Below, piece after piece: positions 1 through 64,000 of a DNA stretch of 64,000 bases (position 1 is the first letter of the stretch; each line of letters begins with the position of its first letter). Position numbers and translations under genes: made by a program. The stretch is from Diplonema japonicum. Lineage: Eukaryota; Protista; Euglenozoa: Diplonemea. The stretch covers positions 248,001 through 312,000 of the forward strand of contig OZ025665.1 in the NCBI GenBank assembly GCA_964019335.1, written 5' to 3'. Under the pieces are notes generated by a model. It did not search any database, was not told where the DNA came from, and saw nothing but the letters and a program-made list of their open reading frames with translations.

Positions 1-3000
1 TAAAAGCACCTAGCAGTGAGTGCATATGGATATCTGTCAAAGAAGACTTTGAGAGGTCCATGTGTTCCTGTAGTGGTAACGGGCTACGAAGGCATACCGT
101 GGCAGGGTCGTTGGACAAGACACGGGGAATCACCTCCTGGAGCCTTCCCCGTAAACTCTCTCCAGGTACAATGTAGATTTTCTTCTTGTTACGAAATGAT
201 GCCGGATGTGTGGTTTTAATCCATTCCTGCGCAAAGGTCTTCACAGACACCACATCTTCAGTCGGCAGAAGCGGTTTGCTTTCAATTGCAGGCAGCATCG
301 GCTTTGCGGGTGGTACGTGACTGTTGAGCTGTTGCATTGTTGAATTAGCGGAATCTCTGCGTTGTGCCTGCTTCAACCGCCTTGAGATGTAGTTCCCTTG
401 GAACTCATTGCACCTCTCTTCGGGGGTCAGATCCTTTCTCCGCAGTTTTTCCTTCAGCACCAACTGGTACGCTTCTTTCTTGGTTGCCATGTACCTCTCT
501 TTCCAGCTGTTCCGCTTTTTTTCGTGTCGAGTCATCAGTGCCTCTCGCTCTTCCAATTCGTGCTGCAGGCGCTTCTGGTGGGCGATCCGCTTTTCCTCCC
601 ACACTCTTTGTCCCGTTTTGATGTGCATTTCCTTGACGCTTGCGGGGGCTAAAACCACGATTTGTTGTCGGGCGTCCTCTTCCTCTTCTTCGATCTGGAT
701 GTGTAGTGCGCAATGTCTAATCCAATCCATACCTTTGCTCTCCTTGATAATGCGTCGTTCTCTGCCGTGTTTCGTTCTTGTGCCTGCTTCGAGACGAATG
801 CTGTGTAAGTTTTCTTCCATTCAGCCTGCAGCTCTAAATCGATTGCGTACATGAGATCGATCTCATGCCGCGCTGTCATGTTGCATTGGTTAAGCCGCTC
901 CTGTTTGATTCGCATCTTGGCTGCGACCTTTCCCTTTATGGTCTCGTGCTCTGCTACCAACGAAAGCTTCTCTTCTGTCTCCACATCTTCCACATCGCCG
1001 CGGGACACTCCTTCCTCAGTCATGGTGACATGGGACTCTTGGATGAGCATTCTCAGGATCTTGTCCTCCCACGCCTGTTTCTCTTTCCAAATAACTTGCC
1101 TCTGTCGCAACAACGGCCTGACGACAGACCTCGTCACTGCACCAAGCCATACACGCTGCATCAGTTTCAAAGCAATCCTCCTTTGTAGAATGAGGATTCT
1201 TGCCCACTTCCGTGTAAGTCGCCCCCTCCATGCGCTTTGAATCTTTATGGCGTTCTTGATAGGCCCTTCAGATAGCTTCTGTACCTTGCGCCGCCCTTTC
1301 ATCGCTCGCCCTGTTTCCTGTAGCATCGTCACAGCATTGAAGAGCTTGCGAGTGTGGTACTGTTCAGAGACGAGAAGCCGCACAAAGAGCCCTCTGCAGC
1401 ACCTGCGAAGCATGCCCTTCGCGTAGTTTCTCCCATCGATCTTCTTGTGGAACCGTTTCCTTTCCATATGCCCTTTCCAAAACGCGGAGATGGTTGTCAC
1501 GGCTTCTCGCGCACGCACAATGAAGGCAGTGTACCATTTCTGCATCTTGTAGGCGCGCCATCGTGTCTGGATGATGGATGCCATGTGGTTCACATGCTCG
1601 AAAAGCTTTCGCCGTTTCTCGTTTTCCAAGCTCACCCGCGTCAGGTGCCCGCGAACCATCTTTTGGATGTCAGTCGCGCTGTAGTTCTGTTGCTCTAGGG
1701 CGGTTCGCAGTTCTCTTGCCTCGTTCCTTGCGGCATGCAAACGTGCTTGTTCCTTCCGGGAGTACCTACATTTTACGTGTCTTTGTGTAGTTGACACTTT
1801 AGCAACGTAAGTACACCATGTCTGCTTGAAGGCCTTGTGATACGTATGGTATCGAAACATTACTTGGATTGCATGAGCTGCGGACATTTGCCGTTTGACG
1901 CTCTGCCGTGCCTGCCAACCTCTGTACCACCTTTGGAGCATCATGATAGCGGTGTCCTCCATGGCTACGTAGTGCAATGCTAGCTTGCGCTGTAGCATTT
2001 CTGTGTACTCCCTCCTGACTAGATGGCCGCGGAACACGCGGGAGATTGTATTGGAGGCTGCAACGCGCATCTCCAAGCGCCGCTCTAACCTGTTGACTAG
2101 AAGCATGTTTTTGAAGGCCTTGCGTTGCCGCCAGCCTTTGAAGACTGCCTGCACTATGCATGCTGACTTTGTGATCCGCTTTTTTCGCCGTTCTCTGCCC
2201 TGTCGTCTTTTGTTCACCCCTCTCCAGTTTGCTTGGATCGCTTTAGCCGCCTTCTCCTGTTCCTGTTTGACAAGCATTGTCTTCTTCCTGTCTGACTTCC
2301 CTCTCCACTTGGCCTGGATGAGTGTCACGGCTTGATCATCAGACAGCTCAGATCTGCAAAGCTTCAGCAAGGCAGATCTGGTCACCTTCATGCGTTGCTT
2401 GCTGTTCTGCAATACCCTCTGCGCTAATGTCATTTTGGTCTTTTTCGTCTGTTCTGTTCGACGGGCCTTCCCGCTGGTGCGAATCCTGCACACCTTTCTC
2501 TTGGTGAAGTCCAAAGGTCCTAGCTCAAACAGCTTCCCCTTCAGTCTTCTATGCATCTCCATTTGCACCCTCTCGCAGCTCACAAGGTATCGCCGTCGCA
2601 GCACAGCTTTGTAAAAGTCCTGAATTTCCACCGCTGCTTTCCATCTCCTCCTCCTCTCCCATGCCTCTCGTTCCATCACCACACGTAATTGCCTTCGCTT
2701 TCTCTCCTGCAGCTCGGCCAGAGCCCTTGCTATCCCCAGTTTGCCTCGCCACCATTCTTGGATGAGCAAACAGTACTTTAACAATATCGCATACTCGTGA
2801 CCCATGAAGCGCCTCGAGAAGTAAGCCCTCCCCATACGGGACAGTATTAAGTTTCCCTCAGTAACCTCTCTCCTGTACCGCACCGCGTAAGCTTGTGCTT
2901 GCCTGCCTCTGACTATTCTTTGAATGAACACAGCTGCAACGTTTCTGTCTTCGTTGTAAGTGTTCTCTTGCATCTGTTGTAGTCTGCTCGCAGCAAGTGC

Positions 3001-5385
3001 TTTAATAGGGTAACGAACCCTTGCATGGTGCCCACGCCATCGTGTCTGCAGCTTTAGGGCCGCATCGCCACCAATGACTGACCACTTGTCCGTGATCATA
3101 TCTGTCACGAGCGATGACTGTCCAGCAACAGCACCAAGAAAGTACGAGCTTTGCTCTTTAGACTGTACTTCAGTGACTACCTCAGACCGAACCATCTGCA
3201 GGGAGGTCAAGTTTGTCGTGTCGAGAAGCTGCCACGTCTGCAGATCCTTCTGTTGCACGTCACTGCATGGAGAAGCTGCGGGCTCCAAAGGATCTAGACT
3301 CCCACTAAACAGCAGCTCACCTAAAGGGCCCAGCTGCCACTCCCCGTCGCCGCGAGTAGGGGACTGCACGCGCTCTACGTATGTCTGGCTGCGTAACTCG
3401 CGATTGATTACTCGTCTCTTGCATTGCAACTGGGCCTTCTTTTTAGCCAAAGGGCTAGTCACAACCTCAGAGTCAAACTGACTTAAAAGCTCAGTTTGAA
3501 CGCTCTGTGCATCAGCACGACTGTCCTGTTCTTTAGATTCAGGAATCAGTATTGCAGCCAGTACGTCGAGATGCCCGCCGCACAAATATGCCACGAGACT
3601 CAGTCCCTCTGGGTACGTGACAGGGATGCAGAACTCTTCGAACGCTTTCAGGTGCTTATATGAGGAAAGGAAGGGCTTAGCCGTAGTCATGAGCAGCGCT
3701 AGCTTTCTGTTGTTTGCTCGTTTGGCTGCATGCATTTCGACGGACAGAGCATGCTTGCGCTCTTTTCTCTCGCTGAACAGAATGGCAGCACGCTGAGACT
3801 TCTCGTCGTCTACGACCACCGGGCATGCGGCTGTGATAGCTGTCACTTCCCTCTGCCACTTGTCGCAGATGACGTCCAGGACTCTGGACTGCTCTGTCTC
3901 GTGCCTGACGATCCTTCGGCGCTGTTCAGCCTCCTTGAAGGTTATGAACTGCCGCATCCGCATCAAGGAACTTGTCATCTTTTCTTTAAGCTGGGTGATA
4001 GATAGCTTGAGATTGCGTAATAGATGAAGCCTTGTCTTGCGCTCCTCAGTGGCTAGAGTCATGAAGGGCAGGCTCGCTTTAAGCGCGCGTTGCCAACTCT
4101 GGATTGTGACCACTGCTACGTGCCGTGTCTTAGCTGACACACGCCCCTTGCTACCGCGCCACATACGCTGCACATTCTCAGCTGCAATGTTTTCACTGTC
4201 GTAAATGCTCCTCTCGATTTCTTCCCCCTCTTTGCGGACGCGCACGCCCTTCAAATATCTTACTCTCCTTGAAGAACATATGCATCTAATGAACCTCTGC
4301 AGCACCAATGCAGCAAAAATCCTTTTTTTTTCAGTCCATGCACTGATTAACCCCTTTCTTAGCTTCTTCTGCCCCTTGCCAGCGCCCTTCTTTTTGAATT
4401 TCCGTTCACGGGTCCGATCCTTCCGTGGTCTTTGTTTTAGCCTCTTTGCAAACGCTTTCAATCTTGCTTTTTTGCATTTGGGGAGCTTGAATACTCCCAT
4501 TATCTTAGAATCGCCAGCGAATGCCCTAACGACGGGGACGGTGGTGACAACGATCGACGACTCGGAGACGTAAGGCACGTGGTCCTCGAGCGTGATGCCT
4601 AGTGAAGAACATAGAGCTGAGATGAATGCAGCCGGGGCGGTGACAGCAGCCTGCTTGAGGATGACCGAAGGTATGGGGTTGGACATGGTATGCGATTGCT
4701 CTGAGAGGACGTCCCACATGGTCGGCTGGCTGCAGAGGGTTGACAAGAGCCGCGGGAGAGCATCGCTGAGGGAGAGGCCCTGCGTTGTCGCGTCGAGCAT
4801 CAGCGCTTCGGTGCACAGAGAAGTCACTGCATGCAGCGTTGTGACGCTGCCCTCCTTTTGTATATTATTTGATCTAAGCAGCGCGCACTTGCTGCCATAA
4901 CGCAGGCCAGTTGTGCTCAGTACAGAGATGTTCGGCCACGTGGTAGGGCGTAGCCGTTCACCATGTGGCGGGCATGCGGTGACCGCAAACATCTCGGAGT
5001 GTATCCTCACCAGGCACCTCAGCGGGGCAGAGGCGGGCAACGGTACTTTTTCGTTCACGCTCTTCTCCCCCAACAGTAGTGCTATGTTACTTGCTGAAGG
5101 GTTGCACTTGCACACTTCTAACCCCTCTTCTTGACTGCACCTTAATGCAATATCGTGGAATGAACCCCGGGGCACTGCATTCCAGTACCACCGACCTGAG
5201 CCACCCTTGGCGTATACCTCGTCCGCAGATGCCACTCTTCCTTTGTCGGTATTCTTAAATAGCGTGTCATAGTACAGTGGCTCAAGGGGCTCCGTGCCCC
5301 CGCAGCATGCCCACTCACTAGGCACCGGCACCGCCATCTCAGTTTCTAATGCTAATCCTGTAAGTGCCTGAGTAACAGCAAACAA
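1..5385 (-). CDS. Large IQ-motif (calmodulin-binding) repeat / coiled-coil protein, ASPM-like repeat content; probably runs off the window start after a 1-nt frameshift near 770
   Basis: ORF 649..5385 has many IQxxxRGxxxR motifs (VQRMWRGSKGR, LQTRWRGHHAR, IQAKWRGKSDR, IQKMVRGHLTR, IQSAWRGRLTR). A second minus frame (KHGRERRIIKE...HIQIEEEEEDARQQ...) is open from about 775 to base 1, which suggests a lost A in the run at 770-772. The start codon is uncertain (TTG called). Confidence 0.8.
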
Positions 5386-5440
5386 ATGTCTTTTACAACA
5401 GGGCTGAGATCACAGCTGTAAAGCTGTAGAAACTGCCTGG

Positions 5441-6610
5441 TTATTTTACTTCACACACAAGATGCAGGTCAGCCAAGGCAGACGGCGGCTGTGAGAGGTT
5501 GGGAGGTGTGTAAATGATAGATGTTGGCCCGTTGCAAACAGGCTCAAAGTCCTTTGGGAGTACTGGAGGCTGTGGCCAGGCAGTAGCATCGGACAAGATG
5601 AGAAGATAGAGGCCAGGGGGCAGGGCGGGTGGGAGGAGGATGGATAGAACAAGCTTTCCCTCCTGTATTTCCGAAAAGGTGCCTACAGGGTTGGGGGGCT
5701 CTTCCTGCGGGGTCTTGTCCTGACCATTTTCGCTAAAAGCGTTCCAACACGCTGCGGTGCCAAGAGATATCTGAACAGGTACCTTGATAGCTGAGGCCTT
5801 GCGGACGGCTGCTACATCGTTGGGGCGCAAGCTGCCTCGTGGCTTCGCGCTTTTGTGCAATGACGCTTTAATCTTTCGGTACCCGTGTGCTGTGTCTAGC
5901 ACGAGGATGGCCGGGGTGGGACTCTTTCGCAGGGAAATCGTGTCGGTTTTCAACTCGGTTACTTCCGACGCTTGCGTCACGCTGGCCACCTTGATCTGCC
6001 CTGCTGCCATGTCCCTGTCGTAGTCGTAGGTATGGTGACTGGTGATGGTGTTGAAGGTAAGCTGGCCGTTGCCGGTACGCTGGTTAGCCTCGAAGGTGCC
6101 TTTGAAAGTGATGCCTGTAGCAAGAGAGACTGTTGCAGTGCCGTTGAGGACACCGTGGGAAAAAGTGCCCTCCCAAGTGCTGGAAGCGAAGCTGAGGACG
6201 CCTTGGCCGGTGATGGCATTGCGTGTGAAGGATCCTGTGTAGGAATAGTTGGACGGGGTTGCTAGGGTGCCGAGACCGTGCTTCCACCCTTCCGACCACT
6301 CGCCGGTGTACTTCGCACCGTCGATGCTGGTGAAGGTTCCCTTCCCGTGGGGCTCGCCTTCTAGGAACTCGCCTTCATAGCGTCCACCGTCAGGCCATGC
6401 CTTAGTGCCCATCCCTGTCATCTCCCCCTCATGAAACTCACCTTCGTATCTAGTCCCGTCACCCAAGACTAGCACACCCAAGCCATGCTTCACATTCTTC
6501 TTCCACCCTCCAGTGTATTTGAAGAACCTATTATCGTACACGAAGGTCCCGTGCCCGTGCTTGAAGCCGTCTCGCACTTCACCTGTGAAGTGGTCTTTCT
6601 TGGTCATCAT
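5441..6610 (-). CDS. MORN-repeat protein
   Basis: Tandem MORN repeats (YTGGWKKNVKHGLG, YEGEFHEGEMTGMG, YEGEFLEGEPHGKG, YTGEWSEGWKHGLG) in a 389-aa ATG-initiated ORF. Confidence 0.9.
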   Translation of the reverse strand: MMTKKDHFTGEVRDGFKHGHGTFVYDNRFFKYTGGWKKNVKHGLGVLVLGDGTRYEGEFHEGEMTGMGTKAWPDGGRYEGEFLEGEPHGKGTFTSIDGAKYTGEWSEGWKHGLGTLATPSNYSYTGSFTRNAITGQGVLSFASSTWEGTFSHGVLNGTATVSLATGITFKGTFEANQRTGNGQLTFNTITSHHTYDYDRDMAAGQIKVASVTQASEVTELKTDTISLRKSPTPAILVLDTAHGYRKIKASLHKSAKPRGSLRPNDVAAVRKASAIKVPVQISLGTAACWNAFSENGQDKTPQEEPPNPVGTFSEIQEGKLVLSILLPPALPPGLYLLILSDATAWPQPPVLPKDFEPVCNGPTSIIYTPPNLSQPPSALADLHLVCEVK

Positions 6611-7231
6611 TTTTTTTTTTTTTTTTTTTAATTATCGTTCTTTTTTTTTTTTTTTTTTCCCTCCCCGATGGAGTAGAAAGGAACGCGAAGACATGGAAAA
6701 CAAATAACTCTTCCTTTTTTCTTTTTTTCTTTTTTGGTTCATAAGACATGTCAGCGTTCGGCTCGGAGTGAGAGAGATATGGAGGGGGAAAAAAAGGGGG
6801 GGGGGGGAAGATGAAAATGGAAATTCAAAAAAAAAAATGACCCCCCCAAAGAAAAACGTTCGTAAGAAAAGGAGAGAGAACAAACTAAACATTTAAAGGC
6901 TAGCGCTGTTTTTTGCGCTCACCAGCTACGACATCTTCCTCTGGTCTGGTAGATTTCCCGAATATTTCGGAAACCCTTTCCAGAATTTTTCGCTACCTCC
7001 GTCTGATCTACAAGAACCAAAAAGCGGAACGGCACGGCACATCTTTGTTAGGGCTTAATAATTTGGGTTCTAACCAGGTCTGTTTGTGCCCAGGTGACAG
7101 TTGGTCTCCGCCGCCGGCCAAGGTTTGTATTGTTCTGTCTGCGCCGAGAACCCATCACCCTGGAAAAAAAAGAAAGAAAGAAAGAAAGAAAGAATAGGGA
7201 AATTGTATCTTCCTTGCAGAGAAAATCGGAT

Positions 7232-7264
<33 letters not shown>

Positions 7265-7713
7265 CCATCCCTTTTTTTTCCATTTTTTTTAATCTTCCTT
7301 TCTTTTTTTTAATAGCAGTTTAACACCCCATATACACCACCACCCATTTTTTTCTTATTTATCTTTCTTCCTCCATGGTATCCTATGCTCTACTACCTTT
7401 TTTTTTTTTCTTTGCCGTAATACGCCAAATGTTCTGTTCCATGCCCATTCTCCTCGTTGGTCCTCTTTCTTTCTTTCTTTCTCCCCTTTCCTCTTTTTTC
7501 CGTACACGATCGATGAATAACCGAAACGGGAATAGAAAGAATGTGGGGGGAGAACAAAAAAAGAATACACTTAGAACTCGAAGAAGAAGGGTGGGATAAA
7601 TCGAACAAAAAATCTTTAATAAAAAAAAAAAGAAAAAAAAGTCTTTGTATGAACGTCGGCAGGAAAGAGGGGGGAGGGGGGGACACAAACAAAAAGGAAA
7701 CAAATTGATTTGT

Positions 7714-9318
7714 TCAAGGGCAGGACGCGGAGTGGCAGCTGTAGTAAGCAGAGACCTCGTCATGGAGTGACTGCTTCACGGCAGCGGTGAGAGCAGTGTA
7801 AAGGTTTGTGATCTGGTAGGGGTCAGAAGTGATGTCATAGTATTCATTGAAAACAACAGAAGAGGCGTTCCATGCCCAAGTGGGGTCGTACTCGATGTAC
7901 TGAGTGTTGTGTGTGGCATTGATGGTACGCAGAGCACGCCACGTGTTGGAGTGGGTGGAGTCAACAAAGTAGCAGTTCCCGTCGCCCTCGCCCGTAGACT
8001 CGACGCAGGTGCTGGGCACCCCCGAGGGACCCCTTGGGAGGGGGCCACCACATTTACTCTCGTACCCCTCTGGAGCCCAGCATGGCGAGTGGTCGTTGTA
8101 GTACGTCCCTACTGACTCGTACTCGTTCAGCCACTTAGTCCTCCATTCCCCCCCACTCCCCTTCAGCACCCCCGCCATCGACTTCCCATCCACCAGCCCT
8201 GGGACTTCCACCCCCACCAGTTCCAAAATCGTCGGCAGCAGGTCGACATTCCCCGCCACCGCGTCCACCACCTTCCCTGCAGGAATGCCAGGCCCCTTCG
8301 CGATAAAAGGCACGCGCACGTCCGTTTCGTACGGGTGCTGCTTCGACACACCCACACGCCACTGCCCGAACTTGTACCCGTGGTCCGAAGCGTAGAAGAA
8401 GTACGTGTTGTCCAGTTGGTTGTACTTCTCAACAAGGTCGTGCACTGCCTGCAGCAAGTCGTCCACAGAGGCCAACGATGACCACCTGTCGCGGAAGTGC
8501 TGGTCCTCCCAACACTTCACGGTGTCGGTGAGGGGCGGGTTCTGCCTGATGTGCTGCGTCTTATCAGGTGATGATATGTTGTAGTTAGGAGTGACGGGTG
8601 CTCCCACAGTGTCCCATAGGTGCTCGTACCAAGGGGCAGGCGTGGCGGGGAAGTGCGGAGCGTGAGGACCAAGGTACAAGAAGAAGGGGTGCTCAGGGTC
8701 GTACGTTTTGAGCACAGACTCAAGCCACAGGGTGCTGCGGTTCCCTATTTGGGTGGTCTGGTACGGGGTGCCGTAGATAGGATTGCTGGCGTCAATGGTC
8801 TCGGTGTAGGTAGTTCCGTTGGGGAAGTACCTGAAGTAGGTGAGCCCCATGTAGTCATTGTAGTTCAGAGGGGAGTCGATGTAGGTCGCAGACTTGTGGT
8901 CCACAAGGTTTTTCAGTTGGAAGCTCTGGTCGTTTGTAGTCTTCCCGAACACGCCAGTCGTGTAGCCGTGGTTCGTGAGGAGACCGAACATCCCCTCGTT
9001 AGGGAGGCCCACGTGCGTAGTGTTTGCGTGCATGCACCCCTGTCCGCCAGCACCCCTCACATTGTGGAAGTATCTCCCTGTGAAGTACTCCGTCCTCGAC
9101 GGGCAGCAGATTGGTGTGTTCACAAAATAGTTTGACATCCGCGTCCCCTCATCCATTAGCAGCTTCTGCACCACAGGCTGGCTTGCAAGACTCCCAAAGT
9201 CCGTGTACCCGTCCTTCCCTAGTTTTGTGTCTTGGTCGTCTGTCAGGATGAAAACGACATTCGGCTTGCCCTCTGCCACCGCAAAGAGACAGAACGTGGC
9301 TACAAGCGGTCGGAACAT
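7714..9318 (-). CDS. Secreted/lysosomal formylglycine-dependent sulfatase, N-acetylglucosamine-6-sulfatase-like
   Basis: Hydrophobic signal peptide, PNVVFILTDDQD, catalytic CCPSR...TGRY motif, PHAPH, SDHGY, NVDLLPTILEL. Confidence 0.92.
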   Translation of the reverse strand: MFRPLVATFCLFAVAEGKPNVVFILTDDQDTKLGKDGYTDFGSLASQPVVQKLLMDEGTRMSNYFVNTPICCPSRTEYFTGRYFHNVRGAGGQGCMHANTTHVGLPNEGMFGLLTNHGYTTGVFGKTTNDQSFQLKNLVDHKSATYIDSPLNYNDYMGLTYFRYFPNGTTYTETIDASNPIYGTPYQTTQIGNRSTLWLESVLKTYDPEHPFFLYLGPHAPHFPATPAPWYEHLWDTVGAPVTPNYNISSPDKTQHIRQNPPLTDTVKCWEDQHFRDRWSSLASVDDLLQAVHDLVEKYNQLDNTYFFYASDHGYKFGQWRVGVSKQHPYETDVRVPFIAKGPGIPAGKVVDAVAGNVDLLPTILELVGVEVPGLVDGKSMAGVLKGSGGEWRTKWLNEYESVGTYYNDHSPCWAPEGYESKCGGPLPRGPSGVPSTCVESTGEGDGNCYFVDSTHSNTWRALRTINATHNTQYIEYDPTWAWNASSVVFNEYYDITSDPYQITNLYTALTAAVKQSLHDEVSAYYSCHSASCP

Positions 9319-9373
9319 GGTACCTGCTGTGCAATTTACAAAATGTAAGAACCTCTAAATCAAGAGAAACAAA

Positions 9374-11485
9374 TCACAAGTTCAAACACGCAAAAGCGGA
9401 CCCTAAAGTAGGTACCATAATGTGTATCAAGGTATCTTGGGGTACTGGCTGGGCGTACGGATGGAGCCAATCCTCGGCGGTATGAAGGAAATGCTCAAAG
9501 GTCGGGGAGAGAAGGGCTTCCCAGTCGGGCTGTGCAGTGGCGGGAAGGTGCAGGTAGATGTCGAGAGGAAGGAGCATTGCCTGCAAGACTGTGAGACCAG
9601 TGAAAGCTGTGCCGCGTGTAAGGGGCTGCAGGCTTACCCAGTAGTAATAGCATTTCAGGGCAGCTCGCACAGAATGTTTCTCGTTGTAACAGTTGAGTGC
9701 ATCAGCCAGCAGCTTGCTGTACTCCTCTGTCCTTGAAGGGCAGCATGCTGTTCGTATCCCAAGTGTGTACCCATTGCTCCCCCTGGTCAGACACACCCTG
9801 ACGCCTTCCATGCCATCACAGCCTAAAACCACAACCAGATCCCTCCCCATCACACTGTGCACTTCTTTTACGCACGCTGCTCTCTCCACAACCTCGCTCT
9901 GCTCATCGGTCATTACGTACTGCTTCTTCAATTCATGTCTGAACACTTCAAAACACCTTCTAAAGTACATCGCGTACTTTCCCACCTTTCCGCCGTCAAG
10001 CAGCAAAGGGGTCTGCAGCCCTAGCCCGTCAGCCGTCAGGTTCTCCGTCCAGAAAACAGCGTCAAGCCTGTCAACTACCTGCCGCCATTTCACGACCGTT
10101 TGGTACAGTTCCCGCCAAGTGCCGTAAGACTCAACGCCAGCATGGAAGATCTCCAAGCACGCCATGCCAGCTGCGCGGTGGTGCCTCTCGTTTTTTAAGA
10201 ACCCTTTGCAACTGTACTGCACGAACCCCCCTAGCCTCTGTGCTGTCTTGATCTCTTTCAGTGTGACGGTTGTCGAAGGTGCCTCACCCCAGTCCGCGTT
10301 TGCCTGTCTCAGCTGCCGATCTGTCTTCTTGCTCAAGTTTTCCATGAATTGTGCACTGAAGTGAGTATCATATCCGAAATCTTCCCACGCCACCCCCCAG
10401 TGGCCTGCCTCCCATTCGGCCAACTCTTGCAAATGCGAAGCGAAGTGTGGCATGCCGATCTTGGAGTAGGCAGCAACAGCCTCCGATAGCCTGCCCAACC
10501 CATGAAGGGACGCTGCAGCCAGGAGCCGTGCATCGAGCGTTGTGTAATCTGCAGAATCGGCAATGCAGCCAAAAAGATCGCCTGCTTGGTACTTTAGGAA
10601 GCCTCGCAGGTGGGCAGCTTGCGGAGAATCACAGCAAGAAGGCTGTGAGAGGACATCGAGCGCTGCTTTGAAGTTTCCGAGTTCTTTGTAACACTTCGCG
10701 AGGCTGATGCATGCGGGTACGGTGCGCGACTCGAGGGGTGTCTTCAGAAGGGTGTTCACAGCTTGCATGTGCAGCCCGCAATGTGCCTCGCATGTACTGA
10801 TAAGCTCCAGGTCTGATGTGCGCTGTGCGTGCTGAAGAGCTTGCTGGTATTCGCCTTCTTCGATGCTGGTGACTGCCAAGAGACGGAAGACACCTTGCTG
10901 TTCGTCAGGCGGCACTTCGGGTAGAATAAACTGGAGGTCGTGCATTGCACCCTGTGTTTCGCCTGCTTTAAGGCGTGTCTTGGCACGAGCAAGGACTGCG
11001 GCTGTGATGTCGACACCTTGTGGCGGCTTAGCATCTGAGAAGAAGGTCTTCGGAACGTGCCCTTCAGTCAGGTCGAACAGCGTGTAGTCGGTAGGCTTCT
11101 CGTTGAGAACACTGCCTGTCTTTCCTTCTAACGTGTGGAGCAAGCACTGTGCTGTCACTCTTGTATACTCCTCGATGTCCCCACCCAGCAGCACCTTCTC
11201 TGCGTCACTCCGTGCATGCTTTACCATCCCAAGTTCGTAGAAGCAGCGTGCCCTGTTCAGCAGGGCCTTTCCCTCATCCCGTGCCCCCCCTCCGCACTTC
11301 ACTGCTTCGTCATAGCACCGCTTCGCCCTCGGCAGGTCCCCTTCACGCATCGCGGTGTTCCCTTCAAGGCATTTCCCATGCATCCTTATTTCATGTCCTG
11401 TGGTGACTGGTGCAGCGGGTCCTTTTGAGTTCTCCGGAAAACAGAAAATGGAGTTAGAGAGGTTTCCAAAAGAAAAGCGATGCAA
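9374..11485 (-). CDS. TPR-repeat protein, TTC13/SRFR1-like
   Basis: N-terminal TPR helices (ALLNRARCFYELG, LAKCYKELGNFKAAL). The C-terminal YYWVSLQPLTRGTA...QPDWEALL resembles the conserved TTC13/SRFR1 C-terminus. The real start is probably the internal ATG (MHGKCLEG). Confidence 0.75.
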   Translation of the reverse strand: MHRFSFGNLSNSIFCFPENSKGPAAPVTTGHEIRMHGKCLEGNTAMREGDLPRAKRCYDEAVKCGGGARDEGKALLNRARCFYELGMVKHARSDAEKVLLGGDIEEYTRVTAQCLLHTLEGKTGSVLNEKPTDYTLFDLTEGHVPKTFFSDAKPPQGVDITAAVLARAKTRLKAGETQGAMHDLQFILPEVPPDEQQGVFRLLAVTSIEEGEYQQALQHAQRTSDLELISTCEAHCGLHMQAVNTLLKTPLESRTVPACISLAKCYKELGNFKAALDVLSQPSCCDSPQAAHLRGFLKYQAGDLFGCIADSADYTTLDARLLAAASLHGLGRLSEAVAAYSKIGMPHFASHLQELAEWEAGHWGVAWEDFGYDTHFSAQFMENLSKKTDRQLRQANADWGEAPSTTVTLKEIKTAQRLGGFVQYSCKGFLKNERHHRAAGMACLEIFHAGVESYGTWRELYQTVVKWRQVVDRLDAVFWTENLTADGLGLQTPLLLDGGKVGKYAMYFRRCFEVFRHELKKQYVMTDEQSEVVERAACVKEVHSVMGRDLVVVLGCDGMEGVRVCLTRGSNGYTLGIRTACCPSRTEEYSKLLADALNCYNEKHSVRAALKCYYYWVSLQPLTRGTAFTGLTVLQAMLLPLDIYLHLPATAQPDWEALLSPTFEHFLHTAEDWLHPYAQPVPQDTLIHIMVPTLGSAFACLNL

Positions 11486-11810
11486 TCAACGGGAAAAGGG
11501 AGGAAGAAATAAAGGCTACGTAATTGTAGAGAGAGAAAGAGAGAGGGGGACAAAAAAAAGAGAAGGGTCCTGCTTCAAAATAAGTAAAACGCCCTGAGTG
11601 TTGCCAACTTTGATTAATAATTAAACTAGTTGTTCAGCAAAGAAAGTCCGGAGACAGAAGAGAAGAGAAAGAAAGAAAAAAAAGAAATACCTAAAAAGGT
11701 AATAACTAACAATGCTAGTGTCGTGCAATACAGTGAATGGTGGCACCTCCTTTGCTAAGATGACAGGGGTGTCAAGTACTGGTTGTTGCATACAAAAAAG
11801 GACGGGAAAT

Positions 11811-12046
11811 GAACAACGTACAGCCGAAGCTAAAGTGTCTGTATTTACACTTTTGTACCCGTTTGTACCTCCTGCTACACATTTTCATTTTTCTTTCTTT
11901 GAGCTTCAGATAGAAAAGGAACAACGTACAAAGCCGAAGCTGAAGTGTCGTTAGTTCACACTTTGTACCTGTTCTCTTGCTACACATTTTCTTTTCTTTC
12001 TTTTAGTTTCAGATAGAAAAGGAACACAGCCGAAGCTGAAGTGTCC
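11811..12046. repeat. Degenerate tandem repeat, about 2.3 copies of a ~105-110 bp unit
   Basis: GAACA(ACGTA)CA..GCCGAAGCT(A/G)AAGTGTC recurs at about 11811, 11919 and 12022. TGCTACACATTTTC...TTCAGATAGAAAAGG occurs twice. Confidence 0.8.
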
Positions 12047-12220
12047 TTAAAAAGGGAGAGAGAGGGGGGGCAGCAGGACAAAACCCGCCTGATTGCTGCT
12101 GCAAATTTAGTGTTTTGGTTTTCGCGCGAGAAAAATTCGACACATTTTCCTTCTAGTGCATGGAGTGAATGTGAATGAAATCGAAAAGACAACAGTGGAC
12201 CAAGCGATAAGAAAACAACC

Positions 12221-15200
12221 TTAGTTCCACTCGAGCAAGTAGCGCATCGCATCATTTACTTTAGAACGGTCCAACATATCTCTGAACTCCATGGACTTTT
12301 TGTGGGCGTCCCTGCACTTCAGGGCCTCTTCCTTGAGTTGCTTTCCCTTACCATCGTAGTAGGCATTCCTCTTCTTGACCAGTGCCTCGTACAGTTTACC
12401 CTCCTCATTTGCAATTGCTGCCTCGCCCTTTTTGAATCCAAGCTCCGTTAAACTTTCCTCGACTATCACCATGCTGAAAGAGCCGTTCTGTCCCTGGCGT
12501 GCAGCTCGTCCTTTGCATTGAATGTGGTCTGCCTCGCTCCCCACGTATGTCTCGATGACTGCCAACCCCCCTGCGTTATCAACTCTCTCATCTGTTATTT
12601 TGAAATCGGTTCCCCTTGCGAAGGGCTGTGTCGCGAAAGTCACCATGCCCCTGTCTGTCGCTTTGCTGATAAAACGATTCCTTTCCTTCAGTGTGTTATC
12701 CTCCAGGATGCGTTGCCCCACCTCGATGCCGTGGGTGTAGTTGTTGTTGATGCTCGTCATAACCCTGTTGAGCTGCAGCTCCTCTTTGAAGAACACCACC
12801 ACGGCCCTCTTGCCTTCGTCCCGACCCTTCTTTATCTCGTTCACAAGTATGTCCTCGAACTGTTCCTCATAGCACATTGTAACGTCCACTGCAGGGCTGA
12901 ATTTCCTTTTGCACTTTCCGTACATTGATGGCATGTGGGTCATTTGTTTCACCCCCAGTTTCTTGGTCATTACCTCGTGCTGAAAGGTGTTCTCTCTTGG
13001 GAGCGTACCGGACACACCGAGAACGAAATCGAACGAGGACAAGATCTCTGAGTAGGAATATGCCCCACAGTTAACTCTAAAGTAGACTTTGTCAGACAGC
13101 TTCGATGCACGCTCCTTGACATCTTCAATTCTGTTGTGGTGCTCTTCGTATGAAGCCCACATTGTCTTGTAACCATAAATGGTGGTGTAACACACTGTGT
13201 CGTGTGACTTGTAACCAATCTGAATCACGTTTTCCTCTTCCCACTTTTTCTCATTGACGACCCATGTGTGGGACTTGTATGCTCGCAAATCAAACAGCAT
13301 ATCCTTAACGGCCTCTTGAAACAAGTCACGACTACAATCTGAAAAGCACTCAACAGCACTCTTGTACTCGGGTCTATTCGTCACCGATAGCAACGTAGGC
13401 TTCGCGACCCACATGTAATCGGTGAGCGACTTCAGGTGAGGATTCTTAATGAGAGTCGCGGGGCGGAACAACGACGCATAGTAGGAAGAGGCAAACACGT
13501 CAGCCTCGTCGACAAGAAGGCATCTTGTTGTTGTCGGGGGTCGTTTCGGCTTTAATGCATTCCCCTGTACCACCAGGTCATGCGTACTGGCACGAAGGTC
13601 GTCGGCACCTAGAACGCCCTCGCATAAATCCTGAAAGGTTCCATAGGTGACAGTTACTCCCAGTGCTTCGTACAGGGGAGCGAAGTCTTCCTTGTCACGT
13701 TGGCTGAGATACTTGTAGCAGCATGCAATGTACGGTTCCAATCCAATCATGTTGCACACCACACCTAACACGGCAAGAACCACACTCTTGCCCTCCCCAG
13801 TGCCAACTTTCACGATATGCCCCTTCAGAATGGATCCGTCCCTCACCCCCAAAGCACAAAGGATGGCGAGTATCTGAACTGTGTGGGGCTTTAGTAAATA
13901 TTTCTCATCTTTGTGGCTTCCATCATGTACTTGTAGTGTCCAGAGCGCAAAGATATGCGCCAATAGCTTGGCGAGAGTACTCAAGCGGTCACCCAAGTAA
14001 AGGAAGTTTTTTACCCGGCCTGTGGTGCTGAAAGTCTCATTGGACAAGTCCTTTCCCGCCTGCTTGGTGGCCGCAACAAGTTTCTTGTACGAAGGACACT
14101 CTTGTAAGTGATCGAAGACGAGCTTCATGTGCATCTTCACAATCCCCTCGTGTACTGTTTCAAGCTTGTCATCCCACTCATTCTGTTCTTTTAAAGTCTC
14201 CTTCACCCTGGGAAACGTCACCTTTGCTGTTGCTGTGTTGAAGCTGTATCTTTGGTAGTCCCCGAAAATATGTTGCTCCTTCACGAGATTGGCCTGCTGG
14301 TGCAGGTTGCTAAGATCCGCAGCTAGGCTATGCATTTCTATTGCTCCTTTTCTTTTACAGTAATCTGCAAGAGCAGCGGTGATCTTACCCTTCGCAGCAT
14401 TTCCCATATCGCAGTTCTCCCGCACAAGCTGCATCTTAATCAGACCGTTAATCATCGTGGTCCTGTTAGCTGATCTGCAGTCTGTCTCGATGTTTTGGAT
14501 CAACACTTCCACCTCTTGCTTCAAACGGTGCTCTTCGCAGCGGCTGATGTCTTTCAGTGCTGTGATCTTACATGCCGCCAGTTTTGCTAGGTTGCCTAGC
14601 ACGCTGTTCACGATGCTCCAGTCAGGTTTGCTTGTCTTCAGGGCGTCGCTGCCCTTCTTTACCATCTCAGCAACAGCAGCTTTCAACGACGAAGTAGGAT
14701 CAAAGAAAGGTATTTGTAAGTCGTTGCACACAACCTCAGGCACTGTTTCTAAAGCGGACAGTGCCTTGCTAAGTTCGTCAAAATACCGTCTACGGCTGAC
14801 CGAGTCATCCCTAGATAGGTTACCGACACCCAGCTGTTTCGTGATGTTGATGTGCTTGTTGATGTTTCCAGATATAAGCTTGGCCCTTTCGTCTCTTGGC
14901 GGGAATGAAGAACTAATAGAAGATCCGTTCAAGAGCTGTGAAACAGGGTCCCAGTGGCGAGCTTTCACATCCCACTCGGCAAACTGAGTAAAAAACTCCC
15001 ACACAACCTTGAAATCGCCTTTTTGCAAAGCGGTATGGAAGGAAGTACACAAGGACTGCCCCTCTGCGGTGCAGGTACAAAGCTTTTTTTCGATGTCAGT
15101 GATGAGACTAGTGTTGTTCCAGTAACGACAGTTCTCTTTTAAGATCAGGCAAGCTATCTTTCCGATGGTTTCTGCGCAGTCCCCGCTCACAATCCGGTTC

Positions 15201-18200
15201 ACATAACGGTTCAGTTGCATGTGCTCTGGAGTAGTATCGCTGAGGCGCTTGCACATCTCGAAAGCGCGCCTGAAGTTTTCCTCATTCCACGAGTGGTTGT
15301 TCAGTTGTGCTAACGCGGTTTGAGCGTGTTGCTTGTACAAGGCCTGCGACTGAACCCTTGTTCCTTGCGACTCTCGCTTCTCAAGTAAGTCATACATCTC
15401 CTCAGTCACGCAGCTTTTGACCCAGTTTTCGAAGTTAACGTGCTGGGTACTCAAGGTGTCTGCAAACAGCTCCTCGTATTTCGCTACGAGGTCTGGGAAC
15501 ATCAGTGACATGTTATCCATTAGATTTCTAGTTGAACTGGCGCACTCGGGTGTTACTTCCCGCACCTGCACGGAAAGTGTGCTCTCTACGCGACACTTGA
15601 TTTCCTGCACTATGTCATCATCCACCTTTCCGTTGTTGACGAACGTTTTAAATGTTCTGCAATCAGTAGTGGTCCACTTCTCGACGCATTTCGCAATAAT
15701 CTCACGGTACTTTTCCGATTTACCTTCGTGTTTTGCGCGATACAGGTCGATTGATCGCTGCGTGTCTAGGTTCACTATTGAGTAAACAACGTTGTCACAC
15801 GTGTCATCAAACAGCGCTTGGGCATTGGGATCCTTTGTGTTCATCAGTCTCTCCAATCGTCCCAATATCTTTTGCACTTCCTTACTAACAAGGCCCCTGA
15901 GTTCTTTTTCTTCTTCAAACACCGTATTTCGGTGCTTATCCCCGAGTTCCAGAGTTTTGCTCTCCCTTGTTCTGACAGACAATTGCAACACCTTCTGCAA
16001 CATATTCTTAGCTTGAAGCACATTGGATGCGCTTTCTTGCTGTTGCGCTAGCTGCTCGCACAGGTGCCCTGTCACCTCATTACGTAGGTCGTCTGCCTTC
16101 TTGAGCGCATCGAAAGTGTTCCCTAGGTGCTTCAAGCGCAGCATGACGCCCTCCAGGTCGAGAAGGGTCTTCCTTGTGATACCTGTTATGTTGTAACTTA
16201 GCCAGCTCAGGACGCCTGCCCTGTACTTATCAACAAGTGTGCTGAACTTCTTTTGTACGCTCTCGTTGCCCAAGGCACAGTCAAGACCTTCCAGCTTCAT
16301 GCACAGGGTATAGACCCTAGCGTGGTCATTACCTGTCTTTTCTGTTAGTTCGCCGCGTATCAAGTCAAAGAGTCCTACCACTGCTCTTGATACGCTCTCT
16401 GTCTCGGGCAGCTGTTCGATGAAACAAGGTCCCCTTTTGGCAGTGTTGCAACCTTGGAAGAGCTCAACAATAGGTGTCGTGTAGCTGCTCACGTCGCCCA
16501 GATCCCATGTGCAGCCTGCATCGCAAGTCGCACTTGCTAACTTTTTCCTTACAGCCTTTACACACTCCATGCATTCATCCACTTGCTTTTTTCCCTCGTC
16601 AAAGATGCTTGCCCTCAAAGAAGCAAGGAGGCTCTCTCCAGATGGCGAAATGACCCCCCAGCGCCCCATCTCGCCTAGATACGGTAGTGCCTTCTCGTAC
16701 ACCGCCTTCTTTGCTGCGGCCATTTCCTCAGGAGCCACTATCGATAGTTTGCAGTCGGGAGGGTTAATGCTGCGGTAGGCATCCAGTTCTTGCCTCGTGA
16801 AAGAACTCAAACGCTTGTAGTCTTCCGAAACACGCCCTGTTTTTCTCTTGAGTTCTCTAATTTTGTTATCATAAAACTTCAATTTATCAACCAGTTCAGC
16901 AACAGAAGCCACCCGGTTATTTCTGAGGATGCTGCTTTTTTGGATTCGTGCCCATTCCGACATGAACCCCCCACATATCCTGTTGTTGACATCCTCAGCT
17001 TGCTGCAAACGTCTCGTCACCTCCCTCAAAAAAGCCCCATCGCGTAAACCTTCTAACGGTGATAAGCAGTTTCTCAGAAAGTAAAGCTTGTGCATCAACT
17101 GATTGGAGTGCTTGTTGACACTCACACCCAGAAAGCATCCTTCAGCAAGTTCCTCATCAAGCTTTCTTAACGCGATATTGCGGATCCTCTTCAGGCACCT
17201 TGCAAGTTGACACAAGTCGCCCGCACTGTCACCCACTTCTTGTATCTCTCCATGCAGATAGTTGGTAATCTGCCTTCTTGCACGTTCGTTAACTTCCATC
17301 TCGGACTGGTCTTGCTTCTTTGAGAAGTTCCTTGCCAATGGATTGCAAGCAATTGCATCCATCGTGTGTTGTGCTGCCAGAACTTCGTGGTGCATGCCTC
17401 GCTGCTTCGTCAGGATACTTTCACAAAAGATCGCTTCTAAGCTCTTGCTGATCACATCAAGCCTGGGTGCTATCACCTTTCCCAAAGAAAAGTCGGAAAT
17501 CGAAGGCAGCTTTTCAAGATCTTTGAGGTACTTTGTCAGGGACTGGAACTCTTCGTTCTTCTCCGGTAACTGGGTCACGCAATCTTCCAGATCCTTCAAC
17601 TTCAAGGTCGCATCATCGTGTACCTCACGGAGCAAATATTGCAGCTCAGAGTCAAGGTGCGGCAGGCACTCCACCAACTTCCCACAACGATCAATTTTCT
17701 TTTTCATGCACCCAGCGTCCGATGCCTCCATCATTCTCACGATCTCCTTGCGGGCTTCGTCGAATTCTTCGCGCATCAGAAGCACTTCCTGTCTGTAGTG
17801 TGTTTTCGGTATTTCACCCAAGCAGCATGCCATGTGAAGCTTTGACAGTCCTATTTTAACAATGGTAACCTCTTTGCCCCGGAACCTGTTGCAGAACTCC
17901 TTGCACACCTGCTCAAGGCTCACCGCGGCCCAGTCGACGCCTAGAAAGGTCAGCCTCTCGAAGACCGTCTTCAGCCTCTCAAGGTGGGTGTATACCTCGC
18001 TCAGATCCCTCAGCAAAGCCCCCTCCTCGTCTTCCAAGCACACTTCCCCGTCAAAAACGAAGTACGCAGAGCATCGCATTGCTACCTGTTTCACCCTGTC
18101 GTTCAGAAGATCCCTCGTCCCCTTCGCGCAGTCCTCTGCTGTCGTCGTCAGCTCGTCCACGCTAACCATCGCGCACAAGTCGTGGTGCAGGGACAAGATG

Positions 18201-19354
18201 TCTGCTATCCTTTCGGGGTTACCGTTACTCAGCAGCAGCCTCCCAATCGCCTCCTTGTCCATCCCGATCTGCCTCTTCACTTCTTTGACACTCCCTTCGC
18301 ATATGCTCGTGACGAAAGCTTTCTGGGGTTCCGTGACCGGAGGTTTCGACATGATCATCTCGATCAGTTCGGCGGGTGACGGAGTGCCTTCATTGGGCTT
18401 AACGAGAAGAGCCGTTCCAGATTTCAGCTGTGAAACGAGCTCTTCATAAACCTGATGCTGTGCAGCCGTGGTCCCGTTCGCCTGCATTGCACCGTTGACC
18501 TCGTCGAACAAACGGTTGTACTCCCGCTCTGGGATGCTGTCCGTGGACTTCGTGAATATGAACGTGACGCACTGCAGAATTCTCGTGAGGCTTCCAGGGC
18601 AAAGTGCCCCTGCGAAGACCTCGATGCACTTCCTGAGGTCTTGCATTTTCGTCCCGAACGCAACGTTCAGTACCACTACTAGCCGCACCGATTTGCAAGA
18701 TGCCAGAGCACGCGACATGAGGACGCTTTCTGCGATGCGCACCTCAGACCCCCTCATGTCTCCATATCCCACTGTGTCTACAAACAGAGTTCCCTTTTGC
18801 CGCACAGTGCGCATCCTTGTTGTCACCGAGATGGTGCTGCCGCGGGCTGCCACTTTGAAATCCTGAAGCTCAGAAGCGGTGGGACGTACAACGAGCTCGT
18901 AGCTTGTCTTGTCTATCACGATCTTTGACCCGCACAAATAGTGGGTAATGGTAGTCTTCCCAGAGCCCGTGAGCCCCAGCATCATGACACAGTTCTCTCC
19001 TTCGAGCGAGGGGTTGGAAGAGTCAGCCACGTGTCGCATCACCTGGTGCAAGTCAACAGCAGTTACGCACGCCCAAATTTTGTTAAGTACCACGATCGCT
19101 TCAGCCACATCTTCCCTGCTGCCCAGCAGACCCTCCAACACCGTCACGTTGCGCAGCACGGTCTCTGTCGCAAATCCTTCTAGTTCCACAGCTTCTCTGA
19201 GGGACCACAGCTCCGACCATGCCTCACCATCGTCCGCCTGCTCCTGGAGAGCGGCACGTGTCTTTTGCAGTAACGCTTTTAATCCCACGGTGCTCGCTGC
19301 AGCGCCAGAGGCCACCGTGAGAGTATCATCAGATGTATAGGAAGGCAGAATCAT
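12221..19354 (-). CDS. 2377-aa fusion: N-terminal P-loop (AIG1/GIMAP-like TRAFAC) GTPase, long helical region, C-terminal SecA-like DEAD/SF2 ATPase
   Basis: GTPase G1 GLTGSGKT, G3 DTVG, G4 TK. SecA-type motifs VGTGEGKS, LVDEAD, GVSGT, FARGTDF, QCKGRAARQGQNG. Confidence 0.85.
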   Translation of the reverse strand: MILPSYTSDDTLTVASGAAASTVGLKALLQKTRAALQEQADDGEAWSELWSLREAVELEGFATETVLRNVTVLEGLLGSREDVAEAIVVLNKIWACVTAVDLHQVMRHVADSSNPSLEGENCVMMLGLTGSGKTTITHYLCGSKIVIDKTSYELVVRPTASELQDFKVAARGSTISVTTRMRTVRQKGTLFVDTVGYGDMRGSEVRIAESVLMSRALASCKSVRLVVVLNVAFGTKMQDLRKCIEVFAGALCPGSLTRILQCVTFIFTKSTDSIPEREYNRLFDEVNGAMQANGTTAAQHQVYEELVSQLKSGTALLVKPNEGTPSPAELIEMIMSKPPVTEPQKAFVTSICEGSVKEVKRQIGMDKEAIGRLLLSNGNPERIADILSLHHDLCAMVSVDELTTTAEDCAKGTRDLLNDRVKQVAMRCSAYFVFDGEVCLEDEEGALLRDLSEVYTHLERLKTVFERLTFLGVDWAAVSLEQVCKEFCNRFRGKEVTIVKIGLSKLHMACCLGEIPKTHYRQEVLLMREEFDEARKEIVRMMEASDAGCMKKKIDRCGKLVECLPHLDSELQYLLREVHDDATLKLKDLEDCVTQLPEKNEEFQSLTKYLKDLEKLPSISDFSLGKVIAPRLDVISKSLEAIFCESILTKQRGMHHEVLAAQHTMDAIACNPLARNFSKKQDQSEMEVNERARRQITNYLHGEIQEVGDSAGDLCQLARCLKRIRNIALRKLDEELAEGCFLGVSVNKHSNQLMHKLYFLRNCLSPLEGLRDGAFLREVTRRLQQAEDVNNRICGGFMSEWARIQKSSILRNNRVASVAELVDKLKFYDNKIRELKRKTGRVSEDYKRLSSFTRQELDAYRSINPPDCKLSIVAPEEMAAAKKAVYEKALPYLGEMGRWGVISPSGESLLASLRASIFDEGKKQVDECMECVKAVRKKLASATCDAGCTWDLGDVSSYTTPIVELFQGCNTAKRGPCFIEQLPETESVSRAVVGLFDLIRGELTEKTGNDHARVYTLCMKLEGLDCALGNESVQKKFSTLVDKYRAGVLSWLSYNITGITRKTLLDLEGVMLRLKHLGNTFDALKKADDLRNEVTGHLCEQLAQQQESASNVLQAKNMLQKVLQLSVRTRESKTLELGDKHRNTVFEEEKELRGLVSKEVQKILGRLERLMNTKDPNAQALFDDTCDNVVYSIVNLDTQRSIDLYRAKHEGKSEKYREIIAKCVEKWTTTDCRTFKTFVNNGKVDDDIVQEIKCRVESTLSVQVREVTPECASSTRNLMDNMSLMFPDLVAKYEELFADTLSTQHVNFENWVKSCVTEEMYDLLEKRESQGTRVQSQALYKQHAQTALAQLNNHSWNEENFRRAFEMCKRLSDTTPEHMQLNRYVNRIVSGDCAETIGKIACLILKENCRYWNNTSLITDIEKKLCTCTAEGQSLCTSFHTALQKGDFKVVWEFFTQFAEWDVKARHWDPVSQLLNGSSISSSFPPRDERAKLISGNINKHINITKQLGVGNLSRDDSVSRRRYFDELSKALSALETVPEVVCNDLQIPFFDPTSSLKAAVAEMVKKGSDALKTSKPDWSIVNSVLGNLAKLAACKITALKDISRCEEHRLKQEVEVLIQNIETDCRSANRTTMINGLIKMQLVRENCDMGNAAKGKITAALADYCKRKGAIEMHSLAADLSNLHQQANLVKEQHIFGDYQRYSFNTATAKVTFPRVKETLKEQNEWDDKLETVHEGIVKMHMKLVFDHLQECPSYKKLVAATKQAGKDLSNETFSTTGRVKNFLYLGDRLSTLAKLLAHIFALWTLQVHDGSHKDEKYLLKPHTVQILAILCALGVRDGSILKGHIVKVGTGEGKSVVLAVLGVVCNMIGLEPYIACCYKYLSQRDKEDFAPLYEALGVTVTYGTFQDLCEGVLGADDLRASTHDLVVQGNALKPKRPPTTTRCLLVDEADVFASSYYASLFRPATLIKNPHLKSLTDYMWVAKPTLLSVTNRPEYKSAVECFSDCSRDLFQEAVKDMLFDLRAYKSHTWVVNEKKWEEENVIQIGYKSHDTVCYTTIYGYKTMWASYEEHHNRIEDVKERASKLSDKVYFRVNCGAYSYSEILSSFDFVLGVSGTLPRENTFQHEVMTKKLGVKQMTHMPSMYGKCKRKFSPAVDVTMCYEEQFEDILVNEIKKGRDEGKRAVVVFFKEELQLNRVMTSINNNYTHGIEVGQRILEDNTLKERNRFISKATDRGMVTFATQPFARGTDFKITDERVDNAGGLAVIETYVGSEADHIQCKGRAARQGQNGSFSMVIVEESLTELGFKKGEAAIANEEGKLYEALVKKRNAYYDGKGKQLKEEALKCRDAHKKSMEFRDMLDRSKVNDAMRYLLEWN

Positions 19355-19419
19355 CGTATTGAAACATATAAATCCTGTGATTTTAATGTTTAATTTTAAT
19401 GTTTAATGAAAGTGACGGG

Positions 19420-19530
19420 CTGAGAGAAGGCAACAAGAAGTTGCGATCATGAGACTGAGGGTGGGGAAGAGCCCCCCCTGTCAGTTATCCACTCGACCCC
19501 GCGGTCGATGTGGTCATGTGCCATCTCCGG
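19420..19530 (+). pseudogene. Short degraded fragment of the family C retroelement C-terminus
   Basis: GCGATCATGAGACTGAGGGTGGGGAAGAGCCC (IMRLRVGKSP) matches the C copies at about 21124 (+) and 31360-31395 (-). Confidence 0.6.
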
Positions 19531-19618
19531 GCGACTGCCCTCCTGATGTGACTCAGTGAGAGTTTCCTTTACCACATTTATGGCAGATAGCCTGGTATAA
19601 TTTTCTTTCCGACAAAAA

Positions 19619-19650
19619 GCCTGGTAGTGGAATATTTATTATTATTATTA
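19619..19650 (+). mobile_element. 32-bp ultra-truncated non-LTR insertion (C/D/E-type 3' terminus) with 12-bp TSD
   Basis: GCCTGGTAGTGGAATATTTATTATTATTATTA is identical to the D 3' end (reverse complement near 47238-47269). It is flanked by TTCCGACAAAAA at 19607-19618 and 19651-19662. Confidence 0.85.
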
Positions 19651-19857
19651 TTCCGACAAAAAACTGATCTTGAAGGAAACTTTTGATCTTGAAGGACAGT
19701 GTCCCAGTACTCACCGCTCCTCTCTGTTGGTAATTGGCCACACAGAAGCTTTTTTTAAAGAAAAAAAAAGACCAGAAGAAGGAGGGAGTGCTAAACCCCC
19801 CCTACCTATGGTGCTGTTTGTTCTCTTCTTGGGCGAAAGGCTCATGATACCTTCACT

Positions 19858-21440
19858 TTGATTTTTGACGAACACTCCAGAGACGTCTTGGAAAGAGGTG
19901 AAAGCAGGGTCAGGCTACTGAGCTGCCTTGCGGGAACGAGATGGGGTTGCAAGAAGGTGGTGTTGAGGGCTCTGTACCTCACATATGTGCAACCAGTCTT
20001 CAGGTACTGCTTGGGCGTGTACGGATCATTTCTCCCGAGCGGGAAGAACACGCCCCACGAAGGCATCAAGAAGCTTCAATACAGGGCAGCGCTGAAGATC
20101 ACAGGCTGCATCGCGTCATCAGAGACATTCGCGACACTGAACGAAGCGGGGCTGTGGACCCTGGATGCGCTAATCGAGCACGACAGCCTGTTGCTCTACG
20201 AGTCACTGATGAGAAAAGTGGACACCGCCGCATACCAGGCGACTCAGCCTCTGGTGGATCTGACCAGGTACGAGAAGCTCCTACCAAGGAGGACTTGGTC
20301 TGACAAACAGAGAGAGGCATCGAAAGCCTACAAACTCCCAGAGAGAACGGGCACACCTCACTCGGGCGCCGTCTTCATGAGGAGACTCGCGGTTGCACCC
20401 TGGCAAAGATTCGAGGGGCAACTCGTGCTCTCCCCCTTCCTCGACACGCAGGTGAAAAGGACGGACCCAAAAGAGGTCAGGAAAGAGGCAACAACGAACA
20501 CCCTGAACAGGTTGTGCGAGAAGCACGGCCGGGCTTTCTGCATGGTGTTCACAGATGGGTCCGTAAAGGATGGGAAGAACGGAGGCTCGGCCGCCATCCT
20601 GCTGCACAATGGGTCCGATGCTGCCTACGGGATCAGCGGTGGACTGTATTCGACATCCTACAAATGCGAACTCAGGGCCCTGAGGCTGGGGATCCGACTG
20701 GCGACAAGACTCTCAGAGAGGAAGCTTGCAAGCCAAGGGATGGTTCTGATATGCACAGATTCGCAGTCGGTGATATGGAAGATGTGCCAGGGACACGTGT
20801 CGGCAGCCTCCAAAGATGACTACGAGCTCTGGCAGGAGGTCGCGAGCTTGACAGGCAGAGGCCACAAGCTAATCGTTCAATACGTCCCGAGTCACTGCGG
20901 GTACAAGTGGAACGAGAAGGCGGACCAGAAGGCAAAAGAGGCGAGCGAAAGACTGGCCCACACCCGTGAGACAGACATTGAGGTGGTTAAAACTCTGGTG
21001 AGGAAACATGTCATCAGAAGCCACCTCCGCCTATGGAAGGATACTGGCATCACAAAGACGTACAGGGAGCTGTTTGCCGGAAGTTTCGAGAAGTTCGAGG
21101 AGCTGGACAGAAAGAAAGAAGTGGCGATCATGAGGCTGAGGGTGGGGAAGAGCCCACTCACCTGCGGATACCTACTCATACCCCCAGTCGAGGAGGTCCC
21201 GTGCCATCTATGTTCGCAACCCCAGACTCTAAGCCACCTCCTAAGAAGGACAGATGATTCAAGCTTCGGTGTACACGATCGAGCTTGATTTGAATTCCTT
21301 TATTTTGAGAAAAAGAAAAAAGAAAAAAAAGAAGAAGAAAAAAAATTGAAGAACGAAACATAAAAGAATTGAATTTTGGCTCCCGAAAGCCCAACAAGTC
21401 CAGCAGACGGTGGAGTTTCACAGTCAGCTGGTTAATTTTT
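19858..21440 (+). mobile_element. Family C' non-LTR retroelement fragment (RT C-terminus + RNase H + partial 3' UTR)
   Basis: ORF 19858..21288 has FTDGS, TDSQS and VPSHCG...NEKAD and is a diverged homologue of ORF 31139..33373. Its 3' UTR (21243-21440) matches about 30607-30838, with an internal deletion. Confidence 0.85.
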
Positions 21441-21442
21441 CG

Positions 21443-22191
21443 AAGCGCTGAACCTGGGGCTGCAATTGACACTGTACCATACCCGGAGACAAGGTGTGAC
21501 GACCGGAGTAGTGCTGCTGTGCTCGGACTCCCAGTCGGTGATCAGAAGACTGATGCAGGGCCACAGAGAGATGAGGCAGAAGGAGGAACTGCTGGCTTGG
21601 AAATGGCTGGACGCGCTTGACCGCCAAGGCCTCTCCACCATCATCCAGTACGTTCCCGGACACTGCGGCCTACCAGGTAACGAGCAAGCCGACCGACACG
21701 CCAAACGCGCCGCAAAGGAGTCGACACCGGACGGACCGACGGACCTGATGACCACAAAGAGCCTCATCAAGAGGTCGGTGAACCGCGACTGGGCAGCCTC
21801 GTGGGAGAAGACGGGTCGGGACAAGAAGTACCGAGAGGAGATCGGCGCGAGGTACCTCCCCTTGAAGGAACTGTCCTGCAGACACGATGAGGTACAGATA
21901 ACGAGACTGCGAACGGGCAGGAGCCACCTGACTTGCGGTTTCCTGTCGAAACCCGTCCAGAATGACATACGTTGCCTCTCGTGCCATTCGATCCAGGACA
22001 GACACCATCTGCTGATCGGGTGCCCAGCTGGAGACAAGGTCCGCGAAGAGATCTTCGGGGATGACATCCCCACGACCACGAAGGAGATGCTCACAATGAG
22101 GGTGAGTGAAACCGCCTCCTACCTGAAGAGGATGGACCTCATCTGAGACTCTCACGACCGCCGAGCCGCTGACCGCAATCGCAGGACGTAG

Positions 22192-22222
<31 letters not shown>

Positions 22223-22751
22223 AACAGAAAAAAGTGAACCAAAAAGTACTAGTGAACCCTCTCCCCCTCCCCCTGTGTTTCCCATTATTACCCTGTCGTG
22301 CACCCCAACTTCTGTCTTCACCTTTCCCCGCCCCTTCACACATCCCCCCGTATCATTTCCCTTTGTTTTGAATTTTCTAAGGCTCCGCCGCCCAACAAAG
22401 CTGGCTGAAGGGGATGCCTCCGTGCCAGTGTGCCGCTCGTGAGGGCGAGCACGGACGAGGTACCCCACTCCTCAAAAACCCGGAGGTTCGCCCGAAGGGT
22501 GCTGGCTTGGGAAGCGGGCTGGAGAGCTGCCGGGGTCACGGAGGTGGGCGAAGTCGCGAACACTGGAGCCCACGAACCGGCCCCACCTCCGTCCTCGGTA
22601 CGTATGGATAGTTTAGCGGAAGTTTCAAGGTTATCACATTCCTTTCCCCCTTTCGTTAGATACAGGGAGACCCTTGGTCCACCTGTTCTGTCCCCCCCCC
22701 CAGCCTTTGCTTCGCACGTCAGTGGTTCATTTATTATTATTATTAAAAAAA
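21443..22751 (+). mobile_element. 5'-truncated family B non-LTR element ending in (TTA)n-A7 just upstream of tRNA-Met
   Basis: Essentially identical to the reverse complement of 24655-25959 (RNase H end, CCHC knuckle, ORF 21466..22146, 3' UTR). Confidence 0.92.
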
Positions 22752-22756
22752 CTGTC

Positions 22757-22829
22757 GCGAGGTTGGCGCAGTCGGCAGCGCGTAGGTCTCATAATCCTAA
22801 GGTCGTCAGTTCGATCCTGGCACCTCGCA
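22757..22829 (+). tRNA. tRNA-Met(CAT), elongator type
   Basis: Acceptor GCGAGGT/ACCTCGC, anticodon loop CTCATAA, T-loop TTCGATC, followed by a T6 Pol III terminator. Confidence 0.95.
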
Positions 22830-22834
22830 TTTTT

Positions 22835-23462
22835 TGTACACATAAATATCAGAAATTGTCTTTGACAACTGCTTTCGCTTGTCCCATTGTTGATACGGAT
22901 TTACAATGCGGATTTCCACTGCATGGGGACCATCAGGAAAACCCGGAAATTGCTCCCGCCGGAGCCTAAGATACCTACCCCTCAGGGTGCACCTTCACGT
23001 ACCAAGGGTGCACCTTATGTGTCCTGAAAAGATGCAAAAGGCACGGAATTGCACCGTGTGCAACAAATTAGAGAAAAAACGCACCCAGGCCATGTTCTCG
23101 TGCAGAGATTGCAACGTAGCAATGTGCCCTGTGCCCTGTTTCGAATTTTTTCACATTAACGACACCTTAAAAAAACCACCTGAAAACCTCTTGAAAACCA
23201 CTTTTGAAAATAGAAATACGTTTAAATTGGACAAGTCGCATATCTGCGGCACCTCGGACCTTGTGTTCAAAGAACGGCCATAAGTGGTGAAAAAAGAATA
23301 ACCAGCCCACCCTGCACGCTGAATAAGCGCTGCTTATTGAACCTCCGGATAGCATGTGCCCTTTGCAAGAGTTGTTTCTCAAATGCTGCTCTACCACCAA
23401 AGTTTGGGCACATCTGGGGCTTCGAGCGCTTCGCACTCCAGAAATGGTGCGGTATGGGTTAA
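22835..23462 (+). mobile_element. piggyBac-like DNA transposon remnant (transposase C-terminal Cys-rich domain and probable right end)
   Basis: ORF 22906..23283 contains RNCTVC..KRTQAMFSCRDCNVAMCPVPCFEFFH, matching the piggyBac CRD pattern. The region ends ...GGG|TTAA (23456-23462). No left end was found. Confidence 0.7.
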
Positions 23463-23466
23463 AAAA

Positions 23467-23538
23467 TTCCGGCACGGGGAATTGAACCCCGGTCTCCTGG
23501 GTGAGAGCCAGGTGTTCTAACCACTATACTATGCCGGA
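23467..23538 (-). tRNA. tRNA-Glu(CTC)
   Basis: Minus strand TCCGGCATAGTATAGTGGTTAGAACACCTGGCTCTCACCCAGGAGACCGGGGTTCAATTCCCCGTGCCGGAA, followed by T6. Confidence 0.95.
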
Positions 23539-23542
23539 TTGA

Positions 23543-24637
23543 TTTTTTTTTTTTTTTTTTTCAAAATACCAATGCAGGGCCGCCATGGAGAGCAACACCT
23601 GAGAAAAGGGGAAAAAAAAAGGTGAAGGGAAACCATGGGGAAATAGGGAGGGCAAAGGACCAGGCTTCTGCAAGCAGGAGGAGCCCTGGTCCCCCACCAA
23701 CCCGTGCTCTGCTTTGGGACAGCCGAAGAGGGCTGAATTACATTATTCCCTCAGTCAAGTGAGAGAAAAACGGGGGCCTACCTTCCAGCTGGATGTCCTT
23801 CTTTGGCTGGAACCTCCGGCGGAAAGCCCCCCAGGGAGGTATTGCTCCTATTGAGCGAATCATTGGTGAGTGTGAAAATAAAAAAAAAGGGGAAATGGGA
23901 AACAGTGAGAGGAAGGTGAAGGAAGGGAAAGGAAGGGAAAGGAAAGTGGAAAACACAACATTTCACTTTACACACACGCGGGCGATCCCTTAGCGCAGCA
24001 CGGGGGCCGCGGGACCGGCGTCAAGAGAGACCGGAGGAGGGGGCGGCACGTTTGAAGGTGCAGTGACGTCTGTAGACGCCAGGGATGATGGCGAGGTGAA
24101 CAGTCCGGAGCGTGACCAGGCGAGCAGGCCAGACTCAACAATGAGGTCGTAGATCTGGGTCACGCGTCTCGACAGGGAGAACGCTAGGGAGGGAGTACCA
24201 GCAGGAGTGTCGATCGCCCCCCTCCCGATCACAGGGCACCCACCGACAACATGCTCCCTGGACATCGGTGCTGCGTGGCAGGCTGGGCACCGGAGCACAC
24301 CCTTGTGCTTCCTGTTCGGGCCAGCAGTCTGCAGGAAGCCGAAGAAGAGAGCCGAGTGACCAATCCGCAGCCGCGAGATGACCGTTTCAGCTTGTCTGGG
24401 GAAGCCAAGGGGGAAGTGCGCGGACCGAAGCTCGGTCGCCACCGCGTAGTTGTGGGCGAGGGATGTTATGAGCTCCGCGGACCTCCGCACCACCCACCGT
24501 CGCACCAGGGCCCTCACTGATCGGTAGTCAAGGGAGGGCCTGTCCTGCTTCCGCTTCGTTCCCTCCACGGCCAGAGCGTCAGCCTTCTCGTTCCCGTCCA
24601 CCCCACAGTGGGAGGGCACAAACTGGAGGACCACCGG
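23543..24637 (-). mobile_element. 5'-truncated family A element with poly(A) tail, 4 nt upstream of tRNA-Glu
   Basis: ORF 23990..24634 and the 3' UTR match 58468-59528. TSD (A)nTCAATCCGG at 23534-23545 and 24634-24645. Confidence 0.92.
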
Positions 24638-25179
24638 ATTGATTTTTTTTTTTAAATAATAATAATAATAAATGAACCACTGACGTGCGAAGCAAAGGCT
24701 GGGGGGGGGGACAGAACAGGTGGACCAAGGGTCTCCCTGTATCTAACGAAAGGGGGAAAGGAATGTGATAACCTTGAAACTTCCGCTAAACTATCCATAC
24801 GTACCGAGGACGGAGGTGGGGCCGGTTCGTGGGCTCCAGTGTTCGCGACTTCGCCCACCTCCGTGACCCCGGCAGCTCTCCAGCCCGCTTCCCAAGCCAG
24901 CACCCTTCGGGCGAACCTCCGGGTTTTTGAGGAGTGGGGTACCTCGTCCGTGCTCGCCCTCACGAGCGGCACACTGGCACGGAGGCATCCCCTTCAGCCA
25001 GCTTTGTTGGGCGGCGGAGCCTTAGAAAATTCAAAACAAAGGGAAATGATACGGGGGGATGTGTGAAGGGGCGGGGAAAGGTGAAGACAGAAGTTGGGGT
25101 GCACGACAGGGTAATAATGGGAAACACAGGGGGAGGGGGAGAGGGTTCACTAGTACTTTTTGGTTCACTTTTTTCTGTT

Positions 25180-25210
<31 letters not shown>

Positions 25211-25255
25211 CTACGTCCTGCGATTGCGGTCAGCGGCTCGGCGGTCGTGAGAGTC

Positions 25256-28200
25256 TCAGATGAGGTCCATCCTCTTCAGGTAGGAGGCGGTTTCACTCAC
25301 CCTCATTGTGAGCATCTCCTTCGTGGTCGTGGGGATGTCATCCCCGAAGATCTCTTCGCGGACCTTGTCTCCAGCTGGGCACCCGATCAGCAGATGGTGT
25401 CTGTCCTGGATCGAATGGCACGAGAGGCAACGTATGTCATTCTGGACGGGTTTCGACAGGAAACCGCAAGTCAGGTGGCTCCTGCCCGTTCGCAGTCTCG
25501 TTATCTGTACCTCATCGTGTCTGCAGGACAGTTCCTTCAAGGGGAGGTACCTCGCGCCGATCTCCTCTCGGTACTTCTTGTCCCGACCCGTCTTCTCCCA
25601 CGAGGCTGCCCAGTCGCGGTTCACCGACCTCTTGATGAGGCTCTTTGTGGTCATCAGGTCCGTCGGTCCGTCCGGTGTCGACTCCTTTGCGGCGCGTTTG
25701 GCGTGTCGGTCGGCTTGCTCGTTACCTGGTAGGCCGCAGTGTCCGGGAACGTACTGGATGATGGTGGAGAGGCCTTGGCGGTCAAGCGCGTCCAGCCATT
25801 TCCAAGCCAGCAGTTCCTCCTTCTGCCTCATCTCTCTGTGGCCCTGCATCAGTCTTCTGATCACCGACTGGGAGTCCGAGCACAGCAGCACTACTCCGGT
25901 CGTCACACCTTGTCTCCGGGTATGGTACAGTGTCAATTGCAGCCCCAGGTTCAGCGCTTTCAGTTCGCATCGGTAGGCCGAAGTCACTGCTCCTCCGCTC
26001 TTGCGTGCCTGCTTCGGTGTGTCAGACCCGATCCTTATCACAGCTGCCGAACCGCCGTTCCTGTGTCCGGTGACTGACCCGTCGGTGTAGACGATCACAT
26101 CTGGGATGCCGTGCCTCCTGATCGATTCGAAGGCCGCTCGGAGTTTGAGACTTTTTTCGTCCTTCTTGTGTACCTTGCGGACTAGGTCGGGGTGGAACAG
26201 GACTTTGGGATGGACCCATGGAGGGAGCTGCAGGTCTGCGCTCTGAGTGACTGAGTGGTGTGGTAGGTCTTCGCGTTCCGGCATCCCGTGACTCTTCGCC
26301 AAGTCGAGCGCGGTGTTTCGCCAGCTTTTCCCGTACCACATCTGACCCCCGGATATCTTTGTTGCCTTCTCCGCTGTTGTCCCCGGTTGACGCTGTGCCT
26401 TCTCGTAGAGCACCAGGGTGTCGTGTTCCAGCAAGGATTCAATCTCCCAGATGCCCGCCTCTGACCTGGTCACCGTCGCGGAAGTCTTGTCGAAGCATCC
26501 CGTTATCAACCTCGCTGCTGTGTATTGTAGCGAGTCGAACTCGGCCAGAGCAGCATGTCCCACGAAGTTGCCGTAAGCACCGAGACAGTAGCGCAGAACC
26601 GGTTGGACGTACGTCAGGTACAGCGTCCTTAGGGTGTGCTTGCGGCAGCCCCACCTTGTTCCGGCGAGTTTGCGCAGCAGGCGAAGACGGCTGTTGATCT
26701 TTCCCTTCACCTTCTGCACATGCTCGTGGAAGTTCATGCTTTCGTCGAAGGTGACGCCAAGATATTTAGCCTCGCGTACCACCTTGACTTTCGCCCCACT
26801 CGAGGGGAAGCGGGCGTTGATGAGGTTTGCGAGACTGTCGTGCGAGTTCCAGAACTGTCCCTCTACCGGCATGAACTCTGTCTTTTCCTGGGACAGTTTC
26901 ATCGAGAACGTCTCGCACCATCGCTCCGTGAGGCTCACCGCGCGTTGCACCTTCTTGTTCAGCTCGGCAGGACTCCCCGCCTCCAGCACTATCGCTATGT
27001 CGTCTGCGTACACTACCGCGTCGATTCCAGCCTTCCTGTACAACCTGGCCAGGTCGTTGACGTAGATGGAAAAGAGCTGCGGGGCCAGGATGGTGCCTTG
27101 GGGTACGCCCCCTGTCATTGTCTTCACGCAGCCGTGTTCCCCGTTCACACAGACGGAGGCTTTACGTTGGTCGAGGAAAGAGGTGATCCATTTCACGAGC
27201 TTGGGAGGGTATCCGTCGCCTATCAGCTTTGCGATCACTCCCTTGTGCCAGACTGTGTCGAAGGCTCCTTTGAAGTCGAACAGCAGGAGACCCCCCAGAC
27301 CTTGGCTCAGTCTGACACTTTTGAGCTTTGAGGCGGCGTACAGCACGTTTTCCTCCGTGGACCTCCCTTTCCGGAAACCCGCCTGCGATGTGTGCAATTG
27401 CCTTACCCGTCCTGTGTCCTGCAGGAAGCACATCCTGTCCTTGACTATTCGCTCCAACGTCTTCACGATGTTTGACGTCAGCGCGATCGGCCTGTACGAG
27501 GCGGGTTCGGATTGGTCTTTGCCCTTTTTCATGAGGGGGATGATGGAAGACCGCCTCCATTCGGCAGGGACGACACCGGTCTGGAGGGATGAGTTGTAGA
27601 GGAGGAGTTGAACTTCCCTGGCCACCGGTCCCAGGTACTTCAGCATTTCGTTGTAGATGCCGTCTGGGCCCGGAGCCTTGCCCTTCTTCAGCCTTCGCAG
27701 CACCGAGTCCAGCTCGTCCTTCGTTACCAGGGGGAAGTCGTTGTCTGTCCCGGGCTTCGCGTCCTTCTTGATGGTGGTGATCACTTCCTCCGACTTGGCA
27801 GTCGTCCTTGGGGAGCAGGCCCTCGCGTAGTGTTCGACGAGTACACTGGCCTTCTCCCTGTCGGTGGTGGCGATACCGTTTCCTCGTCGGAGCGGGGCTA
27901 TTGGTGGCTTCTCGCTGCGACCGTCGAATCTGCGGATGACCGAGAAGGCTTGCGTCAGGTTTCCGTCCTTGGACAACTTCTTGGTGTAGTCGCCCCAGGC
28001 AGCCTGCTTCCCGCTCGTTATCGCCCTGTCCAGCTCAGCCTCCATCGCCGCTAGACGTGCCAGGTCTTCGTCGTTCCCGTCGTGATCCTCGGACAACAGC
28101 TTCGCCTTCAGTGTGCTTCGTCGCCTTGCGAGTGCGTCAATCTCGTCGTTCCACCAAACCTTCCCTTTCTTCTGTCCTTTCCTGGGGACGCACGATTCGG

Positions 28201-29581
28201 TTGCCGATAGAAGAAGTGTGCGAAACTCAGCGTTTAGCCTTATCGGGTCTCTGGCCCTGAGCAGCCTGCTGCACTTTTCTTCCATCGTCTCCCTGTACGC
28301 GCTCCTTGCCTCCTTCCCCCAAGAGTAGAGTACTCTTCTGGTCGGTTGGCTGACTCCCCCTCTCAGACTGAAGAACATCGGAACGTGGTCTGAGCCCATT
28401 GCTGGCAACGTCCTCCAAGAAGATTTGTCGAACTCTGCGCCGCTCATTACCATGTCCGGAGAGGTTGGGTTTCCTGACGGGTTCAGGATCGTGGCTTCGC
28501 TGCTCTTGTTCCATGTGCTGTAGCCCCATCGCAGCATCCAGCTGTGCAGTATTTCTCCCAGCTTATTCGGTGTGCCCCTTTTGTCCCACATCGTGTGGTG
28601 GGCGTTCATGTCACCGGCGATGATGGTGTAACTGTCATGAGGCAGCTCTGCCGGGCGGAAATATTTCTCGGGGGGTGGTCTGTCGTCGCCGTCTCTACCC
28701 GTTGTCGGAGGCAGGTACAGGTTGACGAGTCTGTACGGCTTCCGGTTGGGCATCGAGATCTCTACGTCGAGTCTTTCCGTCACGTCGCTGGGTTTCTGAA
28801 GAACTTCGATCTGTTTCGACGGTATCGATTCTCTGACCAGTGTGACGAGACCCCCTCCGCTGATTTGCTTTCCTCTTTTCACCGGTCGTGTTCGGTCTCG
28901 GCGGTATGCCTTGAACCCAGTGAAGACTCCGGTTATATCTTTCGACGGCCTCAGGAAAGTCTCTTGGAGTAGGAGCACGTCGATGTTGTGTGTCTCAATG
29001 CCCTTCAGCAGCTGCGCTGTGGTGCTCACCGTTAGGGATCTGACATTGAGAGACAGTACGTTGATGTTGTTGGGTGGTGGTGTTGTGTTGGAGTGTGCCT
29101 GTGAGAGAGAGGAAGTAGAGGGGACGGGAGGGAGAGAGTGTTCAACTCTTGTTGTCTTTTCGGTGGTTGGACCGGGGTTCGCTTCTATGTCCCCGCAGCT
29201 CAGTAAGTGTTTTCCGTGCGGACCGCTGGCTGCGGGATTTCTGCGAATGTGAAGATTGCCTGTGTGGTCACCCCTAGGTCCAGGCCTTTGGATACTGGGT
29301 AATACTTCGTCACCGGTGACGGGAGTTTGTGAGTGCTTGTTTGGGGAGGAATTGTGCGTGGAGAGAGGGAAAGATGAGGGATGGTGATGTGGTGATGATG
29401 TGCTGCCTTTGCGGTCACCCCAGCTTCCAGGGCTTGAGAGGCTGGGTAGTACTTCATCTTCGTTTAGATGGGGTGTAGTGTTGGGGGTTTGGGAGTAGGG
29501 ACAGGGAGTGAGAGACGGTGTGGGAAAGGGGGTGAAAGGGGTGTTGAATGAGATTGCACGGCCCTTAGTACTGGCCTTCAA
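25256..29581 (-). CDS. Family B ORF2: 2A peptide + APE endonuclease + reverse transcriptase + RNase H + CCHC
   Basis: LLSCGDIEANPGP; SLNVRS, LQET, GDMNAH, GSDH (APE); QAGFR, DFKGAFD, GVPQG, YADD, YLG (RT); YTDGS, SDSQS, GNEQAD (RNase H); CLSC..H..C. No AUG precedes the 2A. Confidence 0.95.
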   Translation of the reverse strand: MKASTKGRAISFNTPFTPFPTPSLTPCPYSQTPNTTPHLNEDEVLPSLSSPGSWGDRKGSTSSPHHHPSSFPLSTHNSSPNKHSQTPVTGDEVLPSIQRPGPRGDHTGNLHIRRNPAASGPHGKHLLSCGDIEANPGPTTEKTTRVEHSLPPVPSTSSLSQAHSNTTPPPNNINVLSLNVRSLTVSTTAQLLKGIETHNIDVLLLQETFLRPSKDITGVFTGFKAYRRDRTRPVKRGKQISGGGLVTLVRESIPSKQIEVLQKPSDVTERLDVEISMPNRKPYRLVNLYLPPTTGRDGDDRPPPEKYFRPAELPHDSYTIIAGDMNAHHTMWDKRGTPNKLGEILHSWMLRWGYSTWNKSSEATILNPSGNPTSPDMVMSGAEFDKSSWRTLPAMGSDHVPMFFSLRGGVSQPTRRVLYSWGKEARSAYRETMEEKCSRLLRARDPIRLNAEFRTLLLSATESCVPRKGQKKGKVWWNDEIDALARRRSTLKAKLLSEDHDGNDEDLARLAAMEAELDRAITSGKQAAWGDYTKKLSKDGNLTQAFSVIRRFDGRSEKPPIAPLRRGNGIATTDREKASVLVEHYARACSPRTTAKSEEVITTIKKDAKPGTDNDFPLVTKDELDSVLRRLKKGKAPGPDGIYNEMLKYLGPVAREVQLLLYNSSLQTGVVPAEWRRSSIIPLMKKGKDQSEPASYRPIALTSNIVKTLERIVKDRMCFLQDTGRVRQLHTSQAGFRKGRSTEENVLYAASKLKSVRLSQGLGGLLLFDFKGAFDTVWHKGVIAKLIGDGYPPKLVKWITSFLDQRKASVCVNGEHGCVKTMTGGVPQGTILAPQLFSIYVNDLARLYRKAGIDAVVYADDIAIVLEAGSPAELNKKVQRAVSLTERWCETFSMKLSQEKTEFMPVEGQFWNSHDSLANLINARFPSSGAKVKVVREAKYLGVTFDESMNFHEHVQKVKGKINSRLRLLRKLAGTRWGCRKHTLRTLYLTYVQPVLRYCLGAYGNFVGHAALAEFDSLQYTAARLITGCFDKTSATVTRSEAGIWEIESLLEHDTLVLYEKAQRQPGTTAEKATKISGGQMWYGKSWRNTALDLAKSHGMPEREDLPHHSVTQSADLQLPPWVHPKVLFHPDLVRKVHKKDEKSLKLRAAFESIRRHGIPDVIVYTDGSVTGHRNGGSAAVIRIGSDTPKQARKSGGAVTSAYRCELKALNLGLQLTLYHTRRQGVTTGVVLLCSDSQSVIRRLMQGHREMRQKEELLAWKWLDALDRQGLSTIIQYVPGHCGLPGNEQADRHAKRAAKESTPDGPTDLMTTKSLIKRSVNRDWAASWEKTGRDKKYREEIGARYLPLKELSCRHDEVQITRLRTGRSHLTCGFLSKPVQNDIRCLSCHSIQDRHHLLIGCPAGDKVREEIFGDDIPTTTKEMLTMRVSETASYLKRMDLI

Positions 29582-30275
29582 CCTTCCTTTTTACGGGAGG
29601 GTTCACCTTGTGCAGGGGCGTTGTCTGCGAGGGGGTGGTGTGTAGGGTTGTCTGCCTTGTTGTGGCAACTCCTACGAGCCTTTCGGCTGGTGGGGGGGTG
29701 TCGTAGCATAAAGGTGCTACGGTACCCTTTCTCTCCGGTGTCGCAGCGTGCCTGGGGCAGTCTGGGGTGTCAGTCCCCTCGTCAGCGCCATCGGTGGACG
29801 GCACGTGTCCCCTCTGTTCTGGGGACCCGTCTGCCTCCTCGGAGGTTCCTGGTGGGGGGGCTCCTGTAGTCAAGTGGATGAGTAATCTGTTCATCCCTTG
29901 CTTCAGCTCCTCCACCGACCGCTCCGTCCTCTCCGATGACGCCTTCAAGGAAGAAATCTCCCCCCTCAGGCCACCAAGCTCGCCCTCCACCAGGCCCACC
30001 CTCCTGTTCAGCTCCTCAGTCCTCTCGTCCGTACGCACCCCTCTCATCTCCACCTCTTCCACCTTCCTCTCGCACGCCTTCTCCCACAGCCCGGCCTGTT
30101 CCCTCGCCTGCTCCAACTCGGCAATCCGCCTGTCCATGGCTTCCCTCCAGCCCCAGTCGTCCTCCATCCCGCCTCCCTCTTCCTTCTCGGCGCTCTCCAG
30201 CGCCTGGATCCTCGCCTCCAGCTTCTCCTCTCTTTCCCTGGCCTCGGCCTTCCTTTTTGCGGCTTTGGCCCCATT
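29565..30275 (-). CDS. Family B ORF1 (coiled-coil, partial)
   Basis: E/R/K-rich heptads (REEKLEARIQALE...VEELKQGMNRL). The called ORF beyond 30275 runs into the upstream element's (TTA)n tail. Confidence 0.7.
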   Translation of the reverse strand, partial: NGAKAAKRKAEAREREEKLEARIQALESAEKEEGGGMEDDWGWREAMDRRIAELEQAREQAGLWEKACERKVEEVEMRGVRTDERTEELNRRVGLVEGELGGLRGEISSLKASSERTERSVEELKQGMNRLLIHLTTGAPPPGTSEEADGSPEQRGHVPSTDGADEGTDTPDCPRHAATPERKGTVAPLCYDTPPPAERLVGVATTRQTTLHTTPSQTTPLHKVNPPVKRKVEGQY

Positions 30276-30276
30276 T

Positions 30277-33200
30277 AATAATAATAATAATAAATATTCC
30301 ACTACAAGGCGGGAGGATCGAAGGGGAGTAGAGAAAACCAAAGGGAATGGGACATCACTTCAAACCAAGAGAGGTGTTTGAAAGTGATTCGTGAAAAGCA
30401 GTCTCTGTTACTGAGCCATTGGTCGAGGGGTCCTGGTCCGCTGCTCCCTGTTGTAAATTACTTGGACCCCCTCACCACGCTCTTTTCATAATAAAATAAA
30501 ACCGATCCCACCCACCAGGCAGCACCTGGGTCTCGAGGCATTAGCCGCCTCTAGTAACAAGAGACGACCTCCCAGATTTTAAGAACTTTGGAGGAGTTTC
30601 AATTGTGAAAATTAACCAGCTGACTGTGAAACTCCACCGTCTGCTGGACTTGTTGGGCTTTCGGGAGCCAATAAATTCAATTCAATTAAGTTTCGTTCTA
30701 CAGTTTTTTTTTTTTTTTTTTTTTTTATATATATTCTTCTTTTTTTTTTTTTTTCTTTTTTTTTTTTTTTTCTCAAAAATAAAGGAATTCAAATCAAGCT
30801 CGATCGTGTACACCGAAGCTTGAATCATCTGTCCTTCTTTTTTTCTTTTTTTTTTTTCTTTTTTCTTTCTATATGAAAGGTGAGTGAAAATTTTGAATAA
30901 CACTGGGGGCGGGGGTCAGGGGCCTGGTAATGGAAAATAAGGGAAGACACTGGGGAGGGAGGTGAAAAGAAAGGATAGGAGTGAAGCCAGAGTCGAGAGA
31001 TTGAGTTAGAAACAATTGCTGTCTGAAGTCGTATAACAACAGTACAGCTTCAAACTCAGGATAATTTGAGAGAAAAGTATATAAGTAAAGTTTAGTTTAT
31101 AATATAATTTATAAAGGGGGATTATATCTCACGGTCGGTCACAACAGGCCCTGCTGTTCCAGGAATTGTACGGTTTTCCCGGCGTCAGTTGTCAGTAGGG
31201 CCTTGAGCGAAGGAAGGGAGGAACCGAAGATCTGACTTCTCTGGTCAGCTCTACCATCGTCCTGGCATTCTTTCAGGAGGTGGCTCAGCGTCTGAGGCAT
31301 CGAACAAAGGTGGCATGTGACCACATCGGCCGGGGGATTGAGTAGATACCCGCTTATGAGGGGGCTCTTCCCCACTCTCAGCCTCATGATCGCAACTTCT
31401 TGTTCCCTGTTTAGCTCTTCAAACTTCTCGAAATTCCCTGCGAAAAGCTCTCGGTATGTCTCCTTGACACCCGTTTTTTTCCAGAAGAGGAGGTGGCTCG
31501 CCAGTACCTTTTTTCTCACCAGTGACTTCACGATGTCTATGCTGGTCTTCTGTTCGTGGGCAACTGCCCGGCAGGTCTCCTTCGCCTTCTTGTCCGCCAT
31601 CTCGTTCCATTTGAATCCGCAGTGACTTGGTACGTACTGTATGACCACTTTGTGGCCTCTCTTTACAAGTCCCGCTACCTCGTGCCACAGTTTGTACTCG
31701 TCTGCAGAGACAGCGGACAGGTGCCCCTGGCACATCCTCCTTATTACCGACTGCGAATCAGTGCAAATAAGGACCATCTCTTGGCTCGTGCCCACTCTCT
31801 TCGAGAGGTTTGTCGCGAGGTGCAGCCCCAGCTCTATGGCCCTTTGCTCGCACCTGTAGGATGACGTATAGGATCCACCGCTGACCCCATACGAAGCTTT
31901 TCTCTCCCCTCGCAACAGTATCGCAGCAGCTCCTCCGTTCCTGCCGTCCTTCAATGACCCGTCTGTGAAGATCATGCAGAAGGCTTTTCCGTGCTTCTCG
32001 ATAAGCCGGTTCAGAGTGTCCTCTGTTGCTTTCCTTCTGACTTCACTGGTGTCCGATCTCTTCACATGTATGTCGAGGAAGGGGGCCAGTATCAGTTTAC
32101 CCTCGAATCTCTGCCAAGGTGTAACTCTGTACTTCTTCTCAAAGGCATAACCTGAGAATGGTGTTGCCGCTCTCTCTGGGAGCTTGTAGGCCCTGGCTGC
32201 TTCCCTTTGTCGATCTGACCATGTTTTCTTCGGGAACAGTACCTCGTATCTGGTCAGATCCTTCAGGGGTTGTGTAGCTTGAAAGGCAGCTGTGTTCTCC
32301 TTCCTAATGATGGACTCATACAGCAGTAAACTGTCGTGTTCGATCAGCGCATCGAGTGTCCACAAGCCAGCCTCGTTTAGTGTAGCGAATGTCTCTGATG
32401 TCGCTACACATCCTGTGATCGTTAAAGCTGCCCGGTACTGCAGCTTCTGGATTCCTTCGTGGTACGTGCCCCTCCCGCCTATCACGAAAGGTCCGTACGC
32501 CCCCAGACAGTAACGGAAAACTGGCTGTACGTACGTGAGGTAGAGTGCCCTCATTACCACTTTCTTGCAACCCCACTTCGTCCCTGCCAGTCTTCTCAGT
32601 AGCCTGACTCTGCTTTCCGCCCTTCTCAAGACGTCTGCCGTATGTGCGGCGAAAAACATGTCTTCCTCAAACGTGACTCCGAGCAGCTTTGTTTTTTCAA
32701 CTACCCTGAGCTCTTCCCCCCCCGCAAAGGTTGCCGATATCTTCCCTTTTAGGGTCCTTTGGGGATATGAGATGCCCGCTACTGGCAAGAACTCTGTCTT
32801 GTCTTTTGATATCACCATCGAGTTCCAGGAACACCAAGTCTCCACGATCCTCAGGACCCTCGACAGCTTCTCGTTCAGTTTCTCAACATCTTTCTCATGA
32901 ACCACCACCGCGATGTCGTCTGCGTACATCACAGCGTCAATTCCCTCCTTTGCGAAAATCGCTGACAGGTCGTCCATATATAATGAGAAGAGGGTCGGAG
33001 CCAGGATCGTCCCCTGTGGAACCCCTCCTTTTATCTGCCTTTGTTTCCCTATCTTGCCGTCCACCTTGACGGCTGCAACCCTTTGGTCCAGGAAGGCAGC
33101 GACCCAGTTCGTTATCCTCTGCGGGTACTTGCTGTATCTCAGCTTTGCGTTCAGGCCTTTATGCCAGACTGTATCAAAAGCCCCTTTCAGGTCAAAGAGC

Positions 33201-35340
33201 AGGAGACCCCCGCAGAACTCGTCTCCTCTGATGCGATCTAGTTTCGTTGTAACCTGCAAGACGTTCTCTTCAGTGGAACGCCCCTTCCTGAAACCTGACT
33301 GCATTTTGTGAACCTTCTTTACATCGCCCACGTCTTGGTGGTAGTCGATCCTGATCTTCACTATCCTCTCCATTGTCTTTGAAATTCCCGAGGTTAATGA
33401 GATCGGCCTGTACGATGCCGGTTCGCTCTTCAGCTTTCCTTTGCCTTTGAAGAGCGGGACGATGTGTGTCTATTTCCAATCCGACGGAACTACACCCTTC
33501 TCCCACGACATATTGAAGAGATGCAGCATCGCGTCCAGGGCCGTTTCCCCGAGGTGCTTTAACATCTCGTTGTACACACCGTCAGGGCCTGGGGACTTCC
33601 CCTTTTTAAGTTGCCTCAGTGCGTACTTCAATTCGTCGATGCTTATATCGGGGCACTCGGTCCTGTTATTCCGACCACCGTTTTCCTTGGTTAGTCGTTC
33701 TACTCTTTCCAGCATTCTCTTGGTGTCCTTGTTCAGTTGCGGTGCAAATGCCTCCGCGTAGTGGTCCACCAGTGCGTCTGCCTTCTCTGTCGCTGTGGTG
33801 TGTAATCTTTCACCAGCCATCAGCGGCGCCACAGGTTCTTTGCCCTTCCTACCATCGAGCGTCTTTATCGTCCTGAAAGCATGCCCCAGGTCTTTCTTCT
33901 GTGACAATTCCTTCGTGTACTCAGCCCACGCTCTTTTCTTTCCTACGACGATTTGTTCCTGCACTTGTCGGCTGATTTCTCCGAGTCTTTCGCACTGTTC
34001 AGTCGAGGGGATGCCAATGTCTGACATTATCTCCTTTTTCAGAGCGTTCCGCTGAGCAACTAACTGCGTTAGTTCTTCTGTCCACCACGCTTTCCCACCT
34101 CTTGCTCCACCTCTCGGTATGAAGAGCCTGGCGGCTTCTTTGATCGCGTTCGTGAACTGTTTGTTCAATTTCACGGGGTCACCTGTTCTCTGCAGGTGCC
34201 TTAGGGCGTGCTCAAGATAATCCCTGAAGCCAGCCCAATCCGCTTTTTTGAAGCAGAATCTCCTTTCTGTCGTCTTGACTTCAAACTTGGTTCTGATTTC
34301 GATGGACATGGGAATGTGGTCGGAACCCCATGACTCTAGGGTTGTCCAGGATGTAGATTCCATGTCAGGTCCGCTTATAACCAAGTCTGGCGAGGATAGT
34401 GTCCCTCTTGTGTTAAGGAGTGTGGGCTTATATCTGTCGTTCCAGGGTCTCATCCCTTTATCGACCATCCACGCTGCGATTTTGCTTCCTATAGGGTCTT
34501 CTTTTTTCTTCCTTCCATCCCACAGTGGGTGATGGGCGTTGAAGTCCCCCATGATCAGGGTATTGTCTCCAGTAGGAAGTGAGTACGGGTTGAAGTATGA
34601 GTCGATGGCAGGTCTGTCATCGCTGGGATCTGACGGTGATGTCGGTGGGAGGTAAATGTTCACTAGGAGAATCTCTTTCTGTCCCGGTGGGTAGATCTTC
34701 ACGTCCAGCCTCTCTGTCACGTCCCTGCACTCCTTCGCTGAAACCCTGCTGGCGCTGATGCCTTCCTTCACGAGTGTCAACAAGCCGCCGCCCTTAATGG
34801 GGAATCCTCTTCTTCTCGGCCTCGTCCTGTCCCTCCGAAAGGCTTTGTACCCGTCGAACCATCCATGCATGTCATCGTCTGATGTAAGGTGTGTCTCTTG
34901 GAGACACAGGATGTCCGGCGCCATTTCATCGATAGCCCTCTCTATTTCGGCCTTCCTAGCTCTGAGGGACCTTACGTTGAGTGAGACTATCTTGAGCCAC
35001 CCGTTCCTCACCCCACCAACGGCTGGCCCCGGGTTTTGTTCGACGTCGCCGCATCTCAAGATATCCATCCCATGTGGTCCGGATCTTCTCTTCCTCATTG
35101 AAGCGGCCGTCGAAGGTCGGTACTGCAAGAACAACGCTGGTCACCCCTACCTTCAGGTCTTCGAAGATAGGGTTGTACGACTTGGGGGGGGCCGGCCCTA
35201 ACAGACCTCTCGTCGCCACCACTAACGCCTTGTCCCCCGTGGACACCCTCGGTTGGGGCCGGCCAGGATTCGACCGCGGGAAGTAGCCAAGTCGTACATA
35301 CTTCTCTTGTGCAAAGTGCTTGTGTTGTTCTGCAGACCTC

Positions 35341-35376
<36 letters not shown>

Positions 35377-36040
35377 TTGTTGCTGTTGTTGTCCTCCTTT
35401 TTTCTTTTGACAACTTTTTTTCTTTTGGTTTTTCTTTTTTTTTTTTGATGTTGTTTTTTTTTTTTTTTTTTTTAGCTCGTTTATGTTCTTTATGTTTTTT
35501 TTTTTTTTTTTGTTTGTTTTTTTTTTTTTAATTTTTTTTTTATGTTGTTTTTTTATTTTTTTTTTATTTTTTTATTTTTTTTTATGGGGTATGACGTAAT
35601 GGGGGGGTGGGGCTTTGTGAATTTGTAAAGGGAAGGGAAAACACTTTCTTTTTTTTTTGTTTATTACTAACACTATTTCTTTACACCTTTGGAACCTTTC
35701 CCGCCTTTCTTCCTCCCGTTCGTAGACATGATTGTCTTTTCGGCAGTACCTGCCGAACCCCTGCCCTCCGGCGTTTTGTAGGGGGTCTCCCTCGACGATT
35801 GATGCTCTAGCATCTCGGGCACCCTCCTCCTTCTCGCCCCTAATGGGGTTTCCTCCTGCTCGGTCTCCGACTCCGTAAGAGAGAGGGGGTGGTCCTGCAG
35901 GGCTACCGTGGGCTGGTCGGGGTCTGTGGCGGTTTTTTTTTTTTTTTTTTCCCAGTGATAACTGGTGCAGCGTCTTTTGGATCACCGAGGTGTCCTTTTT
36001 CAGCTGCTGCTGGCTTTGTTTTACCAGCTCCAGGAGACCC
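30277..36040 (-). mobile_element. Family C non-LTR retrotransposon (degraded ORF1 remnant, 2A-APE-RT-RNaseH, long 3' UTR, (TTA)n tail)
   Basis: ORFs 33470..35134 (ILRCGDVEQNPGP, APE, RT start) and 31139..33373 (RT, RNase H, CCHC) are split by a frameshift near 33470. The 3' end is TAGTGGAATATT(TAT)n. The 5' boundary is approximate. Confidence 0.88.
31139..35134 (-). pseudogene. Family C ORF2 with one frameshift (real or sequencing error)
   Basis: ...VVPSDWK* continues in another frame as HIVPLFKGKG..EPASYRPISLTS, then YADD, FTDGS and CHLC...H...C. Confidence 0.8.
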
Positions 36041-39000
36041 TTAGCATCGATTGGGAGTCCGTGAGCAGGTAGAGGGGGCGCCCCCGCAGACTCGCGGCCG
36101 TCCTGTACACCTCCCCGGCTTCCTGCAGCCCCTTCAGGATAGCGGTGCCTTCGGCGCACATGGGTGTGGAGACCGCGCCGGCCCCATGCGAGGTGGTGAG
36201 GGTGAAGTCCAGGCCAGGGACCTTGATGGCGACCCCTGCACCTCCTCTTCCTCCCGCTACCGAGCCGTCCGTGTACACAACTAAGGCATCGCTGGGAATC
36301 TCGGCCAGTTTTTTCGCAGCCGCAGCCGCCCTTACGTCGTCGGGTAGGGCCCTCCGTGTGTCGGTGGCGTAGGGGTCTACTCGGATACCTTCCACCCAGG
36401 GTGGTGCCTTCGTTGTGCTCCCTAAGAGCTGGGAGGCCGCCGTTCCGAGCCCGGATTTCCTTGCCGTGTCCAGCGCTCTTTTCGTCCATCCTGTGGTGCC
36501 GCACCCCTGACCACTTTGTTCACCGGGGTCCCTTCCCATCTTAGCGCCCTCTGCCATAGGACAGCAGACGCTGCATCGGCCATCAGGTCGAGGGGGCGTA
36601 AGCGGGCTTCGCACATGACGGCTGAGGTGGAGGTGTTTTTGACGCACCCTGTGATACGACGGGCCGCCTCCGCGTGCTTCGTGCACATCGTCTTCCTGTC
36701 CTGGGTGGTCATCATCGCGAAGAAGATGCCTATCGAGTAGGTGAACACCGGCAGGACATAGGCCAGGTACAAGGATCTGAGTGATGCAGCAGAACTGCCC
36801 CAGGATGAACCGGAGAGGAGCCGCAGTATGCGAATGCGCTTGTCGTACCTCTTGACAATGTCTCGAGCATGGGCTTCGAAGGTTAAGTCGGCGTCCAGGG
36901 TGATCCCCAGGTATTTGGCTCTGTCACGTCTCTCGACTGTCACGGCCGTTGTGAAGTCGTATACCAGCCTGCTGGTGACGAGCGAGGAAATGTCGCGATA
37001 TGTCGTGGCTGTGCGGTTCACGGCTAAGAGCCTTCTACCCACCAGATGAGAAGGTCCTCCTGTGATGAGTCGGCCCTTGAGCTTCGATTGCCAAAACTCC
37101 AACCCTGAGTGTGTTTTCGTGGTCGAGGGGAAGTAGACGTGGAAGTCGTACGGTTCGCACTTGGGCGTGGAGACGAATAAAGTCTTCTCCCTGCTCAGCT
37201 GCATCCCCCATCGGGCGCACCAGTCTTCTACCGCACCCACTACCGCTGTGGCCCTTGCTTCAAGCTCAGTCCTCGTCGTGGCAGATACTACCACCGCGAC
37301 GTCGTCGGCGTAGATCGTGGTGAGACCAGTCATTCCCTCGAGTTCCCTCGCAAGGTCGTCTACGAATACGGTGAATAGGACCGGACCGAGCACAGAACCC
37401 TGAGGAACGCCGCTCTTGACTTTGAAGGGGGACCCCTTGACACCTTCTACGATAACTCTTGCTGTCCTGGACTCCAGGAAGGAGGCAACCCACTTGGTGT
37501 AGGCTGCAGGGAAGCGCTTTTGCGTCATCTTCTGTATCAGGGCTTTGTGGTTTACCCTGTCGAACGCCTTCGAAAAGTCGAAGAGTATGGTGAGGCTGGC
37601 CTCTTTTTCGTCCGCATCTCTCTTCGTCGCTACGTGTTGCACGATGGCAGCGACTTGTTCTTCGGTGGACCTCCCCTTCCTGAACCCGGCTTGGGCGGGG
37701 TGAAGTCCTTCAACCGTCGTCGTTGGGGAGTCGAGGAGGAACGTTACGCGGGCTTCGACCATCCTTTCCATGAGTTTACCTAGGCAGCTTGTCAGGCTGA
37801 TGGGGCGGTAGGACTCAATCTCCGTGGGGTCTTTGCCTGGCTTCGGAATCGGGACGACCAACGCCTGTTTCCACGTGTCCGGGACTTGTCCGTTCGCCCA
37901 GGAGAGGTTGAACAGTCGTAGAATGACGCTTTGAGACACCCCACCCAGTCGCGTCAGCATCGCGTTGAAGACACCGTCTTCGCCAGCAGCGCTTTTCGAG
38001 TTCGTCCTGTGTAGTTGCCTTGTCAGTTCGTCCATGGTGAAGCAGCCCGTCCCGCCCTCGAAGGGTCTCTGTGTCAGCCCAGACGTGTCGAGTCCGGGTA
38101 CTGTGTCGTCTCCGCAGATCGTCTCGTAGTATCGTCCGAGGCGATCGGCCTTTGCTTTGTTGCCAGTGAGCAGAGAGCTGCCTTGCTGAAGGGGGGGCAT
38201 CGGTGGCCTCCAGGACCTGCCGTCGAGCTCTTTAACTGCTTTGAATGCCGAAGGTAGGTTCTTAGAGGAGCAGAATTTGGAGCAAAGGCTCTTCCAGGAC
38301 TTCTCTTTGGACATCCTTACCGTTTCGTTGACAGTTTTGTTGAGGTCAGCCAGTTCGTCGTGTTCGTCAGATTCGCCTCTGAGGATGGCATTCCTGAGAG
38401 TGTCCCTGGCTTCGAAGGCTGCGTCGAGTTCGCTGTCCCACCAGGGTTTCCTCTCAGGGAAGCACCCGTGTCGAGGTATGTGTCGCGCAGCGGCTTCGCT
38501 TAGGGCTTCCTGAATCCTCCTAGCAAAGGTCGTGACCTGTTTGCATCCTTCCAGTCCCCGCAGCTTCCCGTCCACAAAGTCCTGGAAAGCCTTCCAGTCA
38601 GCCTTTCAGAAGTTGTAAAGCTCAGGCGTGTACGCTCTCCTCGTTGGCCTCGGAAAGGGGACTGAAGAGGCGTGTGGTCGGAGCCCCAGGAGCCCAGGTG
38701 GCAAGGCGTCTTGGGTTCCCATCTGTCCCTGCTGAAGACCAAGTCGAGTACCGATTTGCTCCCTCCTCTCGTCCATGTGTGGCAGTTTGGCCTGTTCCAT
38801 AGGATGAATTCTTTGTTCTCCGCCCACTCCCAGACGGTCCAGCCTCTGTCGTTGTTCTTCGCTGCGTGGTCCCAGCTAGTGTGGTGCGCGTTGAAGTCGC
38901 CACATGCGATGTAGTCGTCTCCTTGGGGCAGATCAGACGGTTGAAGTGTCTGTCCGCTTCTGGGTGGGCAGTAGTAGTTGCTGATGATCACCTTGGAGTT

Positions 39001-41625
39001 GTCGCACCTGACCTCGACGTCGAGCCTTTCCACGTCTTCGGAAACCATACATTCTACCTCCCTGGCCTGTAGATCTCTCTTGACCAGAGTTACGACGCCT
39101 CCTCCCCTGCCGTTGTTGGTTCGGTTGGGTCGGTCTTTTCTGAAGACTTGATATCCTAGAGCTTGGAATTCATCTGCTGGTACCAGCTTCGTTTCCTGAA
39201 TGGCGATGACGTCCAGTTCCCTCTTTCTCGCTTGGTGAAGCAGCGTCGTCGTCTTGGCTCCCCTTACCGAGTTGCAGTTCCACGTTACAACTCGGAGGGG
39301 GCGGAGGGACCCCACAGGGCCCGTGGTTAACATCTTTTGGGAACGGCTACCAAGCGCCGTTTCTTCTTGCAGGTTGGCGTTTTGGGTGAGTTTGGCGGCC
39401 TGGTCTCCGAGGGGTCCCCCTTCAGCAGCGCGGCAAGTACCCGCCTCACGACTTCCTCCACCAGTTCCGCGCTGAATGCAGCTGGCTTCTCCCGCTTGGT
39501 ACCTTTGGGGGCATTGTCCTTTGCTTTTCCGCCCGTTGTTTTCTTCTGTGCCTCGCGCGTCTTCGGTGTGGGAGTGGAAGGGTGGGGTGTGGAAGTGGAG
39601 GCGGTGCCGTTCCTGACCACTTCGGCAGCCGTTTTTCGGGTCCCCTGCTGCTGCATGACCTCCGGCTGTGCCTCCTTTTTAGGGAAGGTCTTGATGAAGG
39701 CCTCCGGGAAGCTGCTCTTCGCGTGGCACTTCAGGAGCCTGTCGCCGTACTGGAAGATCGAGTACGGGGGGGGCTGCGAGGCGACCACTTGCAAGAACAT
39801 GACCTTCCTGCCGTCGACCTTGGCGAACCTCCTGCCGACCACCTTGGCGTTCCAGCCCATGTCCTTCGGGATCATGTCCGTTTCATCTTGACGGACGTGG
39901 CCGGGTGAGACAGGGTGACGTCGATGTCGCACGAGGCGAGCGCGCTTTCCAGTTCGGCGGCGTCGCCGGAGGCGCACCTGATCGCCCACCCCCCCCTGAC
40001 CGACATGACGCCAAGGGCCGGGCCTCCTGCCTTGAGGGCCATCTGGTACGCTTCGCTGATGGTGGCGGCTGGAACAGGGACCGCCTCGGTTGGTAACGTG
40101 TCTGGGAACTTCGATCAGGAAGCCGTCCCCTGATTTGCGGAGTAGAGCTTGGAGGCTGGTCGTCTGTATTCTCAGGCCAACCTTGTGAGAGAGAGTGTTG
40201 GGGCCCCTTTTGTTCGGAGGTACGGGGTTGTCCCTGCTGGGGAACACGGCTGAGTCCTTCAGTCCGGTCTCGATCTTCCTTCCGTGAGGGCTGTCTTCCT
40301 CGCTTCGTCCATTGTGCCGGCCTTAACCTTCATGTAGACGACGGCCTCGGTGGTCGCGGTTGTCTGGACTGTTCTAGGAGCAGTGTACTTCGGGGGTGGT
40401 GGACCGTCGCCCTTAAGCTCAATAAGGTGCATTGTCTTGATACCCTGTTTGGTGAACAAGGTGGCAGATGAGGACCCTGGGAAGGGCTTCAGTGAGAGCA
40501 CTGTCCATGATCCGTGCTTGTTGGTGTGGTGCTTGAGGAAGACCTCCGGGTTCCTTGTAAGGATGACCCCTCGGGATTTCCCCCCTGTCTTCCCTGGGTG
40601 TACCACTTCGCCGTCCCATAGTTCGGGGACCAGCGAGACCCGCTTCTCCTCCCAGGTGTCTGAAACAATTTTGGCCGGCGTGGACGCGGCGGTCTCGGTC
40701 GTGGTTTCGGCTTTCTTGTTGGCCCCGGGGGCGTGTTTGGCCGCAGTGGCGGTGTTGCTGGCCGCGGTAGCGGCGTCGGCGGAGCTGTTGGCCGCAGCAG
40801 CGGCGTTGGTGGTGTTGGTGGCCTCGTGGGCGCGTTTGGCCGCAGTGGCGGCGTTGGCGGCATTAGGTGCCGCGGAGTCGTTGTTAGCCGCAGGGGCTTG
40901 GTTGGCTGCAGAGGCAGCATTGGAAGCCACGGTGGCTCTGTTGGCCGCATTGGCGGCGCTGGAAGCGTTGGAGGCCACGGAGGCAGCGCTGGGGGCCACA
41001 GAGGCATGTTTGGCCGTTGAGGCGGCGTTGGGGGCCACGGAGGCATGAATGGCCGCTGAGGCGGCGACGTTGGGCGCAGTGGCGCGGTTGGCCGTGACGG
41101 CGACGTTGTTGGCCGCGGTGGCGGCGTTGATGGTGGCGGTGTTATTGGCCACTGGGGCGGCGGTGTTCGTTTCGGTGTCAGGGAGTGGGACCCTCGATGC
41201 CATGAGAGATGCGTCGTAGGCCGACATGAGGTTCTTAGCCTCACCCTTCACCTGCGCTCCGTTTTTCCTTTCCCTCTTCTCTGGGGAGGGGGCCGGCTGC
41301 CTTGCACTCAGCGCAAAAGAATGCTCCGCATTCCAGACAGGCCCACCTCTTCCCGACTCTCGATGTCTCCTGCCCGCAGCCCAGGCATGCCCCCGAGGTC
41401 TGCCTCTCCTTGGACAGCTGCTTGTGTTCGCAGCTCATCACCTTACCGAGGTCTCCCTCGGATTGGCGGTCGTCATCCCGCTTCCGTCCTTGTCCTTGTC
41501 TTCCATCCTCTCTCTCTCTCTCCCTGTCCTTCGCCTTGTCTTTACCCCTCCCCCTGTCCCTTTCTCCGTCTTTCGACATGATTGAAGTGTTGTTTTGTTT
41601 TTTTTTTTTTTTTTTTTTTTTTTTT
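36040..41625 (-). mobile_element. Family F non-LTR retrotransposon, 3'-truncated in RNase H, several frameshifts
   Basis: ORF1 pieces 41241..41579 (Cys finger), 40259..41251 (Ala/Asn-rich) and 39327..40247; APE 38500..39333; RT 36422..38575 (YADD); RNase H 36021..36686 (YTDGS, TDSQS), then an abrupt junction. Confidence 0.85.
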
Positions 41626-41808
41626 TCCCGGACGGGTATAATAATAAATAGGGGAAAGCACCGTTCATGGTAAGCAAATACACCACGTCCGAGAAACGTA
41701 GAACAGACCCTGAAAGTGACACATGTTTTATTTGCTGTTAACCTTCACCATCACCGGAACCTTTTTAGAACTGGACCACAACGTGACACAAACAAGAGTT
41801 TAAAAAAT

Positions 41809-41890
41809 CGCAGACGGCAGGGTTTGAACCTGCGCATGCAGAGCACACTCGCTTAGCAGGCGAGCCCCGTAACCACTTGGGTACGTCTGC
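41809..41890 (-). tRNA. tRNA-Ser(GCT)
   Basis: Acceptor GCAGACG/CGTCTGC, anticodon arm CTCGC-CTGCTAA-GCGAG, long variable arm, GGTTCAAACC, T6 terminator. Confidence 0.95.
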
Positions 41891-41900
41891 TGCGGGGACC

Positions 41901-44900
41901 TTTTTTTTTTTTTTTTTTTCAAAATACCAATGCAGGGCCGCCATGGAGAGCAACACCTGAGAAAAGGGAAAAAAAAGGTGAAGGGAAACCATGGGGAAAT
42001 AGGGAGGGCAAAGGACCAGGCTTCTGCAAGCAGGAGGAGCCCTGGTCCCCCACCAACCCGTGCTCTGCTTTGGGACAGCCGAAGAGGGCTGAATTACATT
42101 ATTCCCTCAGTCAAGTGAGAGAAAAACGGGGGCCTACCTTCCAGCTGGATGTCCTTCTTTGGCTGGAACCTCCGGCGGAAAGCCCCCCAGGGAGGTATTG
42201 CTCCTATTGAGCGAATCATTGGTGAGTGTGAAAATAAAAAAAAAAGGGGAAATGGGAAACAGTGAGAGGAAGGTGAAGGAAGGGAAAGGAAGGGAAAGGA
42301 AAGTGGAAAACACAACATTTCACTTTACACACACGCGGGCGATCCCTTAGCGCAGCACGGGGGCCGCGGGACCGGCGTCAAGAGAGACCGGAGGAGGGGG
42401 CGGCACGTTCGAAGGTGCAGTGACGTCTGTAGACGCCAGGGATGATGGCGAGGTGAACAGTCCGGAGCGTGACCAGGCGAGCAGGCCAGACTCAACAATG
42501 AGGTCGTAGATCTGGGTCACGCGTCTCGACAGGGAGAACGCTAGGGAGGGAGTACCAGCAGGAGTGTCGATCGCCCCCCTCCCGATCACAGGGCACCCAC
42601 CGACAACATGCTCCCTGGACATCGGTGCTGCGTGGCAGGCTGGGCACCGGAGCACACCCTTGTGCTTCCTGTTCGGGCCAGCAGTCTGCAGGAAGCCGAA
42701 GAAGAGAGCCGAGTGACCAATCCGCAGCCGCGAGATGACCGTTTCAGCTTGTCTGGGGAAGCCAAGGGGGAAGTGCGCAGACCGAAGCTCGGTCGCCACC
42801 GCGTAGTTGTGGGCGAGGGATGTTATGAGCTCCGCGGACCTCCGCACCACCCACCGTCGCACCAGGGCCCTCACTGATCGGTAGTCAAGGGAGGGCCTGT
42901 CCTGCTTCCGCTTCGTTCCCTCCCCGGCCAGAGCGTCAGCCTTCTCGTTCCCGTCCACCCCACAGTGGGAGGGCACAAACTGGAGGACCACCGGTGTCCC
43001 CTGCGTGCGCGCCGCGGACACCAGCCGGCCCACGTCTGGTGGTCGAGCTTCTCCCTCTGTCGCGTTGGGCCAGCTCGCAGCTGCTCGACGAGGGAGAGGG
43101 AGTCGGTGCAGATCGACAGCGGGGACTTCGCCAGCGAAGGGTGTGTTTTTCGGAGGGTAGCCACCATATCCAGCGCCGTTTTCACAGCCATGCCCTCTGC
43201 CCGAAAAGATGAACAGAAGTCGTTGACGCCATGGCACACAGACACAGGGGTCAGGGGGGGAGGCAGCTGCAGATAAACCCCAGAGCCACCTTTCGCCTTC
43301 TGTCCGACCTGTACAACCGAGCCATCCGTGTAGGCATGGATGCCCGGGGGGAGAGCCGCAAGAGCAGCCTCGGCCGCCTTCCGCCTGTCCGCGTCTGGCG
43401 ACGATCGCGTGACCCCGCCGGGGAGGTCAGTCCTGAAGTCGACCATGCCTGTCTGCCACGGGGCCGCCAGGGGCGTAGCCGACAGGTACTCGAAGTGCAC
43501 CTTTGGTTCCAACCCGCATCGACGCAGTGCTTGGTAGCCAGAGCGCAGCCACCCACACCCCAGCCTGTTCGCCTGCTTCAGCTTGACCGTCTCCCTGTGA
43601 ACCGGGGAAGACTGCCAGCAGAAGGCCTTCGCCGTCATCGTCGCCGCAGCACCCTCAGCCATTCTTTCGAGGGGAAGCAGTCCTGCCTCAGCTAGGAGCT
43701 TGTACCCTCCGGAGCCACTCCAGCAGCCCGTGATCAGCACCGCCGCCTCCTGGTGAAGCCCAGCCAGGTCCTTCCTCCCGACATCATCGAGCCTGCTGTA
43801 GTAGACCCCCATGCAGTAGCGCAGCAGCGGGAGGATGTACGTAACGTAGAGAGACCGCAGAGTGTCCCTCTTGCTGCCCCAGGACGTGCCGGACAAGAGC
43901 TTCAGCACCCTCAGCCTTTTGCTGGCCCGCCGTAGGATGTCCTGTGCGTGTTCACCGAACGTGAGCCCAGAGTCCACCGTAACCCCAAGGTACCTCGCGT
44001 GTTCAGACAGAGGCAGGGGACGGGCCGCAACGTAGTCCACGTCGGGCCGTCGCACGGCTGCATGCATGTCCCGCACGCAGCGGATCCGCACACCACCCGC
44101 CTCCACAACCTGAAGGCCCGCCAGCTCCTGGTCCCCGGAGATCGTGCCATCGGCGTTCACCCCCAGGCCGAAGAGTGGGTTCTGGAAGGCACCTGGCTGA
44201 AGGGGGACTCGTGACGAAGTGAAGTAGACCCCGAGACGTTTCTGGGGGGGGACGCAGACTGCCTGCGTCTTGGACGTGCTCAGCAGCATGTCACGCTCCC
44301 TGCACCAGTCCTCAACCGCATCCACCACTGCCTGCGCCTTCCGCTCCAGCCCAGCCACGTCCCCTTGTCCAGAGGAGATCACAACCGCCACGTCGTCGGC
44401 GTAGAGCACCGAGACGTCCGCCAGTCCCTCCAGTCTCCTGGCGAGTTCGTCGACGTAGATGGTGTACAGGATGGGACCCAAGACAGAGCCCTGGGGGACA
44501 CCCCGTCGCACCTTCGTCGTCGACCCCCTCGACCGTCCAATCGTGACCGCAGCAGTACGGCCGCATAGAAAGGACCGCGTCCACTCCACGAAGGGTTCGG
44601 GGAGACCCTTCCCTCGCATCTTGTCCAGCAGGGCACCATGGGGCACCAGGTCGAAGGCAGAAGAGAAGTCGAACAGCAGAGCGGCCGAGAGACGTCGATC
44701 GTCTTTGTTCCTCGACATGCACTCAGTGAGGGTTGCCACCTGCTCCTCCGTGGAGCGGCCGCGTCTGAAACCAGCCTGGCTGTCGTGGAGTCCCTCGACT
44801 CCCGTCCCGTCCGCGTCAAGAAGAAACGTGAGCCTCTCCTCGATCATCCTCTCCAGCAGCTTGCAGAGGCAGCTGGTCAGGCAGATCGGCCGGTAGGAAG

Positions 44901-45217
44901 CCAAGAGAGTCGCATCTTTTCCAGGTTTCGGTACCGGGACGATCACTCCTTTCTTCCAGGCGCCGGGGACGACACCCATCAGCCAGGAGCGATTGAGGAG
45001 TAGAAGGAGAACACCGAGGGAGTCCGAGTTCAGGTGTAGGAGCATCTCCGAGAAGATTCCGTCTTCCCCGGCCGCGCTGCGCGTCTTCATCCTTCTCAGG
45101 CCGCGGGTGAGGTCGTCCACGGTGAACGCTTGACACCCGAGTCTGCTTGCAGAAGGAGCGGCGTCCTTCGAGTTCCCGTCACCACGCCTGCCGTAGAGCT
45201 TAGCGAAGTGCGCCCCC
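41901..45217 (-). mobile_element. 5'-truncated family A element (RT-RNaseH-CCHC, 3' UTR, poly(A)) 10 nt upstream of tRNA-Ser
   Basis: Nearly identical to 56246-59528; ORFs 42871..45120 and 42347..43237. TSD CTGCGGGGACCTTTTT at 41890-41905 and 45218-45233. Confidence 0.93.
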
Positions 45218-45233
45218 CTGCGGGGACCTTTTT

Positions 45234-46554
45234 AATAATAATAATTATTCCACTACCAGGCGGGGGGGATGGGGGGCGGAGAAAGTTGAAACCATAAAAA
45301 TTGGGAAGGGAAGGTTAAAAACAGTCTCTCTTACTGAGCCATATCGGGGGGGACCTCTTGCTCGTTTGCTCGACCTCTTGTATATTTTCCTGGGGCCCCC
45401 GACATCCACCTTTCTTATTTTTTCCCCATTCCCCCGCCACGCAGCTCTTGGGCCTCGAAGGCTTCGGCTGTCACCAAATAAAGACAACCCCAAATATTAA
45501 AGGGCGGCGATGAGATCCCTAATTTTGATTTATCCAGCCACAGGGACCCCACCATCTGCTGGTTTTGTTGGGCTGTGGGAGCCTAAAATATAAATTTGAA
45601 AAGGAAATGTAAAAGGAAAAGTCAAGTTCAGAACTCAACTTCCACAAAGAAGGGAGGAATGCATAACTAGAAAAGGAGCCTGGTAGGGAAAATAAAAAGA
45701 AAGGGAAACCAATGGGGGAGGGGGAAAAAGAATTACTGGTTACTATTTCTAAAAAAAAAAACCCCCTTCTCAGCTGCGAAAGATGTTTTTCCAACGAGAC
45801 TCCCTATCGCGTAATGACGCGGGCGCACCAGGTAGGCCGGCGAGTGCTGTGGAGTCAATCGTCAGCGGGGAGGAAGAGGTTGTGAGAGGCGAAGTAGAGG
45901 AGGGGGGCACGTTGGCAGATAACCCACCGGCCTTGGGCTTTCCCCGTGTGCGACAGGTCACACAATGGTGTTCCTTACACCCCTATGCGGTTCTGCCTGC
46001 CTACCCACCAGAAGTCGGACCTTCACCGAGAGACTGTGTCACACAATGGACTTACATCCCTTGAGGTGGTCCACCGTACTTGACGCCTCCGCTCCGCTTC
46101 TCTCTCCGCGGGAACCCAGCCTACAACTCTGGTGGCTGGAGGACCCACTTTGAAATCGAACCCCTCACGTGGAAAACACTGTTGCGCACTCTGGACATTT
46201 TGCATTAATCTTGTTTTCTGTCGGCAAACAGTGCTCCCCACGCTCAGGCCACTTCGCTCGGGCGTTCAGGTCAGCTTCCCCAGGAAAACCATCAAACGGC
46301 GTCTCCGGATCCGGTCCTCGTTCTGGCGTGCAGGAGGCTTCCCCAGGGGATGCCATCCAACACGGCGCTCCGGCTCCGGCCCTCGGCCGCCCAACGCAAC
46401 ACCGTTCCCCTGCTCCTCCTCTCGAGCTGCCTCTCAGCCGCGCAACCTTCACCACCTGCGCGTTGCCCAGGGACCACCACCGTGGAGGTGGGCAGCCACC
46501 ACACACACCGCGTTCGTCTACATGTTCATGTGTGTGTGTAATCGGACCCCGATC
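45234..46554 (-). mobile_element. Element E: non-coding, non-autonomous retroelement with a 5' HDV-like ribozyme and a C-type 3' UTR
   Basis: No RT ORF. 45234-45590 is homologous to the C 3' UTR (CAGTCTCT..TACTGAGCCAT; CTGCTGG..TTGTTGGGCT..GGGAGCC). It has a (TTA)n tail and is flanked by the GGACCTTTTT duplication. Confidence 0.8.
46425..46550 (-). ncRNA. HDV-like self-cleaving ribozyme (5' end of element E)
   Basis: Minus strand: P1 GGGGTCC/GGTCCCT (one U-U mismatch), J1/2 hairpin ACACACAC/GTGTGTGT, P2 GGCTGCC/GGCAGCT, P3 ACC/GGT, L3 TCCACGGT, GG-GCAA, P4 CGCGCA/TGCGCG, J4/2 G-C-TGA with catalytic C at 46437. Confidence 0.82.
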
Positions 46555-46559
46555 GGACC

Positions 46560-47222
46560 TTTTTTTTCAAAATACCAATAGGTGCCACCATGGGGAGCAA
46601 CACCTGGGAAGGGGAAAGGTGAAGGGAAGCATGGAAATATTACAGGGAGGGCGAAGACCAGTTCTTCTGCAATCAGATGGAGCTGTGGACTCCGCCAACC
46701 CGTGCACCTGTTTGGAACAGCCGAAGAGGGCTGAATTACTTTAATTCCAAGCCGCGTAGACCTACGTGACTCGGACGGGGACCTTGACCCCAGTTCGTCG
46801 TTTTTCTCAACTGGGACCTCTGGTGACCGGAACTGGCCCCGGTCGCCCCCTCGAGAGGGATTTGCTCCATTGAGCGAAACATGAAAGGGTGAGAGTAAAA
46901 TCTCTCAAAATCAAAAGGGGAAGCGAGTGTGCGTGTGCGCATGGGGATGATAGGGGAAGCATTTGCTCTCCCCGCTGCACTCCGGCTGGCGGGGGGAGGG
47001 GATGGCCGTACCACACTCGTTCGTGCGAAGATGAGAGGACTCATCTTCGCAACTTCAGAGTAGGCCGGGCCATCCGTTTTTGACTACAATGTCAGGGCAC
47101 ACGATAACAAGAGGATGTTAATTTTAAAAATTTAAAAGTTTAAAGGGGGACGGGCATACTGGTAAGAGAAAGGCCAGACGCCGGATGATGATAAAGAAAA
47201 GGATGAGAGGGAGTGGAAGAGA
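46560..47222 (-). mobile_element. Family A' 3' UTR-only truncated copy
   Basis: Nearly identical to 49104-49773; ends TATTGGTATTTTG(A)n; bounded by GGACCTTTTT copies at 46555 and 47225. Confidence 0.88.
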
Positions 47223-47229
47223 GGGGACC

Positions 47230-48891
47230 TTTTTTAATAATAATAATAATAAATATTCCACTACCAGGCGGGAGGATCGAAGGGGAGTAGAGAAAACCAT
47301 TCAAGGGAAAGGGAAAGGGAAAGGTCTCAGACGCATGAGCTGGACTTCCCCTTTCCTGGAGGACAGTCGCTTGAGGGTGTGGTACCTTCCTCCTGTTACC
47401 TCTCTGTACTTCTTGTCAGCACCGCTCTCTTCCCAGATCTCCTTTTTCTCCACAAGGATCCTCCTTCTTATGTGAGCTTTTGCCGTCCTGAAGTCAGTGA
47501 CCTGAACGTGGTCCCCTTTCTCGGTGTGTTCTTCCGCCGCCTCTGCCGCCGCCTTGTCAGCCTCCTCGTTTCCTTCTATTCCTACATGCGCTGGGATGTA
47601 CTGGAATATCACTTCCACGTTCCCTTCGCTGAGAAGTCTGATCCGGTGCCATATCCTCATTTCTTCCTCACCTTTTGCTTCTTGCGGTCCCTTCTGCATG
47701 GACCTGATGAGCGACTGCGAGTCTGAGAGGTACAACATTCTCAAGGTCTTCCTTCTGTGGGCGTTTGCCTTCATCAATTCCACACCCATTATGAGTCCCA
47801 AGTTCATGGCCCTTGTCTCTGCTCTGTAGGAACTGCAGTACTCGCCCGCCGTCCCTTTGAGCACGACGTCCTTCTTCTTCGTCTTCATCACTGCCGCACT
47901 GCCTCCTCTTCTGTTGTTTGGGGACGAGCCATCGGTGTAGAAATCTACGTCTCTGGGGATCCTTTCCATTGTCTTTCTTGCCACTTCTAGCCAGCGCTGT
48001 TTGTCGTCGGTCCGTCTGCTCTTCTCTACCAGTGTCGGTCTTAGGTCTAACTTCAAGTCCTCCCAGGGGGGTACCATCATCTTCTCTCTGAAATCACTGG
48101 GTCCAACCGGTGTACCCTGCCTTTCAGGTGTGTCCTGAGAGGAAGCTTCTTGTCTCATCTTCCCCGCCCAGGTGAGCGTGTCGTTCACCCCAGTCTGCGA
48201 TGCTACGTATCCTACTGTGTCCGGCTTCCTCATGTACTCCTCGTAAAGCATCATCGAATCTGTTTTGACTTCCGTTTCTACACCCTTCAAACCAGCTTCC
48301 ACCAGGGCAATGTTCTTCGATATTTTCCTCGGGAGGCCCGTGATGAATCTCGCTGCCGTGTCGTGTTGGTCCTTCAGCTCGTCGAGAAGGCCCTCCCTCA
48401 TCGCTGGTCCATAGACGCCAAGACCATACTTCGTTGTAGGGAAAACGTATGTCAGGTATATTGCCCTGAGCATATCCCTCCGCATGCCACCTCTTTTGTT
48501 GGACAGCCTAAACATGTAGCCCAAGCGCCTACGCGACTTGTTTAAGACTTCACCCACGTGAGCTTCAAAGGACGTGTCTGCGTCCAGTGTGACCCCCAGG
48601 TACTTCGCCCTGTCTACTTGTCCCAGCTTTGTTCCGTCCGAAATGACACTTTGAGGTTCCTTCTCGGTCTGCTCTGAGACCGTTGCTGCGAGAATCGCAG
48701 CTGCGCCCTTCTCCTCCACCCCCTTCGGCAGCGGACCGATGATCCAGTTGCCCTTCCGCACCTCGTCCTTCTTCTCCTTCTTCGAATACCAGATTGAGCT
48801 CTGGTACCGCCGCGGCGTCTTCGTCCACCTGCATCTGCAGGCTGTCCAGTGGGGGCCTCGTGGAGGCGTCCGCGTCGGTCTGCTGATCCAT
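47230..48891 (-). mobile_element. Family D non-LTR fragment (RT end + RNase H) joined to a C-type 3' terminus
   Basis: ORF 47301..48761 has KYLGVTLD, YTDGS, SDSQS and GNEEAD. The last ~60 nt match the C terminus at 30277-30340. Confidence 0.85.
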
Positions 48892-49015
48892 TTTTATAAA
48901 TTTTTATTAAAATTTATTATGTGATAGTGTATCAGACCCCCCACCTAGAAATTTCGTGGCACTTGCTACAATTCGAAATCACACTCTTACAAAGACCACG
49001 TTCAGTTTGAAAAAT

Positions 49016-49088
49016 TGGTCGTGACAGGGCTCGAACCTGGGACCGTTGGCTTATTAGACCAATGCTCTACCGACTGAGCTACACGACC
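49016..49088 (-). tRNA. tRNA-Ile(AAT)
   Basis: Minus strand GGTCGTGTAGCTCAGTCGGTAGAGCATTGGTCTAATAAGCCAACGGTCCCAGGTTCGAGCCCTGTCACGACCA, then a T-run. Confidence 0.95.
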
Positions 49089-49093
49089 GACAC

Positions 49094-50558
49094 TTTTTTT
49101 TTTCAAAATACCAATAGGTGCCACCATGGGGAGCAACACCTGGGAAGGGGAAAGGTGAAGGGAAGCATGGAAATATTACAGGGAGGGCGAAGACCAGTTC
49201 TTCTGCAATCAGATGGAGCTGTGGACTCCGCCAACCCGTGCACCTGTTTGGAACAGCCGAAGAGGGCTGAATTACTTTAATTCCAAGCCGCGTAGACCTA
49301 CGTGACTCGGACGGGGACCTTGACCCCAGTTCGTCGTTTTTCTCAACTGGGACCTCTGGTGACCGGAACTGGCCCCGGTCGCCCCCTCGAGAGGGATTTG
49401 CTCCATTGAGCGAAACATGAAAGGGTGAGAGTAAAATCTCTCAAAATCAAAGGGGAAGCGAGTGTGCGTGTGCGCATGGGGATGATAGGGGAAGCATCTG
49501 CTCTCCCCGCTGCACTCCGGCTGGCGGGGGGAGGGGATGGCCGTACCACACTCGTTCGTGCGAAGATGAGAGGACTCATCTTCGCAACTTCAGAGTAGGC
49601 CGGGTCATCCGTTTTTGACTACAATGTCAGGGCACACGATAACAAGAGGATGTTAATTTTAAAAAATTTTTAAAATTTTAAAAGTTTAAAGGGGGACGGG
49701 CATACTGGTAAGAGAAAGGCCAGACGCCGGATGATGATAAAGAAAAGGATGAGAGGGAGTGGAAGAGAGGGGAAGGGAACGTAAGCACTAAAAGAATTGA
49801 AATGTTGATCTCACCCTACTCACTTCAGCGCAACACGGGGGCCGCAGGGCCGGCGTCAAGGGAGACAGCCGGCGGGATGAACGAAGGGGCAGCGGTACCT
49901 GCCGTTGCCGCAGACGGCGACGTGAAGGCCCCGGATCTGGCCCAGTCAAGCAAGCCAGAGTCGGCGATGAGGGTGAATACCTGCGTCACGCGTTTTGACA
50001 GGCACTCCACCAGCGAGGGGCGTCCATTGGGAGCGTCGAGCGAACCCCGTCCAACCACAGCGCACCCCCCAACAACGTGCTCCCTGGACATCCGAGCTCC
50101 ACACGCTGGACAGCTGAGCTCAGCCTTCTTCCTGTTCGGTCCAGCCGCCTGCAGGAAGCCGAAGAAGAGAGCGGAGTGCCCTACCCTCAGCCGCGAGATG
50201 ACCGTCTCCGCTAGCCTGGGGAGGGACTGGGGGAAGCACGCCGCTCGGAGCCCCGTGGCCCTCGCGTACCTCGGGGCCACCTCCCCGACAATGACCGCAG
50301 ACCTCTGCTGAATCTGGCGACGGACCAGGGCCCTGACCGACCTGTAGTCGAGAGAGGGGCGAGTCAGCTCGCGCTTCGTGCCCTCCCCGGCCAGCCTGTC
50401 TGCCGCCTCGTTGCCAGGAACCCCGCAGTGGGACGGCACAAACTGGAGAATTACTGGTGCACCTTGTGCACGTGCCGCGGCCACCAGCAGTTCCCAGGTC
50501 TCGTGGTCGAGCCTCTCCCTCTGCCGCGAAGGACCTGCCCTCAGCTGATCAAGGAGGC
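49094..50558 (-). mobile_element. 5'-truncated family A' element 5 nt upstream of tRNA-Ile
   Basis: ORF 49825..~50558 (RNase H end, CPAC..H..C) is a diverged A homologue. Poly(A) tail; CAC(T)n is duplicated at 49091 and 50559. Confidence 0.9.
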
Positions 50559-50561
50559 CAC

Positions 50562-51551
50562 TTTTTTTTTTCCAAAATACCAATGCAGGGCCGCCATGGA
50601 GAGCAACACCTGAGAAAAGGGAAAAGAAGGTGAAGGGAAACCATGGGGAAATAGGGAGGGCAAAGGACCAGGCTTCTGCAAGCAGGAGGAGCCCTGGTCC
50701 CCCACCAACCCGTGCTCTGCTTTGGGACAGCCGAAGAGGGCTGAATTACATTATTCCCTCAGTCAAGTGAGAGAAAAACGGGGGCCTACCTTCCAGCTGG
50801 ATGTCCTTCTTTGGCTGGAACCTCCGGCGGAAAGCCCCCCAGGGAGGTATTGCTCCTATTGAGCGAATCATTGGTGAGTGTGAAAAATAAAAAAGGGGAA
50901 ATGGGAAACAGTGAGAGGAAGGGGAAGGAAGGGAAAGGAAAGTGGGAAACACAACATTCCATTTAACACACACACACGGGGCGATCCCTAGCGCAGCACG
51001 GGGGCCGCGGGACCGGCGTCAAGAGAGACCGGAGGAGGGGGCGGCACGTTTGAAGGTGCAGTGACGTCTGTAGACGCCAGGGATGATGGCGAGGTGAACA
51101 GTCCGGAGCGTGACCAGGCGAGCAGGCCAGACTCAACAATGAGGTCGTAGATCTGGGTCACGCGTCTCGACAGGGAGAACGCTAGGGAGGGAGTACCAGC
51201 AGGAGTGTCGATCGCCCCCCTCCCGATCACAGGGCACCCACCGACAACATGCTCCCTGGACATCGGCGCTGCGTGGCAGGCTGGAGCACACCCTTGTGCT
51301 TCCTGTTCGGGCCAGCGGTCTGCGGGAAGCCGAAGAAAAGGGCCGAATGACCAATCCGCAGCCGCGAGATGACCGTTTCAGCTTGTCTGGGGAAGCCAAG
51401 GGGGAAGTGCGCGGACCGAAGCTCGGTTGCCACCGCGTAGTTGTGGGCGAGGGATGTTATGAGCTCTGCGGACCTTCGCACCACCCACCGTCGCACCAAG
51501 GCCCTCACTGATCGGTAGTCAAGGGAGGGTCTGTCCTGCTTCCGCTTCGTT
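50562..51551 (-). mobile_element. 5'-truncated family A element, second in the tRNA-Ile stack
   Basis: Matches the A 3' end (58545-59528) with a few substitutions and a small deletion. Confidence 0.9.
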
Positions 51552-51769
51552 ATAAATAGTTGCCTCAGGGGCAGCAAGGGAGGACAAAGATGCAGAAAGG
51601 GAAACCTGGGGGTTTCTTCGCGCCGTTTGGTTGCCGTTTGCAGCCCAGGCCAGTATGTGGGTGGTCGTGGACCAGGCCCCCTGACGGCCTTACCTAAAAA
51701 AAATTCCCGGACGGAAAAATTCCCGGACGCCAAAAAAACTCGGACATTTTCCCGTCCGGGAGGGTACAG

Positions 51770-51892
51770 TATCCCATTCCTTTCCCGACCGTTAGATACA
51801 GGGAGACCTTTGGTCCACCTGTTCTGTCCCCCTAGCCTTTGCTTCACACGTCAGGTGGTTCATTTATTATTAGTTATTATTATTGTTAAAAA
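51770..51892 (+). mobile_element. Diverged B-type 3' terminus with a degenerate (TTA)n tail
   Basis: CGTTAGATACAGGGAGACC.TTGGTCCACCTGTTCTGTCCCC..AGCCTTTGCTTC.CACGTCAG..GTTCATTTATTATT matches 22654-22744. Confidence 0.8.
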
Positions 51893-52007
51893 TCTCCCCG
51901 GAAAAATTTAGGGCAAGAAGAAAGACAAGCACAAGGAGAAGGCAAAGCCGGAAGGGAACGGGGCCAGCACGCAGCTGGCCCAGTCCAAGGCCAGGGAGGA
52001 GCGGCGG

Positions 52008-54827
52008 GTGGAGAGGATGCTCCGCAGCGCTGGAGCAGCCGGGGAGCTGGGGCAGCTCCTGACGCCGGAGCACCGGGAGAAGATGACGGGGGTGGTCACC
52101 GTAATTGACCTCCTCACGCCCGACGCCGCCGCCGCTACAGCCGGCCCAGCGACACCTGTCGCCTCCACCCCGACCGGCTCCGTCAAAAGGCCGGTTTCGC
52201 CTGACGCCAGCGTCGCCACCCCGACCTCCAGCAAAAAAGCTAGGAGGAAGGCCGCCAGAGCCGCGCGCGCTGACGCTGCCGCCGAAGCCGCACACATAGC
52301 TGACGCCACACACCCCCTCGAAGCCGCACGCACTGCGGCCGACGTCGAACTCGCGGGAATCGCTGCTGATTTGGAAGCTGCACGCGAGTCGGCCGACGTG
52401 GTAGCTGCAGAAATAGCAGCTAAGATGAAGGCTGCGCAGGAGGTGGCTGATGCTGCTGTTGTCAAAATGGCAGCCGAGACGGAAGCTGCTCGCGTGGCTG
52501 GTGTGGAGGCTGCTCGCAGAGCAGTCGAGGCTGAGGAGAAGGCTCTGCGCAAGCGGTCTACTGCACGACTTGCGGCAGAGGAGAAGGAGGCTGCGCGTGC
52601 TGCGGCCGAGATGAAAGCAGCCGAGGAGAAGAAGGCTACAGCCGCAGCCGCTGCAGCCGAGAAGAAGAAAGCCGCAGCCGCCGCCGCCGCCGAGAAGAAG
52701 GCCGACGCCGAGAAGAAAGCAGCAGCCGCCGCCGCCGCCGAGGAGAAGGCCGCCGCCGAGGAGAAGGCCGCCGCCGAGGAGAAGGCCGCCGCCGAGAAGA
52801 AAGCCGCAGCCGCCGCCGCCGCCGCCGAGAAGAAGGCCGCAGCCGACGCCGCCAGGAAGAAAGCTGCAGCCGCCGCCGCCGCCGCCGCCGAGAAGGAGAC
52901 CGCAGCCGCAGCCGCCGCCGCCGAGGAGAAGAAGAAGGTCGCAGCCACCGCCGCCGCCGAAAAGGAAGCCGCCGCAGCCGCTGCCAAAAAGGAGGAAGCT
53001 TTGAGGTTGGCGGCCGCCAAGAAGGCAGATGCCCAGAAGGTCGAGGACGAAGCAGTCGCGAACGCTTCCGCCAACGCGTCAACAGACCAAGGCACGCTCC
53101 TCCTCAGCTCAGACTCTGACACCAGCTCTGGCCCTGAGGAGATGGAGGACGACCCTGCCCCTGCCCCTTCCACAACCCCGCAATGGGACCTGGTGCCAGA
53201 CACATGGGACGCCCCGATCTACACCAACGTGTCCCCCCCGACGGAAACATCCCGCGCTGTCATTGCGCTCGACGATCCCTCCGAAATGGGGGTCGTGTGC
53301 TCCGCGTTACCTACGGCATCCATCACCTTTGTCCTTATGACAGAGGTCCCCGGTGTCACCACCCCCAGCGAGATTGTCATGGTCTCTGGGTCGCGCGCAG
53401 TGAACAGGAGGGTCCACGTCTCCACGTTCGGGCTGGACCCCCCCACCTACACCCCGCCTTCCACCTTCAACAGCGGATCGGAGGTCGTCTACGTCTGTGT
53501 CAGTGCAGACAGCCTGAAGGAGGCGAAGGCCAGGGTCCTGGAGCTCGCCAAGGCTCAGGGCGCGGTGGTGGAGGATCGTGCGGTCTTCCGCCCAAGGAAG
53601 TTCGGTGAGGAGGAACCGCGGGCGAGGCACTGGACCCACGAGGTGGGACTGCGCCTGCAAGCAGCACACGTCCACGCCGTCCTGCGCCGGTCCGGGGACG
53701 GGTGCATAATGCGGACGACGGAGAGACGCGGGGGGTACGCTTATGTACCTATCGTGGCGGAAGGGAGGGCGGATGCCTTTCGGATTGCGGGGACGCTGGG
53801 TGGGTTGTCTCTCGGGGTGGCGCACCGTAAGGGATGGACTGTGCGGTGCCTACCGGAGACGGAACAGCGGCTCCGGAAGGCCCTCGCAAAACAGCGCACG
53901 AAGCGCAAGTTTTTGCTCACCGGGGCCCCGCCGTCCATCACCAGGGCGGCCTTCGACGAAGTGATGGACCACATCGGTTGGAAACCATCCTCCGTCCTGC
54001 GACGCACGCAGACGATGTTCCAGGGCACGAGGCAACTCGTGTTCTTCATCGTCGTCGACAGCCCGCCCCCGAAGTCCAGGACGTGGCTCCTTGGGGGGCG
54101 CCTTGTCTGCCTCCGTGATGCGGACGACCACCCGACCGTCAAGCCGCCCCCTCTCATCAACAGGACGACACCTGCATCTGCACCTGCGCTTGCAACGTCC
54201 TCGACCCCGGCACCCACATCTTCTCATGTACCTGCACCTGCGCCTACACCTGTACCTGACCCGGCACCTGTATCGGCGTCGACACCCTCGGGGACTGGCC
54301 CTGCGGTGAAAGCAACTGGGCTTCCTCCCACCAGCCCGTGGGCGTCCATACCGAGCTCGGTGGCTCCCCCCCAGCTCGACACTGTGACGTCCCCTACACC
54401 GCCCCGCAACGTGTCTGCGGGAAACAAGGAGGGGGTCCCTTCCGGGTCGCCTGAGGTCGCCGCTCTCACTGAGCTCGTCGCCACGCTGAAGGAGTCGATC
54501 GTCGGGCTGCAGAGGACGATCGACTCTCAGCAGGAGATGATCTCCGATCTGCGGACGACGCTCCGCCTCCTCCTGCCGCAGGCGGCCACGCTGACGACGG
54601 GAACGGCAGTGCCGCGGGACCCTACACCGGGGGCGACGACGACACACGACAGTGTCTGGAAAGGGAAGGGGAAGGGGAAGAAGGGGGCTCCTCCTCTCGC
54701 TACGACCTCTGAGGCTGCGGTGACGAACCTGGGTACGAGGGGGCGGGCCAGGTCGTTCGCGGAGACCAAAGATCTCTTCACCAATGGGGTCAAGGGGCGC
54801 TCTGCCTCCATGGGTCCATCCAATTGA
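52008..54827 (+). CDS. Family A ORF1 (Ala/Lys/Glu-rich helical repeat, conserved globular domain, Pro-rich linker, coiled coil)
   Basis: 939-aa ORF with AAAEEK repeats. The core WDLVPDTWD...HEVGLRL...RSGDG is shared with A2 and F. Confidence 0.85.
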   Translation: MERMLRSAGAAGELGQLLTPEHREKMTGVVTVIDLLTPDAAAATAGPATPVASTPTGSVKRPVSPDASVATPTSSKKARRKAARAARADAAAEAAHIADATHPLEAARTAADVELAGIAADLEAARESADVVAAEIAAKMKAAQEVADAAVVKMAAETEAARVAGVEAARRAVEAEEKALRKRSTARLAAEEKEAARAAAEMKAAEEKKATAAAAAAEKKKAAAAAAAEKKADAEKKAAAAAAAEEKAAAEEKAAAEEKAAAEKKAAAAAAAAEKKAAADAARKKAAAAAAAAAEKETAAAAAAAEEKKKVAATAAAEKEAAAAAAKKEEALRLAAAKKADAQKVEDEAVANASANASTDQGTLLLSSDSDTSSGPEEMEDDPAPAPSTTPQWDLVPDTWDAPIYTNVSPPTETSRAVIALDDPSEMGVVCSALPTASITFVLMTEVPGVTTPSEIVMVSGSRAVNRRVHVSTFGLDPPTYTPPSTFNSGSEVVYVCVSADSLKEAKARVLELAKAQGAVVEDRAVFRPRKFGEEEPRARHWTHEVGLRLQAAHVHAVLRRSGDGCIMRTTERRGGYAYVPIVAEGRADAFRIAGTLGGLSLGVAHRKGWTVRCLPETEQRLRKALAKQRTKRKFLLTGAPPSITRAAFDEVMDHIGWKPSSVLRRTQTMFQGTRQLVFFIVVDSPPPKSRTWLLGGRLVCLRDADDHPTVKPPPLINRTTPASAPALATSSTPAPTSSHVPAPAPTPVPDPAPVSASTPSGTGPAVKATGLPPTSPWASIPSSVAPPQLDTVTSPTPPRNVSAGNKEGVPSGSPEVAALTELVATLKESIVGLQRTIDSQQEMISDLRTTLRLLLPQAATLTTGTAVPRDPTPGATTTHDSVWKGKGKGKKGAPPLATTSEAAVTNLGTRGRARSFAETKDLFTNGVKGRSASMGPSN

Positions 54828-54968
54828 AGGGGCCCCGCAGAACAGGGGGAGCAGCAGATCTACGACCATGCTCCCTCTCCTAGTCTCCCTCGCATCCTCC
54901 CCAGGAGACTCCTACCTCTCTGTTTCTTCACCGACTTTTCTGCACTGATCCCCACCCTACTCGGGAGG

Positions 54969-57900
54969 ATGTCCGTCAGGGACCTGCTGGGGCTGCTTGG
55001 GCTGGTCGAAACAAACCCTGGCCCACCCAAGAAGCTGCCGCCCCCGTCGCCTAAGGGTCTCAAGGTTGTCTCGTGGAACTGCAACGGCCTCGTTGCGAAA
55101 TGGACCGTCGTATCTCGCCATGCTGACTTCTTGTCGCTGGACATCATCATGATACAGGAGACGCACCTGAGGGAAGGGCACGACACGCCACACCTGCCTG
55201 GGTACAGGTCATACAGGAGGGATCGGTTGACACCGGTGACTGACGGCACTGCGACGAGGGGTGGTGGTATTGTCACGTATGTCCGCGACGATCTTGCCTC
55301 GGAGGAGGTTCCGCACGTACTCCCGGCTGGGGACTGTGTCACTGAGAGACTGGATGTGAGGATCTCCTGCGAGAAGCGTGAGCCGATCACTCTCTCCAAC
55401 GTTTACCTTACACCGGTAAGCGCGAGCAGAGGCACGAGGGACCCTGAGTACCTGCGGCCTGGCAGCCTTCCCATGGGGAAGAACACAGTCATAGCGGGTG
55501 ACTTCAATGCTCACCACAGCTCCTGGGACGCCACGGTGACGACGCCGAACGAGAGGGGGAACGTGGTCAGGGACTGGCTGGACACCCACGGGTACTCCGT
55601 CTACAACGACCGCAACGAACCGACGAGGGACTCGTCACGACACGTTCTGGACCTGGTTGTGGGGCGCTGCGCGAAGCTTGAGCCGAAGACGCTGGGCACG
55701 TGGGGCTCCGATCATAGTCCCGTATCCTTTCACCTGCCTCTTGAGGACGTCTACCGTTCGGAGCGCCCCTTCCCCACCTGGAATTTCAAAAAAGCCAGAT
55801 GGGATGACTACACTGCTGCTGTTGCCCGCCTGCTTGCTGGTGTTGACACGGCGGCTCCGATTGACTCTGTCACGAAGGGGTTTACACAAGCCCTTTTGAC
55901 TGCGGCGAACGACCACATTCCCCTCTGTGGGATGCGACGTGGCCCGACCCCCTGGTGGACTGCTGAGCTCGAGGATGCCTTCGAAGAGCGGAACACCCTG
56001 CGTGAACTCCTGCTTCAAGAGGCGGACGTGGTGGAGGAGTACAGGGCGAAGGTGAAAGAAGTCAACCGACTTCTTGACGAGACGAAGCGTGAGGCATGGG
56101 GAAGGATGGCGGCCGACCTCAGCCGGAGCAAGGACCTCGGGGCTGCGTTCAGAGCGGTGAAGAAGCTGGACGGCAGGCACCGAAAGACACACCTTCCTGT
56201 ACTCGAGGGAAGATTTGTGTCGGACAAGGCGAAGGCCGACCGGCTGGGGGCGCACTTCGCTAAGCTCTACGGCAGGCGTGGTGACGGGAACTCGAAGGAC
56301 GCCGCTCCTTCTGCAAGCAGACTCGGGTGTCAAGCGTTCACCGTGGACGACCTCACCCGCGGCCTGAGAAGGATGAAGACGCGCAGCGCGGCCGGGGAAG
56401 ACGGAATCTTCTCGGAGATGCTCCTACACCTGAACTCGGACTCCCTCGGTGTTCTCCTTCTACTCCTCAATCGCTCCTGGCTGATGGGTGTCGTCCCCGG
56501 CGCCTGGAAGAAAGGAGTGATCGTCCCGGTACCGAAACCTGGAAAAGATGCGACTCTCTTGGCTTCCTACCGGCCGATCTGCCTGACCAGCTGCCTCTGC
56601 AAGCTGCTGGAGAGGATGATCGAGGAGAGGCTCACGTTTCTTCTTGACGCGGACGGGACGGGAGTCGAGGGACTCCACGACAGCCAGGCTGGTTTCAGAC
56701 GCGGCCGCTCCACGGAGGAGCAGGTGGCAACCCTCACTGAGTGCATGTCGAGGAACAAAGACGATCGACGTCTCTCGGCCGCTCTGCTGTTCGACTTCTC
56801 TTCTGCCTTCGACCTGGTGCCCCATGGTGCCCTGCTGGACAAGATGCGAGGGAAGGGTCTCCCCGAACCCTTCGTGGAGTGGACGCGGTCCTTTCTATGC
56901 GGCCGTACTGCTGCGGTCACGATTGGACGGTCGAGGGGGTCGACGACGAAGGTGCGACGGGGTGTCCCCCAGGGCTCTGTCTTGGGTCCCATCCTGTACA
57001 CCATCTACGTCGACGAACTCGCCAGGAGACTGGAGGGACTGGCGGACGTCTCGGTGCTCTACGCCGACGACGTGGCGGTTGTGATCTCCTCTGGACAAGG
57101 GGACGTGGCTGGGCTGGAGCGGAAGGCGCAGGCAGTGGTGGATGCGGTTGAGGACTGGTGCAGGGAGCGTGACATGCTGCTGAGCACGTCCAAGACGCAG
57201 GCAGTCTGCGTCCCCCCCCAGAAACGTCTCGGGGTCTACTTCACTTCGTCACGAGTCCCCCTTCAGCCAGGTGCCTTCCAGAACCCACTCTTCGGCCTGG
57301 GGGTGAACGCCGATGGCACGATCTCCGGGGACCAGGAGCTGGCGGGCCTTCAGGTTGTGGAGGCGGGTGGTGTGCGGATCCGCTGCGTGCGGGACATGCA
57401 TGCAGCCGTGCGACGGCCCGACGTGGACTACGTTGCGGCCCGTCCCCTGCCTCTGTCTGAACACGCGAGGTACCTTGGGGTTACGGTGGACTCTGGGCTC
57501 ACGTTCGGTGAACACGCACAGGACATCCTACGGCGGGCCAGCAAAAGGCTGAGGGTGCTGAAGCTCTTGTCCGGCACGTCCTGGGGCAGCAAGAGGGACA
57601 CTCTGCGGTCTCTCTACGTTACGTACATCCTCCCGCTGCTGCGCTACTGCATGGGGGTCTACTACAGCAGGCTCGATGATGTCGGGAGGAAGGACCTGGC
57701 TGGGCTTCACCAGGAGGCGGCGGTGCTGATCACGGGCTGCTGGAGTGGCTCCGGAGGGTACAAGCTCCTAGCTGAGGCAGGACTGCTTCCCCTCGAAAGA
57801 ATGGCTGAGGGTGCTGCGGCGACGATGACGGCGAAGGCCTTCTGCTGGCAGTCTTCCCCGGTTCACAGGGAGACGGTCAAGCTGAAGCAGGCGAACAGGC

Positions 57901-59116
57901 TGGGGTGTGGGTGGCTGCGCTCTGGCTACCAAGCACTGCGTCGATGCGGGTTGGAACCAAAGGTGCACTTCGAGTACCTGTCGGCTACGCCCCTGGCGGC
58001 CCCGTGGCAGACAGGCATGGTCGACTTCAGGACTGACCTCCCCGGCGGGGTCACGCGATCGTCGCCAGACGCGGACAGGCGGAAGGCGGCCGAGGCTGCT
58101 CTTGCGGCTCTCCCCCCGGGCATCCATGCCTACACGGATGGCTCGGTTGTACAGGTCGGACAGAAGGCGAAAGGTGGCTCTGGGGTTTATCTGCAGCTGC
58201 CTCCCCCCCTGACCCCTGTGTCTGTGTGCCATGGCGTCAACGACTTCTGTTCATCTTTTCGGGCAGAGGGCATGGCTGTGAAAACGGCGCTGGATATGGT
58301 GGCTACCCTCCGAAAAACACACCCTTCGCTGGCGAAGTCCCCGCTGTCGATCTGCACCGACTCCCTCTCCCTCGTCGAGCAGCTGCGAGCTGGCCCAACG
58401 CGACAGAGGGAGAAGCTCGACCACCAGACGTGGGCCGGCTGGTGTCCGCGGCGCGCACGCAGGGGACACCGGTGGTCCTCCAGTTTGTGCCCTCCCACTG
58501 TGGGGTGGACGGGAACGAGAAGGCTGACGCTCTGGCCGGGGAGGGAACGAAGCGGAAGCAGGACAGGCCCTCCCTTGACTACCGATCAGTGAGGGCCCTG
58601 GTGCGACGGTGGGTGGTGCGGAGGTCCGCGGAGCTCATAACATCCCTCGCCCACAACTACGCGGTGGCGACCGAGCTTCGGTCTGCGCACTTCCCCCTTG
58701 GCTTCCCCAGACAAGCTGAAACGGTCATCTCGCGGCTGCGGATTGGTCACTCGGCTCTCTTCTTCGGCTTCCTGCAGACTGCTGGCCCGAACAGGAAGCA
58801 CAAGGGTGTGCTCCGGTGCCCAGCCTGCCACGCAGCACCGATGTCCAGGGAGCATGTTGTCGGTGGGTGCCCTGTGATCGGGAGGGGGGCGATCGACACT
58901 CCTGCTGGTACTCCCTCCCTAGCGTTCTCCCTGTCGAGACGCGTGACCCAGATCTACGACCTCATTGTTGAGTCTGGCCTGCTCGCCTGGTCACGCTCCG
59001 GACTGTTCACCTCGCCATCATCCCTGGCGTCTACAGACGTCACTGCACCTTCAAACGTGCCGCCTCCTCCTCCGGTCTCTCTTGACGCCGGTCCCGCGGC
59101 CCCCGTGCTGCGCTAA
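54969..59116 (+). CDS. Family A ORF2: 2A-like peptide + APE + RT + RNase H + CCHC (frameshift near 58433)
   Basis: GLVETNPGP; SWNCNG, IQET, GDFNAH, GSDH; GVPQG, YADD; YTDGS, TDS. It continues in the frame of ORF 58226..59116 (VPSHCG..NEKAD, CPAC..H..C). Confidence 0.92.
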
Positions 59117-59567
59117 GGGATCGCCCCGTGTGTGTGTGTTAAATGGAATGTTGTGTTTCCCACTTTCCTTTCCCTTCCTTCTCCTTCCTCTCACTGTTTC
59201 CCATTTCCCCTTTTATTTCACACTCACCAATGATTCGCTCAATAGGAGCAATACCTCCCTGGGGGGCTTTCCGCCGGAGGTTCCAGCCAAAGAAGGACAT
59301 CCAGCTGGAAGGTAGGCCCCCGTTTTTCTCTCACTTGACTGAGGGAATAATGTAATTCAGCCCTCTTCGGCTGTCCCAAAGCAGAGCACGGGTTGGTGGG
59401 GGACCAGGGCTCCTCCTGCTTGCAGAAGCCTGGTCCTTTGCCCTCCCTATTTCCCCATGGTTTCCCTTCACCTTCTTTTCCATTTTCTCAGGTGTTGCTC
59501 TCCATGGCGGCCCTGCATTGGTATTTTGAAAAAAAAAAAAAAAAAAAAAATAAAAAAAATAAAATAA

Positions 59568-59684
59568 GGGGGTTGGGGTACACATAAAAAAAAGAACAAC
59601 AACATGGTGTGAAGTATCCTGCGCTGTCCTCCTCGTGGTGGCCCCTGGGATCGCAGGCCAGGGAGGGCTGTGGTGCGAAAGCGC
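59568..59684 (+). ncRNA. HDV-like self-cleaving ribozyme (5' end of element G)
   Basis: P1 GGGGGTT/GGCCCCT, J1/2 hairpin GGGGTAC/GTATCCT, P2 GCGCT/AGCGC, P3 CC/GG around L3 TCCTCGT, P1.1 GG, P4 ATCGCAG/CTGTGGT, J4/2 G-C-GAA with catalytic C at 59676. Confidence 0.82.
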
Positions 59685-59829
59685 GAAGGCGTGTCGGGGA
59701 GGGTGCCGGAACGAAGACGGTCTGTTTGGCACAAGCCGCTATCGGGGCACCGGTAGCGGGGGTGTAAGACCACTCAGACTCGGTCTGAGCAAAAGGCATT
59801 CTCTCCCATCGCGCGGCGTGTGCGTGGTT

Positions 59830-60310
59830 GCGTGCGGCGGCGACACCCACCGTTCCTGTTCATTCCACCAGCGTCGAGAGGCTGAGACCGACCTCGCGCA
59901 CAGTGGAGGCCACAGGTTGTTCCCGGCGCCCTTGTAGCGTTGTCAGTCCTGCCCCAACTGAAAGGCCAGTCAGGACACAGGCTAACTGGGTACAGGTACT
60001 CGGACAACGGTGGGGTGAACAGGAGCGGTGGGTTGTGGCTGGTGTCGCTGGTGAGTGGCGTACGGTTTGTTTGTGCTGGTTCCGCTGTGTTGTGGTGTGA
60101 TGCGTGCGGCGGCGTCGCCCAGTGTTCCAGCGTACCCCATCCGAGAGTCGTGAGGCTGAGACCGGTCTCGCGCGAAGTGGAGGCCACAGTGTTGATCCCG
60201 GCGCCCTTCAGGCAATGACCGCCCTGTCGCAACTGGAAGGCCAGACAGATCGGTAGCCGAACTGGGTACAGACAAACGGATCGACGGTGGGGTGCACGGG
60301 GACACTGGAA
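59830..60310 (+). repeat. Two diverged tandem copies (period ~271 bp) of a structured module inside G
   Basis: TGCGTGCGGCGGCG...GAGGCTGAGACCG...AGTGGAGGCCACAG...CCCGGCGCCCTT...AACTGGGTACAG...ACGGTGGGGTG occurs from about 59829 and from 60101. Confidence 0.85.
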
Positions 60311-60918
60311 GAGAACTGGTTGCGGTGGAGGTGCTCTAGTCTGTCTGTGTGGCGTGTGCTGCTGGGAGCGAGGCGTGCTGTGCCGGGCCGGCAAGAAGTA
60401 GAAGTAGATTTAAACTTTTTTAGTAATAGTACTCTCATCCCCCATGTCTTCCCTTTTTATTTTGCCCTGTCGTGCACCCCAACTTCTTTCTTCCTCTCTG
60501 GTTATGTTTTCTTTACAATTTTATTTTCCAAAGGCTCCACAGCCCAACAAAACCGGCTGAAGGGGATGCCTCCGTGCCGGTGTGCCTACGAGCACTGACG
60601 AGGTACCCCACCCCTTGAAATCCCGGAGGTTCGGCCAAAGGGTGCTGTTGTGCAATGCGGGCTGGTGAGATGCCGAGGGACGTTGAAGGTGGGCACAGTT
60701 GCGAACGCTGGGAGCCCCCGGGCCTGCCCACCTCCCGCCTCGGTACGTATGGATAGTTGTGGGAGGGTTTTCTTTTACAAAAAATTTTGTCAACCCCTCT
60801 TGTTCCCCCTTTCACTTGCAGGAGGCCCTTCAGGCCTCCTGCGCCTATCCCTCCCCCCCAGCCTTTAGCTTCGCACGACAGTGGTACATTTATTATTATT
60901 ATTAAAAAAAAATTTAAG

Positions 60919-61000
60919 GGCGAGATGGCCGAGCGGTCTAAGGCGTTGCGTTAAGGCCGCAATCTCTTCGGAGGCGTGGGTTCAAACCCCACTCTCGTCA
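60919..61000 (+). tRNA. tRNA-Leu(AAG)
   Basis: Acceptor GGCGAGA/TCTCGTC, anticodon arm TTGCG-TTAAGGC-CGCAA, variable arm, GGTTCAAACC, T6. Confidence 0.95.
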
Positions 61001-61120
61001 CTTTTTTACGTTCTCCCGTTGATCAGGAAAAGGCCAAAATACCGGACACAAGCCGCAAATTTGCAAAGAAAAGAAAAGAAACATGTCCAGATACCTTGTT
61101 TCCACCCGTTTCAGTTGTCC

Positions 61121-61193
61121 GGGGGTGTAGCTCAAATGGTAGAGCGCTCGCTTAGCATGCGAGAGGTAGAGGGATCGATGCCCTCCATCTCCA
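61121..61193 (+). tRNA. tRNA-Ala(AGC)
   Basis: GGGGGTG/CATCTCC acceptor, CTCGC-TTAGCAT-GCGAG anticodon arm, eukaryotic Ala-type T-loop ATCGATG, downstream T-run. Confidence 0.95.
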
Positions 61194-61449
61194 TCTTTTT
61201 TTTTTCCCAGGTCAAACTTTAGAAGTGTCTAATTTTTGTGTTTGTTCTTTTCTTCTCTCCCATTTGACATCATTTCAGTGTGGAGCCACTTCATGGATGT
61301 AAGCGCTTGACCACACAATGTTCACTTGTCGAATACAATGCTGTGGCGTGGGTGTGGACAGACTTGACAAAGGCAAAACTGCATCTTACGATGCGCCACC
61401 ACCTTGACAGCGATAAAACCGCAAAACCTTATGTCCGTCCGTTTCAGTT

Positions 61450-64000
61450 GAAGAAGAGGCCTGCGACACCGCCCTCCCCATGTCGGACTCTGACACCGAC
61501 GAGAACACGGCCCCCGCTCCCGCACCGGCCCCAGAGCCTCGCTGGGATCTGGTCCCCGACACGTGGGACGCCCCCATCTACACCAACACTGCTCCCCCTG
61601 AGGAGGTGCCCCGCGCCGTCGTCGCTCTCGACGACCTCCAGCAGGTGGACGCGATTCGCACTGCGAGGCCCACGGCCTCCCTGACCTTCGTCCTCTTGAC
61701 GGAGGTTGCCGGTTCGACCACCCCATGCACCGTCATCGTGCTCGCCGGCCAGCGTGTCGTGCACAAGGCCGTGCACACCTTCTCGGTCGGGTCGAACCCC
61801 CCCTCCTACACCCCACTCGCTTCTTTCGATGGCGGCTCTGAGGTAGTGTACGTCAGCGTGAAAGCTGACAGCGTGAACGCGGCGAAGGCCAGGGTTCGGG
61901 ACCTCGTCGCGACCCAGGGCGTGGCGGTGGAGGAGCAGGCGATCTTCCGCCCGAAGAAGATCGACGGGAACGAGCCGCGGGCGCGTCACTGGAGCCACGA
62001 GGTGGGCCTGCGGCTCCCGGCGGCATCCGTCCATGCGGTACTCCGGGCCTCGGGCGACGGCTGCATGGTCAGGACGACCGAGCGGCGCGGGGGGTACACC
62101 TACGTGCCCATCGTAGCGGAGGGGAGGGCGGAGGCCTTCCAGCTGGCGAAGGCACTGGGCGGGTTGTCCCTGGGGGTGGCCCATCGCAAGGGTTGGACCG
62201 TGAGGTGCCTGCCGGAGACGGAGCAGCGTCTGAGGGAGGCCCTCGCCAAGCAGAGGACAAAGCGACGGTACCTGCTCACCGGAGCCCCGCTGTCTGTTAC
62301 CAGGGCAGCCTTCGACGGGATGATGGACCACATCGGTTGGAAGCCGTCGTCCATCATCCGACGCTCTGACACGGCGTTCCAGGGCACGAGGCAACTCGTG
62401 TTCTTCATCGTCGCCGACGCCCCGCCCCCCAAGGCCAGGACATGGCTCTTCGGCTCTCGTCTCGTTCGACTGCACGACGCGGAGGACCACCCGAGCGTCA
62501 CGCTCCCGCCCCGCACCAACAAGAAGGCTCCACCCGCGGCTCGGACGCCGGTTGCGGCAACCACGGCCCAGACGCCGACGCCGGCCCCTGGCCCCACGGT
62601 GCAGTCCACAGGGCTGCCGAGCACCAATCCGGTCATCTCCACCGAGCTCTGTTGCCCCTCCGCCACTTGGCACTGTGACTCCGGTCTCCTCTGCGGCTTC
62701 CCCGACCACGACAACTCCCCGTGACTCCCAGAAGAAGAATCCCGCACCGGAACCTGAGGTCCCGGCGCTCCTCGCGCTGATCCAGTCGATGCAGGCGACC
62801 ATCGACGGTCTGCAGGCGACGGTCCGCGACCTCCAGGAGAAGATGGCAGCGTCACTTGGCGCGCCGGCGTCATCTGCAGACGGAGCTGGGCGGACGGCAG
62901 TTGCTGGGAAGGGCAAGGGCGGCAAGGCTGGGTCCAAGGCAGGGACGAAGGGGCACCAGGCGCAGGGCGTAAGCACGCCAGGCCCCTACCCGACATCGAC
63001 GGAGCAAGGGGGCGGAAGGGGACGCGCCCAGTCGCTGGCTGGCGACTCTGCTTCCCCCAACGGGGCCGGCCGTGGACGGGCAGCCTCTGTGGGCCCGGCC
63101 CCCGCCCCTGCCAATTGAAGGGGTCCCGCTGAGCAGGGGGGGCGTCAGATCGACGACCACGCCCCCTCTCCTGGTCTCCCGCGCATACAGCCGAGGAGAC
63201 ACCTTCCACATCACTTGTACGACGTCCTCCCTTCCTTGATCCCTTCCTTACTTGAACGGATGTCGGCCAGGGACCTGCTGGGGCTGCTTGGGCTGGTTGA
63301 GACGAACCCCGGTCCACCTAAGAAGCTCCCACCCCCGAAGCCGAAGGGACTCAGGGTCCTGTCCTGGAACTGCAACGGTCTTGCCGCCAAGTGGTCAACC
63401 GTGTCCTACCACGCTGTCCTACTGACGCTGGATATCATTATGATCCAGGAGACACACCTTAGGGAGGGGCATGAGACACCATACCTGCCTGGATACACGT
63501 CCTACAGGAGGGACCGCACAACACCGGTGACGGACGGCTCTGCGACGAGAGGCGGTGGTGTCATCACGTATGTCCGTGACTGCCTTGCCTCGGAGGAAGC
63601 TCCTTTCGTACTCCCTGAAGGTGACAGTGTCACCGAGCGATTAGACGTGAGGATCTCCTGTGTGAAGCGCGTCCCGGTCACCCTCTCCAACGTGTACCTC
63701 ACGCCTGTGAGTATAAGCAGAGGGACAAGGGACCCCGAGTACCTACGGCCGGGCAGCCTACCTGTGGGGAAGAACACGATCGTTGCTGGCGACTTCAACG
63801 CACACCACAGCTCTTGGGATGCCAAGGTGACAACGCCCAACGAAAGGGGGAACGTGGTCAGGGACTGGCTTGACACCCACGGCTACACGGTCTACAACAA
63901 CCGTGACGAGCCGACGCGGGACTCACCGCCATGCGTTCTGGACCTGGTGGTGGGACGTTGTGCGGAACTGGAGCCGAGGACGTTGGGGACGTGGGGCTCT
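61450..64000 (+). mobile_element. Family A2 (diverged A relative), 5'-truncated, continues beyond the window
   Basis: ORF1 pieces 61480..62724 and 62552..63118 are homologous to A ORF1. TGA at 63116-18 is followed in frame by MSARDLLGLLGLVETNPGP from 63260 and an APE domain running to the window end. Confidence 0.9.

What the first reader, a model, noticed from the sequence alone, without database searches (positions are those of the whole stretch)
59568..60912. Second, sequence-distinct ribozyme-headed non-autonomous element (G) using the family B 3' UTR
Seen: G begins at the predicted ribozyme G1 (59568), directly after family A's poly(A) tail. It has L3 TCCTCG and J4/2 GCGAA as in genomic HDV, a non-coding body and a B-like 3' end abutting tRNA-Leu. 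E and G share a design and size (~1.3 kb; ribozyme + structured repeats + borrowed 3' UTR) but pair with different autonomous families. Inference: parallel LINE/SINE partnerships competing for tRNA sites.
Basis: partly seen in the sequence, partly recalled or inferred. Interest (0 to 1): 0.76.

Follow-up and report, generated by a model that had tools for sequence, protein, structure and literature searches.

The report
Ribozyme-headed parasite of tRNA-targeting retrotransposons
A 1.3-kb non-coding, multi-copy element in a probable diplonemid protist starts with a predicted self-cutting RNA and ends with the tail of a neighbouring retrotransposon family, whose enzyme it likely borrows to insert just upstream of tRNA genes, a design already known from fruit-fly rDNA and trypanosomes.

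Summary
G (59568-60912) starts with an HDV-type fold (P1 7 bp, catalytic C59676), has a non-coding body with two ~270-nt structured repeats, ends with ~490 nt of family-B-like 3' UTR (379 of 466 aligned letters) and sits 6 nt upstream of tRNA-Leu. It is the tRNA-proximal member of a stacked array. Five of six tRNA genes in the window carry such arrays, built by APE-RT-RNase H LINEs whose closest named relatives are Diplonema proteins (up to 82%). Public assemblies hold G at high depth, in several sequence variants within one run and as a ~97% identical relative in another organism label, so it is not a single relic. Caveats: cleavage is untested, P1 and P3 are weak, Rfam does not recognise G's fold, its target-site duplication is imperfect (6 nt), mobilisation by B is inferred from the tail, and E lacks the long repeats. 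It works like Drosophila R2/R1 hybrid SIDEs and trypanosome NARTc/RIME, with Dictyostelium purpureum NLTR-A-like targeting. It is not a Pol III SINE. New variant of a known kind.

The parts
59568..59685 (+). Predicted HDV-like ribozyme head of G; predicted cut 5' of G59568, catalytic C59676
   Evidence: core shared with E; no Rfam hit; 59651 is C in the contigs of the 3 of 4 runs that cover it, making a P4 U.G a C-G
59686..59828 (+). Spacer; variable at 59707-59721; a different 5' head joins at 59701 in contigs of two runs
   Evidence: tables 3 and 7
59829..60045 (+). Internal repeat 1, closed by a 25-bp stem
   Evidence: (z -5.0, 0 of 200 shuffles)
60101..60320 (+). Internal repeat 2, 76% identical to repeat 1, outer stem kept through paired changes
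   Evidence: (z -2.4, 2 of 200 shuffles)
60421..60912 (+). Family-B-like 3' UTR ending in (TTA)n and poly(A)
60913..60918 (+). 6-nt gap TTTAAG between tail and tRNA; TAAGGG (60915-60920) recurs at 59565-59570 as a possible partial TSD
60919..61001 (+). tRNA-Leu(AAG), the target gene
51912..59550 (+). Family A LINE upstream of G, older insertion at the same site (TTTAGGGC at 51907-51914 echoes target TTTAAGGGC at 60913-60921)
24646..30270 (-). Family B LINE, stop-free 1444-aa frame with APE, RT, RNase H; likely helper; second copy 21443-22751 is 99.8% identical and lies 5-6 nt upstream of tRNA-Met
45229..46550 (-). Element E: sister non-autonomous element, HDV-like head (G1 46550, catalytic C46437), family-C-like tail

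Best explanation
G is a multi-copy, non-coding retroposon whose predicted HDV-like ribozyme likely cuts its RNA free from read-through transcripts and whose B-like 3' UTR likely recruits a family-B LINE protein, which would copy it into the site a few bases upstream of tRNA genes. Shown: anatomy, tail kinship with B, position in a stacked tRNA array, several variants at high depth in public assemblies. Inferred: (1) transcription comes from upstream (family A or host read-through), since G has no Pol III box pair near its head; (2) self-cleavage at 59567/59568 makes the 5' end; (3) B-clade ORF2 binds the 3' UTR, nicks next to the tRNA gene and reverse-transcribes by target priming; (4) each new copy lands between the previous element's tail and the tRNA, so G is the youngest member of its array. 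Origin is likely chimeric (a ribozyme head shared with E, joined to a B-clade tail), as in R2/R1 hybrid SIDEs.
For: G1 falls 17 nt after A's poly(A), and E's G1 9 nt after its neighbour's tail; P2 and P4 differ in sequence between G and E yet pair in both. Tail is B-type, not A- or C-type; 81% over aligned letters equals the 81% 3' identity of R2Dwi_SIDE to R2 (PMC3414825). B is intact with a 99.8% copy. Five of six tRNA genes have a tail 4-10 nt upstream, with exact TSDs of 10 nt (Ser array) and 9 nt (Glu array) showing that new copies land tRNA-side; run X1 holds G in contigs of depth 976 (head), 1191-1247 (body), 1470 (3' UTR) while its rarest variants have depth 76-88 and others 210, 457, 505, 646, 754; X3 has a G contig at 13474 against 482 for the flank behind tRNA-Leu; X12 (another organism label) has one 1125-nt contig over 59733-60842 with 28 other letters and 20 gaps at depth 26 against 4 for its tRNA-Leu contig, and no cover of A's tail.
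Against: No cleavage or expression data. P1 has three wobble pairs, P3 only two Watson-Crick pairs, and nested folding (which cannot model the pseudoknot) prefers a competing hairpin, with P1 and P2 near probability 0. Rfam misses G. G's own TSD is at best 6 nt and the left junction has 17 unexplained nt. Contig depth is not a calibrated copy number, the runs' kind is not on record, no single-copy host gene was laid, and X1 may be the window's source. No second G insertion site was seen. Strain variants do not uniformly keep the repeat stems: 2 kept, 1 new pair at 60131, 1 broken at 59850.
Confidence: 0.62

Rival explanations
1. G is a plain internal-deletion derivative (SIDE, NARTc/RIME type) of an unseen B-related LINE that itself carries the ribozyme and the repeats as its 5' UTR.
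For: Only one window was seen and no genome is held; ingi, R2, RTE and Vingi make such bipartite elements (PMC5786205, passages); 19-24% divergence from B leaves room for a closer parent.
Against: In X1 the G 3' UTR contig (1470) is only slightly deeper than the body (1191-1247), so no abundant LINE carries G's exact tail; no ORF relic in G; no descriptor hit at the 5' ends of the long LINEs, and B, D and A begin at or next to ORF1; the head is shared with E, whose tail is from another family.
Confidence: 0.17
2. The HDV-like head no longer cleaves; it is kept as a promoter-like DNA signal (as Pr77 is also a promoter) or is decaying, and G's 5' end is made otherwise.
For: Weak P1 and P3, competing hairpin, no Rfam hit, an alternative head in two runs; Pr77 is both promoter and ribozyme (PMC4035085, background).
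Against: All core elements and the catalytic C are present, the majority letter at 59651 strengthens P4, G and E keep P2 and P4 through different sequences.
Confidence: 0.1
3. G is a dead relic whose copies arose by duplication or gene conversion of tRNA-Leu loci, not by retrotransposition.
For: tRNA-Leu itself is multi-copy in X1 (contig depth 811, three downstream flanks); no second G site seen; imperfect TSD.
Against: G body is deeper than tRNA-Leu in X1 and 6-fold deeper in X12; G persists in X12 where A's tail is not covered; it lies tRNA-side of an A copy 99% identical to another, so it arrived recently.
Confidence: 0.06
4. G is mobilised loosely by any of the local LINEs (A, C, D) through its (TTA)n/poly(A) tail, and the B-like UTR is only ancestry.
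For: All families share the tRNA-upstream site; C-type tails also end in (TTA)n.
Against: About 490 nt of B-type UTR are kept in blocks, with 8 of 75 consensus pairs changed on both sides, and E keeps a C-type UTR in parallel.
Confidence: 0.05

Closest known systems
Drosophila R2/R1 hybrid SIDEs (PMC3414825; parts 1-4 of 6 of the text read)
   Same: HDV-like ribozyme head, non-coding middle, 3' UTR from the LINE thought to mobilise it (up to 83% identity), interspersed with autonomous copies in tandem arrays separated by TSDs at a fixed target, not Pol III transcribed.
   Different: Target is upstream of tRNA genes of several isotypes, not the 28S R1 site; the donor of the head is unknown and no local LINE has one; G is 1.3 kb with a duplicated ~270-nt structured domain; host is a probable diplonemid; cleavage untested here.
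Trypanosomatid NARTc, RIME, SIDER with Pr77/L1TcRz (PMC4035085 abstract and background; PMC3185411 passages)
   Same: Euglenozoan non-autonomous retroposons with a 5' HDV-like ribozyme, partners of APE-RT-RNase H LINEs.
   Different: There the autonomous partner carries the same head and has one ORF; here partners have an ORF1 and no detected head, G's J1/2 is 45 nt, and insertion is tRNA-anchored. Ingi-clade membership of B was not testable (no ingi or L1Tc sequence among the hits).
Dictyostelium purpureum NLTR-A and TRE5 (PMC5006619, PMC5911963; passages)
   Same: [quoted passage not shown]
   Different: Different host lineage; the words ribozyme and non-autonomous do not occur in PMC5006619's main text; TRE5 inserts about 50 bp upstream.
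Classical SINEs (tRNA, 5S, 7SL heads)
   Same: Non-coding, LINE-derived 3' tail, poly(A).
   Different: No Pol III RNA head or exact B box.

Membership tests
HDV-like ribozyme | Nested double pseudoknot P1, P1.1, P2, P3, P4 in the right order | tested here: met
   P3 has only two Watson-Crick pairs, P1 three wobbles
HDV-like ribozyme | G1 wobble at cut site, L3 starting UCC, catalytic C in J4/2 (consensus recalled) | tested here: met
   G59568.U59646, TCCTCGT, G-C59676-GAA
HDV-like ribozyme | Match to a curated Rfam HDV model | tested here: not met
   no HDV family at E<=10 for G; sister E below threshold
HDV-like ribozyme | Self-cleavage | not testable with these tools
   needs an in vitro assay
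SIDE-type non-autonomous non-LTR element | No coding capacity | tested here: met
SIDE-type non-autonomous non-LTR element | 3' end homologous to a co-resident intact LINE | tested here: met
SIDE-type non-autonomous non-LTR element | 5' end homologous to the ribozyme of a co-resident LINE | tested here: inconclusive
   no such LINE head in the window; genome not held
SIDE-type non-autonomous non-LTR element | Multiple copies | tested here: met
   several variants and high depth in X1, X3, X12; number not calibrated
SIDE-type non-autonomous non-LTR element | Same target site as helper, with TSD | tested here: inconclusive
   site met (6 nt vs 5-6 nt for B); TSD only TAAGGG
SIDE-type non-autonomous non-LTR element | Mobilisation in trans | not testable with these tools
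   needs a retrotransposition assay
SINE (strict) | Pol III RNA-derived head with A and B boxes | tested here: not met
   no tRNA or other Rfam RNA in G; no exact B box, the only loose A-B pairs lie mid-body
Ingi/L1Tc clade (helper B) | APE-RT-RNase H domain order | tested here: met
Ingi/L1Tc clade (helper B) | RT groups with ingi and L1Tc | not tested
   no named ingi or L1Tc row in the 34-row tree; B groups with Diplonema proteins and window C

The most novel reading that the evidence does not exclude
G and E are a class of ribozyme-headed SINE analogues whose helper LINEs carry no ribozyme: one head lineage has swapped tails between LINE families (B and C) and G has also swapped between two HDV-type heads joined at 59701, while the downstream tRNA could supply the 3' end by RNase P cutting of the read-through transcript. 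The element would then be excised from tRNA arrays by one ribozyme at each end.
Probability: 0.2. Interest if true: 0.72.

Novelty: new variant of a known kind. Interest (0 to 1): 0.47.

Why it matters
It extends the ribozyme-headed non-autonomous design from insect rDNA and trypanosomes to tRNA-anchored arrays in a probable diplonemid, an abundant marine group whose mobile elements have not been rigorously catalogued (PMC10161547, passages). Two elements with related heads and different tails, beside two intact or near-intact helper families, make a compact natural test of stringent 3' UTR recognition. LINEs that insert 4-10 nt from any tRNA gene may also interest those who seek site-specific RNA-templated insertion.

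Tried and rejected
No whole genome is held, so no copy census or second insertion site. No RNA holder was listed among 23 runs; this says nothing on expression. A 22-nt motif shared by G and B found 0 matches in metagenome contigs. Relatives of B in metagenome contigs were distant (80 loci, 24-34%), and 60 of those 80 scanned had no tRNA gene; viral contigs gave none. Host-gene searches gave no homologues and the Atlas gave only generic families, so the host is inferred from retroelement proteins alone and the gene layout. Rfam does not name the internal repeats. 200-nt sliding folds of G show no strong signal (best z -2.1) because the repeat stems span about 210 nt. The 211-aa stop-free frame on the minus strand (59774-60409) has no Pfam hit and was rejected as a gene. 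G1 at 59506 (6 of 7 pairs, inside A's UTR) was rejected in favour of 59568 (7 of 7). A role in tRNA processing by the ribozyme was rejected: it lies 1.3 kb upstream of the tRNA. Parts without cover (X12 over the head, X1 behind the tRNA) were not taken as absence. Literature searches for a prior report in diplonemids: 0 papers; 0; none of the listings seen describes it, and 7 supplement files of PMC10161547 hold no 'ribozyme', 'SINE' or 'upstream of tRNA'. The library lacks most subscription papers and Repbase, and I did not check whether that paper's Additional file 1 (repeat section) is among the 7 files.

Full report
Setting. The window is eukaryotic: long same-strand host ORFs up to about 19.4 kb, then arrays of non-LTR retrotransposons around six tRNA genes. 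At least four LINE families are present (A, B, C, D here), with APE, RT and, in B and C, RNase H. B's RT is 54-56% identical to a Diplonema japonicum EukProt protein and C's is 82% identical to it; in a 34-row RT tree the window elements group with Diplonema rows. The host is therefore probably a diplonemid. This rests on mobile-element proteins, since two host-gene searches found nothing. No genome is held.

Targeting. Five of six tRNA genes have an element tail 4-10 nt upstream: Glu 4, Met 5-6, Ile 5, Leu 6, Ser 10; tRNA-Ala is empty. The sequence just upstream of tRNA-Ser (10 nt, 41891-41900) recurs between E's tail and the 5' end of the A copy (45219-45228), and a 9-nt stretch at tRNA-Glu (23534-23542) recurs at 24634-24642. 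These are target duplications, and they show that a new copy lands between the older tail and the tRNA. In the Leu array the order is B fragment, full A, G, tRNA. A's left junction (TTTAGGGC) echoes the Leu target (TTTAAGGGC), so G likely came after A.

The head. G59568 opens a complete HDV-type arrangement with catalytic C59676. A strict descriptor finds only G and E in the window and nothing in 200 shuffled windows, but it was written after both were seen. The looser one has a background of 2.0 cores per shuffled window (max 7 in 60; 7 in the real window), which makes a G1 in a given 20-nt junction zone about a 5e-4 event. G and E share the core L3-P3-P1-P1.1 letters and a J1/2 hairpin, while P2 and P4 differ in sequence and pair in both. 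In the three runs that cover it, 59651 reads C, turning a P4 wobble into a C-G pair. Against: three wobbles in P1, a U.U at the base of P3, a competing hairpin in nested folding, and no Rfam HDV hit for G (E is sub-threshold). The comparison of L3 and J4/2 with genomic HDV is recalled, not computed. Activity is untested.

The body. No coding signal. Two repeats about 275 nt apart, 76% identical, each closed by a long stem (z -5.0 and -2.4); 7 of 65 consensus pairs changed on both sides, 3 of them in the outer stem. Variants from other runs are mixed: 59841 and 60133 keep pairs, 60131 faces A60296 and would add one, 59850 breaks one. Their function is unknown; my guess is protection or folding insulation of the RNA. 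E has no such repeat.

The tail. 60421-60912 aligns to B's 3' UTR with 379 of 466 aligned letters and 71 gap columns (blastn 76%). The last 80 nt match B at 63 of 80, the degraded B fragment at 52, and C, E, A, A2 at 40-46; E matches C at 53 and 57 and the rest at 40-45. B has a stop-free 1444-aa frame and a 99.8% identical partial copy, so it is a plausible helper.

Copy number. Twenty of 23 listed runs hold part of G, 10 of them half of its words or more. Four were laid over 59300-61050. In X1 G lies in contigs of depth 976-1470, with variants at 87, 210, 457, 505, 646 and 754, more states than two alleles give; against the rarest variants (76-88) the body is about 14-fold. In X3 a G contig is 28-fold deeper than the flank behind tRNA-Leu. 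In X12, another organism label, a 1125-nt contig with 28 other letters and 20 gaps is about 6-fold deeper than its tRNA-Leu contig. The tool warns that depth is no copy number, run kinds are not on record and X1 may be the window's source, so I take 'multi-copy family', not a number. X1's 3' UTR contig is only slightly deeper than the body, which argues against an abundant LINE with G's exact tail. Contigs in X1 and X12 join a different sequence at 59701; the 30 letters shown end like a P1 3' strand plus GG, and the majority letters at 59707-59717 would supply a P4 strand and GCGAA. That hints at a second ribozyme head, but 30 letters cannot establish it.

Mechanism and comparison. The best model is in Best explanation (0.62). 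The design matches R2/R1 hybrid SIDEs, which have an R2 ribozyme, an R1 3' end, shown self-cleavage, and sit among R1 copies in tandem arrays (PMC3414825, parts 1-4 of 6 read). Euglenozoan precedent is NARTc/RIME/SIDER (PMC4035085, part 1 of 7; PMC3185411 and PMC12278014, passages). Only RTE, Ingi, Vingi and R2 were reported to make such bipartite elements (PMC5786205, passages). Insertion 2-6 bp upstream of tRNAs by an RNase H-bearing LINE is known from D. purpureum NLTR-A (PMC5006619, PMC5911963, passages). G fails the strict SINE test and is filed as SIDE-like, with the origin of its head open. I found no report of the combination in diplonemids, within the limits of the library. One earlier AI note from another genome describes a similar ribozyme-headed retroposon; it is not evidence here.

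Verdict. Real feature, observation confirmed with small corrections, interpretation partly supported, new variant of a known kind, interest 0.47.

Noticed in passing
window 19600-64000: At least four LINE families (A, B, C, D) plus E and G stack head-to-tail 4-10 nt upstream of tRNA genes of five isotypes; tRNA-anchored LINE arrays were not found reported for diplonemids in my searches and may be the larger finding.
   Followed up: partly
window 59701: Contigs of two runs join a different 54-146 nt head here whose visible end resembles part of another HDV-type fold; possible ribozyme swap within family G.
   Followed up: partly
window 30270, 41580, 51912: The long LINE copies B, D and A begin at or within a few bases of ORF1, with no 5' UTR or ribozyme detected; how their RNA 5' ends are made is unexplained.
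   Followed up: partly
window 58037-58592 and 42871-43426: Both A copies have the same frame overlap near the end of ORF2, so it is inherited or programmed rather than a single error.
   Followed up: no
window 61106-61117 and 61439-61450: The same 12-mer lies upstream of the empty tRNA-Ala gene and at the left junction of an A-like element; 9 of 100 shuffles give two matches at one mismatch, so weak.
   Followed up: partly
window 22192-22222, 25182-25211, 30703-30775: B and C 3' UTRs hold an internal poly(A) tract upstream of the 430-530 nt terminal part that G and E borrowed; B, C, E and G share a short motif (60532-60551 in G) at the start of that part.
   Followed up: no
window 59683-59703 and 60849-60869: The 21 nt after the ribozyme are 71% complementary to a stretch near G's 3' end; possible long-range pairing or chance.
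   Followed up: no
window 46541-46550: E's left junction repeats the first letters of its head after a partial target duplication, typical of reverse transcriptase realignment at a full-length 5' end.
   Followed up: no
window 12221-19402: A 2393-aa stop-free frame with a SecA DEAD-like hit among the host genes.
   Followed up: no
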